64,000 nt of DNA from an uncultured Dehalococcoidia bacterium (GCA_913047625.1 CAJWUJ010000003.1:76835-140834), one strand, 5' to 3'. Counted from the stretch's first letter, positions 1 to 64,000 are shown. The notes: a model not told the origin generated them from the sequence alone. Translations and numbers: made by a program.

Positions 1-132
1 TGGCTGTTGCGGCTGAAGTGGGAACCTGAGCAGTTTCCGGCTCAGAACCGCCTGAACACGAAATGGATAGCAGTAACGTTAAGGTTAGTAAAACTATATA
101 GCGAATCATAAAACTACCTTATCGAAAATGAG

Positions 133-209
133 TGGTGGGCGGTAGTGGACTTGAACCACTGGCCTCCGCGATGTCAACGCGACGCTCTAGCCAACTGAGC
201 TAACCGCCC
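133..209 (-). tRNA. tRNA-Val (anticodon GAC), 3' CCA encoded
   Basis: The reverse complement folds as a 77-nt cloverleaf. Acceptor GGGCGGT/ACCGCCC; D arm GCTC-AGTTGGCTA-GAGC; anticodon arm TCGCG-TTGACAT-CGCGG; 5-nt variable loop; T arm AGTGG-TTCAAGT-CCACT; discriminator A plus CCA. Confidence 0.9.
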
Positions 210-335
210 CAATCGTAGTGCAGGAGTGACTAAGTCTAACAATGAGATAGTGCCCAGTCAACTATAAGCAGAGAGATGCTCGCAATGTGGTTATTACTGA
301 GATGAACGGAGAACGGAGAAATTATAGTAAGATGT

Positions 336-854
336 TTGAAGATGAATAGTTATTACGACATTTTCCATTTGGGGAGTATCGGATGGATTGGAGTTGTTTC
401 CACAGATATTGGGTTAACTCGATCAGTTTTGCCTATGGGAAACTTCGATGCTGTACTTAAGTCATTGCAGCCCCAAGTTCTGAATGCAGAGTATGCGCCA
501 GGCTTTTTTAGTGGGCTTGAATATCGTCTTGAAAACTATTTTGCAGGCAAATCATTCGACTTGTACGACAAGATTGATTTAAGAGGGGCGCCATTATTCT
601 TTAAAGCAGCGTGGGAAAAATGCAGGACGATACCGTTAGGTGAAACACGTAGCTATTCATGGCTGGCTGAGCAGTCGCGTAATGTTAAGGCCGTGAGGGC
701 GGTTGGTCAGGCGATGGCCCGGAACCCCCTACCGATTATAGTTCCATGCCATAGAGTTATTGGAAAGAATGGAAGCCTTACAGGATTTGCAGGTACCATT
801 CCATTGAAGCAGAAAATCCTTGAGCTTGAACAGCAAATCTCTTCTGGTATGTAA
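336..854 (+). CDS. ogt: Methylated-DNA--protein-cysteine methyltransferase (Ogt/MGMT family)
   Basis: 172-aa ORF carrying the active-site motif IVPCHRVIG. The start is TTG 336 or ATG 342. Confidence 0.85.
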   Translation: MKMNSYYDIFHLGSIGWIGVVSTDIGLTRSVLPMGNFDAVLKSLQPQVLNAEYAPGFFSGLEYRLENYFAGKSFDLYDKIDLRGAPLFFKAAWEKCRTIPLGETRSYSWLAEQSRNVKAVRAVGQAMARNPLPIIVPCHRVIGKNGSLTGFAGTIPLKQKILELEQQISSGM

Positions 855-967
855 AATGGATTTGATAAGGGGAACTCAAAAAATAGGATTAATTGGCATT
901 TAATATACGGGAGACTTCTATTCGGCCAAGGTATAATAAACGGATAGCTCTGTTGACTGAAAAGCAA

Positions 968-3900
968 ATGTTCACACACCTTCACTTACATACCGAATAT
1001 AGTCTTATCGATGGGCTCAGCAATATTCCGCTTCTAATTGAGCGAGCGAAAGCATTAGGGATGACTTCTTTGGCTATTACTGACCATGGTAACGTTCATG
1101 GGATTGTTGATTTTTATATTCAATGTAAAGAGGCAGGAATAAAACCAATCATAGGATGTGAGTTATATGTGGCTATAGAAAGCCGACACCTGAAGAATAC
1201 AAACGAGAAATCCCCGTATCATCTGACTGTTATTTGTAAAAATAATATAGGCTATAAAAATCTACTGCAACTTATTACCAAGGCAAATGTGGAAGGGTTT
1301 TACTATAAACCTCGCATTGATAGAGAATTGCTGGAAGAGCATAAAGAAGGACTCATTATTCTCTCAGGCTGTCCCCAAGGAGATATCCCTCGTCTTCTCA
1401 TAGATGGTAATTATGAGGAAGCCAAAGAAGTATCAGGGTGGTTTCAAGCAACGTTTGAGAATTTCTATCTGGAAATCCAAAGACATGAAGGCATTCCTCT
1501 GCTCGAACCATTAAATGCAGGTCTCTTGAAACTAAATCAAGAATTAGGCATTCCCTTGGTCGCTACCAATGATCTTCACTATGTTTGCAAGGATGATGCC
1601 TATGCTCATGATGTATTACTTTGTATTCGAACTAATACCACAATCGAGACAGATCAAAGAATGAAGATGTCGGATGATTCCTATTACCTGAAAAGTCCTG
1701 AAGAAATGACAACCCTTTTTAGTGATTTGCCAAGCGCAATTAATACAAGCGGCACAATTGCAGATATGTGTGATGTATCGCTAGATTTTTCCAGTCTTCA
1801 TTTACCTGAATATTCAGTTAACACAGACGAAACGGCTCAGCAGTACTTGGAAAAGCTGGCTGTAGAGGGTCTTAACAAAAGATATAATCAGCCAACTGAT
1901 CAGGCAAATGAAAGACTTCGGTACGAGTTGAACGTGATAGAACAAACACAGTTTGCCAATTATTTTTTGGTGGTTTGGGATATCGCTTCATTTGCTGCAA
2001 AACAAGATATTTTATTCGGAGTCAGGGGTAGTGCTGCAGCGAGCTTGGTTTTGTACTCGTTGGGAGTTACTGAAATTGACCCCCTGCGTTACAAGCTGGT
2101 TTTTGAAAGATTCTTGAATATAGAAAGAAAAGAAATGCCAGATATTGATATGGATTTCCAGGATGACCGTCGTGACGAAATCATACAATACATCACTAAC
2201 CTATATGGAGCCGAGCATGTGGCGCAAATCGTAACCTTCGGGACACTCGGAGCAAAAGCGGCTATAAGAGATGTCGGCCGAGCTTTGGGGTACCCTTACG
2301 CCGAAGTTGATTCAATTGCTAGATCTATACCGATTGGTCCAAATATGACGTTGGAACAAGCGGCAAGCAGCAGCGAAGAATTTAGAGGTCATTATGAGGG
2401 TAGCGACAGATACCGGAAACTAATTGATACAGCTAAAGAACTGGAAGGCGTTGTCCGTCATGCAAGTACCCATGCGGCAGGTGTGGTTATTTCTAAGGAG
2501 CCTTTGACGCATCATGTCCCATTACAACGTCCTGTGAGAGGAGACCAAGGCGAAGGAAATATGACCCAATTTCCGATGTATCCAATTGCAAAATTGGGAC
2601 TGTTAAAAATGGATATATTGGGATTAACAAACTTTACTAGCCTAAGCAAAGTTATTCCCGTGATCAAAGAGGTGAAGAACGAGCAGTTAAACCTCAAAGA
2701 AATTACATTAGAGGATCCTAAGACGTTTGAGCTTTTGGCATCTGGTGAAACAACAGGAATATTTCAATTGGAAAGCGCGGGAATGAGGAAATATATAAAA
2801 GAATTAAAGCCAACATCTCTGGGTGATATTTCTGCAATGATTGCTTTGTATCGGCCAGGACCAATGGAACATATTGATACTTTTATTAAAGCTAAGCACG
2901 GACTGAGAGAAGTCAAGTATCCTCATCCTGTGCTCCAAGATATTTTGCAAGAAACGTACGGAGTGATTGTGTATCAAGATCAGGTGATTTTGATCTTACA
3001 AGCATTTGCAGGTTATTCCTTGGGAGAAGCTGATATCGTCAGAAAGGCTATGGGAAAGAAAATTCCTGAATTAATGGCATTAGAAAAAGAAAAGTTTCTT
3101 ACAGGAGCTAAGGAACGAGGCTATTCACTTGAATCAGCAAGCGAAGTATTTAGCCTGATTCAGCCCTTTGCAGGATATGCTTTCAATAAAGCACATAGCG
3201 TAAGTTATGCGTTAGTTGCCTATAGAACCGCATATTTCAAGGCCAATTATCCAGTGGAATACATGTCCGCTGTTTTGAATTCGCACTTAGGAAATGTAGA
3301 AAAGACTGGAACCATTCTTTCTGAATGCAGACGTTTACAAATAGGAGTTCTTCCACCAGATATTACTCAGAGCGATGTCTCGTTTACAGTTGAAAGTGAT
3401 TCCGGCAGTGCAACAATACGATATGGCTTAGGAGGGATAAAGAATGTGGGAGCAAATGCGGTCAAAGAGCTTGTAAAGACACGAATCCAAAGTACCCCCA
3501 TAGGATCTATAGAGGAGGCTTGCAGGAGAGGATATTTCCAAGGAATGAATAAACGTACTATTGAAAGCCTCATTAAAGCTGGTGCATTTGACGTTTTGGG
3601 TAAACGAGGAGCCCTTTTATCTGCAACAGATAAAATTGTTGGGGTTGTACAACAAGAAGCAAAGCTTAAAGATTCTGGCCAAACTACGATGTTTGATCTT
3701 TTTGGCGATACTGTGGAAGCACCGTTAGCTGAAATTGTAATCAGCGAAGAGGATGCGACTGACAGAGAAAAAGCTGGATGGGAATCAGAGCTCTTAGGGA
3801 TTCACCTAACAGGAGGTTTAGCCTCTCTTGTTGGAAGTCTAACTGGCATTGAAGCTATAGTGACAGTGGAAGACTTTGAAAGCAGGGATTTGGGAACGCG

Positions 3901-4555
3901 AGTTAAGGTTGTCGGGCAAGTTTTTAACGTTCGTAATTTGTTCACAAAAGACAAACGCCCGTTCTCTATAGTGGAACTTGAGTTGCTGGATGGAAAAGTC
4001 ACAATCTTTGCTTGGCCTGAAGTGTATGAAAAAACAAGAGGGCTATGGTTTGAGGGAAGTGTGGTATTTGTCGTTGGAAAAACTACAAATCGAGATGGCC
4101 AAGTAGCTATCACTTGTTACAGTGCAGAAGAATATATAGCTGAAAGTAAAGACAGTGCGGAAACTGAGCCCATTAGTTATACTGAGACGAATAGCAATAG
4201 CGTCTCCAGTGTCAATAGGACCAACAGCAGTATGGAATTTAATAAAACTGAACGTAGCAGCCATGTTGCCACTAGTCAGGAAAAAGCTTTACCTAACCCA
4301 CCAGACCCGTTTCCTAAAACTATTGTAATCAGCTTACGAGAAACAGACCAACCAGTAGAAGATGAGCATAGATTAAAAGAACTCTTGCAATTGTTGTTGG
4401 AGTATCCTGGCAAAGACAATTTTATGTTGTCAGTAGAGACAAAGAAAAACACAGTAGCAGTAGATTTCCCTGGCATGTCCATTGAATATTCACCTACTTT
4501 GCATGGACAAGTTACTGATCTTTTAGGGAATTCTGATTGTATTCAGACAGAATAG
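968..4555 (+). CDS. dnaE: DNA polymerase III alpha subunit
   Basis: PHP-domain N-terminus MFTHLHLHTEYSLIDG, then a long polymerase core and an OB-fold region. The ORF track starts at TTG 893, but ATG 968 gives the canonical DnaE N-terminus. Confidence 0.95.
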   Translation: MFTHLHLHTEYSLIDGLSNIPLLIERAKALGMTSLAITDHGNVHGIVDFYIQCKEAGIKPIIGCELYVAIESRHLKNTNEKSPYHLTVICKNNIGYKNLLQLITKANVEGFYYKPRIDRELLEEHKEGLIILSGCPQGDIPRLLIDGNYEEAKEVSGWFQATFENFYLEIQRHEGIPLLEPLNAGLLKLNQELGIPLVATNDLHYVCKDDAYAHDVLLCIRTNTTIETDQRMKMSDDSYYLKSPEEMTTLFSDLPSAINTSGTIADMCDVSLDFSSLHLPEYSVNTDETAQQYLEKLAVEGLNKRYNQPTDQANERLRYELNVIEQTQFANYFLVVWDIASFAAKQDILFGVRGSAAASLVLYSLGVTEIDPLRYKLVFERFLNIERKEMPDIDMDFQDDRRDEIIQYITNLYGAEHVAQIVTFGTLGAKAAIRDVGRALGYPYAEVDSIARSIPIGPNMTLEQAASSSEEFRGHYEGSDRYRKLIDTAKELEGVVRHASTHAAGVVISKEPLTHHVPLQRPVRGDQGEGNMTQFPMYPIAKLGLLKMDILGLTNFTSLSKVIPVIKEVKNEQLNLKEITLEDPKTFELLASGETTGIFQLESAGMRKYIKELKPTSLGDISAMIALYRPGPMEHIDTFIKAKHGLREVKYPHPVLQDILQETYGVIVYQDQVILILQAFAGYSLGEADIVRKAMGKKIPELMALEKEKFLTGAKERGYSLESASEVFSLIQPFAGYAFNKAHSVSYALVAYRTAYFKANYPVEYMSAVLNSHLGNVEKTGTILSECRRLQIGVLPPDITQSDVSFTVESDSGSATIRYGLGGIKNVGANAVKELVKTRIQSTPIGSIEEACRRGYFQGMNKRTIESLIKAGAFDVLGKRGALLSATDKIVGVVQQEAKLKDSGQTTMFDLFGDTVEAPLAEIVISEEDATDREKAGWESELLGIHLTGGLASLVGSLTGIEAIVTVEDFESRDLGTRVKVVGQVFNVRNLFTKDKRPFSIVELELLDGKVTIFAWPEVYEKTRGLWFEGSVVFVVGKTTNRDGQVAITCYSAEEYIAESKDSAETEPISYTETNSNSVSSVNRTNSSMEFNKTERSSHVATSQEKALPNPPDPFPKTIVISLRETDQPVEDEHRLKELLQLLLEYPGKDNFMLSVETKKNTVAVDFPGMSIEYSPTLHGQVTDLLGNSDCIQTE

Positions 4556-4714
4556 AAAAATGTTCCGATAGGCTGTCTGTTTCGCTAGAAGCGAATTTAT
4601 CGGGCAATTTAGCTAATAGTACATAATAGCCATCAAAACACTAGAGTTTTTGGTTTGAATGGATGTCTTCCTGTGGTACAATTCATCGGCCCAGGCAATA
4701 ATCAAACGCGAGGT

Positions 4715-5338
4715 ATGAACTTGAGTAATTCGACAATTGTTTTAATCGGTGGAGCTCCGGGAACAGGAAAAACCACCGTTGGAAATCTTTTAGTAAAGGC
4801 ATTGGGACTATCTCATCACATTAGTACAGGCTTTATCAGGGCTTCCATACAGCATTTGCTACCACCTGATAAAGCAGACTTATTGAAAGTACACGCATTC
4901 GACGCGGTGGATCGACTAGAGTTAAATGGAAATTCCGAAAACGGAGGAGTCTTGAAAGGTGTATTAGCCCAGGCTGAAATCCTTGGAGAATCCATAGAGT
5001 CCTGTATAGCAAGGGCCACTAGAGAAGGTATTGGGCTTGTAATTGAAGGCAGTCATCTGATGGCAGATACGGTTAATATCAAGAGTTCCGACCAGGTATT
5101 CCTATGTGTTCTAGATGTTCCTGTACGAGAATTGTTGATCGAACGAGCTTTAAGCGAGAATCATTCGAAGAGACAGCTTTCGGAGATACAATTAGACCGG
5201 CTTTTAGAATTACAAGAAGAGTTAGTAAATAGAGCACACGAATCTGGAGTACCTGTGATAATCAATAATACCCTTGAAGAAACCATAAGGAATATAACAG
5301 GACTAATTGCAAAGAAAGAAACAGCGATATCGCTGTAA
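4715..5338 (+). CDS. P-loop kinase, COG2074 (2-phosphoglycerate kinase-like) family
   Basis: Walker A GAPGTGKTT followed by ISTGFIRASI, a pattern I associate with 2-phosphoglycerate-kinase-like ATPases. ATG 4715 is preferred over TTG 4655, but the start is uncertain. Confidence 0.5.
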   Translation: MNLSNSTIVLIGGAPGTGKTTVGNLLVKALGLSHHISTGFIRASIQHLLPPDKADLLKVHAFDAVDRLELNGNSENGGVLKGVLAQAEILGESIESCIARATREGIGLVIEGSHLMADTVNIKSSDQVFLCVLDVPVRELLIERALSENHSKRQLSEIQLDRLLELQEELVNRAHESGVPVIINNTLEETIRNITGLIAKKETAISL

Positions 5339-5350
5339 GATCCTTAAATT

Positions 5351-5380
5351 TTGACGAAGGTTTGTGCTCAGTGTTATACT
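5351..5380 (+). promoter_or_regulatory. Candidate sigma-70-type promoter for infC-rpmI-rplT
   Basis: TTGACG (5351-5356), an 18-nt spacer, then TATACT (5375-5380), about 57 nt upstream of the infC start. Sequence pattern only. Confidence 0.3.
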
Positions 5381-5436
5381 CGGGCGCACGTTGTACTAGG
5401 ATCACTTAGGTCAATGAGCAGAAAAGGAATTGAGTA

Positions 5437-6015
5437 ATACCTAAACAATATAGAGTAAATGAAAGAATCCGATCTAAAGAAGTTCGGGTCATTGACGATA
5501 AAGAGGAACAGTTAGGAGTAATAGCCCTATCTGAAGCGATAGAGCTTGCTCGGGACCGAGGGTTAGATTTAGTAGAGGTAGCACCGAATTCTCAGCCTCC
5601 AGTATGTCGGTTGCTTGATTATGGGCGATTCCTCTATATGCAAACTAAAAAGGAAAAGGAAGCTAAAAAATCACAGAAAATTAACCTAGTTCGTCAAATT
5701 AGGATGAGGACACGTATAAGCAGTAATGATATGCTTGCGAAGCAAAAGCTGGTCAGAAAATTTCTACAGCAAGGAATTAAAGTTAAAGTGTCAGTCCTCT
5801 TTCGCGGAAGAGAGATAACCCATCCTGACATAGGGATCAATATTTTGAAGCGAATGGCTGAGGCAGTAGAAGATCAAGCCAAACTTGAACAAGTTCCTAA
5901 TATGGAAGGAAGAATGCTGAGCATTGTTCTAGCACCGATACCAGCGGCAGCTAAAAAACAAGAAACTAAGAAGGAAGCAGAGGAGCAAGTAAATGCCCAA
6001 GATGAAAACACATAA
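5437..6015 (+). CDS. infC: Translation initiation factor IF-3, non-canonical ATA start
   Basis: The IF-3 N-domain (QYRVNERIRSKEVRVIDDKEEQLGVIALSEAIELARDRGLDLVEV) is encoded upstream of the first ATG/GTG/TTG (TTG 5611). There is an in-frame TGA at 5431. ATA at 5437 is preceded by AAGGA (5424-5428). Confidence 0.85.
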   Translation: MPKQYRVNERIRSKEVRVIDDKEEQLGVIALSEAIELARDRGLDLVEVAPNSQPPVCRLLDYGRFLYMQTKKEKEAKKSQKINLVRQIRMRTRISSNDMLAKQKLVRKFLQQGIKVKVSVLFRGREITHPDIGINILKRMAEAVEDQAKLEQVPNMEGRMLSIVLAPIPAAAKKQETKKEAEEQVNAQDENT

Positions 6016-6196
6016 AGGAGCCCAAAAACGCTTCAGGGCTACTGGCTCCGGCAAACTAGTTCGAATGAAAGGTCATGCAAGTCATCTTCGGAGAAAGAAG
6101 CCTAAAAGCGTGAAAAGAGCATACTCGTCGGTTTTACCACTGAATCCGGCTGACGAGTCTAGAATTAGAAGAGTTTTACCTTATATAGGTAAATAG
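5993..6196 (+). CDS. rpmI: 50S ribosomal protein L35
   Basis: 67-aa basic protein MPKMKTHKGAQKRF..., in the canonical infC-rpmI-rplT order. Confidence 0.95.
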   Translation: MPKMKTHKGAQKRFRATGSGKLVRMKGHASHLRRKKPKSVKRAYSSVLPLNPADESRIRRVLPYIGK

Positions 6197-6217
6197 CGTA
6201 CATAGAGGGAGTTTACC

Positions 6218-6577
6218 GTGCCACGAGTCAAACGAGGGGTAACCAAGCAACAAAGACACAAGAAAATACTGGCCTTAGCAAAAGGCCATCGAGCTTCCAG
6301 GCATAAACTGTTTAGAAGAGCCAAGGAATCTGTGATTAAGGCCTTAGTTTATGCGTATCGTCACAGGCGTGAGCGCAAAGGTGATTTCAGGCGCCTATGG
6401 ATACTCCGAATATCTGCAGCAGCTCAGTCCAATGGTATCTCTTATAGTAGGTTTATGAACGGTGCCAAGGAACACAATATAGGATTGAACAGGAAAATGC
6501 TCGCAGAGATGGCCGTTAACGACCCTGAGGCTTTCAGTCAACTGGTTGGTAGGGTTAAAGAGCCTGCCACAGCTTAG
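6218..6577 (+). CDS. rplT: 50S ribosomal protein L20
   Basis: MPRVKRGVTKQQRHKKIL... with a GTG start. Canonical L20 N-terminus and operon position. Confidence 0.95.
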   Translation: MPRVKRGVTKQQRHKKILALAKGHRASRHKLFRRAKESVIKALVYAYRHRRERKGDFRRLWILRISAAAQSNGISYSRFMNGAKEHNIGLNRKMLAEMAVNDPEAFSQLVGRVKEPATA

Positions 6578-6592
6578 ACGAGTTCCCTTCGG

Positions 6593-7246
6593 TTATTGAA
6601 TTTCAGAGAGATCCCGTATCAGATTTGTTGGTTCGACATTAAGACCATCGTAGTAGCGCCTGATATTTTGTGACTGATCAACAAGAATCAAACGGTTGCT
6701 ATGTGAAATAGCTATTGATCCTTCGGCATGACGATGCAGGGATCCGTCCGCATGGACGTGAATTGATGGTTCGATGTTAAGTGCTAACTTAAAGCCTTCA
6801 GTTACAAGATTTGTAATTTGTTCTTGATTTCCGGTAAGAAGATCCCAGTTTTCATCTGGTAAATTTGCGGTCTTCTGGTAAATTTGTAGCTTAGGCGCAT
6901 CAAGTGGACCGTCATCCAAGATAATCGAAACGAACAACAAGTTATCTGTGAGTAAACCCTTTTGGCGTAACTCCTTATGTATATAAGAGAGGCGATGAAC
7001 TAAAAGGGGACAGGTATCAAGGCATTTAGTATAAAGAAAGCTAATAAGAGCGGCCGAACCCTCGAAACTGGATGATGACCGAGGTTGACCATCTTGGTCC
7101 AGTAGAGTGAATTCTGGTATAGGCCCAAAAGTCGTAAGGTCTTGTTGCGGGCTTTCTCGCAGGAGTGTATAGCATATTGTCATCACGATAATGGATAATA
7201 ATGTGATCACAAACAGAATCCGAGTTATATTGGCTTTTTGCATCAT
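6593..7246 (-). CDS. SCO1/SenC family copper chaperone (thioredoxin fold)
   Basis: N-terminal TM anchor, a CLDTCP (CxxxC) copper site and a downstream His. It is the last gene of the oxidase array. Confidence 0.8.
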   Translation of the reverse strand: MMQKANITRILFVITLLSIIVMTICYTLLRESPQQDLTTFGPIPEFTLLDQDGQPRSSSSFEGSAALISFLYTKCLDTCPLLVHRLSYIHKELRQKGLLTDNLLFVSIILDDGPLDAPKLQIYQKTANLPDENWDLLTGNQEQITNLVTEGFKLALNIEPSIHVHADGSLHRHAEGSIAISHSNRLILVDQSQNIRRYYDGLNVEPTNLIRDLSEIQ

Positions 7247-7270
7247 ATAAGCTGTAAATTCGAGCGCATT

Positions 7271-8071
7271 TCACTCAAGGCTAGTTGTACTGTCTTTCTG
7301 TGCAGACTGGTCTTGATTATACCAGCGAAAAAATACCGAGATGAGCACAAACAAGAATATGGCGGTTGTAGAAACTTTCATGATGACGCCGCCTATTTGC
7401 TGGTCGTGAAGATGCGTTATACCTAAAAATAGAGCGGTATCTGCGTATGATGAGTAGAAAGGGTTTGTTGCAAAAGTAACTGGTGCAAAAACAGCAATTT
7501 GGGCTATGGGCATAAGAAAAAGATAGAACATTTGTCCAGGGAGAGACAGTCGCGGAAGAAGCCGGGACGGGCTTAGAATGGGCCACCATCCCAATACGGA
7601 AGCAGCTAACATGCTGAGATGTTCGAAACCGTGGATGAAAGAAGACTGGATAGCGGCATCATAAAAGAAAGAAAAATGCCAGACCGCAAATATCACGTTG
7701 AAGCAAAAGAAAGTTACCACAGGATGAAACAGAACCCGACCAAGTGGAAGAAAAAGATTAATATGCCCCAGGCGATCAGGAATCCACGGAGGTATTGATA
7801 ACAGCAATAGTGGAACCACTATAAAGCATAGGAGCACATGTTGAAGCATATGGATGGAGAAAAAATGTTCACTTAAATCATGGATAGGGGAAATTTCGGC
7901 TATAACCAGAATGAAGAAGCCGACAAAAAAACAAATGATGTTTTTCCGCAACGGCTTAGTCAACCGGATCTCTGTAGGCCTTAATGGGTACAGAATTGCC
8001 CAGTAAGACCACGCTAAGAGAACCAAGCCTATATAAATCTCAGGGTGCCAGTAGTGCCATTGGGTAGACAT
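7271..8071 (-). CDS. ctaG: Cytochrome c oxidase assembly factor CtaG (Caa3_CtaG family)
   Basis: Polytopic membrane protein with HMLQH, AVWH and DQQIGGVIMK motifs, as in Bacillus-type CtaG. Confidence 0.75.
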   Translation of the reverse strand: MSTQWHYWHPEIYIGLVLLAWSYWAILYPLRPTEIRLTKPLRKNIICFFVGFFILVIAEISPIHDLSEHFFSIHMLQHVLLCFIVVPLLLLSIPPWIPDRLGHINLFLPLGRVLFHPVVTFFCFNVIFAVWHFSFFYDAAIQSSFIHGFEHLSMLAASVLGWWPILSPSRLLPRLSLPGQMFYLFLMPIAQIAVFAPVTFATNPFYSSYADTALFLGITHLHDQQIGGVIMKVSTTAIFLFVLISVFFRWYNQDQSAQKDSTTSLE

Positions 8072-8125
8072 TATTCACCTAGGAGGGCGAAGAGTTGCTG
8101 CAAGAGAGGGAAATCATCAGCTAGG

Positions 8126-8833
8126 TTAATTTAAACTCATCAGATAAGACACTAGTTGCTCGAATTCGGAATCAGTAAGCGTTGACCTAAGTTCAGGCAT
8201 GATAGGGTCAAAGCCTTCAACAACAAATGCTGCAGGAGACTCGATTGACTCCCGAATATACTCTTCTGCTGAAAGTCCCTGCTGTCTGGAGGAGGCCCTG
8301 CTACCAATACCGTCTAAACTGGGGCCTAAAACACCAGTAGCACCGGACACATCTGTTACGGCATGACAGGCACCACAGCCTTTTGCAACAAGTATATTGC
8401 CGGTACTTTGATTATCTGTTGATACTGCTTCTGCAGAGGTTTCTTCTTCGGCACTAGGCTCCTTTGATATCTCCTCCTCGTGCGCAACTTCCCCGTGTTT
8501 GGCTTCTACGGTAACCACCTCAGGATTACTTGGACTAGAGAAGACCTGAAAGAGAGTTAGGACTAGGATAAAAGCAAAAAGCGCGACAGTAAGACCCCCG
8601 AAAAACATCCAGGAGAAAAGACTGTGATCAAATTTCAAATGCATATAGAAAAGAACCACAATAGCAAACTTGATCACCGACAAAACAATGAGTAGCGGAA
8701 TCATGATAGATTCCAAGGCAGCGATATAGACGATCCCAACCTCGATAGCTGTAATAATAACGAGTATCATTGCAGCCTTAAAATAGGTTAGGGGCGTTGG
8801 GTGATTAGTTTCTGGTCCGGCTGATGCGCTCAT
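8126..8833 (-). CDS. Oxidase subunit IV (CtaF/COX4_pro-like) fused to a C-terminal class-I cytochrome c domain
   Basis: N-terminal 3-TM segment with the FYMHLKF motif, an acidic Glu/Ser-rich linker, then a c-type haem site CGACH with a distal Met (PIMP). The start is taken at ATG 8833 (MSASAG...). TTG 8941 would overlap ctaE by 67 nt. Confidence 0.7.
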   Translation of the reverse strand: MSASAGPETNHPTPLTYFKAAMILVIITAIEVGIVYIAALESIMIPLLIVLSVIKFAIVVLFYMHLKFDHSLFSWMFFGGLTVALFAFILVLTLFQVFSSPSNPEVVTVEAKHGEVAHEEEISKEPSAEEETSAEAVSTDNQSTGNILVAKGCGACHAVTDVSGATGVLGPSLDGIGSRASSRQQGLSAEEYIRESIESPAAFVVEGFDPIMPELRSTLTDSEFEQLVSYLMSLN

Positions 8834-8874
8834 TTTAACTACGTTTCGTTTAAGTATCGTCAACTTAAACGAAC

Positions 8875-9486
8875 TTATACTCCTCCAATAAGATAGACGA
8901 CCGTGAATATAACAATCCAGACTATATCTACAAAATGCCAATATAGAGCTGCTAGGTCGACGCTAAGGCCGTGGTCTTTCTTTAAAGTTTCTGGATCTTT
9001 ATAAGAAAACCAGAATAATGATGCTAACCATATGACTCCAAGCGTGACATGAGCCCCATGAAAACCAGTAAGCGTGAAAAACGTGCTACCGAAAAGATTT
9101 GTCCGAGGGGTAAGGCCATGCAGTGCAAACTCACGAAACTCATATACTTGAAAACCCAGGAAGGTGCATCCCATTAATATAGTTCCCATTACCCATATGC
9201 GGAATCTCCGCATATCACCCTTGCCAATGGCATTGTAGGATAACACCATCATAAAGCTGCTCATTAAGAGGACAAAGGTACTCACGCTTGTAACAGGAAT
9301 ATCGAGTATATCTGCAGGAATTGGCCCTACAATGCTTCTGCTTTGATAGATCAAGTATGTTGCTATCAATGAACCAAAGAACATGCAGTCCGATCCCAAA
9401 AAAGCCCACATGAGGAGTTTTCTGTGATTTAGTCCTGTTGTAGTGTGATGTGTACTAGTTTCTGGTTCCACGAATTTAGACTCCAA
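8875..9486 (-). CDS. ctaE: Cytochrome c oxidase subunit III
   Basis: Polytopic protein with the subunit III pattern TGFHGAHVTLGVIWL. TTG start. Confidence 0.9.
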   Translation of the reverse strand: MESKFVEPETSTHHTTTGLNHRKLLMWAFLGSDCMFFGSLIATYLIYQSRSIVGPIPADILDIPVTSVSTFVLLMSSFMMVLSYNAIGKGDMRRFRIWVMGTILMGCTFLGFQVYEFREFALHGLTPRTNLFGSTFFTLTGFHGAHVTLGVIWLASLFWFSYKDPETLKKDHGLSVDLAALYWHFVDIVWIVIFTVVYLIGGV

Positions 9487-9498
9487 TGAGAAGTAGGT

Positions 9499-11445
9499 TT
9501 ATTTTTTACGACCTTGCGATGATTTGAGTAACTCTGCAATCCTATCGGTGCGAGCATCGAGAGGTAGGCTAGCTATTTCTTTTGCCTCCAAACTTAAGGG
9601 ATCACTAGGGGAATGCTCTTCAGCTGGTTCTAATGACCAGGCATATACGCTCGCCATGGTCAGTAGCATTCCTAGGACTACCAGTACTAAGCTAAACATC
9701 ATGCCGTACGCTGCTATAAGAAGACCGAGTGAGGCAAATAAAGGAAAGTACGAGAGACCCGGAAGCTCAATATGTACTGCTTCCCCAGAAGGCTGTTCTG
9801 ATCCACCTGCAACCTTTCGCAAAGGCTTCTTTCCGGAATATTTAGTGTTCCACCAGTCATCTAGCGTTTTGACTTGGGGTATATGAGCGAAATTATAAAC
9901 AGGCGGAGGAGACGAAATAGACCATTCCAAAGTACGCCCGTTCCACGGGTCATTACCGGCATCGTTTGGTTTACGCATACTTTTAGCAACATTATGCAGA
10001 AAGACTAGGATAGAAACACCGATCATGAAAGCACCAAGAGTAGAAACAAAGTTCCACAGGTCCCAACCCATAGCTGACTCATAGGAGTAAACTCTTCTTG
10101 GCATGCCATCTAAGCCTAAGAAGTGCATAGGGAAGAATGCTAAGTTAAAACCTGCAAAGGTCAGGGCAAAGTGTATTTTACCAATTGTTTCGCTAAGCAG
10201 CTTTCCTGTCATCTTTGGAAACCAGTAATAAATACCTGAGAATATCGCGAAAATTGAGCCACCAAAAAGAACGTAATGGATGTGAGCCACAATGAAATAG
10301 GTATCCTGTTGCTGGGCATCTGAGGAAGCTGAAGAGTGCATCACTCCGCTTAATCCCCCGATGATAAACATGAGAATAAATCCTATTGAAAATAACATTG
10401 CTGAATTAAGCACAAGAGAGCCTTTCCACATGGTGCCTATCCAGTTAAAGATTTTGACTCCCGTAGGGATGGCGATGGCCATAGTAGTTATCGTAAAAGC
10501 AGCATTGGCGATTGGTCCAAGACCTACGGTGAACATATGATGGCTCCAAACAGCCCATCCCAAAAAAGCAATAATAATGCCCGAAAGAATCACAACCGGG
10601 TAACCAAATAACGGTTTTTTGGAAAATGTCGGTAAAACTTCACTCACAATACCCATAGCCGGCAAGATTAAAATGTACACCTCAGGATGACCAAATACCC
10701 AGAATAGGTGTTGCCATAGAATGGGATCGCCACCAGCACTTGTGGTGAAAAACAAGGTGCCGTAACTTCTGTCCATGAGCAGAAGTATTAGAGCGACTGT
10801 AATTACTGGGAATGCCAACACCAAAAGGATAGAAGTAAGCAGTGTCATCCAGGTGAAAACAGGCATTTTCATCAGGGACATTCCGGGAGCTCGTAGGTTC
10901 ACAATAGTGACGATGAAGTTAAATGCGGCAGCTAGTGATGCGATACCTAGGATCTGAAGACCCATTATCCAAAAGTCTATACCGTAGCCAAGATTGAAAA
11001 GCTTGGTTGTTTGCGGTGCATAACCGAACCATCCTGCGTTAGGTGCTCCACCCAAAAACCAACTCGAATTCAAGAAAATTCCTCCAGCCAGAAAAGTCCA
11101 ATAGCTGAAAGCGTTTAACCTAGGAAATGCTACGTCACGGGCTCCAATTTGCAAAGGTATAATAAAGTTGAAGAAAGCTGCGCCCAAGGGCATGATTGCC
11201 AGGAATATCATGGTGGTCCCATGCATAGTGAACATTTGATTGTAAACTTCAGGAGTGACCGCCGTCATTTCAGGACGGGCCAGCTGCCACCTCATAACAA
11301 GGGCCTCGAGGCCTCCTACCATGAAGAAGATGAATGCCGTGACACCGTACAAGATACCGATTCTCTTATGGTCGACTGTAACTAACCAACCGGCTATACC
11401 TTTATAGGTGGTTGGTCTTTCAAATACGGAGGAAATCGATACCAT
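9499..11445 (-). CDS. ctaD: Cytochrome c oxidase subunit I
   Basis: GHPEVYILILP, WSHHMFTVG and VAHIHYVLFGG motifs. 648 aa, with two extra C-terminal TM helices as in Bacillus CtaD. Confidence 0.95.
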   Translation of the reverse strand: MVSISSVFERPTTYKGIAGWLVTVDHKRIGILYGVTAFIFFMVGGLEALVMRWQLARPEMTAVTPEVYNQMFTMHGTTMIFLAIMPLGAAFFNFIIPLQIGARDVAFPRLNAFSYWTFLAGGIFLNSSWFLGGAPNAGWFGYAPQTTKLFNLGYGIDFWIMGLQILGIASLAAAFNFIVTIVNLRAPGMSLMKMPVFTWMTLLTSILLVLAFPVITVALILLLMDRSYGTLFFTTSAGGDPILWQHLFWVFGHPEVYILILPAMGIVSEVLPTFSKKPLFGYPVVILSGIIIAFLGWAVWSHHMFTVGLGPIANAAFTITTMAIAIPTGVKIFNWIGTMWKGSLVLNSAMLFSIGFILMFIIGGLSGVMHSSASSDAQQQDTYFIVAHIHYVLFGGSIFAIFSGIYYWFPKMTGKLLSETIGKIHFALTFAGFNLAFFPMHFLGLDGMPRRVYSYESAMGWDLWNFVSTLGAFMIGVSILVFLHNVAKSMRKPNDAGNDPWNGRTLEWSISSPPPVYNFAHIPQVKTLDDWWNTKYSGKKPLRKVAGGSEQPSGEAVHIELPGLSYFPLFASLGLLIAAYGMMFSLVLVVLGMLLTMASVYAWSLEPAEEHSPSDPLSLEAKEIASLPLDARTDRIAELLKSSQGRKK

Positions 11446-11538
11446 TATCTGACTCCAAGTTGTTTAGTTTTAGTCTCATTTTTGTTAGATGTTTCTCACT
11501 AAGGGTTTTCAACTGTAAAATATTCCTTCGAGTATAGC

Positions 11539-12576
11539 TTATTTAAGTGACTGCAAGTACGCAACGATATGGGATACTTCTTCAGGTGTCATTGCCATAT
11601 CTGGGTTTGTGTAAACAGGAGCTTGCGCTGACATTTGATTACCCGCCTTCATGCTCTCTGGGTCTGTTACCCATTTTATCAGGTTACCCCGGGTGTTTTC
11701 CAGAATTGAACCCGCGAATGTTCCCCTACTGGCAAAATGTGTCAAGTTTGGACCGATAGTTCCTCCAGTAGAATCGATTTTATGACAGGCGATACAGCCT
11801 TTTGAAAGGAAAAGCTGTGAGCCAGAGATTGCTCTACCCGATGGGGTATTGGCTGGGGCTCTTTGATTGGCTTTCCAATCCTCAAAACCTTCAAGGCTAT
11901 CAGCAATTACTACGAATCGCATGTTTGCGTGAGCTTCACCGCAAAACTCCAGACATTGTCCCAGATATGTACCCGGTTCATCAGCTTCGAGCCACAAGAA
12001 ATTACTGTGTCCAGGTACGGCATCAATTTTCCCTTGGAGCTTGGGTACCCAGAAACTGTGGATTACGTCCGAGCTTTCAATATTTAAATTGACTACAGTA
12101 TTTGCAGGTATATGGAGTTCGTTTGCGGTAACAATATCTTCATCCTCATAATCGAATTCCCACCACCATTGATGTCCTGTTACAGTCACGGTTAGGCTGT
12201 CTTCATCTGGGCTATTTGCTAGAGCAAATATCCCGTCAATACTGGGAATAGCGATAACAATGAGAACAAGAATTGGGGCTATAGTCCATGCAATCTCTAG
12301 GTTTCTATGCCCATGAATTTGAGGTGGTAAAGAGGTATCCCCGGGCTTTTGCCTGAAACGGACCACTGTAAAAACCAAGCCTCCGCCTACAATAACAAAC
12401 ACAACTAGGGCTGCCCAAAAAATCAGGATGAACAAATCTTCAAGTTGCGCTGCACCGGGACCTTGGGCTCCAAATGTCGACATGGGACTATCAGATGCGC
12501 ATGCTGACAGTAGTCCTATGGTTGCTGCTAAACAGCAAACAACTAGTAATTTTTGTATAAAATACTTGGAGATCAT
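11539..12576 (-). CDS. ctaC: Cytochrome c oxidase subunit II with fused cytochrome c (caa3 type)
   Basis: Lipoprotein signal (LLSAC), CuA site HSFWVP...CLEFCGEAHANM, and a C-terminal CIACH haem c domain. Confidence 0.95.
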   Translation of the reverse strand: MISKYFIQKLLVVCCLAATIGLLSACASDSPMSTFGAQGPGAAQLEDLFILIFWAALVVFVIVGGGLVFTVVRFRQKPGDTSLPPQIHGHRNLEIAWTIAPILVLIVIAIPSIDGIFALANSPDEDSLTVTVTGHQWWWEFDYEDEDIVTANELHIPANTVVNLNIESSDVIHSFWVPKLQGKIDAVPGHSNFLWLEADEPGTYLGQCLEFCGEAHANMRFVVIADSLEGFEDWKANQRAPANTPSGRAISGSQLFLSKGCIACHKIDSTGGTIGPNLTHFASRGTFAGSILENTRGNLIKWVTDPESMKAGNQMSAQAPVYTNPDMAMTPEEVSHIVAYLQSLK

Positions 12577-12640
12577 ACTATTAAAATTAATTGCCCTGAG
12601 AGACTAGCAATTGGTCTAACATAGGCTCCCTCGAACCTGA

Positions 12641-12669
12641 AAAATACCACAAGCTTTAGATAGCGTCAA
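12641..12669 (-). promoter_or_regulatory. Candidate promoter for ctaC-ctaD-ctaE
   Basis: On the minus strand: TTGACG (12669-12664), a 17-nt spacer, then TATTTT (12646-12641), in the 137-nt ctaB-ctaC gap. Pattern only. Confidence 0.25.
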
Positions 12670-12713
12670 TAATAAAACGATAAGCGGATGGCTAGAGAAG
12701 AATCAAATCGTGC

Positions 12714-13628
12714 CTAAATTGCACCTTCTATGGCCAATGTCACAAATAAGCAGGAAAGATAGACTAAGGAATATTGGAATAAGTGTCTCGCAGCAGGGGG
12801 AACTGGGCCCCGAAAAAGCTTTAAGCAGGCATATAGAAGGAAAATATTGAGAAGGGATGAGACAGAGATATAAATCCAACTAAGTGACACAATGAAAGGA
12901 AAGCACATAGTAAACGCGGCAAGAATAATTGAGTAAAGCAGTATCCTTTGGTTCGTTTTTGCTACTCCTGCTACCACAGGGAGCATAGGAATATTTGCTT
13001 TAGTGTAATCTTGTTTAAGGAGTAGTGCCAAGGCCCAAAAATGCGGAGGCGTCCACAGAAAAACAATACCAAACATATATACTGCAGGCCAGTCAACAGA
13101 TGCAGTGACGGAAGTCCACCCGACTAATGGTGCTATTGCTCCAGCTGCACCCCCGATAACAATGTTTTCTGGTGTAACCTTCTTTAACCAAAGGGTATAT
13201 ACAATTATGTAGAAAAGCGAGCCTGCTAGAACCAATAAAGCACTAAGCGTATTGACTAGGAAAACCAATATTATGAAAGCTGCTATATTAAACACTATTC
13301 CCAAGCCTAACGCCGTGTTTGGGGCAATCCTCCCTACGGTAAGAGGCCTTCTTCTTGTACGAGCCATGAGGGCATCAACTTCACGATCAGCATATTGATT
13401 AATGGCGCCGGCTCCTCCAGCAGCTAGTGCCCCTGACAGGCAGACTGCTATTGCTAGCACAGGGTCGGGTAATCCTCCGGAAGCCAAAACCATGGCGCTA
13501 AAAGTCGTAATTAGGAGCAGTACCACTATCTCCGCTTTAGTTAAAGCAAGGAAATCTATAACTAGATTTCCCAAAGACCCCTTGTACCATGGAGTTGTAG
13601 ATTTTTTGGAATTAGAACTGTGATTCAC
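12714..13628 (-). CDS. ctaB: Protohaem IX farnesyltransferase (haem O synthase)
   Basis: UbiA-superfamily polytopic protein with the NQYADREVDALMARTRRRP motif. Its start overlaps the ctaA stop (GTGA). Confidence 0.9.
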   Translation of the reverse strand: MNHSSNSKKSTTPWYKGSLGNLVIDFLALTKAEIVVLLLITTFSAMVLASGGLPDPVLAIAVCLSGALAAGGAGAINQYADREVDALMARTRRRPLTVGRIAPNTALGLGIVFNIAAFIILVFLVNTLSALLVLAGSLFYIIVYTLWLKKVTPENIVIGGAAGAIAPLVGWTSVTASVDWPAVYMFGIVFLWTPPHFWALALLLKQDYTKANIPMLPVVAGVAKTNQRILLYSIILAAFTMCFPFIVSLSWIYISVSSLLNIFLLYACLKLFRGPVPPAARHLFQYSLVYLSCLFVTLAIEGAI

Positions 13629-14566
13629 GCGCTACTCCTTAGAGTACCTTTGTTGCCAGGATTGAATAATGCAAGGCCGAAATTAATGACTGCTGTACCC
13701 CAAACTAAAGCACTCACCGTAAGATGTATAGCTCTCCAAAATGGCGTGAAATGCAGCCATATAGTTGCTGCCCCTATGAGAATTTGGATTGTCATAGCAA
13801 TACTTAGTAATAAAATAAAAGTTTGGCTGAGGCTTTTCGTTCGTTGTTTCCGTCCAGAAAGAAACAGCCAAAAAACTGATAAGACCGTTATTAGAACAAT
13901 TAATCTGTGGAGCCAGTGAATACCTGCCAAGTGATTAGTTGGAAACAGTTGACCATTGCACAACGGCCAACCAGCACAAGCTGCGAATGCTCCAGTATTC
14001 GTGACTAGGCTACCGCTAATTATAGTTGCAAAAATCAAAATAAGGGTCACAAATAAGGGTCTATCTGCTAACCAGAGCGCTGCAGTAGTCCCTTTTCTCG
14101 AATCTTGGATAAGAACTCTGCAAGTCAGTAGTAGGAGTACTCCGAAAAAAGCTTGTGCGGTTGCTAAATGTAATGCAATAAACTCTGGTCTTAATTCTGT
14201 TAAAACAGTCATCCCTCCTAGCAGGATTTGTATGCCTAATAAGACCCAAGACACTAAAATCATTTTCCTAAGGCCGCTATTATGGCCTGGAAGGCGAAAC
14301 ACGCAGATAGTTATTGCAACTACTAGGCAGGACACGATCAGCGCCAATAACCTATGGGAGTACTCTATGATTACATGAAACTCGAACGGAGGTATTATTT
14401 TTCCATGGCACAATGGCCAATCTGGGCATGCAAGCCCCGAGTCGGTAACCCTAACTATTCCTCCCAAACTGATCAAGCAAAACACGGCGATCGAGGTTAT
14501 TACAGAAAGCGACTTCAGTGTTTTAGATGAAGAATACTCGATATCTTGGTGGCTGGTTGGATTCAT
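13625..14566 (-). CDS. ctaA: Haem A synthase (COX15/CtaA family)
   Basis: 8-TM protein with paired Cys motifs CPDWPLCHG and CAGWPLCNG plus conserved His residues. Confidence 0.85.
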   Translation of the reverse strand: MNPTSHQDIEYSSSKTLKSLSVITSIAVFCLISLGGIVRVTDSGLACPDWPLCHGKIIPPFEFHVIIEYSHRLLALIVSCLVVAITICVFRLPGHNSGLRKMILVSWVLLGIQILLGGMTVLTELRPEFIALHLATAQAFFGVLLLLTCRVLIQDSRKGTTAALWLADRPLFVTLILIFATIISGSLVTNTGAFAACAGWPLCNGQLFPTNHLAGIHWLHRLIVLITVLSVFWLFLSGRKQRTKSLSQTFILLLSIAMTIQILIGAATIWLHFTPFWRAIHLTVSALVWGTAVINFGLALFNPGNKGTLRSSA

Positions 14567-14584
14567 GAATAACTTGGCCCTTAA

Positions 14585-15025
14585 CTAGGCTTTGGTCTCG
14601 CTTTCGCTATTTATTGTCTGGACCCCATAACCGCCGCTGCTAGCTGCGATTTGATAAACAAGTTCATCGCTAAGGTTTTTGGGGACTTTTTGATTAGCCC
14701 ATTTATCACTCAGAACCTTAAAAACACCCGTATGAGCCATTCCTTTGATAGGACCGCTCAATAAAATTCGAAAGATAGCCTCCATCAGTGGCATATCTGG
14801 TTTAAGGTAGCCATCTTTTTTTGAACAGCATTTCGCTATAAGTTTGCGGTGATTAGCGAAAGATGAGTCAGAAGAATCTTTGGATTTTTTAAGATCCGAG
14901 AGACATTGAGGACAACGACGATCCTTTGCTAGTAGAGCTGAAGAACGGCCACTTGCCTCAATAAAGGATGGATCTATTGTATATTTTGATCCCTGTGCTA
15001 CTGCTGCTAATGTTTGAGTTTCCAA
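14585..15025 (-). CDS. Hypothetical protein (CxxC plus CC cysteines), no family recognised
   Basis: 146-aa ORF with a TTG start preceded by GGGAG 6 nt upstream. Co-directional, between ctaA and moeA. I recognise no motif beyond CPQC and KCCSKK. Confidence 0.5.
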   Translation of the reverse strand: METQTLAAVAQGSKYTIDPSFIEASGRSSALLAKDRRCPQCLSDLKKSKDSSDSSFANHRKLIAKCCSKKDGYLKPDMPLMEAIFRILLSGPIKGMAHTGVFKVLSDKWANQKVPKNLSDELVYQIAASSGGYGVQTINSESETKA

Positions 15026-15127
15026 TGTTATCTCCCTTTCATGGAAAGAATTGCGGTAATACTATACACGATTTTTCAGAATAACCTAGTGTTTTGAACT
15101 CGATAGAGGAGGATCTGTTATCTGCGT

Positions 15128-16366
15128 CTATTTGAGGAGCCTAACTTCAGCGAAGGATCCCTTTTTAAGTAGTACTGTGTCTTCCGGGCAAATTGCCAAA
15201 CCGTCCGCATTGACGAACGAACTGATAATATTAGAGCCTTGGGGGCCAGCTGACCTAGCGTAGTATATGGATCCTTTTTTGGATATGCTTACTCTTGCAA
15301 AAACCCTTCTCTTATCGGGATTGTATATATCATCTTCCAGTTTTGCCTGTATGGTTGGCCTATCAAGGTTCGATACCCCCATCATTTTCAATATGGCTGG
15401 TCTAACCAATACCTCAAAAGCTACTAATGTGCTTACTGGGTTGCCTGGAAGCCCAACATATGGAGTGCTAGCATTATTATCGTACTCTATTTTGCCAAAA
15501 ACTAAAGGCTTACCGGGACGCATTCGTATTGACCAAAAATCCAGACAACCTGCATCTGCTAAGACATCTTTAACAAGATCCAAATGGCCTTTTGAAACAC
15601 CACCTGAGGTTAAAACTAAGTCTAAATCTACTCCCCTTTTTAGGATAGAGGAAACCGATCTTTTGGAGTCTTTTGCCATACCCAGCCAAACGGGGATAGC
15701 ACCCATACTTTTTACCAGTGACATTAACGCATACGCATTACTATCGTATATCTTGCCTGGGCTTAGTGATTCATTCATCCTGAGAAGTTCATTACCTGTA
15801 GATGCGATACCTACTCGTGGTCTTTGGATTACTGGAATGGAGGATAGCCCAACTGCGGCTAGTAAACTGACGACAGCCGGTGTAATTATAGTGTTTTTTT
15901 TGACCAACGTTGTCCCTGCTATAACATCCTCACCAGCAAGCCGGATGTTGGATCCGTGCTGTACGGGTTTCTTGATTAAGACATGTGATGAAGTATTGGC
16001 AGAGGTTAATTCAACAGGGACAACACAATCCGCTCCATTCGGGATTAGACCCCCAGTGGCTATCTGTACTCCCTTACCAGAAGTCACCTTAATATTAGTA
16101 GGAGAACCTGCTGGAACGGTAGAAAGCAGCTCTACGGATACAGGTGTCCTTGGAGTAGCAGATTTAATATCCTTTGAAATCACGGCATACCCGTCCATGG
16201 CTGAATTGGGCCATGTTGGTAATGATATTGGCGACTTTATGACCTCAGAAGAAATTAATCCAACTGCTTCTAGAAGCGGAGATAAAACGGTTTGGTTAGG
16301 GCTGATGGTAGAGAGAATCAAGGAAAGAGCTTCGTCGACCGACAGCATAGCCTGAGTAAATTTCAC
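15128..16366 (-). CDS. moeA: Molybdopterin molybdenumtransferase MoeA
   Basis: NSAMDGYAV and LTSGGVSKGHLD motifs, 412 aa. The start is GTG 16366 or ATG 16348. Confidence 0.9.
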   Translation of the reverse strand: MKFTQAMLSVDEALSLILSTISPNQTVLSPLLEAVGLISSEVIKSPISLPTWPNSAMDGYAVISKDIKSATPRTPVSVELLSTVPAGSPTNIKVTSGKGVQIATGGLIPNGADCVVPVELTSANTSSHVLIKKPVQHGSNIRLAGEDVIAGTTLVKKNTIITPAVVSLLAAVGLSSIPVIQRPRVGIASTGNELLRMNESLSPGKIYDSNAYALMSLVKSMGAIPVWLGMAKDSKRSVSSILKRGVDLDLVLTSGGVSKGHLDLVKDVLADAGCLDFWSIRMRPGKPLVFGKIEYDNNASTPYVGLPGNPVSTLVAFEVLVRPAILKMMGVSNLDRPTIQAKLEDDIYNPDKRRVFARVSISKKGSIYYARSAGPQGSNIISSFVNADGLAICPEDTVLLKKGSFAEVRLLK

Positions 16367-16385
16367 TTCACGAGTCTCCTGTTAG

Positions 16386-18836
16386 TTACTGCTTGCGCAG
16401 TTCTGCTCCTGTCTTATCAGCGAGCACGGCCAAGATTTGATCCTGAGCACGATTGATTTCTTCAGCAGATAAGGTTGAGTTGAACGACTGGTAAGTTACA
16501 TGGAAAGCTAGGGACTTCTTATTATGGTCAGAGCCTTGGCCTTGATACATATCAAATAATTCTACTCTAGTGACTAATTTATGTTGGTTAATGAGGTTGC
16601 TTATAGTATCAGCAGCCACGCTTATATTTACCAATAGGGCCAGATCTCGTAATGCCTCAGGAAACTTTGAAAGAGGACGGTAGGCACGTTGTTTTAAATT
16701 TGTTAGATTCAGAATTGCCTTAATATCAAGTTCAATCATTGCTACATTACTTATGTCTATATCAAACAGATCTAATGTGGCTTGCTTTAATTCACCCACG
16801 ATACCGATATTTTTTTTATTCGATAAGATCGAAGCGGCTTTGCCGGCTTCAAAAAGGCGATCTTCCGTAACGAAGTAGCTCGTCGGAAGTCCTAGCTCGG
16901 ATAAAACAAACTCAGCGATGCCTTTAGCGTCAAAGAATCCCAAGCCGGAATCTTTAACCTTTTCATCAAGCCATGACTTTTGGAAAGCAGGGCCTGCTAC
17001 TATCGCTATTAACACTTCTTTTTCCTCAGGAAGATCGCTTTGTCTTCTGTGATAGGTACGACCAATTTCAAATAACCTCAACCCTTTAGCTTGATAGCGC
17101 TGGTTACGACAAAGATTTTCTAGGATGCTTCCTCTAAGCGTGTTACGAAGATATTCTTGCTCCGAAGACATTGGATTGGCCAAGCGAAGAGGTGGCATAG
17201 AATCATCAAAAGAGAACACCTTCCGCAGTATTTTTTCACTAACGAGAGAGTACGAAACTATCTCCTGCGCTCCAGTTGCTACCATTAAATCTTTTATTCG
17301 TTCTCGTATTTGATGGAGTGGTTGAGTTAACGGATAGGGAATAGTGGCTGAAGGCAAAACAGTCGGGATCGAATCATAGCCAGTAATTCTGGCTAGCTCT
17401 TCGATTAAGTCATTCTCGATTGTAAGATCTGTGCGCCAGTACGGAATCTTGACATTCAGGTCAAAGTTTTTGCCAGAAGAAGTCTGTGTGACTTCGCAAC
17501 CTAGCAGCGAGAGAGTATCCTTGGTTTGGTTCAAGGTATAACCTATGCCCAGCACACGAGCAATCTTTTTGCTTGATAGAGAAATTTCTATTGGGATTAA
17601 GGATACTGATGCGGATCGTTGATCCCCTACCGCTTCCAAGCTTGAGCCGTGACAGCATTGTGCTATCAAGTCTATTGCTCGCTGCAGCCCTTTGGCAGCT
17701 AAAGCAGGACTGAGCCCTTTTGCAAAACGGTTTGATGCTTCAGTTCGCAGCTTTAACGTTCCTGAGGTTAGCCTGTTATTGTAGTCGTCGAATGTGGCAG
17801 CTTCGAGAAGGATTGTCGAGGTTTCGTTCCTAACCTCAGAGCTTGTACCGCCGATAATTCCAGCGAGGCCAATAGCCCCCTCATCGTCTGCAATAACCAA
17901 CATAGGCGGGAAGAGTGTAAGTTTTTGCCCATCTAATGCACCAAAGGTTTCTTCTTTGAAGGCTTGTCTGACTGTGATGTGTTTACCTCTCACCTGTTCA
18001 AAGTCGAAAGCATGCAGGGGTTGTCCGTATTCCAGCATAACGTAGTTTGTAATATCGACAATGTTGTTAATAGGTCGTTGACCAGCCTTTATAAGACGTT
18101 CCTGTAACCAGCCGGGAGACGGACCAACCTTGATGTTCTTCATGAGAGCCGCAGTGTAACGGAGACAATTCTCTGGGTCGGAGATGGTGATATTGTCAAG
18201 AGTAGGCAGCCCTGTCTTCTCTATTGATCCTGTAAGCTTAGGAGAGGATAGTTCTGTTTTAGTAATAGCACTTAACTCCCGTGCGATTCCAAGCACTGAT
18301 AAGCAGTCAGGACGATTAGGTGTTATTTCTACTTCCAGTATGGGGTCAGTGAGATAGTCTCTTAGTAATGATCCGACTGGGGCACTATCAGGTAAAACCT
18401 TGATGCCGTCATGATCGGTCCCTAGGCCCAGCTCTAAGTCAGAACAAACCATTCCCGCAGATTCTACACCACGAATTTTGGCTGGTTTTAGAGTAGTTAT
18501 TTTTCCAGTTTGGGGATGGATCAATTCTGCTCCCGATGTCGCAAACGCAATTTTTTGTCCCTCTGCCACATTGGGAGCTCCGCATACTACTGTGTTAAGC
18601 GAGGCGGCATCTTCCGAAGATGCGATAGCCACTGTTACCAGCCTAAGTCTGTCAGCATTGGGATGGGAAGAAACCTCAATCACTTTACCGACAAAGACGC
18701 CATTCCACTGCTGTCCTTGTGAGGTTTCCGCAGAAGTTTCTATACCAGCCATGGTCAACTGGTGTGCTACTTCAGACGCTGACAGGTCTATGGGGATGTA
18801 TTCTTTTATCCAAGATAGCGGTATTTTCATATTCAA
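16386..18836 (-). CDS. pheT: Phenylalanine--tRNA ligase beta subunit
   Basis: 816 aa with an N-terminal tRNA-binding domain, B3/4-B5 core and a C-terminal FDX-ACB-like domain. Lies directly downstream of pheS. Confidence 0.95.
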   Translation of the reverse strand: MNMKIPLSWIKEYIPIDLSASEVAHQLTMAGIETSAETSQGQQWNGVFVGKVIEVSSHPNADRLRLVTVAIASSEDAASLNTVVCGAPNVAEGQKIAFATSGAELIHPQTGKITTLKPAKIRGVESAGMVCSDLELGLGTDHDGIKVLPDSAPVGSLLRDYLTDPILEVEITPNRPDCLSVLGIARELSAITKTELSSPKLTGSIEKTGLPTLDNITISDPENCLRYTAALMKNIKVGPSPGWLQERLIKAGQRPINNIVDITNYVMLEYGQPLHAFDFEQVRGKHITVRQAFKEETFGALDGQKLTLFPPMLVIADDEGAIGLAGIIGGTSSEVRNETSTILLEAATFDDYNNRLTSGTLKLRTEASNRFAKGLSPALAAKGLQRAIDLIAQCCHGSSLEAVGDQRSASVSLIPIEISLSSKKIARVLGIGYTLNQTKDTLSLLGCEVTQTSSGKNFDLNVKIPYWRTDLTIENDLIEELARITGYDSIPTVLPSATIPYPLTQPLHQIRERIKDLMVATGAQEIVSYSLVSEKILRKVFSFDDSMPPLRLANPMSSEQEYLRNTLRGSILENLCRNQRYQAKGLRLFEIGRTYHRRQSDLPEEKEVLIAIVAGPAFQKSWLDEKVKDSGLGFFDAKGIAEFVLSELGLPTSYFVTEDRLFEAGKAASILSNKKNIGIVGELKQATLDLFDIDISNVAMIELDIKAILNLTNLKQRAYRPLSKFPEALRDLALLVNISVAADTISNLINQHKLVTRVELFDMYQGQGSDHNKKSLAFHVTYQSFNSTLSAEEINRAQDQILAVLADKTGAELRKQ

Positions 18837-18888
18837 TATGTCTCGTCAGATAAATGGTCTTAAAGAGAATGGAACACAGGATATTCAG

Positions 18889-19944
18889 TTAAAACATTTC
18901 TAGAAAACGACAGTCATTTTCATAGAACATTCGGATATCTTCAATACCGTATTTCAACATACCTATGCGCTCAGGACCTAAGCCGAAAGCAAATCCAGTA
19001 TATACGGACGGGTCATAACCAGCACTTTCTAGGACTGCAGGGTGCACCATACCAGCACCCATAATCTCAACCCACCCTGTGCTAGCACAAATTCTACAGC
19101 CCACTGCCTTTCCTTGGCACGCGAAACAGTCAATCGACATATCTACTCCCGGTTCGACAAATGGGAAGTAATCACATCGAAAACGCACACGTCTATTTTC
19201 ACCGAAAAGTTGTCGCGCAAATTGGTAGAGGGTTCCTTTTAAGTTTGCAAAGGTTATGTTTTTATCTACTGCTAAGCCCTCTATTTGATAAAATTGACTC
19301 TCATGCGTGGCGTCTGTTGCTTCGTAACGATAGCATTTACCAGGTACAATTACACGAACTGGAGGGGCATTGGTTTCCATTATTCTCGCTTGCATTGGGG
19401 AAGTATGAGTCCGAAGCAGCATTTGATTGCCGGAGCTATCCTCTTCAGCTACCCAGAAGGTGTTCCACATATCTCTGGCAGGATGATTCTTTGGTATATT
19501 TAGCTTTTGAAAGTTGTATTCATCCCATTCAATTTCGGGACCTTCTACCACGCTAAAGCCCATGCCTTCAAATATCGAACATATTTCCCTGATTATTTGA
19601 GTTGTTGGGTGGAGTTTGCCGAGTGATAGCTTTGTTCCTGGAAGCGTGACGTCAAAATGGGATGAATCAATGTCACTTGATTGAACGGCGGTAATCTGGC
19701 TCTTCCTACTCTGGAATTCGTTGAGGAGATCCTCCTTAGTTTTGTTAGCGAGGCTTCCTATTTTTTGTCTTTCAGAGGGTTCTAGAGAGACCAGGGATCT
19801 TAGCGCGATAGTAAGAAGACCTTTCCGTCCGAGAAACTTTACCCGCCAATCATCAAGCTCTTTGTCTGACCCGGCCGAAGCTAAGTCTTTGAGACCGTGG
19901 GCTTTAATGCTATCTATTTCATCTACATTTAGGGACGTTTCCAT
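18889..19944 (-). CDS. pheS: Phenylalanine--tRNA ligase alpha subunit
   Basis: Class II aaRS core with HPARDMWNTFW and the typical C-terminal GFAFGLGPERI motif. Confidence 0.95.
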   Translation of the reverse strand: METSLNVDEIDSIKAHGLKDLASAGSDKELDDWRVKFLGRKGLLTIALRSLVSLEPSERQKIGSLANKTKEDLLNEFQSRKSQITAVQSSDIDSSHFDVTLPGTKLSLGKLHPTTQIIREICSIFEGMGFSVVEGPEIEWDEYNFQKLNIPKNHPARDMWNTFWVAEEDSSGNQMLLRTHTSPMQARIMETNAPPVRVIVPGKCYRYEATDATHESQFYQIEGLAVDKNITFANLKGTLYQFARQLFGENRRVRFRCDYFPFVEPGVDMSIDCFACQGKAVGCRICASTGWVEIMGAGMVHPAVLESAGYDPSVYTGFAFGLGPERIGMLKYGIEDIRMFYENDCRFLEMF

Positions 19945-20164
19945 CGAGCACTCTGTTGAAGGTGAATTTATTTAAACTTTGGACTATTACTACCATCAAT
20001 AGGATGACAGAAAGGAGCTTATTGGACAAGAGCATGAGGTATAACCGTGGCGCAACTGGAAATCATTTATGATATGCTTTGCGGTGCTGAACATTGAGGT
20101 TGTGGTAGTAGCCCTAATGCAGTCAGTAGTTTGGGTATTGCCCCAAGATGGGTAATAGATAGGA

Positions 20165-21640
20165 ATGCAAGGGATAATGAGTCAACAGCAATACGCTAAT
20201 TTGAGTGAATTTATAGCTTTTCTTGAATCTAAAGGTGAGTTATCCAGAATAACAACACCTGTATCTTGTGAATTAGAAATCACTGAAATCACGGACCGAA
20301 CAACTAAACGAGGAGGCCCTGCTCTCTTGTTTGAGAACGTGGAAGGGTACAGTAGTTCGGTAGTGACCAATCTTTTTGGCAGTCAACAGAGGATGGCTTG
20401 GGCACTCGGAGTTGATCACTTAAATGACTTATCAGAAAAAATCCGTGCACTACTCAATCTTGCTAAAAGCCCACCCAAGGGAATTACCGAAAAAGTGAAA
20501 GCGTTGGGAGAACTGGTAAAAATGGCCAGATATCAACCCAAGCTTGTCAGTAAAGCCCCGTGCCAGGAAGTCGTTTATACAGGGGATGATGTTGATCTAA
20601 ATAAACTCCCCATCCTTAAATGCTGGCCGCTGGATGCAGGTAAATATATAACACTCCCGTTGGTTATCACTAAAGATCCAGAAACGGGGGGCAGAAATGT
20701 AGGCATGTACAGAATACAGGTGTTTGATTCCAATACGACAGGTATGCACTGGCAAACCCATAAAGTTGGGACTAAACACCAAAGAACGGCGCAAGAAAAA
20801 GGGTTAGCACGTATTGATGTGGCGGTGGCTGTCGGCGGCGACCCGACCACTATTTGGAGTGGATCTGCTCCTTTGCCTCCTGATTTGGACGAGTTTGTTA
20901 TAGCGGGAATCTTGAGAGGGCAAGCAGTGGAAGTGGTTAAAGCGAAAACGGTTGATTTAGAGGTTCCAGCAAATGCTGAGTACATAATCGAAGGTTATTT
21001 GGATGTAAATGAACGGAGAGTAGAAGGTCCGTTCGGAGATCACACGGGTTATTATTCTTTGGCCGAGGAATACCCGGTTTTACATGTAACTGCGATCACT
21101 TCCAGAAAAGAACCAATTTACCCGACTACCATAGTTGGACGACCGATACAGGAAGATTATTTTATGGGGAAGGCTACTGAAAGACTATTCTTACCCATAA
21201 TTCAGACCCTAATGCCAGAGGTGATTGATATGAACATGCCTGCAGAAGGCGTTTTTCATAATTTAGTTATTGTTTCGGTTAAGAAAGATTATCCCGGCCA
21301 AGCGCAAAAAGTAATGTATGGCCTATGGGGAATGGGATTAATGGCGCTGGCTAAAGCCATTATAGTGGTGGATCATTTTGTAAACGTGCAGGACATTTCC
21401 GAGGTAGCTTGGAGGGTAACCAATAATATAGATCCAGCCAGGGACATACTGTTGGCTCGAGGCCCTGTTGATGATTTAGATCATGCTTCAGTTGAACCTA
21501 AGTACGGTAGTAAGGTAGGGATAGATGCCACTGCAAAACAATCGCGAGACGGAAGTACTCGAGAATGGCCGCCCGACATAGTAATGGAACAATCGATAAA
21601 GGACCTTGTTGACGAGAAATGGAATGATTACGGGATATAA
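20165..21640 (+). CDS. UbiD-family (prenyl-FMN dependent) decarboxylase, quinone biosynthesis
   Basis: 491 aa with a UbiD-like N-terminus (FIAFLESKGELSRITTPVSCELEITEI...GGPALLFENVEGY). Clustered with UbiA, UbiX and UbiE homologues. Confidence 0.9.
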   Translation: MQGIMSQQQYANLSEFIAFLESKGELSRITTPVSCELEITEITDRTTKRGGPALLFENVEGYSSSVVTNLFGSQQRMAWALGVDHLNDLSEKIRALLNLAKSPPKGITEKVKALGELVKMARYQPKLVSKAPCQEVVYTGDDVDLNKLPILKCWPLDAGKYITLPLVITKDPETGGRNVGMYRIQVFDSNTTGMHWQTHKVGTKHQRTAQEKGLARIDVAVAVGGDPTTIWSGSAPLPPDLDEFVIAGILRGQAVEVVKAKTVDLEVPANAEYIIEGYLDVNERRVEGPFGDHTGYYSLAEEYPVLHVTAITSRKEPIYPTTIVGRPIQEDYFMGKATERLFLPIIQTLMPEVIDMNMPAEGVFHNLVIVSVKKDYPGQAQKVMYGLWGMGLMALAKAIIVVDHFVNVQDISEVAWRVTNNIDPARDILLARGPVDDLDHASVEPKYGSKVGIDATAKQSRDGSTREWPPDIVMEQSIKDLVDEKWNDYGI

Positions 21641-21649
21641 AATGTCGTA

Positions 21650-22513
21650 ATGATAATAAGAATGTATACAAAGACGCGTCAGTTACTTGAGGCTATAAAG
21701 TTCGAGCATTCAGTTTTTGCTTTACCATTCGCTTACATAGGCATGGTATTAGCTGAGCAGCAGTTACCCGACCTCCGCTCTTTCTTATGGATTACATGTG
21801 CCATGGTAAGTGCAAGGACAGTAGCTATGACCTCGAACAGAATTATAGATGCAACAATTGATTTCAATAATCCTAGGACGCGAGGCAGGGCGATTCCAGC
21901 AGGTATCCTCAGTAAGAAAGCCTTAGCGACTATGGGAATCATAGCTGCGGTGATCTTTTTTATTGCGGCAGGGATGTTAAATCCGCTTTGCCTTGCACTC
22001 TCCCCTGTTGCGTTAGTAGTGGTGATAGGATACTCCTATTCGAAGCGTTTTACTTGGATGTCGCATATTATTCTTGGCTGGGCGGATGGAATTGCACCCG
22101 TTGGGGGATGGATTGGTGTTCGAGGAACCATGGATTTGGAAGCGGTGTTGTTAGCTGGTGGAGTTGCCGCCTGGATAGCTGGTTTCGATATTATATATTC
22201 TTGCCAAGACGTAGATTTTGATAAGAAAAACGGGCTGCATTCCATTCCTCAGAGATGGGGGACTAGAATCGCATTAAGGATTTCACGACTCTTTCATCTT
22301 ATCGCTATGGTATGTTTCGTAAGCGTAGGCGTTTGGCTCGGAATTAGCTGGCCATATTTTCTTGGTTTACTTATAGCGACAGGGTTAATGATTTACGAAC
22401 ATCGCCTTGTGAAACCAGAAGATCTCTCAAAGGTAAATATGGCCTTTTTTAATGTAAATGGCTATATTTCTGTGGTCGTTATGGTTTGTTGTCTAGTTGC
22501 GGTGTACGTATGA
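21650..22513 (+). CDS. UbiA-family aromatic polyprenyltransferase
   Basis: Polytopic protein with the Asp-rich motif NRIIDATIDFNNPRT and a second DxxxD-type region (QDVDFDKKNG). Confidence 0.85.
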   Translation: MIIRMYTKTRQLLEAIKFEHSVFALPFAYIGMVLAEQQLPDLRSFLWITCAMVSARTVAMTSNRIIDATIDFNNPRTRGRAIPAGILSKKALATMGIIAAVIFFIAAGMLNPLCLALSPVALVVVIGYSYSKRFTWMSHIILGWADGIAPVGGWIGVRGTMDLEAVLLAGGVAAWIAGFDIIYSCQDVDFDKKNGLHSIPQRWGTRIALRISRLFHLIAMVCFVSVGVWLGISWPYFLGLLIATGLMIYEHRLVKPEDLSKVNMAFFNVNGYISVVVMVCCLVAVYV

Positions 22514-22529
22514 GAAAAGGGGTTGTTCA

Positions 22530-23144
22530 TTGACTAATCAACAGAAGCCTATAGTCGTTGGTATATCAGGAGCAAGCGGCATAGATGTTGCTAAGGCTAC
22601 GATTGATCGACTCCTTGCGTTGCAGTTGCCTGTTTGGTGCACCGTTAGTCCGGCAGCTAGACAGGTCTGGCACCAAGAAGTTGCACAACCGTTTAAAGAA
22701 ACTGTTAGTGCATGGGGAGAAGATCCTAACTTTTCCTATTTTGCTAGTAGTAATTTGAGAGCCCCAATGGCCAGTGGTTCCGTTTCTTCGCGGGGGATGG
22801 TTATTGTGCCATGTAGTATGGGGACAATAGCTGCGATAGCTCACGGGTTATCGAGGAATTTACTGCAGAGGTCTGCTGATGTTTGTATTAAAGAGAATAG
22901 AAAGTTGATTATAGTCCCTCGGGAAACGCCCCTATCTGTTATCCACTTAGAAAACATGCTGTCTTTGGCTCGTCTGGGAGTCACAATCTTGCCAATGCAG
23001 CCAGCCTTTTATCTCAAACCGAAAACAATAGATCAAATCGTTGAATATTTTGTGGATAAAATCATAGTATCCTTAGATGGAAGTGCGGATTTACGCGCTT
23101 TCCACCAATATCATTATGATAATGCTGAGCAAGAGGAAATGTAG
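22530..23144 (+). CDS. ubiX: Flavin prenyltransferase UbiX
   Basis: GISGASG nucleotide-binding start, plus PCSMGTIAAIAHG and VPRETPLS motifs. TTG 22530 (AAGGGG 7 nt upstream) is preferred over TTG 22497, which overlaps the upstream gene. Confidence 0.85.
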   Translation: MTNQQKPIVVGISGASGIDVAKATIDRLLALQLPVWCTVSPAARQVWHQEVAQPFKETVSAWGEDPNFSYFASSNLRAPMASGSVSSRGMVIVPCSMGTIAAIAHGLSRNLLQRSADVCIKENRKLIIVPRETPLSVIHLENMLSLARLGVTILPMQPAFYLKPKTIDQIVEYFVDKIIVSLDGSADLRAFHQYHYDNAEQEEM

Positions 23145-23869
23145 TGGCATATTTTAAAGGAACAGAAAAAGCCCATTATGTTTCAAGAATGTTTGCGGAA
23201 ATTGCTCCTAAGTATGACCTTCTGAATTCAATTATGACAGGAGGATTGCATCACCGGTGGCGCAACAAAGTGACTGATCTGGTTACAGAAGGCCTAGAAG
23301 GGCCTTCCCTAGATGTTGCCTCAGGAACAGGAGATTTTGCTTTTGCGCTTTCACGTCATGCCAACAGTGGTCAGGTGGTAGGAGTAGATTATGTACGCGA
23401 AATGGTTGATTTAGCGTATGTAAAGTCGACCAGAAAAAAGAATCAGAAAAGTGCGCAAAAATTATCGTTGGCTGTAGCTGATGCACTAAATCTTCCTTTT
23501 AAGTCTGACCAGTTTTCCTGCGTGACTATTGGGTTTGGATTACGGAACTTAGGAAATGTGGAACATGGACTAGCAGAACTGCATAGGGTGATTAAGCCAG
23601 GGGGTAAGTTAGCTGTGCTCGAAATGACTCAAGTCCCAGGGCCCTTAATTTGGAGATGGTTATTCCGGTGGTATTTTCGTAACGTAACCCCTGTGCTGGG
23701 AGCAGTTTTTGCGGGAAACTGGAAAGCATATTCCTATCTTCCTCAATCGGTGGACTGGTTTCCACCTGCTGAAGAGCTGAAAGCGATGATGGCCCATGCT
23801 GGATTTAGGCAGATAACGTACAGATATTTCGGTATGAGGACAGTAGCGTTGCATATAGGAGTAGCATGA
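23144..23869 (+). CDS. ubiE: Demethylmenaquinone/ubiquinone C-methyltransferase (UbiE/MenG)
   Basis: YDLLNSIMTGGLHHRWR and SAM-binding DVASGTGD motifs. The GTG start overlaps the ubiX stop by 1 nt. Confidence 0.9.
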   Translation: MAYFKGTEKAHYVSRMFAEIAPKYDLLNSIMTGGLHHRWRNKVTDLVTEGLEGPSLDVASGTGDFAFALSRHANSGQVVGVDYVREMVDLAYVKSTRKKNQKSAQKLSLAVADALNLPFKSDQFSCVTIGFGLRNLGNVEHGLAELHRVIKPGGKLAVLEMTQVPGPLIWRWLFRWYFRNVTPVLGAVFAGNWKAYSYLPQSVDWFPPAEELKAMMAHAGFRQITYRYFGMRTVALHIGVA

Positions 23870-24165
23870 TTACACACATCGCGCTGGACAAAACCATCGT
23901 TCGGTTCCCTGATTTATACCTGCGAGATAGCCTTATGGGATTGACACACTTTTTCCAAAATGCTACATTCCCGCTTATCTGCTCGTGTAGGCTCTAATCG
24001 ACCCAGCTGGGTTGCGTGAGTTGGCGGGTACGGATAGGATAGCGCGTACATAGGGAGATTATTAACGCTAGGACACCAAGCTTTTGATTGTCCGAACAGT
24101 GTTCTTTAATTTTGCTTTGACCGAAAATAGAGGTCTTTGTTAATTGTAACAGGAGGAGTTTAACC

Positions 24166-26262
24166 ATGGCTGAAAAATACAGATTAGGCGTTGATGTTGG
24201 TGGAACATTTACCGATGTTGTTTTGTTGGAAGACGACGGGACTGCTACACCCAAAAAAGTGTTATCGTCCCCACCTCATTTTAATGTTGCCATTAAAACA
24301 GGCATTGAACAGGCAATGGAAGAGAAGAAACTGTCAGGCAACCAAGTGTCCGAGTACACTCATGGAGCCACCGTCGCCACCAATGCGATCATTACTAGAT
24401 CTGGAGCCAAAACTGGCCTCATAACAACCAAGGGGTTTAGAGACGTCCTAGAGATCAGAAGAATGCGCATGCATAAATTGTATGACATTAACTGGGAAAA
24501 GCCCAAGCCACTGGTGCCTCGACACTTAAGAATGGAAGTTCCTGCCCGAATGAACCCTCAGGGCGGTGAAGAGACTGGCTTGGACGAAAACGCAGCCAAA
24601 GAGGCTATCAAGCGCTTACTGAACGAAGGAATTGAATCGATCGCGGTGTGCTTTTTACATTCCTATGCAAATGGTGCCCATGAAGAAAGAGTTAAAGAAC
24701 TCATTCGAGAGATTGATTCTGATGTGCTGGTGTCATTGTCAAGTGAATTACTGCCTGAAATTAAGGAATACGAACGAACTAGCACTACCGTGATAAATGC
24801 TTATGTTCAACCTGCAGTCAGCCGTTATTTTCTAGCGATGGAAGCTGACTTAAAAGATCTTGGAATGGATATTCCAATAATGGTTATGCAGTCAAATGGT
24901 GGGATGATGCCTTCTACGTCGGCGCGAGAACGACCGATGCATATCATTGAGTCTGGTCCTGCGGCCGGAGTAACTGGTTGTTTCCACTTAGCTAAGAAAT
25001 TAGGCATGGAAGACGTTATGACATTTGACATGGGTGGTACTACGGCAAAGGCTGCATTGATTGAGGAAGGAGAAATATCCAGATCACCAGAGTATGAAGT
25101 TGGTGGTGAAATTAGCATAGGACATCGCCTTATGAAAGGTAGTGGATACTTATTGAGAGTGCCTTCCGTTGATTTGGCGGAAGTGGGAGCAGGAGGAGGA
25201 AGTATTGCCTGGGCTGATGAAGCCGGTGCCTTGAAGGTAGGTCCTCACAGTGCAGGCGCCAGTCCTGGTCCTGCTTGTTACGGTAACGGGGGTGAGGAAC
25301 CCACAATCACTGATGCTAACGTACATATGGGATTAACAAATCCTGATTCACTTGCAGCAGGAACCTTGAAAGTCTATCCTGATCTGGCAGATAAAGCCAT
25401 CAAGGAGAAAGTAGCATCCAGATTGGGTTTGGATATAACTGCAACAGCATGGGGTATCCGAACGGTGGCAAATTCAAGCCTAATCCGAGCCTTACGAGCA
25501 GTTTCAACTGAAAGAGGACGAGATCCCAGAAGATTCACACTTTTTGGGTTTGGAGGAATGGGTCCGGTCCATGCAGTTGATTTGGCTACGGAATTAGGAA
25601 TATCTAAGGTTGTAATACCTCCGCTACCTGGTTTGTTTAGTGCTGTCGGATTATTGTTTGCAGACGTTGAGCATCATCTGATTCAAACTCATTACGCAAA
25701 TACATCTGAACTAGACTATGACCGTATCAACAAAGTCATGAAGGGGCTTGTTGACGAAGCTACAAATGATTTAACAAGAGAAGGTTATACCGGGGCCAGT
25801 CAGGAAATTGTGCTCTCTGCAGATACGCGGTATATGGGGCAGGATTACGCCTTAACTATACCAGTTAGCGGCACGACGTTCACGACTGAACTCATTGAAA
25901 AACTAGTGGAAGATTTCCATCAAGAACACGACAAAACCTATGGATACCGATCTGATAAAGAGGAAGTGCAGATTGTGGCTTTACGAGGTTTAGCACGAGG
26001 AATTTCCGCAACTGAGCGGGTTCCAGCACAGATCAAGCTTAATGCCTGGAAGCCAGATACTGGTGACAGAAAGGCGTATTTTGGCCCGGAACTTGGATGG
26101 ATAGACGTGCCTGTTATTGGTAGAACTGACCTGTCCACGGATGCCCGCCAAGGACCTATGATTATTGAGGAAGACAATTCGTTATCGGTGGTTACCCCAG
26201 GATGGAAGGCATCGCTTGACGATTTATCTAATATCATTTTGGAATCTTCAGATAAAGGATAA
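24166..26262 (+). CDS. Hydantoinase/oxoprolinase A-subunit family protein (HyuA-like)
   Basis: N-terminal YRLGVDVGGTFTDVV ATPase-fold motif, 698 aa, typical HyuA length. AGGAGG lies 9 nt upstream of the start. Confidence 0.85.
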   Translation: MAEKYRLGVDVGGTFTDVVLLEDDGTATPKKVLSSPPHFNVAIKTGIEQAMEEKKLSGNQVSEYTHGATVATNAIITRSGAKTGLITTKGFRDVLEIRRMRMHKLYDINWEKPKPLVPRHLRMEVPARMNPQGGEETGLDENAAKEAIKRLLNEGIESIAVCFLHSYANGAHEERVKELIREIDSDVLVSLSSELLPEIKEYERTSTTVINAYVQPAVSRYFLAMEADLKDLGMDIPIMVMQSNGGMMPSTSARERPMHIIESGPAAGVTGCFHLAKKLGMEDVMTFDMGGTTAKAALIEEGEISRSPEYEVGGEISIGHRLMKGSGYLLRVPSVDLAEVGAGGGSIAWADEAGALKVGPHSAGASPGPACYGNGGEEPTITDANVHMGLTNPDSLAAGTLKVYPDLADKAIKEKVASRLGLDITATAWGIRTVANSSLIRALRAVSTERGRDPRRFTLFGFGGMGPVHAVDLATELGISKVVIPPLPGLFSAVGLLFADVEHHLIQTHYANTSELDYDRINKVMKGLVDEATNDLTREGYTGASQEIVLSADTRYMGQDYALTIPVSGTTFTTELIEKLVEDFHQEHDKTYGYRSDKEEVQIVALRGLARGISATERVPAQIKLNAWKPDTGDRKAYFGPELGWIDVPVIGRTDLSTDARQGPMIIEEDNSLSVVTPGWKASLDDLSNIILESSDKG

Positions 26263-26474
26263 GTTCTATATGAAATAAAAGAAGCACAGGATAGTCACAC
26301 TTTGTTCCGTAAAAGTGTTGCGGTAATGTGCTATTATAGCTATAGATTCTAAGAACGAACCTTGAAGGAATCGATTTGGCAAAGGTCGGTAGTACCTAAG
26401 TTCCTTCAAACGTGCTGCTATTTTGGGTAGCAGTGCTTCAAAAACAAGTACATTATTAGGAGGACTAAACACAA

Positions 26475-27761
26475 ATGTTTAAAAAAAGTAGTCTATTAAT
26501 TGGTATTCTCGCAGCAGGACTGATATCAGTAGGTTGTGCAGGAGAAACTGAGACAATTGTCGTAGAAAAAGAGGTACTAGTTGAAGTACCAGTAGAGAAA
26601 GTGGTTGAAAAACCGGTTGTCGTAGAAAAAGAGGTTGTTAAAGAAGTACCGGTAGAGAAAATTGTTGAAGTAGAGAAAGTAGAAATCAAAGAAGTCATCA
26701 AAGAGGTGATTGTTGAGAAAGAAGTTGAAAAATCAGCAGCTAGTTTCTTAGATGGTGACAAGGTATATAACTTCACAATGTCTGGCCAGCTATCGCCTAC
26801 ATTGAAGCAATGGACAAATTTGGAAGCTCCATGGCTTCTAGGTGATGACTCTAAGATTGTTAAGAACAGTAATGGCAAGGTGAAGGTTAAGCTTAACACC
26901 GCGTCAGAGCTTGGAATTGGTCAGTTTGATGTTTTGAGATTCCTGTCTACAGGTGTTATCGACATTGGTATGGCAGTATTCACAAGCATAGCTGGTGATG
27001 TTCCTGTCGCAGGCGGTATCGACTTGGCTGGAGCTTATCCGGAGCTTGATGGTGTCAAAGCCAAAGCCGGAACAGAAGCATTTATTCCTGAGCTGAATAA
27101 GCAGATGGAAAACAAGCTAGGCATTAAAATTATTGGTCACTTTAACAACCCTGCACAGGTTCCTTACTGTAAGTTCCCAATAACGGGTTCTGCAGATTTG
27201 AAGGACAAGAGGGTTCGAACTTTTGGTTCAACGTTAGGTGACTATGTTGAGCACTTTGGTGGGATCAACGTAACCATAGCCTTCGTAGACGTGTACAGCG
27301 CAATGCAGACTGGTATTGCTGACTGTGCAATTACGGGTACTGGTTCTGGAAACGCCCAGAAATGGTATGAAATAACAGAGTACCTGTATACGCTTCCTGT
27401 GGGCCATGCAATCACTGGTTGGGGAGCAAACCTCGATATGTGGAATAAACAGCCGACCGACGTTCAGGATTTCATGCAGGATACCTTTAACAGCATGACT
27501 GCTGACGGATGGGACCTCGGAATGGCGCTGACTCAGGACGGAATTGACTGTAATACAGGAGTCGCGGCAGGTTGTGAACTAGGAACCCTGGATAGCGATT
27601 CACCAATGACACAGGTCGTTCCTTCAGAGGCTGACTATGATTCTCTCAAGGCAGCTGCTTCGGAAACAGTTCTCCCACGATGGGTAGAGCGGTGCGGCGT
27701 TGATTGTAAAGTGATTTACAATCGTACAATAGCTGAAGTCACAGGGGTTGCTATCCCGTAA
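26475..27761 (+). CDS. TRAP transporter solute-binding lipoprotein (DctP family) with V/E/K-repeat tether
   Basis: Lipobox LISVGC, a roughly 65-aa VEKEV-type repeat linker, then a DctP-like domain (KDKRVRTFGS, VDVYSAMQTGIADC). DctQ and DctM genes follow. Confidence 0.8.
   Translation: MFKKSSLLIGILAAGLISVGCAGETETIVVEKEVLVEVPVEKVVEKPVVVEKEVVKEVPVEKIVEVEKVEIKEVIKEVIVEKEVEKSAASFLDGDKVYNFTMSGQLSPTLKQWTNLEAPWLLGDDSKIVKNSNGKVKVKLNTASELGIGQFDVLRFLSTGVIDIGMAVFTSIAGDVPVAGGIDLAGAYPELDGVKAKAGTEAFIPELNKQMENKLGIKIIGHFNNPAQVPYCKFPITGSADLKDKRVRTFGSTLGDYVEHFGGINVTIAFVDVYSAMQTGIADCAITGTGSGNAQKWYEITEYLYTLPVGHAITGWGANLDMWNKQPTDVQDFMQDTFNSMTADGWDLGMALTQDGIDCNTGVAAGCELGTLDSDSPMTQVVPSEADYDSLKAAASETVLPRWVERCGVDCKVIYNRTIAEVTGVAIP
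26559..26735 (+). repeat. In-frame imperfect tandem repeat (60-bp period, degenerating) encoding a (V/I)EKEV linker
   Basis: GTCGTAGAAAAAGAGGT recurs at 26559 and 26619. GAAGTACC(A/G)GTAGAGAAA recurs at 26584 and 26644. Shorter GAGAAAG/GAAGT units continue to about 26735. Confidence 0.7.
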
Positions 27762-27833
27762 GCTGGCTTTAAAGCTAAGTTGAACTATTAATGAGGGTCT
27801 GCTTTGGGTGGTTCGATACGGGCCACCTAATAG

Positions 27834-27859
27834 CGGATCCTCATAGGTATCTGGATCCG
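27834..27859 (+). other. Intercistronic stem-loop between the TRAP binding-protein and permease genes
   Basis: CGGATCC (27834-27840) and GGATCCG (27853-27859) form a perfect 7-bp stem with a 12-nt loop. No U-tract follows. Confidence 0.4.
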
Positions 27860-27935
27860 TGTAAAAAATGGCTAGGTGTTTGCAGTGCTCGATTAATTAT
27901 GAGCTTAGATCTGACACCTGAAGAGCGAGGTATAG

Positions 27936-28604
27936 ATGAGTTCTATGCAATCTGGAAACAGAAGTGGAGTTATGGGATCTCTTGACTCTGCGGCGGCTGT
28001 GGTCGCTGGCTTTAGAGAGCAGATGGCCAAATCTGCCACCATGATGGCGCGTGTCTCAGGGTGGTTATTTGTAGCAATCTCTCTATTCATAACGTCTGAC
28101 ATTATTACAAGAAAGCTATTCCTATTTTCGTCGAGAGCTACTGACGAATACAGCAACTACGGGTTTGCCTTCGCAACGTCGTGGGCAATGGGTTACGCTC
28201 TGCTAACCAAGGCTCACGTGCGAGTTGATGTACTTCTGGTTAGATTTCCTCCGGCGGTTCAAGGTTATCTGAATACCTTTGCTTTAGTATTGGTCAACTT
28301 TATGATGGCTTATGTGGTTTATTATGCTTGGCAAACAGTCTTTTTCTCCTTCCAAATTGGAGCTCAGGCGCCTACTATCCAGCGGACACCACTCGCGTGG
28401 CCTCAATCTGTGTGGGCTATCGGCCTTACCTTTTTCTGGTTTGTGGCGTTTATAATGCTAGTTGAGACACTGTTGGATTTGGCTAGAGGTAAAGCAAGAG
28501 AATTAGCTCACAAAATTGGGCCACTTTCTGTCCAAGCTGAAATTGACGAAGCTCTGGAAGCTGCTGGTCTTGAAGCGACTACAGCGGAGGAGGCAAAGAA
28601 ATGA
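27936..28604 (+). CDS. TRAP transporter small permease (DctQ family)
   Basis: 4-TM hydrophobic protein. GAGG lies 5 nt upstream, and there is an ATGA overlap with the DctM gene. Confidence 0.8.
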   Translation: MSSMQSGNRSGVMGSLDSAAAVVAGFREQMAKSATMMARVSGWLFVAISLFITSDIITRKLFLFSSRATDEYSNYGFAFATSWAMGYALLTKAHVRVDVLLVRFPPAVQGYLNTFALVLVNFMMAYVVYYAWQTVFFSFQIGAQAPTIQRTPLAWPQSVWAIGLTFFWFVAFIMLVETLLDLARGKARELAHKIGPLSVQAEIDEALEAAGLEATTAEEAKK

Positions 28605-29926
28605 CAGGAGTCTTATTAGGAACTACTTTTAGTATCTTGCTGCTGTTCTTGGGAGCTGCCGTTTATATCGGGGCGACACTTGGCTCTCTGGGGTTAATTC
28701 TTGGATTTATATTTTCCGATCGGCCTTTGTATATGGCGATCGGAGATCTAGCATGGACTCCGAGTACGAGCTTTGTTCTGGTTGCTGTACCTTTGTTTAT
28801 TCTAATGGGTGAAATATTGCTTCGTAGTGGTATTACTGATCGATTATATACATCGTTAGGTGGCTGGCTTAACTTTTTACCCGGTGGGCTGATGCATACT
28901 AATATTGCTTCTTGCTCAGTCTTTGCTGCAGTGTCAGGATCGAGCGTTGCTACTGCTGCTACCATAGGAACTGTTGCCTTACCGGCATTTGAACGAGCTG
29001 GCTATAACGAAAGGCTAGTGCTGGGATCGCTGGCAGCTGGCGGGACCTTGGGTATCCTGATTCCCCCCAGTATCAACATGATCATCTATGGATTGCTCAC
29101 TGATACTTCAATAGGCAGGTTGTTCTTCGGTGGTTTTATACCAGGTTTCATGCTGGCAGGTATTTTCATGCTTTTCATAGCTGCTGCCGCTGGAGTAAAT
29201 CCGGGTGTCGCTCCTAAAGAAGTATTGCCTTCAATGAGGGAAAGAATCAAAGGATTAAGCAATATCCTGCCTATGGTTTTTCTGATTCTTTTGGTTATGG
29301 GTAGTATTTATTTAGGATGGGCCACACCGACGGAAGCAGCTGCCCTTGGTGTCGTTGGCTCTCTTGTTCTGGCAATAGTATTTAGGCGATTGAATTTCAA
29401 GATGCTTTCTGAATCGACAGAGTCGACGGCTCGGACGGGAGCTATGGTAACGTTTATTGTTATCGGTGCTTTTCTGTTCAACTTTTTTATAACTGCATTA
29501 GGGCTTCCAAGGGCTATCACAAGTGCTATAACGGAACTTGGTATACCTCCACTGGCAACCCTTGGCTTGCTTATTATCTTTTACCTTGTTTTGGGAATGT
29601 TTATGGAAACCTTGTCTATCATGGTGACGACCTTACCAGTAACGTTTCCTGTAATACATCACTTGGCAATGGAGAATCCAGAAATAAGAGTCTTTGATCC
29701 TGTTGCCTACGGTATTTTATTTGTCATACTCATTGAGTCTGCTTTGATAACTCCGCCTGTAGGTGTCAACCTGTACGTTATTCAGGGAATCAGAAAGACT
29801 GTTGGGCCTATGACTGATGTGATTGTTGGAGCAGTTCCATTTTTCATATGTATGATTATTATGATGGGAATAATAGTAGCATTTCCCGACTTAGCCTTGT
29901 GGCTGCCGAATATGGTATTTGATTAG
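28601..29926 (+). CDS. TRAP transporter large permease (DctM family)
   Basis: 441-aa polytopic protein with a DctM-like pattern (FILMGEIL, SGSSVATAATIG, PPS..MIIYG). Confidence 0.9.
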   Translation: MTGVLLGTTFSILLLFLGAAVYIGATLGSLGLILGFIFSDRPLYMAIGDLAWTPSTSFVLVAVPLFILMGEILLRSGITDRLYTSLGGWLNFLPGGLMHTNIASCSVFAAVSGSSVATAATIGTVALPAFERAGYNERLVLGSLAAGGTLGILIPPSINMIIYGLLTDTSIGRLFFGGFIPGFMLAGIFMLFIAAAAGVNPGVAPKEVLPSMRERIKGLSNILPMVFLILLVMGSIYLGWATPTEAAALGVVGSLVLAIVFRRLNFKMLSESTESTARTGAMVTFIVIGAFLFNFFITALGLPRAITSAITELGIPPLATLGLLIIFYLVLGMFMETLSIMVTTLPVTFPVIHHLAMENPEIRVFDPVAYGILFVILIESALITPPVGVNLYVIQGIRKTVGPMTDVIVGAVPFFICMIIMMGIIVAFPDLALWLPNMVFD

Positions 29927-30019
29927 TCGAAGGCTGTATTCTATTTATGATGAGCTTTTGACAAAACGGGAAAAATTAGAAGAACAAATAAAGAAAAAAC
30001 AGAGGGAGAACTTCGTAAT

Positions 30020-31354
30020 ATGAGTCAAATTGAGCAAGATTATCTGATTAAGCATGCCAAATCTGCAGAGCTTTACACTAGAGCAAAGGAATGTTTTCCG
30101 AGTGGAGTAACACACGATATTAGGTACCTGAAGCCGTTCCCTATTTTTTCAAGGGAAGCCAAGGGTGGCAGGAAATGGGATGTTGACGGTAATGAATATG
30201 TAGACTTTTTTATGGGTCATGGTGCTCTTCTGCTTGGCCATTCTAATCCTAATGTGGTACAGGCAATTCAAAACCAGGCTGGATTAGCTACTCACTCAGG
30301 AGCTAGCCATGAACTGGAAGTAGAATGGGCTGAGCTTGTTAAACAACTAATACCTGCTGCAGAAAAAGTACGGTTCCATTCATCTGGCACCGAGTCCACA
30401 TTAATGGCACTGCGATTAGCTAGAGGGTACACAGGAAAAAACAAGATAGTAAAATTCCAGTCTCATTTTCACGGTTGGCACGACTATATGGTCAAAGGAA
30501 ATGCCACGCTCACAGGAGTGCCTGAAGGTACATCAGACACTGTGATTGTGCTACCTCCCAACGATATTGATATTGTTGAGAAAACACTAAAGGAAGATAA
30601 AGATATCGCGGCAGTAATTTTAGAGCCCACCGGGGCGAACTTCGGCGTGTTGCCGATTTTTCCTTCTTTCCTCCGTGATCTCCGAGAGTCTACCAAACGG
30701 CACGAGGTCTTGCTTATTTTCGACGAGGTCGTAACTGGTTTTAGGATATCGAAGGGGGGAGCTCAGGAAAAATATGGAGTTACCCCAGATATGACCACAT
30801 TGGCTAAAATACTGGCCGGAGGAATGCCTGGAGGAGCTTCTACAGGTCGCGCGGATATTATGGATATGATATCTCACACCAGCGATGCAGAATGGAACAC
30901 AAAGAGAAGAATAGCCCACCAAGGTACATTCAATGCAAACCCAATGGCTGCTGCCGCTGGAGTGGCTGCACTCAGCCAGATTGCTTCCCAGCCTATTAAT
31001 GAAAAGGCGGATGCAAATGCGAAATTACTCAAGGACGGCCTCAATGATTTATTTGCTCGTATAGAAGTACCAGGATGTGCTTGTGGCGTAGCATCTATCG
31101 TGGAGATAAAATTAGGAATTCCCTGTGTTTGTCCGCACCGAGAAGTTTGCGAGATGCCTCACGAAGGTATTAAGGGACAGATGGGAGCAGCCTTCCAGTC
31201 CAAGTTAAGGCTTGCGTTAATAAATGCAGGTATGGACACTTCACGAGGAACCCTACTGATGGTTTCATCTGCTCACACAAAGAAAGACATCGACGACACT
31301 ATTTTTGCATACGAACGTGCTATTGCTGCGCTTAGAAAAGAGGAGCTTCTCTAA
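30020..31354 (+). CDS. Class-III PLP aminotransferase, glutamate-1-semialdehyde aminomutase-like (paralogue 1)
   Basis: FHGWHD, ILEPTGA and IFDEVVTGFR motifs, PLP-lysine in LAKILAGGMPGGA. Cys-rich C-terminal patch PGCACG...CVCPHREVC. Confidence 0.85.
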   Translation: MSQIEQDYLIKHAKSAELYTRAKECFPSGVTHDIRYLKPFPIFSREAKGGRKWDVDGNEYVDFFMGHGALLLGHSNPNVVQAIQNQAGLATHSGASHELEVEWAELVKQLIPAAEKVRFHSSGTESTLMALRLARGYTGKNKIVKFQSHFHGWHDYMVKGNATLTGVPEGTSDTVIVLPPNDIDIVEKTLKEDKDIAAVILEPTGANFGVLPIFPSFLRDLRESTKRHEVLLIFDEVVTGFRISKGGAQEKYGVTPDMTTLAKILAGGMPGGASTGRADIMDMISHTSDAEWNTKRRIAHQGTFNANPMAAAAGVAALSQIASQPINEKADANAKLLKDGLNDLFARIEVPGCACGVASIVEIKLGIPCVCPHREVCEMPHEGIKGQMGAAFQSKLRLALINAGMDTSRGTLLMVSSAHTKKDIDDTIFAYERAIAALRKEELL

Positions 31355-31404
31355 TTAATTGATCTTGACAGCTGACAAGAACCCGAACTAAGGAGAATGT
31401 GAAT

Positions 31405-32751
31405 ATGACTACTATTAACGAACAGTTTTTACAAGCCCATCCGAAATCGGCTGCATTGCATAAACGTGCTCTCGCGCATTTCCCAAATGGAGTCACTCAT
31501 GACAACAGAAACATGTCGCCACATCCTTTATACGTGACTCACGGTAAGGGATCTCGGAAATGGGATGTTGATGGAAACGAATATATTGACTGGGTTACCG
31601 GGCACGGCTCTTTATTATTGGGCCATTCCAGGCCAGAAGTAGTCAAAGCAGTCCAGGACCAAATGGCAAAAGCATCCCATCCTGGTGCCTCTCATGAGAA
31701 GGAAATTGAATGGGCAGAACTGATTAAAGAATTAATACCTTCTGCCGAGAAGATCCGGTTTCATTCTTCAGGAACTGAAGCAAGTCTCATGGCCTTTAGG
31801 ATGGTACGGGCTTATAGCGGCAAAAGTAAAATTATTAAGTTTCAGGGTCATTTCCACGGTTGGCACGACGGAGCAGCACCAGGCTGGGCCAATACTGTTG
31901 GAATAACTAAAGGTGCTACTTCGGATACTATAGTATTGCCTCCCAATAACATTGATTTGGTAGAAAAAACTATCAAGGAAGACAAGGACGTTGCAGCAGT
32001 TATTCTGGAACCGACTGGGGCTGGGATGGGATTTTTCCCTATTGCTCCCTCCTTCTTGCACCAGCTCAGGAAAGTAACGACAGATAATAACGTTATATTA
32101 ATTTTTGACGAGGTGGTCCAAGGATTTCGAGCATCTCGTAACGGTACTCAAGGACGATACGGAGTGATTCCAGATATGACATTGCTAGCAAAGATTTTGG
32201 CTGGTGGATTGCCCGGGGGAGCGGTTACAGGAAGAGCAGACATCATTGATATGTTGGAATTTAAGGATGCCGAATGGAATAAGACTAGACGGATCACCCA
32301 TCCGGGGACATTTAATGGCAATCCGCTGTCTGCCGCTGCTGGTGTTGCTGCACTATCATTGATTGCTAATGAGCCTATTAATGAGACTTCTGAAAGTACT
32401 GCTAGAAAGCTGAAAAGTGGATTAAGCGAATTACTCACTACGATGGAAATTCCTGGATGTGCGTGTGGGATTGGATCTACAGTTCAACTTCATTTGGGTT
32501 ATGGACATGAACATGCTGAAGAGCAAGGTGATGAAATTTGTACCTTAGATCACGATAAGATTAGAGCTTTTAATGCTACTCCTGTGGCAGGCAGGTTAAA
32601 AATAGCCTTGATCAATGCTGGAGTCGACACGAATAAAGGGGTTAACTTATTAGTTCAGTCTGCACATACTGATGAAGATGTGGCAAAAACTCTTTCCGCA
32701 TACGAACAGGCTTTTAAGGAATTACGAACCGAAAACGTGTTGGAATTTTGA
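31405..32751 (+). CDS. Class-III PLP aminotransferase, GSA-aminomutase-like (paralogue 2)
   Basis: Collinear with paralogue 1 (FHGWHD, ILEPTGA, IFDEVVQGFR, LAKILAGGLPGGA, PGCACG). ATG 31405 (AAGGAG 9 nt upstream) is preferred over GTG 31399. Confidence 0.85.
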   Translation: MTTINEQFLQAHPKSAALHKRALAHFPNGVTHDNRNMSPHPLYVTHGKGSRKWDVDGNEYIDWVTGHGSLLLGHSRPEVVKAVQDQMAKASHPGASHEKEIEWAELIKELIPSAEKIRFHSSGTEASLMAFRMVRAYSGKSKIIKFQGHFHGWHDGAAPGWANTVGITKGATSDTIVLPPNNIDLVEKTIKEDKDVAAVILEPTGAGMGFFPIAPSFLHQLRKVTTDNNVILIFDEVVQGFRASRNGTQGRYGVIPDMTLLAKILAGGLPGGAVTGRADIIDMLEFKDAEWNKTRRITHPGTFNGNPLSAAAGVAALSLIANEPINETSESTARKLKSGLSELLTTMEIPGCACGIGSTVQLHLGYGHEHAEEQGDEICTLDHDKIRAFNATPVAGRLKIALINAGVDTNKGVNLLVQSAHTDEDVAKTLSAYEQAFKELRTENVLEF

Positions 32752-32807
32752 TACGGTCAAAATAGTGCGATCTCCTAGAAGCGCTTAAGTTCCTTGGAGG
32801 AGGGTGT

Positions 32808-34493
32808 ATGTCTCAGCATATGGCTGCTGGTGAAGTAGTTGTTCGCTCGTTAATAGCTGAAGGCGTGAAGCACGTTTTTGGTATAGTGGGATCCACGTTT
32901 CTACCTGTTCTGGACAGTATGTATGACAGGGACGAAATCCAGTATATAAGTGTTCGGCATGAGCAGGCAGCTGGCTTCATGGCTGACGGATTCGCTAGAG
33001 CAACCGGAACACCCGCAGTTTGCTTAGTAACGGGTGGTCCTGGGGCTATGAATTTGCTTAGTGGTTTATGTAGCACCCGAGCAGCTCAGTCTCCCGTTAT
33101 TGCTCTGGCAGGCGTATCGTCCTCGGCTAACACTGATCGAAAAGCATTTCAAGAGTTTGATCTGATCTCTATTTTTAGACCAATGGTGAAAGAGGCGTTG
33201 CAACTAACAAGCCCGATCCTTATTTCTGAAATGATGAGATACGTATTTCGTACTGCTCTGACAGGGAATAAGGGTGCAGTATTCCTAGAAATGCCGAGAG
33301 ATTACCTAGAAGCATCAGTGGAATACGAGCCTTTTCACTCCTCCGTGTCTGAAAAGATACCTTGTGTACTCTATCCGAACCCTCAGGATATTACTCGGGC
33401 CACGTCATTGATTGAAGAAGCAGAAAGACCCTTGATTATTGCCGGAGGAGGAGTTACCGCTGCCAATGCGTCAGAAGATGTAGTGAATCTAGCTGAAATG
33501 TTGAATATTCCAATTGTTACAGCTTACGGAAGAAACGACGCTGTTCCCAATAACAGTAAACATTACGTAGGCCCTCTTGGAAGAGCAGGATCACCTGAAG
33601 CAGGTCAATTATGCTCAGAATCTGATTTAATCTTGGCTATAGGGACGAGATTATGGCACTTCACTACTTTTTATGATGACAGATATTTAAAAAAGAATGT
33701 CAAAATTATTCAAGTCAATACTGATTCTTCCGAAATCGGAAGGCATTACCCAGTTGAGCTCGGCATAACTTCTGATGCTAAAATGACAGTTCAGGCTTTA
33801 TTGACAAGTCTTACCAATCAGTCAGTCACCAAAAATGAAGCGACTTGGGCCCTTAGAACCAAAGAGCTCAGGCAGCAAAGAATGAATAGATTGGAAAAGG
33901 AAGCCTCTCCCGGAACATCTAGTCTGTTGCCGCAACAAGTGTACGCTGAATTGCGCAAATCATTGCCTCCCCAAACTATAGTAACTCTTGATGCTGGGGC
34001 ATGCCCTGCTTTTGCGTATGACAGGTTGCATTTCAATGCTGGCCGAACTTTCTTTTCTCCTTTGGATGCTGGGGTTTTAGGGTTTGCTTTTCCCGAGGCT
34101 ATTGGGGCTAAATTGGGTAGGCCGGAAGCTCCGGTACTTGCTATCCACGGGGATGGAGGATTCCTCTTCAACTCACAAGAACTGGAAACAGCAGTGAGGG
34201 AAAAAATCCCAGTTGTTACACTGGTTATGAACAACGGTTCTTGGGGATCCGAAAAGGCATATCAAAGAAAGGATTACGGTGATAGATTTGTGGGAATTGA
34301 TCTGGTAAATCCTAGGTTTGATGAATATGCAAAATTATTTGGGGCAAACGGCTACTTTATTGATAAGGCCGCGGATATCCCCGAGTGTTTATCTCTAGCG
34401 TTCAAATCGGAACTCCCTACAGTTATCGAAATAAAAGTAGATCCGGATGAATTTCCAGCACCAGTAAATATTTTCAAAGAAAAAGTAAAGTGA
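32808..34493 (+). CDS. Thiamine-diphosphate-dependent enzyme (acetolactate synthase large-subunit / sulfoacetaldehyde acetyltransferase-like fold)
   Basis: N-terminal Pyr domain (GGPGAMN) and C-terminal ThDP motif GDGGFLFNSQELETAVREKIPVVTLVMNNGSWG. 561 aa. Confidence 0.85.
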   Translation: MSQHMAAGEVVVRSLIAEGVKHVFGIVGSTFLPVLDSMYDRDEIQYISVRHEQAAGFMADGFARATGTPAVCLVTGGPGAMNLLSGLCSTRAAQSPVIALAGVSSSANTDRKAFQEFDLISIFRPMVKEALQLTSPILISEMMRYVFRTALTGNKGAVFLEMPRDYLEASVEYEPFHSSVSEKIPCVLYPNPQDITRATSLIEEAERPLIIAGGGVTAANASEDVVNLAEMLNIPIVTAYGRNDAVPNNSKHYVGPLGRAGSPEAGQLCSESDLILAIGTRLWHFTTFYDDRYLKKNVKIIQVNTDSSEIGRHYPVELGITSDAKMTVQALLTSLTNQSVTKNEATWALRTKELRQQRMNRLEKEASPGTSSLLPQQVYAELRKSLPPQTIVTLDAGACPAFAYDRLHFNAGRTFFSPLDAGVLGFAFPEAIGAKLGRPEAPVLAIHGDGGFLFNSQELETAVREKIPVVTLVMNNGSWGSEKAYQRKDYGDRFVGIDLVNPRFDEYAKLFGANGYFIDKAADIPECLSLAFKSELPTVIEIKVDPDEFPAPVNIFKEKVK

Positions 34494-34502
34494 GGACATA
34501 CT

Positions 34503-34694
34503 ATGGCGTTATCGTCTGAAGACAGGGTTAGGGAAGCTGCATCCCTTATAGGTATGCCAATCCCAGAACACGATATAAAAGAAATTGCTGCAAGATTTAC
34601 AGCGTTGATTGAGAGTTTCCGTTCGCTTGATGATCTTGAGTTGCAGCATGAACTTCCATACCATACCGATTTGTCTGAGGCACAACATGAGTAA
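34503..34694 (+). CDS. GatC-like / AtzG-like small subunit candidate (63 aa) coupled to amidase 1
   Basis: GAGGA lies 6 nt upstream. The stop overlaps the amidase ATG (ATGAGTAA). By eye, the helix pattern VREAASLIGMPIPEHDIKEIAARFTALIESFRSLDDL parallels the GatC N-terminal region. Confidence 0.6.
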   Translation: MALSSEDRVREAASLIGMPIPEHDIKEIAARFTALIESFRSLDDLELQHELPYHTDLSEAQHE

Positions 34695-36114
34695 TCTAGA
34701 CCTAAAGACAGCCAGCATTGATACTCTGGTGAAGGCCATGAGAAAACAAGAACTGTCACCAGTTGAACTAGTTAACTGGTACCTTGAGCGTATCGAAAAA
34801 TTGAATCCTGTGCTTAATTCCTATATCACCGTTTGCGCTGATGAAGCCCGGGAGCAGGCTAGGAAAGCAGAAGCATTGTTGGCTAATAAAGCTGAGACAG
34901 GCCCCCTCGTGGGAGTTCCTATTGCTTTAAAGGATCAAATCTTCACTAAGGGAATCAGAACAACGAATGGATCGCTTTACTATAAGGATCACATCCCAAC
35001 TGAAGATGCGACGGTGGTAACCAAGCTCAAGGACGCCGGAGCTATCATTATAGGAAAAGCTAATATGAGCGAGTTTGCCCTGGGAGGAACCCGAAAGTAT
35101 CCGTATGGAACTCCTCGGAACCCATGGGATCTTGATCGGGATCCAGGCACTTCGAGTGCTGGTTCCGGTTCTGCAGTTTCAGCGAGACTGTGTGCAGCGT
35201 CCTTGGGAGAAGACACAGGTGGATCAGTACGAGGTCCTGCCGGGCACTGTGGAGTTGTCGGGATTAGGCCTACCTACGGCAGGATAAGTAGACATGGCTT
35301 TTTTGGGGCTGTTTGGTTTACCGATACAATAGGTCCAATAACAACCTGTGTGGAAGATAATGCCCTAATAGTAAGGACTATATCGGGCAAAGATTCCAAA
35401 GATGTCACGACCAAGCCAATCCCTGTGCCAAATTACACGGAGGGTCTGGGAAAATCAATTAAAGGCCTGCGCATTGGTATCTTAAAAGAATATATGGAGC
35501 ATGAAGGTTTGGATTCTGAAGTCAGGACAGTTGTTGAAGCAGCGACGGAGGTTTTTCGTGAAGCAGGTGCTTCTGTCAAAACTGTTTCCGTCCCGTTTGT
35601 ATCGCGGTCTGGGCCTGTATTTATAGCTTTGGCGGACAGTGAGGCTGCTGCGGCCACTGACCACGTACTGAGGGACAATAGTGCAATTTTAGATTCTGCT
35701 ACCCGTACGCGTTTGCTTGCAGGCTCATTGACCCCATCATATATTTATCATAGGGCTTTGCGGGCGAAAGCGATGCTTACAAATCAATTTCATGCTGCCC
35801 TTAAGGATGTGGATATTTTGATATCCCCTACCCAGCCGACGGCGGCGCCACTGATTGAGACAGGTGAGAAGGTCTTTTCTAGTGCGGAAGATGTGGCTAA
35901 GCGCTTGCACACTCACCGATCCTTCTGTGCTTCTTTTGCCATGGCTGCTTTGCCTGCTATTTCTATACCATGCGGACTCACACCTAATGGATTGCCGGTA
36001 GGATTGCATTTAGCAGGAAGGCCTTTTGAAGAAGAAGTGCTATTTCAGGCTGGATATGCTTATCAAGAAACGACCCAATGGAACAAATCGCTACCTCCAT
36101 TGGCTGTCTCTTGA
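34687..36114 (+). CDS. Amidase-signature enzyme (GatA/AtzE-like), copy 1
   Basis: Catalytic Lys in PIALKD, Ser loop GTSSAGSGS (a degenerate GGSSGGS) and nucleophile motif DTGGSVRGPA. ATG 34687 gives the typical N-terminus; the ORF track start at 34609 is an upstream extension. Confidence 0.9.
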   Translation: MSNLDLKTASIDTLVKAMRKQELSPVELVNWYLERIEKLNPVLNSYITVCADEAREQARKAEALLANKAETGPLVGVPIALKDQIFTKGIRTTNGSLYYKDHIPTEDATVVTKLKDAGAIIIGKANMSEFALGGTRKYPYGTPRNPWDLDRDPGTSSAGSGSAVSARLCAASLGEDTGGSVRGPAGHCGVVGIRPTYGRISRHGFFGAVWFTDTIGPITTCVEDNALIVRTISGKDSKDVTTKPIPVPNYTEGLGKSIKGLRIGILKEYMEHEGLDSEVRTVVEAATEVFREAGASVKTVSVPFVSRSGPVFIALADSEAAAATDHVLRDNSAILDSATRTRLLAGSLTPSYIYHRALRAKAMLTNQFHAALKDVDILISPTQPTAAPLIETGEKVFSSAEDVAKRLHTHRSFCASFAMAALPAISIPCGLTPNGLPVGLHLAGRPFEEEVLFQAGYAYQETTQWNKSLPPLAVS

Positions 36115-36141
36115 AATCAACTGTGTGAAAGGACGGGTAAA

Positions 36142-36357
36142 GTGGAAAAAAGCAATAGAGTCGTTACAAGAGAGGTAATCAAAACTATGGCTTTAGCTAG
36201 AGGTATAAAGCTATCGGATCAGAGGGCAGAAGCCTTGATCCCAGAGCTAACTACGGTAGTAGAGGGATTAGAGGCACTTCGATCCATGTTAGAAGATAGC
36301 AAGTTAGAACCATCTTTGGTATTCCACGTACCTGGGCAGGTTAAACATGTCGGATAG
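36142..36357 (+). CDS. GatC-like / AtzG-like small subunit candidate (71 aa) coupled to amidase 2
   Basis: GTG start with AAAGGA 8 nt upstream and an 11-nt overlap with the amidase 2 start. VIKTMALARGIKLSDQRAEALIPELTTVVEGLEALRSM resembles GatC VRHLATLARIKFSSEEIEKMQQELNSILDPIKML. Confidence 0.6.
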   Translation: MEKSNRVVTREVIKTMALARGIKLSDQRAEALIPELTTVVEGLEALRSMLEDSKLEPSLVFHVPGQVKHVG

Positions 36358-37759
36358 TAATTTAGCCCATAGCACAATCAAGCAATTAGCAGACCTCTAT
36401 CAAAAGCGAAAGGTTTCCCCTGTTGAAGTAGTCGAAGACTTATTGGATCGAATATCTTTGTTGGATAGCAGGTTCAATTACTATATTACAGTGGTTGCAG
36501 ATGAAGCCAGAAAGTCTGCAAAGATAGCTGAATCTGAAATAGTGTCGGGTACTTACAAAGGAGGTTTACATGGTATTCCTCTCTCTTTAAAGGACATTAT
36601 TTGGACTAATGGTGTTTTGACTACCTGTGCTTCTAAGGTAATGGAGAACTACGTTCCAGACTATGACGCTGAGATAGTTTCCAAGTTAAAAGCCAAAGGC
36701 ATGTTTTTATTAGGGAAACTAAACGCCCAAGAATTTGCCATGGGAGCTACAGGGAGTATTACCTATTTTGATATTCCTACAAACCCATGGGACGAGGAAT
36801 GTGTTACAGGGGGTTCAAGTAGTGGATCTGGAGGCTCAATCGCCATTGATACTAGTATAGCGGCTATTGGAACTGATACAGGGGGATCTGTGCGTATCCC
36901 AGCTGCACTGTGCGGAATCTTTGGACACAAACCCACATATGGTTTGGTAAGCAGAAGAGGAATTATGGCTTTGTCATATACCTTGGATCACGCTGGGCCT
37001 ATGACAAAGACGGTAGAAGACGCTGCTATAATGTTGGACGGCATGGCTGGCCATGATCCCCTTGATCGTTCAACAGTCAATGAGCAGTTTTCCAGTTTCA
37101 CGTCGAAACTGGGTTCGGACATAAAGGGTTCCAGGCTAGGAATAATTAAAGAGGTTTTTGAAATGCCGCACCACCCTGAGGTACGAGATTTGTTTGAGAA
37201 GTCAGTAAAGACGTTGGAAGGGTTGGGTTGCAGCGTACAAGAAGTTTCTATTCCCATGTTTCCCCATGCAAGAAAGTTTCATCCTGTAATTTCGATATCA
37301 GAGTCTAGTTTTACCCATCAAAAGACCTATCTAACACATCGTGATCAATATGGAGAAGAGTCCCAGCGCCGTTTAGATCTCGGACTTCTCATAACGCCTA
37401 GTGATTATCTTATGGCTCAGCAGGCAAGAGAACTATTAAAAAGACAAACTGCGTCTGTGTTAGAAACGGTTGATTACTTAGTATTACCTACTGTGCCTAC
37501 ACCCGCACCGAAGATAGCAACTCCGAAGATGCTCTTAGGCGAAAAAGAAGTTAACAGCTGGGGATTGTTGGCTACTTATACGTGCCCGTTCAATGATACT
37601 GGTCATCCTGCGGCATCGGTGCCATGTGGTTTTGACAGTAATGGATTACCCGTAGGTCTTCAAATAGTGGGCAAGTCTTTTCATGATGCAGATGTGCTAG
37701 GCATAGCCCAAGCGTATGAAAGTGCTACGGAATGGAGCTTACATAAACCGGTACTGTAA
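36347..37759 (+). CDS. Amidase-signature enzyme (GatA/AtzE-like), copy 2
   Basis: PLSLKD Lys, GGSSSGSGGS loop and DTGGSVRIPA nucleophile motif. 470 aa. Confidence 0.9.
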   Translation: MSDSNLAHSTIKQLADLYQKRKVSPVEVVEDLLDRISLLDSRFNYYITVVADEARKSAKIAESEIVSGTYKGGLHGIPLSLKDIIWTNGVLTTCASKVMENYVPDYDAEIVSKLKAKGMFLLGKLNAQEFAMGATGSITYFDIPTNPWDEECVTGGSSSGSGGSIAIDTSIAAIGTDTGGSVRIPAALCGIFGHKPTYGLVSRRGIMALSYTLDHAGPMTKTVEDAAIMLDGMAGHDPLDRSTVNEQFSSFTSKLGSDIKGSRLGIIKEVFEMPHHPEVRDLFEKSVKTLEGLGCSVQEVSIPMFPHARKFHPVISISESSFTHQKTYLTHRDQYGEESQRRLDLGLLITPSDYLMAQQARELLKRQTASVLETVDYLVLPTVPTPAPKIATPKMLLGEKEVNSWGLLATYTCPFNDTGHPAASVPCGFDSNGLPVGLQIVGKSFHDADVLGIAQAYESATEWSLHKPVL

Positions 37760-37977
37760 AGCAGTATGCTGAAAACATTAAGTTTTTTCTCAACAAACCT
37801 AAAAACGAGGTATAACGCTGCCAGACTAATGGTTCAGGGATACACATTATCCTATTATCTATTGATGTCCTTTATAAAAATAATGCTAGTTCCTTTGTCC
37901 TGGATTTGCTCAACAAAAAAAGCTTAAACCTGTTGTTAATGCCTTGTAGTAGCAGGCGTTAGTTTTATTTTCCTGAT

Positions 37978-38000
37978 AGTAGGCACAGCATGTGCCTACT
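37978..38000. repeat. 23-bp perfect palindrome AGTAGGCACA-gca-TGTGCCTACT
   Basis: Read directly: a 10-bp perfect inverted repeat with a 3-nt spacer, in the 409-bp gap between amidase 2 and pstS. No U-tract follows on either strand. Confidence 0.6.
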
Positions 38001-38048
38001 TATCAATTAACCCGTGTATCTATCCTTTGCTTCCTTGCCAGTGATTAT

Positions 38049-38112
38049 TTAACAAAACTTTAATCTAAATGCACGGCAACTTAATTCCTTGTTAATAATC
38101 TCTATTTAGAAT
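38049..38112 (+). promoter_or_regulatory. Candidate Pho-box array plus -10 element upstream of pstS
   Basis: TTAACA (38049) and TTAATC (38060) are 11 bp apart. TTAATT (38081) and TTAATA (38092) are 11 bp apart. TAGAAT (38107-38112) follows 9 nt after the last hexamer. Confidence 0.35.
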
Positions 38113-38168
38113 CATACATAGAACAAATCAGAAGGTTAGAAAGTTAATGGAGGGGTCAATACAAAACG

Positions 38169-39146
38169 ATGAACAAAATTTTATTTGGAACTGCAATTTT
38201 AGCTTCATTTGGATTACTTGCATGTAGTTCTTCCGAGGCTGAGACTGTAAAGGAATCCCCATCCTCAGGCGCAACAGTCGTTTCCGAAGTTACCAAAATC
38301 GAAGGATCAATTGAAATTGATGGATCTAGTACAGTTTATCCTGTAACTGAGGCAGTTGCTGAAGAATTTGGAAAACTTTACAAAGATGTAACGGTCACCG
38401 TTGGTTTTTCTGGAACAGGAGGTGGCTTTAAGCGTTTTGCTAAAGGCGAAACCAGTATCTCTGATGCATCTAGGCCCATCAAGGATGAGGAAATTGAGGC
38501 CGCAGCTGAGGCAGGAACTGAATGGATCGAGCTTGCGGTAGGACAAGACGGCCTTTCTGTAATGGTAAGCCCTAAAAATACCTTTATAGAGTGTCTGACT
38601 GTCGAACAGTTAAAGAATCTATGGAAACCAGATAGCACAATCATGACCTGGAAAGATATTGATGCTTCTTGGCCCGACAAAAGAATTAATTTGTATGGAC
38701 CGGGTACAGATTCAGGAACCTTTGATTTCTTTACTGAAGAAATTGTTGGTGAAGTACAATCCAGTAGGTCTGACTATTCCATGAGCGAGGACGACAATTC
38801 ACTAGTTAAAGGAATCAACACTGATCCCAATGCACTAGGATATTTTGGCTACGCTTACTATGATGCCAACCCAGATAAACTAAAACTAGTAGCAATTGAT
38901 GATGGTAATGGTTGCGTGGAACCTTCTGCTGAGACCATTAAATCAGGAGAATATACCCCACTTGCACGGCCATTGTTCATATATGTTAACAGCGACCATT
39001 TAAAAAATAGGCCAGCAGTTGAAGCGTTTGTGAAGTACTTCTTGACTAGTGGACCAGAATTGGTAGCAGAAGTAGGCTATGTGAAAGAATCAAACGAAGT
39101 CTATACCCAGGGTTTGAACCTAGTGGAGGCGACGCTTCTAAAGTGA
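38169..39146 (+). CDS. pstS: Phosphate ABC transporter substrate-binding lipoprotein PstS
   Basis: Lipobox LLACSS, plus DGSSTVYP and SGTGGGFKRF motifs. pstCAB follows. Confidence 0.9.
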   Translation: MNKILFGTAILASFGLLACSSSEAETVKESPSSGATVVSEVTKIEGSIEIDGSSTVYPVTEAVAEEFGKLYKDVTVTVGFSGTGGGFKRFAKGETSISDASRPIKDEEIEAAAEAGTEWIELAVGQDGLSVMVSPKNTFIECLTVEQLKNLWKPDSTIMTWKDIDASWPDKRINLYGPGTDSGTFDFFTEEIVGEVQSSRSDYSMSEDDNSLVKGINTDPNALGYFGYAYYDANPDKLKLVAIDDGNGCVEPSAETIKSGEYTPLARPLFIYVNSDHLKNRPAVEAFVKYFLTSGPELVAEVGYVKESNEVYTQGLNLVEATLLK

Positions 39147-39217
39147 CAAAAACCTTAGAGTTATCTCGTTATTTGCTCCCCAGATTGTACGGCATACTTC
39201 TTCTTATAAGAAGGCAG

Positions 39218-39263
39218 TTTTCTGCGGTGTGTCCCTCCTTCGGGTCATCGCAGAAAACATTTT
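39218..39263 (+). terminator. Strong stem-loop with short T-run between pstS and pstC (possible partial terminator or mRNA stabiliser)
   Basis: TTTTCTGCG (39218-39226) pairs with CGCAGAAAA (39249-39257) and has an inner CCC/GGG helix. It is followed by CATTTT. A 14-bp palindrome CTTCTTATAAGAAG lies just upstream (39200-39213). Confidence 0.4.
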
Positions 39264-39366
39264 AGTATAAGAGTGAAACCTTGTTAAAATGAAAGGAAAT
39301 CTATCGGTAATTATCGAAAACTTCAGGTAGAATAGATAGGAATCGATAAGAGATATTAAGCGAACT

Positions 39367-40275
39367 ATGAAGATACGGGAATCCTTTCCAGAGAGAGCTG
39401 AAAATCCTATATCAGGAACTATTGTAAAGTACCTGTTTTTTCTATGTGTATTAATATCTTTACTCACAACCGCTGGAATTCTCTACTCATTACTTTCTCA
39501 GGCAATCGGGTTCTTTTTTGAAGTACCACTCATAGATTTTTTGACAGGAACTCGCTGGGCTCCGATTTTGAAACCTCAGGCATACGGGGTGCTTCCTTTA
39601 GTGTGCGGCACGCTCTTAGTAGCTGCTATAGCTGCGGTGGTAGCTCTGCCTGTTGGTCTCGCAACAGCAATTTTTCTCTCTGAATATGCTCCTGACAAGA
39701 TTAGACGAATCCTGAAACCTCTTTTAGAGATTCTGGCAGGAGTGCCAACGGTGGTTTACGGCTATTTCGCACTAACATTTGTAACACCCCAACTTCAGAA
39801 GTTGGTTCCCGACATGCTTGTTTTCAATGCTCTTAGTGCTGGTTTAGTAATGGGCATTATGATTATTCCAATGGTTTCATCTCTAAGTGAAGATGCCATG
39901 TTAGCAGTACCTCGATCTCTTCGATATGCTGCATATGCCTTAGGATCAACCAGGCTTGAAGTCAGCCTGAAGGTAGTTGTTCCTGCGGCTCTCTCAGGGA
40001 TCATTGCTTCATTTATCATTGCAGTATCACGGGCAATTGGGGAAACGATGCTTGTCACTTTGGCGGCTGGGGCAACTCCTAGAATGACTTTTAATGTTTT
40101 TGACAGTATTCAAACCATGACTGCGTACATAGTACAACTAAGTTTAGGAGAAGCCCCTCACGGTTCATTGGAATATAACACGATATTTGCTGTCGGTTTA
40201 CTTTTGTTCGTTATGACATTAATTATGAACGTTATCGGCCATCTCGTAGTTAGAAGATGGAGGGAAGTATATTGA
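39367..40275 (+). CDS. pstC: Phosphate ABC transporter permease PstC
   Basis: 6-TM permease with a PstC-like pattern, positioned between pstS and pstA. Confidence 0.9.
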
Positions 40276-41156
40276 GTCTGCAGTCAAATAAAATATTCAA
40301 TTCACACCTAAGATCCAGGGCAATACGAGGCATGGTATTTTATGGAATTTGCTTGGTGTGTGTCTGTATTGGAATAGCAGCACTAGGAACTTTACTAGTT
40401 CAGGTCGTTTCTGATGGCTGGTCATGGTTAACATGGCATTTTTTGTCTGATTACCCCTCTCGTCATCCTGAAGAAGCAGGCATGATGTCTGCTATTTTTG
40501 GAACGTTGTGGGTTATGGCCATGACGGGTATTTTTGCTGTTCCAGTAGGTATTGGTAGCGCGATGTTTTTAGAAGAATATGCGCCAAAGAATAAATTGAT
40601 GCAAATTGTTGAAATTAACTTGGCCAACTTGGCAGGAGTGCCTTCTATCGTGTATGGACTTCTTGGGCTTGCTGTATTTGTTTATTGGATGAACATTGGT
40701 AGAACTGCATTGGCAGGATCGTTGACTCTTGCTTTGCTTGTTTTGCCCGTGATTATTCTGGCTTCTAGGGAAGCCGTTAGAGCCGTGCCTAATGCTCATA
40801 GAGAAGCTGCTTATGCCTTAGGTGCAGATAAATGGCAAGTCATACGAATGGTGGTGTTTCCGGGGGCTTTCCCAGGTATACTCACAGGCTCGATACTTGC
40901 TCTCTCTAGGGCTATTGGAGAGGCTGCTCCAGTGATTGCAATTAGTGCATTAGTTTATATAACCTTTATCCCGACATCCCCGATGGATCGCTTCACAGTA
41001 ATGCCAATCCAAATATATAATTGGGTCTCACGGCCACAAGAAGAATTCCAGAACTTGGCGGCAGCTGGAATTATAGTTCTTTTGGTAGTACTTCTATCTA
41101 TGAATGCTCTAGCAATTTTTTTACGAAATAAGTACCAGACAAAAAGTGATGAATAA
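40257..41156 (+). CDS. pstA: Phosphate ABC transporter permease PstA
   Basis: Polytopic permease (REAAYALGA motif) that overlaps pstC and pstB. Confidence 0.9.
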
Positions 41157-41931
41157 TATGACCTCACCCAAAAGCGTATTAAATACAAGCCAGCTTTCTG
41201 TTTATTATGGATCGTTCTTGGCCTTAAAAAATGTTGACATGGCTATACAAGCTAATGAGGTGACTGCCTTAATTGGTCCTTCTGGCTGTGGAAAAAGCAC
41301 TTTACTGCGATGTTTTAACAGAATGAATGACTTGATTCCAGATGCCGTTGTCGAAGGGAAAGTCTTATTCAACGGTAAGGATTTGTACGGTTCTGAGATA
41401 AATCCTACAGAAATCCGTTCACGAATTGGGATGGTCTTCCAGAAACCGAATCCATTTCCTAAGTCGATCTTCGATAACGTTGCCTTTGGGCTTAAGGTTA
41501 ACGGTTACACTGGAAAGATGGACGAAGCAGTCGAGTGGGCTCTTAGGCAGGCAGCACTGTGGGATGAGGTTTCAGATCGATTAAAGAAGAGTGCGCTAAC
41601 ACTTTCTGGCGGTCAGCAACAGCGTCTTTGTATAGCTCGGGCAATAGCTGTCCAGCCCGAAGTGATTCTCATGGACGAACCTGCTTCTGCATTGGATCCC
41701 ATAGCTACATTGGCTATCGAAGAGCTGATTAGAGAATTAAAACAGCTATATACTATTGTTATTGTCACTCATAATATGCAACAAGCGGCACGAGTAGCGG
41801 ATAAAACAGCTTTTTTGATGGTGGATGATGCCAGAGGTGGCTATTTGGTCGAGTATGATGCGACTAGTAAAATTTTCACGAACCCCAGTGATTCAAGAAC
41901 AGAGGCGTATATAACCGGTAGATTTAGCTGA
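41146..41931 (+). CDS. pstB: Phosphate ABC transporter ATP-binding protein PstB
   Basis: Walker [10 protein letters not shown], signature LSGGQQQRL, Walker B ILMDEP, and a PstB-type N-terminus (LSVYYG). Confidence 0.95.
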
Positions 41932-42053
41932 GAACGGCACATGTATTCAAGTGTTGCCTTCAGTGAGTTCCGTGGTGTATCCTCTGAGACAATTTAAGGA
42001 AGCCAGTCCAATCAAATCGACGTTTCTAATCCATATAATAAAGGAGATAAGGA

Positions 42054-43394
42054 ATGGTAGCTGCAGAAGATCGTTATCTTGAGTTGCACAAGGGTTCGGC
42101 CACACGGTACGAGACGGCTAAATCATTATTCCCTGACGGGGTGACACATGATACCCGATGGGTCACGCCATTTCCTCTTTTTATGACGCATGGGAAAGGT
42201 CCGTATAAATGGGATGTGGACAACAACAAAATTAATGATTTTGTGATGGGACACGGATCGATGATATTGGGTCATGCTCATCCAGATGTTGTTTCTGCCG
42301 TTCAAGAGGCAGCGAGCCGCGGATCACACTTAGGTGGTAATACCGAACAAGAAATGGCATGGGCCCAATTAGTGTGTGACCTTGTTCCAGCAGCAGAAAA
42401 AGTTCGGTTCACCATGTCCGGAACGGAAGCGAGTCTCTTGGCCTTTAGGTTAGCTCGTGCGTATTCCGGAAAGACTAAGTTACTTAAGTTCCGAAATAAT
42501 TTTCATGGTTGGCACGACTATTCCATTCTAGGAGAAGGCCGAGGAATGGGTGGCGTACCTGAAGCCGCGAAAAGCACAATGATTGTAGCTGACCCCGATC
42601 TTCAGAATGTTGAAGAAATCCTTAGCAAAGATAAAGACATTGCAGCTGTTATATTGGAACCGTCAGGTGCAAATGCTGGATGGCTTCCCTTCTCTGTAGA
42701 CTTTCTGAAAGGACTACGTGACCTAACATCTAGTTACAATGTTGTTTTAATATTTGATGAAGTTGTAACTGGTTTTCGTTATGCTCCAGGAGGGGCTCAG
42801 GACAGGTTCAATATTACACCTGACATGAGCATTCATGCTAAGGCAATGTCAGGAGGATATCCTGCAGGAGCGGTTGTAGGTAAAGCAGAAATATTAGATA
42901 TGATTCAGCATAGAGGGGATCCAAAATGGGATAGTTCTTCTAGAGTAAGTCATCCTGGAACCTTTAATGCTAATCCAATAGTTGCCTCGGCCGGAGTTGC
43001 TGCGTTGAATTTGATTGCCAATCACGGAATAACTCAGCATGCTGAAGAAATGGCTGGTAGATTGCGAAGTGGTGCTAGGGATATTCTGGCTCGCCTAGAG
43101 ATCCCTGCTACAGTATATGGTGTGGCCTCGGTGTTCTATTTAATTTTCGGCGTATCTGGGGAGAGTGATGAAAACGGTATTTGTACGCTTCCTCATGATG
43201 CCATACGGAATGCTGCTGATCCTGATATTTATAGGCTAGCAAAAGTAGCTTTTCTTAACGAAGGTATAGACTTCATGCGGCATAGAGCCATTTTTGGTCT
43301 CGTTTCAGGTTCTCATACACCAAGCGATATTGACCACGCTCTTGAAGGTTTTGAGAGAGGTCTTAAGGTTCTGCAGGGTGAAGGAATAGTTTAA
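42054..43394 (+). CDS. Class-III PLP aminotransferase, GSA-aminomutase-like (paralogue 3)
   Basis: Collinear with the genes at 30020 and 31405 (FHGWHD, ILEPSGA, IFDEVVTGFR, PLP-lysine in HAKAMSGGYPAGA). It lacks the PGCACG patch. Confidence 0.85.
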   Translation: MVAAEDRYLELHKGSATRYETAKSLFPDGVTHDTRWVTPFPLFMTHGKGPYKWDVDNNKINDFVMGHGSMILGHAHPDVVSAVQEAASRGSHLGGNTEQEMAWAQLVCDLVPAAEKVRFTMSGTEASLLAFRLARAYSGKTKLLKFRNNFHGWHDYSILGEGRGMGGVPEAAKSTMIVADPDLQNVEEILSKDKDIAAVILEPSGANAGWLPFSVDFLKGLRDLTSSYNVVLIFDEVVTGFRYAPGGAQDRFNITPDMSIHAKAMSGGYPAGAVVGKAEILDMIQHRGDPKWDSSSRVSHPGTFNANPIVASAGVAALNLIANHGITQHAEEMAGRLRSGARDILARLEIPATVYGVASVFYLIFGVSGESDENGICTLPHDAIRNAADPDIYRLAKVAFLNEGIDFMRHRAIFGLVSGSHTPSDIDHALEGFERGLKVLQGEGIV

Positions 43395-43440
43395 GCGCAC
43401 ACAAAGAAAGCCATACTGAAGAAAATAGCCTAGAACTCGG

Positions 43441-44295
43441 TCATCTTCCCTTGAATTCAGGTTTTCGCTTTTGGACGAAAGCGATAGGGCCTTCTTTTGA
43501 GTCCTCAGTTGCTCGTGCAATAAATTGACCATATTGGCAGAGATCGAGAGCGGTATTTAGATCAGCCTCCCAGCATTGGTATACCAGTCGTTTAGCTACT
43601 TGGATTGCAACAGACGGACCAGAAGCGATTTGAAGTAAATAGTCAGTAGCCTGGTCAACTAGGTGATCATGGGGAAACACCATGTCCACGTATCCCATGT
43701 CCAAAGCTTCCTTAGATCCGAATATTCTTCCAGTCCATATTAGATCTAAGGCTTTAGAGATACCAAGGATTTTGGGAAGAAAATAACAACCACCGTCACC
43801 AGGAACTAACCCCATTTTTACATATGCCATAGTAAACTTAGCATTATCAGAGGCAATCCGGATATCGCACATTGATGCCATATCCATTCCTGCTCCTGCG
43901 CAAGGGCCATTGATAATTCCAACGTACGGTTTATCAAGTGTTGCAAGAGCTCGGGGAATACGGTGTACAGTGTTTTTGAGTTCATGCCTTTGCTCTATAA
44001 ATAGGCTATTTTCATCGTCGTCGCTTTGAATTAGTGAAGCCTCTCGTTTGTCTGTAGAGCCCTCAGAAAACCGTTTGCCCGCTAGTTTGGCATCCATGCC
44101 TGAACAAAATCCCCTTCCTGCCCCTGTTACAACGACTACCTTCACATTATGGTCGAGTTTAGCGTCTTCAATACAAGCAACCCAGCCTTCGAGCATCTCT
44201 TTACTGAAGGCGTTGAGCACCTCAGGTCGGTTAAGTGTAATAGTCGCTATGCCTTGATTTTTTGTATAGAGTACGTCTTTTAATTGCATGGTCAT
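43441..44295 (-). CDS. Enoyl-CoA hydratase/isomerase (crotonase) family protein
   Basis: Oxyanion-hole motifs VTGAGRGFCSGMD and INGPCAGAGMD. Confidence 0.85.
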   Translation of the reverse strand: MTMQLKDVLYTKNQGIATITLNRPEVLNAFSKEMLEGWVACIEDAKLDHNVKVVVVTGAGRGFCSGMDAKLAGKRFSEGSTDKREASLIQSDDDENSLFIEQRHELKNTVHRIPRALATLDKPYVGIINGPCAGAGMDMASMCDIRIASDNAKFTMAYVKMGLVPGDGGCYFLPKILGISKALDLIWTGRIFGSKEALDMGYVDMVFPHDHLVDQATDYLLQIASGPSVAIQVAKRLVYQCWEADLNTALDLCQYGQFIARATEDSKEGPIAFVQKRKPEFKGR

Positions 44296-44307
44296 CCTCC
44301 ATGAGTT

Positions 44308-45012
44308 TTAGTCTTGGTTCCATATGGTATGTAGTAAGTTGGAGACTTCTTGTATGTCTTTCGCAGTGTCAATTCCTTTCCAGAATCGCTCACTCTTGAA
44401 TCCGCTAAGTTGGCCTTTTTCAGCTAAATCAGGAAATGTAGATGTTTCATGATCTCCTTTTTCTGGCATAAGTTTGGTGATGTGTTTTGAAAAAACATAT
44501 ACTCCAGCATTCACCCAATACGGTAGTTGCGGCTTTTCAAGAAAAGATATAACTCTATCAGAGTCATCACATGACACAATGCCGTATTGACTAATAAGTG
44601 GAGTCAGCATGATTGTAGCGATTGTCTCGGGATTTAGTTGGTGTAAATTAAGGATTGGTTGAAGAGCTTGATTCGTTAGAATATCACCGTTTGTCGCTAT
44701 CACGAGATTGGCAGAATCCGGGAGACAAAGAAGCCCTTGTCGATAGGCTCCTCCTCGTCCAAGTGGCTCTTTCTCTTCGATATACTCAAGGGCGATCCCA
44801 ACATTTTCACCATCGCCAAAATATTGCTTGATCGCTTCTATTCGATAGCCACCAAGTATCACAGCATTAGTGACACCGTTCTTTTTTAGCCATGACAGCT
44901 GGTACCATAATAGTGGCTTTCCATTTAACTCCACCATCGGTTTAGGTTTATCGTCAGTATAAGGGCGTAGTCTTTCCCCTCTACCGCCAGCTAGAACCAG
45001 GGCGTATAACAT
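44308..45012 (-). CDS. Sugar-phosphate nucleotidyltransferase (NTP_transferase family)
   Basis: LAGGRGERLRP...KPKPMV N-terminal signature. 234 aa. Confidence 0.8.
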   Translation of the reverse strand: MLYALVLAGGRGERLRPYTDDKPKPMVELNGKPLLWYQLSWLKKNGVTNAVILGGYRIEAIKQYFGDGENVGIALEYIEEKEPLGRGGAYRQGLLCLPDSANLVIATNGDILTNQALQPILNLHQLNPETIATIMLTPLISQYGIVSCDDSDRVISFLEKPQLPYWVNAGVYVFSKHITKLMPEKGDHETSTFPDLAEKGQLSGFKSERFWKGIDTAKDIQEVSNLLHTIWNQD

Positions 45013-45090
45013 GAAGATACTCCTTATTGGGCGTCCTCGGAAACAATGTCTATTATATCAAGCTTGGTAAATCAATGAACTAGAAGGCAA

Positions 45091-46263
45091 TTAGAGAAGC
45101 GGCAAAGAAAACTGGAAAGCAGAACCATGGCCTAAGCGACTTTCTACAGATATATGGCCACCTTGTGTTTGAACCAAATGTTTAGCGATAGCCAGTCCAA
45201 GCCCAGAACCTCTACTGTTTCTCGATGAATCTACTTTATAAAGTCTTTCAAAAATTCTGGTCACATGCTCAGAGCCAATACCAATTCCAGTATCTACGAC
45301 CGAAACATTTGCAATGTTACCAGTTACATTAGTTGTGATAGTGATAGAGCCAGTTGGTTCAGTGAATTTAATAGCATTTTCCAAGAGGTTAGCTAAGATT
45401 TGTTGAAATCTAATGGGGTCTATTTCAACAAATAAATCAGCACTTTCTTCCTCGTAGATGATTTTAAGATTTTTCGTATCTGCGTATGATTGCAGACGAT
45501 TGATGGTGGAGGCCACTAGGCTTCCCAGCGTGACTTTACGAGTTGTGACAGGAAGACTGCCCGATTCAACATTAGAAAGCATACGGAATTCTCCTATAAG
45601 CGCGGTTAGATGATCTACTTCATTTGTGATCCGATTCAGAAAGTCATGCTGTTCTGAGCGGTCGCTTATACTATCACTGGCGAGGGTTTCGGCCATAGCT
45701 TTTATAGAAGCTAGAGGCGTCCTGATTTCGTGGGAGACGTTATTAAGGAATTCTTGGCGTACAGTTTCCAAGTGTTTAAGTTCAGTTAAGTCTTCTATAG
45801 CAACCGCAATTCCGTAGATTTCATTATTATCAATTGTAATGGGTAAGCACTCCACACTTAGAACACTTGCCCCGTTAACATATTCAAGCTCCATATAGGT
45901 AGGTTTTTTGGTTAATAACGCAGACTCTGCCTGGCTATGTATTCGATGATCCCGTACAATTTCGATAAGAGTAGTTTTGAAATGCTCATGAGAAGGGACC
46001 TCAAAAAATGTGGCCGCTTGCTGACTTAAGTGGACAACTCCCAGGGATTGATCGGTTACAATGACGATTCCACGTGCAGTAGTTAGCAGTACTTTTGTAA
46101 TAGCGTGAGCAGTATTGAGCCTTTCTGTAAGTGTTTCCAATGTGGGTGTCTGTGGATCCTCAGGTGGAAATCTGCGAAAAGGAAATTTAGGGTTCTTGGC
46201 ATATATTCCGACAAGAACCACAAAGCATAAAGCGACAACAGTGAGTATTAAGTAATCCAACAT
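45091..46263 (-). CDS. Sensor histidine kinase (PhoR-like by context)
   Basis: N-terminal TM and a PAS-like region. H-box SHEIRTPL, N box LENAIKF, G boxes DTGIGI and GSGLGLAI. Adjacent to an OmpR-family regulator and near phoU and pst. Confidence 0.85.
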   Translation of the reverse strand: MLDYLILTVVALCFVVLVGIYAKNPKFPFRRFPPEDPQTPTLETLTERLNTAHAITKVLLTTARGIVIVTDQSLGVVHLSQQAATFFEVPSHEHFKTTLIEIVRDHRIHSQAESALLTKKPTYMELEYVNGASVLSVECLPITIDNNEIYGIAVAIEDLTELKHLETVRQEFLNNVSHEIRTPLASIKAMAETLASDSISDRSEQHDFLNRITNEVDHLTALIGEFRMLSNVESGSLPVTTRKVTLGSLVASTINRLQSYADTKNLKIIYEEESADLFVEIDPIRFQQILANLLENAIKFTEPTGSITITTNVTGNIANVSVVDTGIGIGSEHVTRIFERLYKVDSSRNSRGSGLGLAIAKHLVQTQGGHISVESRLGHGSAFQFSLPLL

Positions 46264-46276
46264 AGCTGATGGTGCG

Positions 46277-46975
46277 CTATCCCTTTAGTTGATAACCTAC
46301 TCCACGAACAGTTTGAATGCTGTCTGGAGAGGAAGGATTTTCCTCAATTTTTTCTCTAAGCCACCTAATGTGAACATCAATAGTTCGGGTATCGCCATAA
46401 AAATCATATCCCCAGACAGCATTCAAGATTTGATTTCGTGACAGAACTTTTCCTTTGTTCAGCATGAGGAGTGTCAAGAGCTCATACTCCTTAGGTTTTA
46501 GGGATATTGAAGTTCCTGATACTAAGACTTCATGGCTTTCGGTATTAATCGATATCCGAGCAGTAGAAAGAACTTTTACGTCTGATCTATTGCCCAGAGA
46601 AGCATTTCCCCCCCAAGTTACTCTTCTGAGTACCCCATGAATACGAGCTATTAATTCTCTCATGCTAAACGGTTTGGTAATATAATCATCCGCTCCAATC
46701 TCCAACCCCACAATCCTATCAATTTCGTTATCTTTGGCAGTTAACATCAATATCGGTACATTGCTCTCTTTGCGAATGATGCGACAAACATCTTTGCCGC
46801 TAATCATTGGAATCATCAAATCTAAGATTATTAAATCTGGTAAGAGGTCTCTGGCTTTTGCCAGCGCCTCCTCTCCGTCTTTAGCAATTGCAACTTCATA
46901 GCCTTCAGCACGAAGGGAGTACTGTAACGAATCTACTAGGTTTTGTTCGTCATCCACGACTAATATTTTTGCCAT
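46277..46975 (-). CDS. OmpR/PhoB-family response regulator (PhoB/PhoP-like by context)
   Basis: Receiver domain (KILVVDDE, ILDLMIP, LTAKD) plus a winged helix (TIDVHIRWLREKIE, VRGVGYQL). ATG 46975 gives the canonical N-terminus. The ORF-track start at 47032 adds 19 atypical residues. Confidence 0.9.
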   Translation of the reverse strand: MAKILVVDDEQNLVDSLQYSLRAEGYEVAIAKDGEEALAKARDLLPDLIILDLMIPMISGKDVCRIIRKESNVPILMLTAKDNEIDRIVGLEIGADDYITKPFSMRELIARIHGVLRRVTWGGNASLGNRSDVKVLSTARISINTESHEVLVSGTSISLKPKEYELLTLLMLNKGKVLSRNQILNAVWGYDFYGDTRTIDVHIRWLREKIEENPSSPDSIQTVRGVGYQLKG

Positions 46976-47029
46976 AATATGTCTCTGAATCAGTTTTTGA
47001 GAGTATATTAACATGATGGTGGTAGTTTC

Positions 47030-47068
47030 CATTAATGAGAGTTTAAAAAACCTCTAATAAATTGTTAA
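47030..47068 (-). promoter_or_regulatory. Candidate Pho-box array upstream of the response-regulator gene
   Basis: On the minus strand, four hexamers sit in exact 11-bp phase: TTAACA (47068-47063), TTAGAG (47057-47052), TTAAAC (47046-47041), TTAATG (47035-47030). A TAATAT -10-like element lies at 47010-47005. Confidence 0.35.
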
Positions 47069-47297
47069 ACTTTTTAAGGGAAACTAGAAGTAGACTGTGT
47101 AAGTAACATTTGCATAGAATGATTGAAAGCGATAACTTTTTGGTTGGAAACCTTTTCTAGACAGGTAAACTGGGTTTGCCACATTAGCTATTTTGGCAAT
47201 TGAAGCATGAGTGTTACAATTGGTTTCTCAAATATCATGTGACATTTTGGGTTTAGCAAACCGAGTGAATAGGAAACTATAACTTAGTAGGTGCATT

Positions 47298-47966
47298 ATG
47301 TCTCCAACAAATTTAGAGCGTAACCTTAAATCGTTAACGGATGGTTTACTTGTAATGGCTAGTATGGTGGAGCAGTCAATTCATTCAGCAGTTGAAGCTC
47401 TCAAAACTCGAAATATGGAACTAGCCGAGAAGGTCATAAAGGACGACGACTACATCGATCATAAATGTGTTGAACTAGAAGAAGCCTGTATTGAAATAAT
47501 AGCCACTCAGCAACCAATGGCAGTTGATTTGCGCGTTTTGGTGTCAGTGCTAACAATTATCGTTGAATTAGAGCGGATGGGTGACTATGCAGAGGGAATT
47601 GCAAAAATCAATATTAGGATGGGAGATGATAGTCTTCTGAAGCCCTTAGTGGATATCCCTAGAATGGCAGATAAGTCTACGGATATGTTAAGAAGGAGTA
47701 TTAGTGCATTCTTGAGTAGAGATGCGGATGCAGCGCGTCAAATCATTAAAGATGATGACGAAGTTGATAGCTTATACGATCAGGTGTTTCGTGAACTATT
47801 AACCTTCATGATCGAGGATCCTCGATCAATCCAAAAAGCTACATACCTAATTTGGGCGGCCCATGACTTAGAACGAATTGCTGATAGGGCCACGAATATT
47901 GCAGAAAGAGTGGTTTTTACTGTGACAGGAAAAAAAGAAGATGTAGGGGCGTCGCATTATTCCTGA
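47298..47966 (+). CDS. phoU: Phosphate signalling complex protein PhoU
   Basis: Two PhoU repeats (ELERMGDYAEGIA and DLERIADRATNIAE). 222 aa. Confidence 0.9.
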   Translation: MSPTNLERNLKSLTDGLLVMASMVEQSIHSAVEALKTRNMELAEKVIKDDDYIDHKCVELEEACIEIIATQQPMAVDLRVLVSVLTIIVELERMGDYAEGIAKINIRMGDDSLLKPLVDIPRMADKSTDMLRRSISAFLSRDADAARQIIKDDDEVDSLYDQVFRELLTFMIEDPRSIQKATYLIWAAHDLERIADRATNIAERVVFTVTGKKEDVGASHYS

Positions 47967-48106
47967 TTCCAACTAGCAGATCTTTTGGGTTTTATTGGCC
48001 CAACTGTCTTGGCATGGAGCTACTGTCGGCACCTAGCAGATTCTGATATTGTTAGATCACTTCCTGTGCATACTTGGTGTCAGCCAATTTCTTGTGAAAC
48101 TAATAT

Positions 48107-49345
48107 ATGGGCTACTCAAATGACAAAGAGCTAATTGAATGCAGTTCGTCCCAGCCGTCTTTTAGATGGGCAATGCTAGCTTTGATGTCCCTCCTGTATG
48201 GGTGTTTTGGCTTGGCAGTTACTTCCATAGCTCCTTTGGTAGACACAATTTCGAAAGAGCTTTCCATTAACTCTAGTCAGATGGGCACCATCCTAGGAGC
48301 ATGGCAGTTAGTTTATATAGGATTGGCATACCAGAGTGGTAGTTTACTGGATCGGTTTGGCGTTAAGAGATCAATTGCTGCAGGAGCACTAGCAATAGCA
48401 GTGTCATTATTTGTTAGAGCAGCAGCTGTGGATTTTATTACATTACTTTTAGCTGTCATTATTTTTGGGTTGGGCGGATCCATGATTTCGGTGGGCTCTC
48501 CCAAAGTCGCTAGCATGTGGTTTAGCGGACGACAACGAGGAATGGCAACAAGTGTGTCCTTTGCAGGAAGCATACTCGGATCAATCATCGGGATGGCACT
48601 TACAAGTGCAGTAGTAGTTCCGTTGCTGGGGAATTGGCGTTTGGCTTTTTTGTTTTACGGCGCGCTTACTGTCGTTGCAACGATTGTTTGGCTATTATTG
48701 GCAAGAAATCAGGTTCCTGGGACGGACGACGTTAGGGTTCAAGACCAAGAGCGAGCTGGAAATTTGAAAGGGATAATAGCAATCGATAACGTCAAGTTGA
48801 TAGTGGTGCTTGGATTTTCAGTATTTCTACTTAATCATGGGCTTCGGAATTGGCTTCCAGTCTTACTAATAGAGAAAGGTGTAAGTGAGGCCAATGCCGG
48901 GTTTATGGCAGCTATACCCATGGTGATTGGGATGATTACTATGCTTGTGATTCCCTCCGTTGTTAAATCAGGCTACCGAAAGCCTACAGTTATAATCTTA
49001 CTTATAATTGCTGGAGTAACTGTTATACCATTGGCATTAGGACAAGGAGCTGTAGTATTAGTCTTTTTGGTGATATCAGGTGCAGTACGACAGCCTTTAA
49101 ATTCCCTGCTTTTGCTTTTGCTAATGGATACGAAAGGGATTGGTTCCGCACGAATTGGTGCCGCAGGAGGCTTGTTCTTTGCTATTTCTGAAATCGGAGG
49201 ATTTGGAGGTCCTTTTATTGTGGGAGTATTGAGAGATATAACGGGCGATGCCCAATTAGGTATCATAGTAATTGGATTAGTAATGTTGGTTCTGGCACCC
49301 CTAACTTTTAAGGTTACGGACTATAAAATAAGAGACAATGTTTAG
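48107..49345 (+). CDS. MFS transporter
   Basis: 412 aa, about 12 TM segments, with an MFS-like loop motif (LLDRFGVKR). Confidence 0.8.
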   Translation: MGYSNDKELIECSSSQPSFRWAMLALMSLLYGCFGLAVTSIAPLVDTISKELSINSSQMGTILGAWQLVYIGLAYQSGSLLDRFGVKRSIAAGALAIAVSLFVRAAAVDFITLLLAVIIFGLGGSMISVGSPKVASMWFSGRQRGMATSVSFAGSILGSIIGMALTSAVVVPLLGNWRLAFLFYGALTVVATIVWLLLARNQVPGTDDVRVQDQERAGNLKGIIAIDNVKLIVVLGFSVFLLNHGLRNWLPVLLIEKGVSEANAGFMAAIPMVIGMITMLVIPSVVKSGYRKPTVIILLIIAGVTVIPLALGQGAVVLVFLVISGAVRQPLNSLLLLLLMDTKGIGSARIGAAGGLFFAISEIGGFGGPFIVGVLRDITGDAQLGIIVIGLVMLVLAPLTFKVTDYKIRDNV

Positions 49346-49443
49346 CCTTGCATATCACCGTACTATAGCCACAGTGTTTTCAGGTGGTGAGAAGCAGTTA
49401 CCAGTGATATGCTTAGCCTATCAAAAAGAACGAAGGTGATGAT

Positions 49444-50169
49444 ATGAATCAACCAAGCGCCTTATTGTTGGTCAAGACGAATTCCCCTAGCGGCACTAGT
49501 GATGAATGGAGTCATTGGTTTGACGATGTTCACTCCAAAGAATGGATCTCGTGTCCTGGAATAAAAACTATCCGCCGCTTTGAATTAACCCCAGGAATGC
49601 CAGAGGGCTGGGATGTGCCTGCCCCCAGACATTTAATCGTCTATGAACTAACTGGGCTGGACGTTCTAGCGAGCAACGAATACAAAACATTAGCTGAGAA
49701 AGTGCCACTATGCCCACCAGAAATGGATAAGCTCACATCAACTGACACGCTTAATCTCACTGGTGGTGTATTCCAGCAAATCATTCCAGAGAACCAAGAG
49801 TATGAAATTCCTGCTGAGGCTTCCTATCTTCTTGCCGTTGGGCATGCAGGAATACCCGACGAAGTCGAGGAAGAATATCATGCTTGGTATAACACGGAGC
49901 ACATTCCTGCGTATCTTGAAATCCCTGGATTTCTTAGCGCCCGACGTTTTCAAAGGACCGACCAGCATACCCCTGTCTCAGGACTCAGTGTTACTGGAGC
50001 TGATTATGTTGCTTTGTATGATCTTTCCAATAATCAAGTTTTTGGATCTCCTGAATTTAAGGTTCGGGGAGTTACTCCATGGAGTACAAGAATCAGAAGC
50101 TATACGTGGCAGCGTCGGAAGATGAACAATCTTTATAAATCTGTGCTGACTAAAAATACAAAAACCTAG
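49444..50169 (+). CDS. Hypothetical protein with an internal duplication of a ~100-aa alpha+beta-barrel-like (EthD/ABM-like) module
   Basis: The N-half DEWSHWFDDVHSKEWISCPGIKTIRRFEL and the C-half EEEYHAWYNTEHIPAYLEIPGFLSARRFQR share a repeated pattern. Family assignment is tentative. Confidence 0.4.
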   Translation: MNQPSALLLVKTNSPSGTSDEWSHWFDDVHSKEWISCPGIKTIRRFELTPGMPEGWDVPAPRHLIVYELTGLDVLASNEYKTLAEKVPLCPPEMDKLTSTDTLNLTGGVFQQIIPENQEYEIPAEASYLLAVGHAGIPDEVEEEYHAWYNTEHIPAYLEIPGFLSARRFQRTDQHTPVSGLSVTGADYVALYDLSNNQVFGSPEFKVRGVTPWSTRIRSYTWQRRKMNNLYKSVLTKNTKT

Positions 50170-50177
50170 GAAGAATT

Positions 50178-51749
50178 ATGTTGAACTTAATTATTAAGAA
50201 CGGCCTTATAGTTGACGGTACGGGGAATGCTGGTTTCTACGGAGCTGTCCTTGTAGATGGAGACACTATAACAATTCAGCGAGGGGACATTTCCCATTTG
50301 GAAGCTGAGAGAATTATTGATGCATCCAACCATGTCGTGTGCCCAGGTTTCGTTGATCTTCATTCGCACGCTGGTTTGACCATCCTAGGCAGTCCTCATC
50401 ATGATCCGAAGATTCGTCAAGGAGTTACAACAGAACTGATAGGCATTGACGGTATTTCTCATGCCCCGTTTAAAAACCAGAAAGAACTAGAACGATATAT
50501 TTGGTTGGATTCTGGACTAAACTGGTATCCTCCGATGCCTCCTGATTGGTTATCAGTTGCCGAATTATTGAACAAGTATGACGATAAAGTTGCCATTAAC
50601 ATCGCCTATATTTTAGGCAATGGACCTGTTAGAGTTTGGAGTGTTGGCTGGGGCTCAGGTGCCGCGAATGCCAGGGAAATGGATGACATGAAAGCCGTCG
50701 TTCGAGAAGCAATGGAAGAAGGTGCCTGGGGGCTGTCTAGCGGACTTGATTATCCTCCCAGTAGTTACTCTGATACTAATGAACTTATCGCGCTTTGCGA
50801 TGTAGCTGCGAAGATGGGAGGATTTTACCATACCCATACACGGGCAAGTTTATTAACAAAGGCACATACCGCTCCTTGGGATGAAGCCCTGGAAATCGGA
50901 CGTCAAAGTGGATGCCCGGTGCATCTTACTCACTACCGGCAGGGTTCTCAGGGGATGGGTAGCCATCTAGATTATCTAGGGATAGTTGAAAACGGCAGAA
51001 AAGAAGGCATGGATGTCACTTTTGATTGCTATACGTATCCTTATTCAGGAACTACCATCACCATTGGACTGCCGCATTGGGCTAAAGATGGGGGCCCCGA
51101 AAGACTTATTAAGGCACTCACGGATCCGAAAGACAGGGAACGGATGAAGAAAGAGTTGTCCTCCACTATGGTTGAGAATCAGTGGCTTACCAATTTTACG
51201 ATGCCACAGAACAAGATATATGACGGCAGACTACTCACTGCCATTGCGGAAATGCGAGGGCAAGAACCATTGGATGCACTGTTTGATCTTCTTGTGGAGG
51301 AAAACTTAGGTATTTCCACGGTTTCTTTAGGCACTAATGCTCATACTCTAGCTGCCTTTGTGTCTCATCCTTATGGCATGATAGCCAGTGACGCCATACT
51401 ATTTGGCGATCACCCTAACCCTAGAACATATGGATGTTTTCCTTTAGTGCTAGCAGAATTCGTACGAGCAGAAGAACAACTAAGCTTGGAAGAGGCTATT
51501 CGTAAAATGACATCTTTTCCTGCTCAAAGACTAGGATTACCAGACAGAGGTATACTTCGGGATGGTTTTAAGGCGGATATTGTTGTGTTTAATCCCAATA
51601 CTGTTAAGGCCCTAGCTACAAAAGACAAGCCACATCAGTATCCGGAAGGTATACCCTATGTGATTGTGAATGGCGTGGTTGTGATTGACCAAGGCAGCAA
51701 TACTGGTGCTCTACCTGGAAAATCCTTGCGCAAAGGTAAGGTCTCCTAA
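50178..51749 (+). CDS. N-acyl-D-amino-acid deacylase (D-aminoacylase) family amidohydrolase
   Basis: IKNGLIVDGTG...VVCPGFVDLHSH metal-binding N-terminus and the characteristic C-terminal GFKADIVVFNP...V..V.VNG pattern. 523 aa. Confidence 0.8.
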   Translation: MLNLIIKNGLIVDGTGNAGFYGAVLVDGDTITIQRGDISHLEAERIIDASNHVVCPGFVDLHSHAGLTILGSPHHDPKIRQGVTTELIGIDGISHAPFKNQKELERYIWLDSGLNWYPPMPPDWLSVAELLNKYDDKVAINIAYILGNGPVRVWSVGWGSGAANAREMDDMKAVVREAMEEGAWGLSSGLDYPPSSYSDTNELIALCDVAAKMGGFYHTHTRASLLTKAHTAPWDEALEIGRQSGCPVHLTHYRQGSQGMGSHLDYLGIVENGRKEGMDVTFDCYTYPYSGTTITIGLPHWAKDGGPERLIKALTDPKDRERMKKELSSTMVENQWLTNFTMPQNKIYDGRLLTAIAEMRGQEPLDALFDLLVEENLGISTVSLGTNAHTLAAFVSHPYGMIASDAILFGDHPNPRTYGCFPLVLAEFVRAEEQLSLEEAIRKMTSFPAQRLGLPDRGILRDGFKADIVVFNPNTVKALATKDKPHQYPEGIPYVIVNGVVVIDQGSNTGALPGKSLRKGKVS

Positions 51750-51792
51750 CAAAAACTACAAAGGAAGACGAATTAAATTCTGGAGGATTGCT

Positions 51793-52692
51793 ATGATTAT
51801 AGATATGCATCGTCACTTATGGTCACTTTTTGAAAGATATCCTAGGGCAGCTGAAATAGCTCGTCGGGGAGGAGCAAAGGAGGCCTTAGTGGAAGATCTA
51901 CCGGTTGTTCCAGACTGGGAACAGACGGGAAGAGATCTCATCAAGGAAATGGACGAGTCAGGGATCGATATCTCTGTTATTTTTATGGCTGATTATGCAT
52001 TAAGACTGGGTGATGGTATTTTTACTGCAGAGGGCGAAAACCGAATTCACGTGGAATTGATGAAACGGTATCCCGATAGGATTATTGCTTATTTTGGTAT
52101 TGATCCCAGACGAAAAGGAGCGGCAGATTCTTTTGAAACTGCTGTAACTGAGTGGGGGGTTAGAGGATTGAAAATGCATCCAACGGTGGGTTACTTTCCC
52201 CATGATCGAGCTGCTTATCCTCTGTATGAAATCTGTCAGAGTAAAGGCTTACCCGTAACTTTTCATACAGGTCCTATGCCTTCCCCGCTGTTTAGTCGTT
52301 ATACTCAGCCACTGCATTTTGATGAGGTGGCTGCTGATTTTCCTGACATGACTATTGTAATGGCCCATGCTGGACAAGAATTATGGCCTGAAGCCTTGAA
52401 TGTGGCAAGGATGAAACCAAATATCATACTTGAGTTATCCATGTGGCAACCTAAATTTAAGTTCTTGAGTGAATTCCTGTTCGCAATAGATAGGATGCGC
52501 GATACGATAGGGATAGAGAGAATTACATGGGGATCGGACTTCCCGGGATTGAGGAACGTAATGCCCATGAAAAAATGGGTTGACATCTTCAAGCAATTGC
52601 CTTCTTTGGGAGAAGAGCACGGATTCAAATTTGACGATCTAGACGTCCAAGCACTCATGGGAGGAAATGCGGCACGAATCTTAAACCTGTGA
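51793..52692 (+). CDS. Amidohydrolase_2 family (TIM-barrel metal-dependent hydrolase/decarboxylase)
   Basis: IIDMHRHLW metal motif, MAHAG and WGSDFPG. ATG 51793 (GGAGGA upstream) is preferred over the ORF-track start 51685, which overlaps the previous gene. Confidence 0.75.
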   Translation: MIIDMHRHLWSLFERYPRAAEIARRGGAKEALVEDLPVVPDWEQTGRDLIKEMDESGIDISVIFMADYALRLGDGIFTAEGENRIHVELMKRYPDRIIAYFGIDPRRKGAADSFETAVTEWGVRGLKMHPTVGYFPHDRAAYPLYEICQSKGLPVTFHTGPMPSPLFSRYTQPLHFDEVAADFPDMTIVMAHAGQELWPEALNVARMKPNIILELSMWQPKFKFLSEFLFAIDRMRDTIGIERITWGSDFPGLRNVMPMKKWVDIFKQLPSLGEEHGFKFDDLDVQALMGGNAARILNL

Positions 52693-53600
52693 ATATTAAA
52701 GACTACCTTACTAGGGAAAATTATGGTTTTTTATTGGGATTCATCGGTGTTGTAATTTTCTCTCTTACATTGCCAATTACCCGGCATCTCACTCAAGTTG
52801 GGTTTACATCGCTTGAAATAGGCTTTGGTAGGGGTTTTTTGGCAGGAACAGCATCCATTTTCATTCTTCTTTTTAAAGGCCAGTTTCGGTCTGGGAATCT
52901 ACCAAACACTTCAGACATAAGTAAATTTATGATCACAGCGGTAGGTGTGGTTTTTGCGTTTCCAATATTAACTGCAGTCGCTATGCAGACCATCCCAGCC
53001 GGAAATGGAGGAATTGTTGTTGCAGCCGTTCCTCTTGCAACTGCAATTTTTGCCGGTTTACTTTCTGAAGAAAATCCCAGTATAAGATTCTGGGTAATAG
53101 CAGTTGCTGGATTTATTACAGTTATAGTTTTCAGGTTGTTAGCGAATGACTTATCAGTCGCTAATGTGGGGTTGGGAGATTTTGCACTATTCGGTGCGGT
53201 GATACTTGGAGGTCTTGGCTATGCTCAAGGGGGTATACTTGGGAAGCGAATAAGCGGGTGGAAAGTGATTTGCTGGGCTTTGGTAATAAGCTTTCCTTTG
53301 GTTGCTCCCCTGACTCTTCTTAGTTTCGATTTCACTCATCTATTTCAGGTAGCCCATCATGCATTCTTGTCCATCTTGCTTTTTGCGTTTCTTTGCTTGT
53401 TCAATAATCTAATAGGAATATTTTTCTTTTTTGAAGGTCTCGGTATGGGGGGCGTAGCTAGGGTTAGCCAAATAGATTTGTTCAGGCCATTTTTGACCTT
53501 CTTTTTCTCAGTCGTTTTTCTTGGGGAACAGATGGAGGTTATATCCGTCTTTTTCTTATTTCTGATTATTGCTGTGGTGTATTTGAGTAAAAAAGCATAA
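52689..53600 (+). CDS. EamA/DMT-family transporter
   Basis: About 10 TM segments in two repeats. The GTG start overlaps the upstream stop (GTGA). Confidence 0.75.
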   Translation: MNIKDYLTRENYGFLLGFIGVVIFSLTLPITRHLTQVGFTSLEIGFGRGFLAGTASIFILLFKGQFRSGNLPNTSDISKFMITAVGVVFAFPILTAVAMQTIPAGNGGIVVAAVPLATAIFAGLLSEENPSIRFWVIAVAGFITVIVFRLLANDLSVANVGLGDFALFGAVILGGLGYAQGGILGKRISGWKVICWALVISFPLVAPLTLLSFDFTHLFQVAHHAFLSILLFAFLCLFNNLIGIFFFFEGLGMGGVARVSQIDLFRPFLTFFFSVVFLGEQMEVISVFFLFLIIAVVYLSKKA

Positions 53601-53656
53601 CGTACAATATTCACGGAACGTAAGATACTTTGGATCGATGCAGTGGTTACTGAAAA

Positions 53657-54469
53657 TTAGAATCTTGATCCGTCCATATATATCAGTTGTCCGGATATGT
53701 ATTGGTTCTTATCTGAAACAAGAAAGACACAAGCCTCTCCCATATCCTCGGTGGTCAAAAGTTTTCCAAAGGGAAGCCCGCCATATAATGTTTTTATGTC
53801 CTCACCTTTCCTTGAGGCCACTTCAAGGCCCATCTCGGTTGCTACCATTGTTGGAGCAAGTACATTGACACGTATTTGACCACTGGTTGCTGATCGCTCT
53901 GAATGATTACTGATGTGGGCATCCATAACGTTATTACGCTGCTCTTCTTTAGATAGGCACCTAGCTAATCCTTCTATTGCCATTTTTGAGGCTACATAAG
54001 GTGCCGCTCCAGCGTTGGCATGCTTAGTAGCAGTAGAGGAAATAAATACGATATCTCCACGAGCCTCTCGTCTTAAATAAGGGATAGCTTCCATGGAACA
54101 GTAGTAAGCTCCTAGGAAATTGGTTTCCATGAGTTCTTTTACTTTTGTCGGATCAGAATCAGCGACAAAAACACCCATAGACCAGACAGTTGCGGCATTA
54201 TTTATAAGGATGTCTAATTTACCGAATTCATCATAGGTTTTCTTTATTAATTGTTTTGCTTGAAGAGGATCAGCTATATTGGCTTGAATAGGTACGGATT
54301 TACGACCAAGAGAGCGAATTTCTAGGGAAACCTCCTCTGCAGCAGCTTTTTGGGTATTGAAGTTAACTGCAACGTCTGCACCTGCTCTGGCTAACTGAAG
54401 GGCGATACCTTTTCCTATTCCTCTGGATGCTCCGGTAACTAAGGCTGTTCTACCTGTTAATGATTTCAT
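53657..54469 (-). CDS. Short-chain dehydrogenase/reductase
   Basis: TGASRGIGKG, NNAA and YVASK motifs. ATG 54469 (MKSLTGRTALVTG) is preferred over the longer ORF-track start at 54556. Confidence 0.85.
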   Translation of the reverse strand: MKSLTGRTALVTGASRGIGKGIALQLARAGADVAVNFNTQKAAAEEVSLEIRSLGRKSVPIQANIADPLQAKQLIKKTYDEFGKLDILINNAATVWSMGVFVADSDPTKVKELMETNFLGAYYCSMEAIPYLRREARGDIVFISSTATKHANAGAAPYVASKMAIEGLARCLSKEEQRNNVMDAHISNHSERSATSGQIRVNVLAPTMVATEMGLEVASRKGEDIKTLYGGLPFGKLLTTEDMGEACVFLVSDKNQYISGQLIYMDGSRF

Positions 54470-54536
54470 GGATATACCCTCATCATGTATAGCATCTGGT
54501 TTTGTAAGAATATAGCTGTTCACCCGTGTGGTAGCT

Positions 54537-55367
54537 CTAGAGATGTGCTCCCCCATTTACCTCTATCACTTGACCAGTGATGTAGGAACTATCGTCAGAT
54601 GCCAAAAAAAGAATTGGCCCTGCGGCTTCCTCAACAGTCCCTGGCCTACCTAGGGGTATGGATTCAATAGCTTTATCCCTAATCGTCGCAGGAACTCCTA
54701 GGGCAATTCGCTGTTGGAAGACCTCCCCTTGTTCTTTTGGACGAGTAAGTCGGGTATCCATCAAACCATAAGCTACTGTGTTGGCAAGAATGTTGAGAAA
54801 GGCGCCTTCTATGGCAATGGTTTTAGTAAGACCAATAATCCCTGCTTTTGCTGCGGCATAGTTCGCCTGACCTAAATTGCCGAAAGCGGATTGGGAGGCA
54901 ACCGTGATAATACGGCGTGATGAAGAGACGGAAGAAGTGTTATTTGATTCTTGCTTTGCAATATCTCGCATTGCTACGAAAGCGTTCTGGGCAATGAAAA
55001 ATGTACCTGTTAGATGGGTATCAATAATAGCTTGCCATTGCTCATGGGTCATCTTGTGAAACATCCCATCCCATGTGAATCCTGCACAGTTAACGGCAAT
55101 ATCAAGTGTTCCGTATTCACTTAAGGCAGTTTGAATTAAGCTTTGAGCAGTAGCCTCTTCATTAACTGATCCTGCTACAACGCCAACGGTTCCTCCGTTT
55201 TCTCTGATGGTTGATGCAGTTTCGTTGAGGAGTTCCTCGTCCAGGTCATTGATAATAAGCGAAGATCCCTCAGCTGCGAATCGAAGAGCAACCGATCTCC
55301 CGATTCCTCGAGACGCGCCGGTAACAACGGCTATTTTTTGGTGTAAAGATGGCACAACTGACCTCAC
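54537..55367 (-). CDS. Short-chain dehydrogenase/reductase (3-oxoacyl-ACP reductase-like)
   Basis: TGASRGIGRS, NCAG and YAAAKAG motifs. Confidence 0.85.
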   Translation of the reverse strand: MRSVVPSLHQKIAVVTGASRGIGRSVALRFAAEGSSLIINDLDEELLNETASTIRENGGTVGVVAGSVNEEATAQSLIQTALSEYGTLDIAVNCAGFTWDGMFHKMTHEQWQAIIDTHLTGTFFIAQNAFVAMRDIAKQESNNTSSVSSSRRIITVASQSAFGNLGQANYAAAKAGIIGLTKTIAIEGAFLNILANTVAYGLMDTRLTRPKEQGEVFQQRIALGVPATIRDKAIESIPLGRPGTVEEAAGPILFLASDDSSYITGQVIEVNGGAHL

Positions 55368-55494
55368 TTATAGATTATTTGATTGGAGTAACCGCTAGGA
55401 GAAATTATAAAGTACTCGGGTATCATCAACAAGTGGAAAGCTTGTGACAAATCCCAGCACTATTCTACGGGCTTCTGCAGTAAGCGCTAACTAA

Positions 55495-55788
55495 TCAAAG
55501 TTCGTCGATGGAGTCGTAGGTGGATCGTTCAGTAGCACGAGACCACATATGGTTATGTCTTTCTGTGAAACCTATTCTTGTAGGACTATTTTGCCAGGCT
55601 TCATAACAGGTTTTGTTTCTCCACAGGGTTATACTTAGAATTCGTGTAGGATCTTCACTGTCAATAACTGTATGCCTTCCTATAAATCCACTAAAACTAC
55701 GTAAGGCTAATCCAAATTTCAGAACACCTTCCTGGGCCTGTTGCAGTTTTTCGGGATGGGCAAAATGCTGGGCCAAAACGACATGCAT
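55495..55788 (-). CDS. ABM (antibiotic biosynthesis monooxygenase-like) domain protein
   Basis: 97-aa protein with a ferredoxin-like ABM pattern (ITLWRNKTCYEAWQNSP). Confidence 0.6.
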   Translation of the reverse strand: MHVVLAQHFAHPEKLQQAQEGVLKFGLALRSFSGFIGRHTVIDSEDPTRILSITLWRNKTCYEAWQNSPTRIGFTERHNHMWSRATERSTYDSIDEL

Positions 55789-55877
55789 GTCTTCTCCTTT
55801 CGTTTCTGTAATGATGCAATGGTGCGGGTCACTAAGTCAGTGTGAGTCATTAGTTAGGTATCGTGCCAGTTAATTGC

Positions 55878-57065
55878 CTATGCATTATTCAGAAGGGCTT
55901 TGGCTTTTTGGAACTGGCTTATGGCTCCCTCAATTACGGAGTCTTCTACGCAGTATGATAGTCGAAAATAACCCGCTGTTCCGAATCCGCTTCCTGGAAC
56001 TATTAACACTTTGTGCTTCAACATCATTTCTGTAAAAGCTACATCGTCGTTCAGAGGAGATTTAGGAAACATATAAAAAGCCCCCTGGGGCCAAGTTACT
56101 TCGTAGCCAGAATCAATTAGTCCTTTGTAAAGCAAGTCCCTTTTTGACTGGTAAGCCCCTACATCAATCGTTGCTTTCTGTAGGTCCTTGGTTATTCTTT
56201 GCATAAGTGCTGGTGCATTGACAAAGCCTAATGTTCTGTTGCAAAAAACCAGTGCTTCCAGCAGAGTGGCCTTCTCGGGAAACAGTGGATGTATTGCAAT
56301 ATATCCAATGCGTTCACCCGCTAGACCTAAGTCTTTTGAATGTGATGTGACAACAATGGTTTTATTATGATATCTAAAAGGGTGTGGATAAGTAAGATCG
56401 TCATAAAGAATTTTCCTGTACGGTTCATCGCTAATCAATGTTATGGAAATTCCTAATTCAGCTTCTTTAGCTCGTATCAGCACACCCAATTGGTGCATAG
56501 TTTCCGAGGGATAAATTACCCCAGTAGGATTATTAGGAGAGTTAATAAGAATGGCTTTGGTCTTTGCTGAAATTGACTCAGCAATCTGATCAATATCAGG
56601 CATAAAATTGTGTTTAGATGGGCATACTACCAGCAGTCCCTGATGGTTTCCCACGTAGTATCCATATTCTACGAAGTATGGCGAAATAGTAATAACTTCG
56701 TCTCCTGGATCCAGCAGAGACTTCAGGACGACGTTTAATCCTCCTCCTGCACCACAACACATAACGATGTCTTCGGATGTAAAGTCCATGCCAATTTCAG
56801 ACGATAAGTTATTAGCCACTGCTTCTCTAGTATCTTTGTAACCCGCATTAGGCATGTATCGATGCATGCCTGGAGGTGGATTCTTGGCAAGCTCAGATAG
56901 CTTTTGTTGGAATGCCTCAGGAGGTTCCATAATAGGGTTACCAAGTGATAAATCAAAGACGTTAGACTCTCCAAATTCTTGCTTTAGCTTTGCCCCTGCC
57001 TCGAACATTTTTCGAATCCAAGAACCTTGGGTCATGTCAGTGTTTACCTGTTTTGAAATTTGCAC
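55878..57065 (-). CDS. Class I/II PLP-dependent aminotransferase (aspartate/aromatic type)
   Basis: NNPTGV and SHSK (PLP-lysine) motifs and a C-terminal R in FRLSY. 395 aa. Confidence 0.85.
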   Translation of the reverse strand: MQISKQVNTDMTQGSWIRKMFEAGAKLKQEFGESNVFDLSLGNPIMEPPEAFQQKLSELAKNPPPGMHRYMPNAGYKDTREAVANNLSSEIGMDFTSEDIVMCCGAGGGLNVVLKSLLDPGDEVITISPYFVEYGYYVGNHQGLLVVCPSKHNFMPDIDQIAESISAKTKAILINSPNNPTGVIYPSETMHQLGVLIRAKEAELGISITLISDEPYRKILYDDLTYPHPFRYHNKTIVVTSHSKDLGLAGERIGYIAIHPLFPEKATLLEALVFCNRTLGFVNAPALMQRITKDLQKATIDVGAYQSKRDLLYKGLIDSGYEVTWPQGAFYMFPKSPLNDDVAFTEMMLKHKVLIVPGSGFGTAGYFRLSYCVEDSVIEGAISQFQKAKALLNNA

Positions 57066-57076
57066 TAGAGTTACTC

Positions 57077-57625
57077 CTAAACCAAATCCCGCAAATAAGG
57101 CTTTCCGACTTGGTGGATAATAGCTATGAGAGCCAATACGATCAAGAAACCAGAAGCTAGTTGGAATGAAATTACGGTTGATCCAGATAAGGCTAAGGCA
57201 GTCCCGGTAGCTGGAGCGTGAGCTGTCCTCGTTATTATCATTAGTAACATTGTTATTCCTACGGCAATTACTGCTGGTATTACTGGAATAGTAATCAACG
57301 AGGAAATAGATCCGATAGATAGTCCAATGAAATGACCTAACAACACATTTCTGGCTCGGGCAGATTTGCTTGAAGGGATAGCAAGGACTACAAAGATGGT
57401 TGAGCCTAACGAGGCAACTATCAGAAGGTTCTGTTCTTCAAAAATAAGAATTATTGGGGCAAGAAGCAACGCGCCTAACAGGGATTGAGTTAAGGTGTGG
57501 TTTTTCAAGGGATTAAGATCAAAAGAAGGCTTATCGCGTTTTCTCATTTCCGTCCTCACAGTAATTATAGTATATGGTGCCTCGCGTAATTCTGGGTTTA
57601 TGAAACTCAGCTTAACTTGCATCAT
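57077..57625 (-). CDS. HPP-family membrane protein
   Basis: 4-5 TM protein. HAPATGTAL occupies the position of the family's HPPAGATAL motif. Confidence 0.55.
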   Translation of the reverse strand: MMQVKLSFINPELREAPYTIITVRTEMRKRDKPSFDLNPLKNHTLTQSLLGALLLAPIILIFEEQNLLIVASLGSTIFVVLAIPSSKSARARNVLLGHFIGLSIGSISSLITIPVIPAVIAVGITMLLMIITRTAHAPATGTALALSGSTVISFQLASGFLIVLALIAIIHQVGKPYLRDLV

Positions 57626-57848
57626 TCGTCATGACAAGAGTGCCTAAGAAAGTAGTAGTTTTAACGTTGCTACAGTATATAAGTTAATAGGTGGGATTGA
57701 TGGCTGAGTACGTAGTATAATAACTTTGGTAACCAGTATGTGATCTGGGCACGGTTCATACGTTTCATCGAATTAAATGCTTACCACATATATTCAGTTT
57801 ATATCACGCCCTCTAACGTAAATATTGAGGACAAGTCAGGAAATAATT

Positions 57849-58271
57849 ATGCGATCTGACCAAGAAAAAGCTGCACTTAACGGCCTAACAGGCCCATTTG
57901 CAAAATTCTTAAATATTCAAGTAGATGAGGTGCGGGAGGGATGGGCTGAGCTAAGTATGAGAATAGAAGAGAAGCATACCCATCACCGGGGAGCAGTTCA
58001 AGGTGGTCTAGTTGTCACACTTGCTGATGCAGCACTGGCAATCGCACTAAAAACAGTCATAGAACCAACTGACGAAACTGCCACAGTTGAAATTAAGTTG
58101 AACTTTATACGCCCAGGTTTAGGCAGCAAACTTAAGTCTCAAGCTTCGCTTCGTCATAAAGGAAAAAGATTCTTAGTAGGGGACATGACGGTTTTGGACG
58201 ATAACGACAAGGTTGTAGCAATTGGCATGGGTACTTTTGTTGTTCTGGACGCTAATAGACCTCCATCATAA
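57849..58271 (+). CDS. PaaI-family hotdog thioesterase
   Basis: HHRGAVQGGLVVTLADAALAIA motif. ATG 57849 (AGGAAA 5 nt upstream) is preferred over TTG 57825. Confidence 0.75.
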   Translation: MRSDQEKAALNGLTGPFAKFLNIQVDEVREGWAELSMRIEEKHTHHRGAVQGGLVVTLADAALAIALKTVIEPTDETATVEIKLNFIRPGLGSKLKSQASLRHKGKRFLVGDMTVLDDNDKVVAIGMGTFVVLDANRPPS

Positions 58272-58310
58272 ATCAGAGCATGAAACCTAGGGACCTGTAG
58301 GGTTCCAGGG

Positions 58311-60329
58311 ATGGGTTTAGTGGAAACACCTTCTGTTGAGAAACGAATAAACATCCTTAGGGAAGAAATCAATCAACACAATCATTTGTATTATGTGTTG
58401 GATAGTCCTTCTGTAAGTGATGACGAATATGATTTGTTAATGCGAGAGTTAATAGATCTTGAAACAAACTATCCTAATTTGATCGTGTCTCATTCTCCAA
58501 CCCAGCGTGTAGGAGCTCAACCTGCCAGTCACTTCCCGCCAGTCATCCATAGCGAGCCAATGTTGAGTCTTGCTAATGCCTTTAGCCGTCAAGAGATGAC
58601 CGCTTGGTACGAGCGTGTGTGTCGCTCTTTGGAAGTTGACCACGTAGCATTAGTTTGCGAGCTCAAAATTGATGGTTTGGCGATTTCTATTAACTATCAG
58701 CAGGGAATATTATCATTTGCCGCTACCAGAGGGAACGGCCGTCAAGGGGAAGATGTTACGGGAAATGTTAAAACTATTCGCAGTGTCCCACTGTCTCTTA
58801 AAGGAGTTTCTGATGTGATAGAGGTGCGTGGCGAGGTGTATATTCCGAAAACAGCATTTAATGAACTGAATGAACAACGAGTAAAAGAGGGAGAAATTCC
58901 TTATGCAAACACTCGGAATATAGCTGCTGGATCCCTAAGGCAGCTCGACCCGTCTGTTACTGCCACCAGACCGCTAAACATTTTTGTTTACGGAATTGGA
59001 GAAGTTGCGGGTCTTACTGTGCCAGATAACCAATTGGATATGTTGCGATGGTTGGCAGTAATGGGATTCAAGACCAACGAGCATATTCAACGGTGCAATA
59101 CAATAGAAGAAGTGGAACTTTTCCATCAACGATGGGAACAGCAAAAAAATGAACTTGAATACAATATAGACGGTATTGTAGTGAAAGTAGCGGATCTAAA
59201 TCACCAAAGAACACTTGGGTTCGTCGGTAGGGAACCAAGATGGGCTATTGCGTACAAATTTCCAGCCGAAAGAGTCATAACTAAATTGCTGAATATAGGT
59301 ATTGGAGTTGGCAGAACCGGAAGCTTGAATCCTTACGCAATACTTGAGCCGATAACGGTGGGAGGGGCAAAGATTTCTATGGCTACACTGCATAATATTG
59401 ACTATATCCAGGAAAAAGATATTCGGATCGGCGATTGGGTTTTATTAGAAAGGTCAGGAGATGTCATTCCTAAAATCATTAAGTCTCTTGAGGATAGGCG
59501 CTTAGGTAGTGAGAAAAAATTTGAGATGCCCGACTCATGCCCTGAGTGCTCTCAGCCAACTGTGAGAATTTCGGGAGAGGTAGTGGTGCGATGTCCCAAT
59601 CCGATGTGCTCAGGACAAGTAATCCGTAAGCTGATCCATTTTGCATCTAAGGGAGCAACTGATATACAGGGGTTGGGGGAGAAAATTTTAGAGAAACTAA
59701 TTGAGGCTAACCTTGTTGAGGATGTAGGGGACTTGTTCTATTTGACCGTCGATCAGATAGAAGCGCTGGATGGCTTTCAGCAAAAGAGTTCGATGAAGCT
59801 TTATAAAGAAATTCAATCAAAAAAAGACACTCCATTACATAAGATTCTCTACGGGTTAGGGATAATGCATGTTGGCGAGGAAACCGCTTTCATCCTGTCC
59901 GAGCACTTTGGATCTATGGATGCTATTGTTGCAGCATCAGAACTCGAATTAAATACTGTCCCTATGATCGGCCCAAAAATCAGTACATCGATAAAAGAGT
60001 TTTTTCTAGACTCTGAAGCAAAAACGGTCATCACCAAATTGCAGAATGCAGGAGTTACATTTCGTTATCAATCTCAAAGATCAGGCGGTGGAAAATTGAT
60101 CTTTGATGGAGATGATTTTGCTGTTACAGGAACCCTGAGTACAATGACTAGATTAGAATTTGAAGATTTGGTTCGTAAGGCAGGAGGAACTATATCAAAA
60201 ACTGTGGGACGAAAGACGAAGTATTTAGTTTTAGGTGAAGATCCTGGATCAAAAATAATAAAAGCTCAAGAATTAGGAGTTCTTCAGATATCTGAGGAGG
60301 AGTTTTTGGCTAAACTTTCAGGCATATAA
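58311..60329 (+). CDS. ligA: NAD-dependent DNA ligase
   Basis: Adenylation motif CELKIDG, an OB fold, a Cys4 zinc finger (CPECSQ...CPNPMC), HhH repeats and a C-terminal BRCT domain. Confidence 0.95.
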   Translation: MGLVETPSVEKRINILREEINQHNHLYYVLDSPSVSDDEYDLLMRELIDLETNYPNLIVSHSPTQRVGAQPASHFPPVIHSEPMLSLANAFSRQEMTAWYERVCRSLEVDHVALVCELKIDGLAISINYQQGILSFAATRGNGRQGEDVTGNVKTIRSVPLSLKGVSDVIEVRGEVYIPKTAFNELNEQRVKEGEIPYANTRNIAAGSLRQLDPSVTATRPLNIFVYGIGEVAGLTVPDNQLDMLRWLAVMGFKTNEHIQRCNTIEEVELFHQRWEQQKNELEYNIDGIVVKVADLNHQRTLGFVGREPRWAIAYKFPAERVITKLLNIGIGVGRTGSLNPYAILEPITVGGAKISMATLHNIDYIQEKDIRIGDWVLLERSGDVIPKIIKSLEDRRLGSEKKFEMPDSCPECSQPTVRISGEVVVRCPNPMCSGQVIRKLIHFASKGATDIQGLGEKILEKLIEANLVEDVGDLFYLTVDQIEALDGFQQKSSMKLYKEIQSKKDTPLHKILYGLGIMHVGEETAFILSEHFGSMDAIVAASELELNTVPMIGPKISTSIKEFFLDSEAKTVITKLQNAGVTFRYQSQRSGGGKLIFDGDDFAVTGTLSTMTRLEFEDLVRKAGGTISKTVGRKTKYLVLGEDPGSKIIKAQELGVLQISEEEFLAKLSGI

Positions 60330-60385
60330 TTCTGCGGCTGATCTTGTTGGTTAGTATTTACTGAGTATAATTGGAATTGATGATT

Positions 60386-60970
60386 ATGTATCAAACACCG
60401 ATAAAGGCTATTGTAGGCTTAGGCAATCCTACACCGCAATTCCATCAGACTCGACATAATATAGGCCATACTTGCGTTGATTTACTAGCCAGTCAAAAAA
60501 ACTTGACATTCCTTACCGGGCAATTCTTGGATATGGTTGAATGGCGTTTACCAGAGCGAACAATTATATTGGGTAAATCACGAACTTATATGAATCAAAG
60601 CGGTTCAGCTATTTTGAGGTTAATGGCGAAGTATAACGTTGCACCGGAGGAAATAACTATAGTTTATGATGATATGGATTTGCCCCTAGGAAAATTAAGA
60701 ATCAAAAAGCAGGGAGGCAGTGGAGGACATCGAGGCTTAGGTTCTATAATTGATACTGTTGGTACAAATGATTTTCCTAGGCTAAGACTCGGAATTGGTC
60801 ACCCAGTCAAAGACGATCCCGTTGATCATGTGTTGGGATTATTTACGAAAAAAGAAATAAAGTGTGTAGACCAAATAGTGCAGCTAGGAGCAGAAGCGTT
60901 AGATAGTATGTGTAGTTATGGGATTGATGTCGCTATGAATAGGTATAATGGAGAGGAAGTGACTCAATAG
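60386..60970 (+). CDS. pth: Peptidyl-tRNA hydrolase
   Basis: AIVGLGNP and TRHNIGH motifs. ATG 60386 is preferred; TTG 60371 and ATG 60380 are possible. Confidence 0.9.
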   Translation: MYQTPIKAIVGLGNPTPQFHQTRHNIGHTCVDLLASQKNLTFLTGQFLDMVEWRLPERTIILGKSRTYMNQSGSAILRLMAKYNVAPEEITIVYDDMDLPLGKLRIKKQGGSGGHRGLGSIIDTVGTNDFPRLRLGIGHPVKDDPVDHVLGLFTKKEIKCVDQIVQLGAEALDSMCSYGIDVAMNRYNGEEVTQ

Positions 60971-60995
60971 AGAGCAATATTCTGGGGGATTGGAT

Positions 60996-61322
60996 ATGTT
61001 TGGTGACGAAAAAAGAGCAGTAGCCATTGCCGTGAAAAGCAACGAGTTGTCTATTACATGGGATGAACGGCATGAGAGCACGTTTCCTTTTAGAGCTTTG
61101 CGTGCGGAATGTCGATGTGCTTTTTGCGTAGATGAAATTACTCGCGAAAGACGAATTGGATTACAGGATATTGCCACAGATATTAAGATTGAAGATTGGA
61201 TTGATGTAGGGAAATATGCTATTCAAATATTGTGGAGTGATGGGCATTCTGAGGGGATATATCCGTTTGAAATGTTGCTATCGCTTTGTCCCTGCAGTGT
61301 TTGTGTCGATCAGGGTACTTAA
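60996..61322 (+). CDS. DUF971 (gamma-butyrobetaine hydroxylase N-terminal-like) zinc-binding domain protein
   Basis: LSITWDERHESTFPFRALRAECRCAFC (CxCxxC) plus a downstream His in WSDGHSEG. A second CPCSVC sits at the C-terminus. GGGGGA lies 6 nt upstream of ATG 60996. Confidence 0.7.
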   Translation: MFGDEKRAVAIAVKSNELSITWDERHESTFPFRALRAECRCAFCVDEITRERRIGLQDIATDIKIEDWIDVGKYAIQILWSDGHSEGIYPFEMLLSLCPCSVCVDQGT

Positions 61323-61364
61323 CAAGAGATCAATAAAGCAGTTATATGATTGAAAGGGAATAAA

Positions 61365-61673
61365 ATGGCAGAAGAACAATCTGAAGGAATCAGTATAGAC
61401 CAAGTGAGGCACTTGGCAACTTTAGCTAGGATTAAGTTTTCCAGTGAAGAGATTGAAAAAATGCAGCAGGAACTAAATTCCATACTAGATCCAATTAAAA
61501 TGTTGCAAGATGTTGATACCCAGGGAGTACCTCCTACCAGTCACTCGGGAGGTGTGATTTCGGTTATGCGGGAAGATCAAGTTCATTCCTCCTATCCTGC
61601 CAAGGATATGATAGCCAATGCTCCTTTAACAGAAGGAAACTATATCAAGATTAAAGAGGTATTAGAGCAGTAA
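61365..61673 (+). CDS. gatC: Asp/Glu-tRNA amidotransferase subunit C
   Basis: GatC pattern ISIDQVRHLATLARIKFSSEEIEKMQQELNSIL...P. The stop overlaps the gatA ATG (TAATG). Confidence 0.85.
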   Translation: MAEEQSEGISIDQVRHLATLARIKFSSEEIEKMQQELNSILDPIKMLQDVDTQGVPPTSHSGGVISVMREDQVHSSYPAKDMIANAPLTEGNYIKIKEVLEQ

Positions 61674-63136
61674 TGAAGGATCTGTTAACCGTTGCCAAGT
61701 CGAGGCACTTATTAACGTCCAAACAAATAAGTGCCTTGGAACTGACAAAAGAAATTTTGCGGTGTATTCATGCCACTGAAGATGAAGTTGCTTCCTATGT
61801 AACAATTACCGAGGAATTAGCTTTACAGCAGGCAGATCAAGCGGATAAGTGTATCCAGAAAGGACAAATGCATTCACTGACGGGTATCCCAATGCAAATA
61901 AAGGATAATTTGTCGACAGCCAATGTCTTGACTACCTGTTCGTCCAACATGTTGAGGAACTATATCCCTCCTTTTAACGCTACAGTGGTGGAAAAACTTA
62001 GGAAGGAAAAGACTGTTTTATTAGGTAAGGGAAATATGGATGAGTTCGCTATGGGATCCTCAACAGAGAATTCTGCAATAAAAAGAACTTATAATCCATG
62101 GGATTTAACCAAGGTTCCAGGTGGATCAAGTGGTGGCCCAGCAGCTTCGGTAGCATGCCAGCAAGCACTTTTTAGTCTGGGATCAGATACAGGAGGATCT
62201 ATTCGGCAGCCAGCAGCATTTTGTGGAATTGTAGGGTTAAAGCCTACTTACGGTTTAGTTAGCAGATATGGATTAGTAGCTTTTGCATCATCCCTTGATC
62301 AGGTGGGACCAATGACAAGAACGGTCGAGGATTCTGCAATCGTGCTACGAGCAATTGCAGGAAGAGATCGAGCGGATGCAACTTGTCTTACCCGTACAGT
62401 GCCCGACTACGAAAAATCGTTGGATAAAGGAGTCAAAGGGCTTCGGATAGGGATTCCTACTGAATATTTTGATCCTGAAATCGATGAAACAGCAAAGCAG
62501 TCCGTGATAGATGCAGCACAAGTACTAAAGGAAAACGGCGCCACAATAGATTGGGACATATCTCTACCTTCTACTAAGTATGCTTTGGCCGTTTATTATA
62601 TCATTGCCCCATCAGAAGCCTCAGCCAATTTATCGCGATATGACGGCGTGAAGTTCGGACATGCTTCTTCTGGGGACAATATCTGGGATGTGATAGAAAA
62701 GACTCGCCAGGAAGGATTTGGACCAGAGGTCAAGCGGCGAATAATGCTTGGTACACATGTCTTGTCTTCTGGATATTATGATGCATACTATCTACGTGCA
62801 TCTAAAGTACGCACTATTATTACGCAGGAATTTAAGAATATATTCAAAAAAGTGGATGTTCTATTAGGGCCTACTACTCCAACAACTGCATTTGGTGTTG
62901 GTGAAAAAATGGCCGATCCTGTTGCTATGTATAAAAGTGATATTTTAACTGTTCCCGCAAATATTGCTGGAATTCCTGCGATTTCAATTCCTGGAGGATT
63001 TTCAAATAATTTACCCTTAGGTATCCAATTTATGGCTCCGCATTTAGGAGAGGAGATACTTTTTCGAGTAGGTCATTCCTATCAACAGTCTACGTCTTGG
63101 CATCTTATGCATCCACCTGTTTTTAAGGCTAATTAA
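61673..63136 (+). CDS. gatA: Asp/Glu-tRNA amidotransferase subunit A
   Basis: Canonical amidase signature PGGSSGGPAASVA...GSDTGGSIRQPAAFCGIVGLKPTYG, and coupling to gatC. Confidence 0.95.
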   Translation: MKDLLTVAKSRHLLTSKQISALELTKEILRCIHATEDEVASYVTITEELALQQADQADKCIQKGQMHSLTGIPMQIKDNLSTANVLTTCSSNMLRNYIPPFNATVVEKLRKEKTVLLGKGNMDEFAMGSSTENSAIKRTYNPWDLTKVPGGSSGGPAASVACQQALFSLGSDTGGSIRQPAAFCGIVGLKPTYGLVSRYGLVAFASSLDQVGPMTRTVEDSAIVLRAIAGRDRADATCLTRTVPDYEKSLDKGVKGLRIGIPTEYFDPEIDETAKQSVIDAAQVLKENGATIDWDISLPSTKYALAVYYIIAPSEASANLSRYDGVKFGHASSGDNIWDVIEKTRQEGFGPEVKRRIMLGTHVLSSGYYDAYYLRASKVRTIITQEFKNIFKKVDVLLGPTTPTTAFGVGEKMADPVAMYKSDILTVPANIAGIPAISIPGGFSNNLPLGIQFMAPHLGEEILFRVGHSYQQSTSWHLMHPPVFKAN

Positions 63137-63153
63137 GCTTAGCCGTGAGCGTA

Positions 63154-63945
63154 TTATCCCGTCATCTGTTCGGCAAATAAACGGTGTAGGACAGAATTAG
63201 AAACGAGTACAGATTTACTATTCAAATCCGCTGGTGCGAGTTGAATATCAGTAGCCATACCCCCAGCCTCTTGTATGAAAAGTATTCCTGCCGCGAGATC
63301 CCAGGACTCCAGGCTAAAATGACAGTAAATATCGAGCCTTCCTGATGCGGCATAAGCTAGGCCAAGCGCAGCAGATCCAAGAATGCGTATTGCCTGAGTT
63401 TGATACTGAAAGTCTTTCACTATTTTGGTAGCAGCTGCGGCATGGGCAGCATAGTAACCGATATCTAAACCAAGAATACTGGACTTTAAATCTTGTTTCT
63501 TTGAAACAGACAATGGTGATTGGTTAAGAAATGCTCCCAAACCCTTTTGGGAGGAAAATTTTTCTTTTCTTATAGGATCATACGTGATGCCGAAGAGAAC
63601 AATGCCATTCTTGGACAGTGCGATAGTGGTACAAAAATGAGGGATTCCTGTAATATAATTTCTTGTTCCATCTAATGGATCAATAATCCAGGCATATGGA
63701 CTATCAGTTTCTACAGGAGGAGACTCTTCCGATAGGATGCTGAAGGACGGGAATTCACTTTGAAGAAGTGATATTATGGCTTGTTCAACTTCGATATCTA
63801 CGTCCGAAACAGGATTTCCTTCACTTTTGAAATTTACATCCTTAGGGGTGTTGAAACGTTCAGTTAGGATGTTTCCAGCTAGATTTACTGCACAATCTGC
63901 AACCTCAAAACTGTTTTTTCCGGAGTTAGATAGAGGGGTTTCCAT
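63154..63945 (-). CDS. Inositol monophosphatase family protein
   Basis: WIIDPLDGTRNY and ESWDLAAG motifs. Confidence 0.85.
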   Translation of the reverse strand: METPLSNSGKNSFEVADCAVNLAGNILTERFNTPKDVNFKSEGNPVSDVDIEVEQAIISLLQSEFPSFSILSEESPPVETDSPYAWIIDPLDGTRNYITGIPHFCTTIALSKNGIVLFGITYDPIRKEKFSSQKGLGAFLNQSPLSVSKKQDLKSSILGLDIGYYAAHAAAATKIVKDFQYQTQAIRILGSAALGLAYAASGRLDIYCHFSLESWDLAAGILFIQEAGGMATDIQLAPADLNSKSVLVSNSVLHRLFAEQMTG

Positions 63946-64000
63946 GGTAACGGTTCAGGCTAATCCTATTCGTTCCATGACCTGACCTAAAGTTTCTCTA

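Follow-up and report, generated by a model that had tools for sequence, protein, structure and literature searches.

Several described bacterial systems resemble parts of the locus reported here. In B. pertussis, the TRAP receptors DctP6 and DctP7 (2PFZ/2PFY) bind 5-oxoproline, and a HyuA/HyuB-type 5-oxoprolinase is encoded nearby (PMC13274462); in SAR11, a nanomolar L-pyroglutamate receptor adjoins 5-oxoprolinase genes (PMC11485210). The 1-carboxybiuret hydrolase of Pseudomonas sp. ADP, known from atzG-atzE-atzH clusters, couples the GatA-derived amidase-signature enzyme AtzE (6C62) to the GatC-derived AtzG, its obligate non-catalytic partner, and such pairs are found in nitrogen-catabolic clusters (PMC6219798). 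Another GatA-like enzyme, AguY, hydrolyzes an N-carbamoyl group (PMC12283126). [quoted passage not shown] Taurine dissimilation relies on the TRAP importer TauKLM, the aminotransferase Tpa, and the ThDP enzyme Xsc, encoded in the order tauKLM-tpa-xsc.

The locus lies at positions 24166-37759 of the window, i.e., the whole 64,000-nucleotide stretch that was analyzed, from an uncultured Dehalococcoidia bacterium. Its gene combination, assembled from familiar families, is confined to a narrow lineage, and, as the first-pass annotation had proposed, no known pathway fits the full set; at the curated cut-offs of the NCBIfam models, none of its enzymes was assigned to a characterized equivalog. On balance, we lean toward reading it as an operon-like catabolic set of a narrow marine Dehalococcoidia (SAR202-type) lineage, which would import a cyclic amide bearing a carboxylate (of the pyroglutamate, lactam, or hydantoin type) and strip its nitrogen.

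The 11 genes are all on the plus strand, and their coordinates were confirmed. From hyuA to Ami2, they are separated by 212, 174, -4, 93, 44, 56, 9, -8, 27, and -11 nt, in agreement with the short gaps and overlaps described earlier, and a GGAGG-like ribosome-binding site precedes each of them. Ami1 truly starts at ATG 34687, the TTG start at 34609 given by the ORF lister being an artifact; sm2 starts at GTG 36142, and an alternative start of AT2 is possibly ATG 31405. The component assignments of the first pass (HyuA, TRAP system, two class-III aminotransferases, ThDP enzyme, and two amidase modules) were each verified, as was the location between quinone genes (ubiD/ubiA/ubiX/ubiE) and the pst operon (pstS/pstC/pstA/pstB). 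A domain search likewise found no regulator or mobility domain within the 11-gene locus. Since its G+C content equals that of the flanks, the term "island" is not apt if it implies foreign DNA, and was dropped.

The first gene, hyuA (24166-26262), encodes a 698-aa protein (Pfam Hydant_A_N, Hydantoinase_A, and Hydant_A_C) predicted to be the alpha (ATP-binding, ASKHA-type) subunit of an ATP-dependent hydantoinase, oxoprolinase, or lactamase, and carries the motifs DVGGTFTD and DMGGTT. Its best NCBIfam model is CapA (552 bits; cut-off, 1000); among solved structures, N-methylhydantoinase 7HK5 is nearest to it, followed by caprolactamase alpha 6YRA. As in the P. jessenii pathway, class-III aminotransferase genes come after the gene for a HyuA-type lactamase subunit; the locus has, in addition, a TRAP importer, a ThDP enzyme, and amidases. 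The cluster lacks hyuB both in the window and in a second species (L091), whose HyuA is 89% identical, so the ring-opening step would rely on a partner encoded elsewhere. Genome-wide, we counted ~28 hyuB and 9 hyuA genes, and ~20 of the ~28 are of the subfamily found paired with HyuA proteins of the present kind. Proteobacterial HyuA proteins encoded next to DctP homologues are 48-50% identical to the HyuA of the locus, and the HyuB proteins of the same loci are 42-48% identical to the genome's expanded clade of orphan HyuB. In addition, the C15 HyuA and the C3:10750 HyuB, unlinked in the present genome, have adjacent orthologues in G013, which we count as support for a trans-acting HyuB.

The transporter is the best functional clue in the locus. 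It consists of the solute-binding protein DctP (26475-27761; Pfam DctP), the small membrane subunit DctQ (27936-28604; Pfam DctQ), and the large membrane subunit DctM (28601-29926; Pfam DctM), which passes the TIGR00786 cut-off (318 bits; cut-off, 268). DctP is a lipoprotein, as read from its lipobox (...SVGC), with a V/E/K-rich repeat linker of ~65 residues, and its Arg248 is invariant in 38 homologues. For its AF2 model (pLDDT >90 over residues 90-428), a Foldseek search placed 2PFY, i.e., DctP7 with bound pyroglutamate, at the top, barely ahead of sialic-acid or dicarboxylate TRAP receptors, and 6WGM, a marine pyroglutamate-specific TRAP receptor, fourth. By sequence, the match to 2PFY reaches only 43 bits.

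Gene context adds to this structural hint. HyuA and HyuB, separate or fused, adjoin proteobacterial DctP homologues (39-46% identity) in 5 of 7 non-redundant loci, so that the TRAP-HyuA/HyuB linkage extends across phyla; frequent companions are D-Glu-cyclase-like, DAO-family oxidase, class-III aminotransferase, and Asp/Glu/hydantoin-racemase-like genes. A comparable grouping is present on contig C4 of the same genome (a racemase-like gene, HyuA, HyuB, DctQMP, and three HemL-like aminotransferases). The locus thus shares with the B. pertussis 5-oxoproline system a DctP receptor and DctQM beside an ATP-dependent HyuA-family lactamase subunit. Unlike that system, it contains HyuA alone, together with seven more enzyme genes unneeded for 5-oxoproline, and its receptor is a lipoprotein that carries a long linker.

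Downstream of the transporter, AT1 (30020-31354) and AT2 (31399-32751) encode class-III PLP aminotransferases (Aminotran_3), tandem paralogues that are 58% identical and sisters in the tree (support, 98/98). The first-pass description of a class-III tandem was upheld, and its label "GSA-like" is better replaced by "D-PhgAT-like": both proteins resemble D-PhgAT in sequence more than HemL, aligning with it over their full length. AT1 scored 298 bits against 2CY8 and 252 bits against HemL, and 325 bits against the HemL model TIGR00713 (cut-off, 527), while AT2 scored 260 bits against 2CY8. Lys273, Arg35, and Arg409 of AT1 align with the PLP lysine, Arg34, and Arg407 of D-PhgAT, the two latter of which we take to be substrate arginines; AT2 keeps the PLP lysine and has lysine in place of Arg409. 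Identity to D-PhgAT, the best solved relative of both, is only ~40%. As enzymes of this alpha-amino-acid type, AT1 and AT2 would supply a 2-oxo acid to the ThDP enzyme encoded immediately downstream.

The latter (32808-34493) falls into the acetolactate-synthase (ALS)/Xsc-like group, with three TPP domains, Glu52, and a GDG...NN motif. Its best NCBIfam matches are all below cut-off, i.e., PRK08199 (413 versus 539 bits), Xsc TIGR03457 (394 versus 676), and ALS TIGR00118 (385 versus 538), and the Xsc model PRK07525 gave 409 bits. At the family cut-off, the analogy to Xsc drawn in the first pass thus fails. BbmA (8X3X, 281 bits) is the best solved relative; unlike in a mandelate-type pathway, the enzyme is ALS-like and does not resemble benzoylformate decarboxylase (162 bits). 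No aldehyde dehydrogenase or other gene for the product of the ThDP step is present in the cluster.

The last four genes form two tandem pairs, each comprising a GatC-like small ORF and a GatA-like amidase-signature enzyme, namely sm1 (34503-34694; 63 aa, GatC/AtzG-like) with Ami1 (34687-36114; Pfam Amidase, 389 bits) and sm2 (36142-36357; 71 aa) with Ami2 (36347-37759; Pfam Amidase, 391 bits). Both amidases are translationally coupled to their small ORFs, the sm1 stop overlapping the Ami1 start and the sm2 end overlapping the Ami2 start by 11 nt. In an hhalign comparison, the small-ORF family profile matched the GatC encoded in this genome over the first half of that protein (probability, 81%; E, 1.2e-5), which bears out the earlier designation of these amidases as heteromeric-type. 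Against Pfam AtzG-like, sm1 gave a weak match (E = 0.048); conserved copies occur in L033, L055, and L091. The second small ORF, sm2, aligns with sm1 as well as with five further small ORFs linked to amidases, and is a called 71-aa gene in L091. Ami1 possesses the Lys-Ser-Ser motifs, and Ami2 has its catalytic motifs. Judged by family models, GatA is a nearer relative of both amidases than AtzE is: Ami1 and Ami2 scored 344 and 383 bits against GatA TIGR00132 (cut-off, 481), and 291 and 272 bits against AtzE TIGR02715 (cut-off, 426). PDB comparisons agree (GatA, 287 bits for Ami1 and 286 for Ami2; AtzE 6C62, 179 for Ami1). The proposed AtzE analogy consequently fails at the family level; the locus also differs from AtzG-AtzE in its two tandem pairs, in lacking an AtzH homologue, and in belonging to Chloroflexota, not Proteobacteria.

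Given the family memberships and gene context, we infer a substrate class, an order of steps, and a trans-acting HyuB as follows. A carboxylate would be bound by DctP via Arg248 and imported by DctQM. HyuA would then provide the ATP-dependent activation of a HyuA/HyuB-type lactamase that opens the ring, with the hydrolytic HyuB encoded elsewhere. The two amidases, each held by its mini-subunit as AtzG holds AtzE, would hydrolyze carbamoyl or amide groups to release ammonia. From the alpha-amino acid formed in this way, which may be non-proteinogenic or of D configuration, the two D-PhgAT-like enzymes would produce a 2-oxo acid for the ALS/Xsc-like enzyme to decarboxylate or cleave. The logic of uptake, ring opening or deamidation, transamination, and ThDP chemistry, first suggested from the window itself, has thereby gained comparative support from co-conservation in the second species, the DctP-HyuA/HyuB link, and the D-PhgAT-type aminotransferases.

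In L091, ubiD-A-X-E is followed by HyuA, DctPQM, two aminotransferases, the ThDP enzyme, and two small ORF-amidase pairs in identical order, at ~74% nucleotide identity to the window and 68-91% protein identity. Among 400 genomes sampled from the order, none was found to contain the whole block; co-conservation holds for the entire set between these two species and is lost at family-level divergence. All genes of the locus are under purifying selection between strains, with dN/dS values of 0.007-0.12 for the large genes (AT1, 0.007; AT2, 0.008; Ami1, 0.056; Ami2, 0.055) and 0.15-0.26 for the two small ORFs.

A different interpretation, unlikely in our view and still a serious contender, is that two or three independent modules have been packed together: hyuA-dctPQM for lactam uptake and opening, and AT-AT-ThDP with the small ORF-amidase pairs for an unrelated amino acid or amide, sharing a transcript while acting on different substrates. 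In other phyla, the TRAP-Hyu(-AT) link is the only one seen again, and the right half (AT-AT-ThDP-amidases) was never found together with the TRAP/Hyu module outside the lineage. In a set of 40 genomes from the same order, any two of these families co-localized at or near the chance level (ThDP and amidase within 12 kb, 9 observed versus 4.1 expected; ThDP and aminotransferase, 2 versus 2.2; aminotransferase and amidase, 1 versus 1.5). In addition, dctP is flanked by gaps of 212 and 174 nt that contain structured RNA, and this streamlined, 1.55-Mb heterotroph genome, rich in catabolic paralogues, reshuffles the same families into many clusters (e.g., C4, C31, C1, and C5); ~5.6% of its ORFs fall in these families, which makes a mixed cluster less improbable here than elsewhere. 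Against such packing stands the full 11-gene order kept in L091. Moreover, the dctM-AT1 gap is only 93 nt, its sequence is not conserved between the species and so gives no sign of an internal promoter, and a class-III aminotransferase directly follows DctQM in one proteobacterial HyuAB locus too.

The remaining readings each borrow from one described system. NylA, which hydrolyzes nylon oligomers, has the amidase signature, and a caprolactam- or nylon-oligomer-like pathway, in which omega-aminotransferases would act beside an ATP-dependent lactamase and amidases that cleave linear or cyclic oligoamides, would also account for the rank of CapA and 6YRA among HyuA relatives and for two class-III enzymes. 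It is nonetheless improbable: the CapA score is far under its cut-off, no CapB adjoins hyuA, the aminotransferases are nearest an alpha-amino-acid enzyme and not omega-transaminases, TRAP import requires a carboxylate that caprolactam does not have, the ThDP enzyme would be left without a role, and the habitat is open ocean. Dissimilation of taurine or another aminosulfonate, by TRAP import, transamination, and Xsc-like desulfonation, is hardly credible despite the parallel gene order and the Xsc models in the top three matches of the ThDP enzyme, since ALS-type models score equally, the cluster contains no phosphotransacetylase, sulfite exporter, or sulfite dehydrogenase gene, the aminotransferases are of HemL/D-PhgAT and not Tpa type, and HyuA and two amidases stay unexplained. 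A biosynthetic cluster, in which the GatC/GatA-like pairs are glutaminases that donate ammonia and HyuA is the ATP-dependent activator for amidation of an imported precursor, or in which a BbmA-like ThDP enzyme makes an acyloin-type metabolite, would suit amidases nearer GatA than any catabolic amidase, as well as BbmA, which is not a classical catabolic enzyme judging by its name. We regard it as very improbable given the importer at the head of the cluster, the absence of a GatB-like or synthetase partner, the catabolic character of the genome, and the hydrolytic AtzE-type precedents for GatA-like enzymes (PMC6219798).

A consensus scan for transcription signals revealed a single promoter-like site on the plus strand upstream of hyuA, with TTGACA, a 17-nt spacer, and TACATT with a TG extension at 23941-23969. 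The block containing it (23936-23985) does not vary among the window, a strain contig, and the second species, in contrast to the diverging intergenic sequence around it. Directly after the dctP stop, a long plus-strand hairpin without a U tract (27791-27843) occurs once in the genome, and the 186-nt dctP-dctQ intergenic region folds at -66.7 kcal/mol (z = -4.6); L091 has a hairpin at the equivalent place with altered arms. This element is likely to stabilize the mRNA or to attenuate transcription. The consensus scan alone also indicated a terminator-like hairpin after Ami2 (37929-37956, plus strand), in a spacer that varies among strains; in L055, a glycosyltransferase gene is inserted immediately after the Ami2 stop.

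We found eleven co-directional genes at 24166-37759 on the plus strand of the window, between ubiD/A/X/E and pstSCAB. The coordinates, the Pfam and NCBIfam matches, and the flanks all agree with the first-pass annotation, which had placed such a gene run between quinone genes and the pst operon. The products comprise a HyuA-type subunit, the transporter proteins DctP, DctQ, and DctM, two class-III aminotransferases (AT1 and AT2), a three-domain ThDP enzyme, and two amidase-signature enzymes (Ami1 and Ami2), each of the latter preceded by a small ORF (sm1 and sm2). The intergenic distances are, in gene order, 212, 174, -4, 93, 44, 56, 9, -8, 27, and -11 nt, and a Shine-Dalgarno-like sequence lies before each gene. 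As that annotation had also stated, no regulator or mobility genes occur within the cluster. Its "island" wording has to give way to gene cluster: the G+C content equals that of the flanks in a flat profile and mobility genes are absent, so a foreign origin was rejected. Relatives have unrelated genes behind the ubi block and in no case pst next to it, so the insertion history cannot be read.

The decisive result on the cluster being kept together is its match in a second species. This species is represented by one contig, L091 (29.6 kb, metagenomic, ~74% nucleotide identity), found via DctP relatives, and it carries ubiD-A-X-E and then all eleven cluster genes in identical order and position. 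Amino-acid identities are 89% for HyuA, 77% for DctP, 80% for DctQ, 88% for DctM, 91% for AT1, 90% for AT2, 77% for the ThDP enzyme, 78% for sm1, 79% for Ami1, 68% for sm2, and 84% for Ami2; the cluster is thus conserved to the same degree as the housekeeping ubi genes (75-88%). No PF02538 match, that is, no HyuB, was found in the cluster of either species. The same genes are present on same-population contigs (L033, L055, and L092-L094; 96-99% nucleotide identity), and comparison with these reveals purifying selection on the coding sequences, with dN/dS values of 0.007 for AT1, 0.008 for AT2, 0.05-0.065 for the ThDP enzyme, 0.056 for Ami1, 0.055 for Ami2, and 0.15-0.26, from few changes, for sm1 and sm2.

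Only a narrow lineage has the cluster. ThDP homologues in other genomes (34-55% identity) lack cluster neighbours, none being seen in 12 same-order loci and 21 metagenome contigs, and the same holds for AT1 homologues (47-57% identity) in 8 GTDB genomes. A scan of 400 genomes that cover 145 genera of the order gave a close ThDP orthologue in this genome only. The co-conservation that the first-pass annotation had proposed to look for therefore holds for the whole gene order in L091 but not beyond the narrow lineage. In six other Dehalococcoidia genomes (L036, L037, L038, L044, L051, and L053), a single-copy AT1-like aminotransferase gene and a gene for a ~390-aa protein form a conserved divergent pair; inspected by eye, the ~390-aa protein looks like a threonine-synthase-like PLP enzyme that has a zinc ribbon at its N terminus.

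A clue to the substrate comes from the transporter. DctP, DctQ, and DctM occur together by Pfam and the receptor has the carboxylate-binding arginine, which makes this a DctP-type TRAP system; dctM scores 318 bits against TIGR00786 (cut-off 268). Arg248 of DctP is invariant in 38 homologues and aligns with the arginine of the K-L-R-V motif of 4N4U, the position of the canonical carboxylate ligand in TRAP receptors. A Foldseek search with the DctP AlphaFold model (pLDDT above 90 across the folded domain) ranked DctP7 (2PFY) first (TM 0.89; sequence similarity 43 bits) and the marine pyroglutamate-specific receptor 6WGM fourth, with sialic-acid and dicarboxylate receptors almost equal, and the structural ranking of this predicted receptor is non-discriminating. 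In 5 of 7 non-redundant loci, proteobacterial DctP homologues (39-46% identity) lie directly beside HyuA plus HyuB, split or fused, and such loci also carry D-Glu-cyclase-like, DAO-family, class-III aminotransferase, or Asp/Glu/hydantoin-racemase-like genes. Their HyuA matches that of the cluster at 48-50% and belongs to the same subfamily, and their HyuB matches an expanded orphan HyuB clade of our genome (G000) at 42-48%. The transporter in this way provides an independent link of the cluster to HyuA/HyuB. Bordetella pertussis DctP6 and DctP7 have 5-oxoproline ligands and a HyuAB-type 5-oxoprolinase nearby (PMC13274462), and in SAR11, 5-oxoprolinase genes lie next to the gene for a receptor with nanomolar affinity for L-pyroglutamate (PMC11485210); our literature search on hydantoinase or oxoprolinase in SAR202 found nothing relevant.

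The same theme recurs elsewhere in G000. A second cluster (G000:C4:28737-45068) encodes an Amdase/hydantoin-racemase-like protein, HyuA, HyuB, DctQ, DctM, DctP, three HemL-like aminotransferases (two of them near-identical and in tandem), a beta-hydroxyacid dehydrogenase, an aldo-keto reductase, and an HpcH aldolase. Another permutation of the cluster's families, amidase, ThDP enzyme, HyuB, and HyuB, occupies a short contig (C31:25-6207). In addition, a DctP paralogue (73%) on the minus strand at G000:C1:73609-76878 lies directly behind an orphan HyuB and lacks its own DctQM, and it may therefore rely on the DctQM of the window. A duplication that extends past the coding sequence was rejected for this paralogue, as it has no flanking DNA in common with the cluster.

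HyuA has the features of the alpha subunit of the ATP-dependent hydantoinase/oxoprolinase/caprolactamase family, namely, the Hydant_A_N, Hydantoinase_A, and Hydant_A_C domains (Pfam E-values 2e-51, 3e-94, and 2.3e-07) and the ASKHA ATP-binding motifs DVGGTFTD and DMGGTT, and among solved structures it is closest to N-methylhydantoinase 7HK5 and caprolactamase alpha 6YRA. An adjacent or fused HyuB beta subunit is missing. The genome (1.55 Mb, about 91% complete) has 9 HyuA and about 28 full-length HyuB (e.g., on contigs C7, C5, C2, C1, and C31), ~20 of which form one clade with a mutual identity of 42-49% and mostly no HyuA nearby. Since the cluster HyuA is as distant from its own paralogues as from relatives (about 51% in both cases), a HyuB partner is unassignable by orthology. 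A HyuA and a HyuB gene lie side by side in genome G013 (locus L080) and have unlinked orthologues in G000 (C15:18029-20038 and C3:10750-12324). In this lineage, alpha genes therefore come apart from beta genes, and trans pairing has a precedent within this genome. Given that no HyuB is adjacent in either species, HyuA might even act without a classical HyuB, with the operon's GatC/GatA-like pairs as hydrolytic partners. We regard this as highly improbable; if true, the pairing would constitute a novel ATP-coupled amide-bond hydrolase made of an ASKHA activator and an amidase-signature hydrolase. In a milder version, a few HyuA subunits might provide an ATPase hub shared by ~20 interchangeable HyuB subunits, the latter determining specificity.

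Both amidases contain the Lys/Ser/Ser motifs. Assignment to the AtzE family (TIGR02715/NF006631, cut-offs 426/461) was rejected at 291/302 bits for Ami1 and 272/287 bits for Ami2. GatCAB membership was rejected as well, with 344 and 383 bits, respectively, against a GatA cut-off of 481 and with GatB absent from the cluster; a genuine gatC-gatA pair is found at about 61350-63136 of the window. The enzymes are nearer GatA (about 286 bits) than AtzE 6C62 (179-188 bits). On the plus strand, the stop of sm1 (34503-34694) overlaps the real start of Ami1 (ATG at 34687), and the stop of sm2 (36142-36357) overlaps the start of Ami2. The sm family also includes ORFs upstream of two other G000 amidases and of amidases in three other loci. 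Its seven-ORF profile matched the N-terminal half of G000's own GatC (probability 81%, E 1.2e-5), and the Pfam AtzG-like match of a small ORF is weak (E 0.048). The overlaps and the profile match uphold the earlier label of heteromeric-type amidases and point to an AtzG/AtzE-like architecture, in which a putatively GatC-derived small ORF is coupled directly upstream of a GatA-derived amidase. AtzG is itself GatC-derived and an obligate non-catalytic partner (PMC6219798), and GatA-like enzymes that act on ureido groups include AtzE (PMC6219798) and AguY (PMC12283126).

None of the cluster proteins reached an NCBIfam equivalog cut-off; the genes do not each fall inside a well-characterised orthologous group; such membership, with unrelated functions, would have spoken against the earlier reading. 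Its description of the aminotransferases as GSA-like is right as to clade, since AT1 and AT2 fall inside a HemL-like clade found in most families of the order, but a likeness to D-phenylglycine aminotransferase (D-PhgAT) describes them better: they fall short of the HemL model with 325 and 307 bits (TIGR00713, cut-off 527), and D-PhgAT is the best solved relative (298 bits for AT1 and 260 for AT2, versus 252 and 224 for HemL). AT1 aligns end to end with D-PhgAT 2CY8 at about 40% identity, with Lys273, Arg35, and Arg409 at the positions of the PLP-lysine, Arg34, and Arg407, the two arginines being those that we take to bind the substrate carboxylate in D-PhgAT. The last of these arginines is absent in HemL and is a lysine in AT2. 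The two are 58% identical paralogues that group as sisters in our tree (support 98/98). None of the 7 HemL-like aminotransferases of G000 tested reached the HemL equivalog cut-off, and by this measure the genome may be without a canonical glutamate-1-semialdehyde aminomutase. The ThDP enzyme has the general ThDP fold, the catalytic residue Glu52, and a GDG...NN motif; its scores with unnamed, Xsc, and ALS models are about equal and all under the cut-offs, and among solved structures BbmA (8X3X) is its closest relative. Identification as the large subunit of acetolactate synthase (TIGR00118) was rejected at 385 bits (cut-off 538).

Each part of the cluster therefore has known relatives (TRAP plus HyuAB oxoprolinase, the AtzG/AtzE architecture, D-PhgAT, and ALS-like ThDP enzymes). 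The overall combination is undescribed, as are the tandem arrangement of GatC/GatA-like pairs and a lack of HyuB that two species share, in line with the earlier statement that no single known pathway has the full gene set. We postulate, at somewhat better than even confidence, that the left and right halves of the cluster would act in sequence on one molecule. DctP would bind a carboxylated cyclic amide of the lactam or hydantoin type and DctQM would import it; HyuA, with a HyuB encoded elsewhere, would open the ring at the expense of ATP; the two GatC/GatA-like amidases would remove carbamoyl or amide nitrogen; the D-PhgAT-like aminotransferases would convert the resulting amino acid to a 2-oxo acid; and the ThDP enzyme would decarboxylate or cleave the latter. 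No downstream aldehyde-handling gene is present in the cluster.

The same gene content could instead be a mosaic of independent modules. The HyuB, HyuA, amidase (11 members), ThDP (about 10), and class-III aminotransferase (11) families together account for 79 of ~1414 ORFs, which makes a chance mixture less improbable here than in other genomes, and across 40 same-order genomes co-localisation of the ThDP, AT, and amidase families is near chance, AT-AT tandems being the sole enriched pair (4 observed vs 0.3 expected). Weighed against the intact gene order in the second species, we consider a mosaic unlikely, although a serious rival. We give small weight to a caprolactam-like pathway: CapA is the closest NCBIfam model for HyuA, and the protein scores 552 bits against an equivalog cut-off of 1000 (NF050156), so its identification as CapA was rejected. 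A taurine-like route, which would share the TRAP system and class-III aminotransferase, calls for Xsc as the ThDP enzyme, an identity rejected at 394 bits (TIGR03457, cut-off 676), and it too receives small weight, as does a biosynthetic role for a cluster that encodes an importer.

SAR202-type Chloroflexota are regarded as consumers of recalcitrant dissolved organic matter in the ocean, and to our knowledge substrates have been established for almost none of their expanded enzyme families. The cluster offers a compact, testable way into these substrates, as relatives of its DctP are tied genetically to ATP-dependent lactamases across phyla and a defined nitrogen-releasing enzyme set follows here. 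Once identified, the DctP ligand would put a name to one class of organic nitrogen in the sea, namely, cyclic amides that may derive from D-amino acids; it would also give GatC/GatA-like pairs their first function outside the cyanuric-acid pathway and help account for why HyuB genes outnumber HyuA genes in these genomes. If the modules are only juxtaposed, there is nothing unusual about the cluster in a catabolic genome so rich in paralogues.

The predicted regulatory signals are consistent with the cluster being a single unit. A promoter-like site (TTGACA, 17 nt, TACATT) lies 5' of hyuA at 23941-23969 and is invariant, with its surroundings, between the two species, the remaining spacer having diverged; the dctM-AT1 spacer shows no conservation between them. 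An Rfam scan of 23800-38200 for riboswitches or known RNAs gave zero matches. The 212-nt dctP leader (26263-26474) contains blocks common to both species (GTGCTATGAT.A.AGCTA; TGAAGG...AGGTCGGT...) and, from this pattern, may be a regulatory RNA element, without an Rfam match. Directly 3' of dctP (27791-27843), we observed a genome-unique hairpin with a ~25-bp stem (z = -4.6) and no U tract. The second species has a hairpin with changed arms at the same site, and the 64-aa ORF at 27791-27985 is therefore probably spurious. Finally, strain contig L055 (96% nucleotide identity) carries a 770-bp insertion (L055:4105-4874) directly 3' of the Ami2 stop, at a site corresponding to 37762-37786 of the window, and its 294-aa product was read by eye as having glycosyltransferase-family-2-like motifs. 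As the insertion is absent from the window, the Ami2-pstS spacer is a strain-variable spot.
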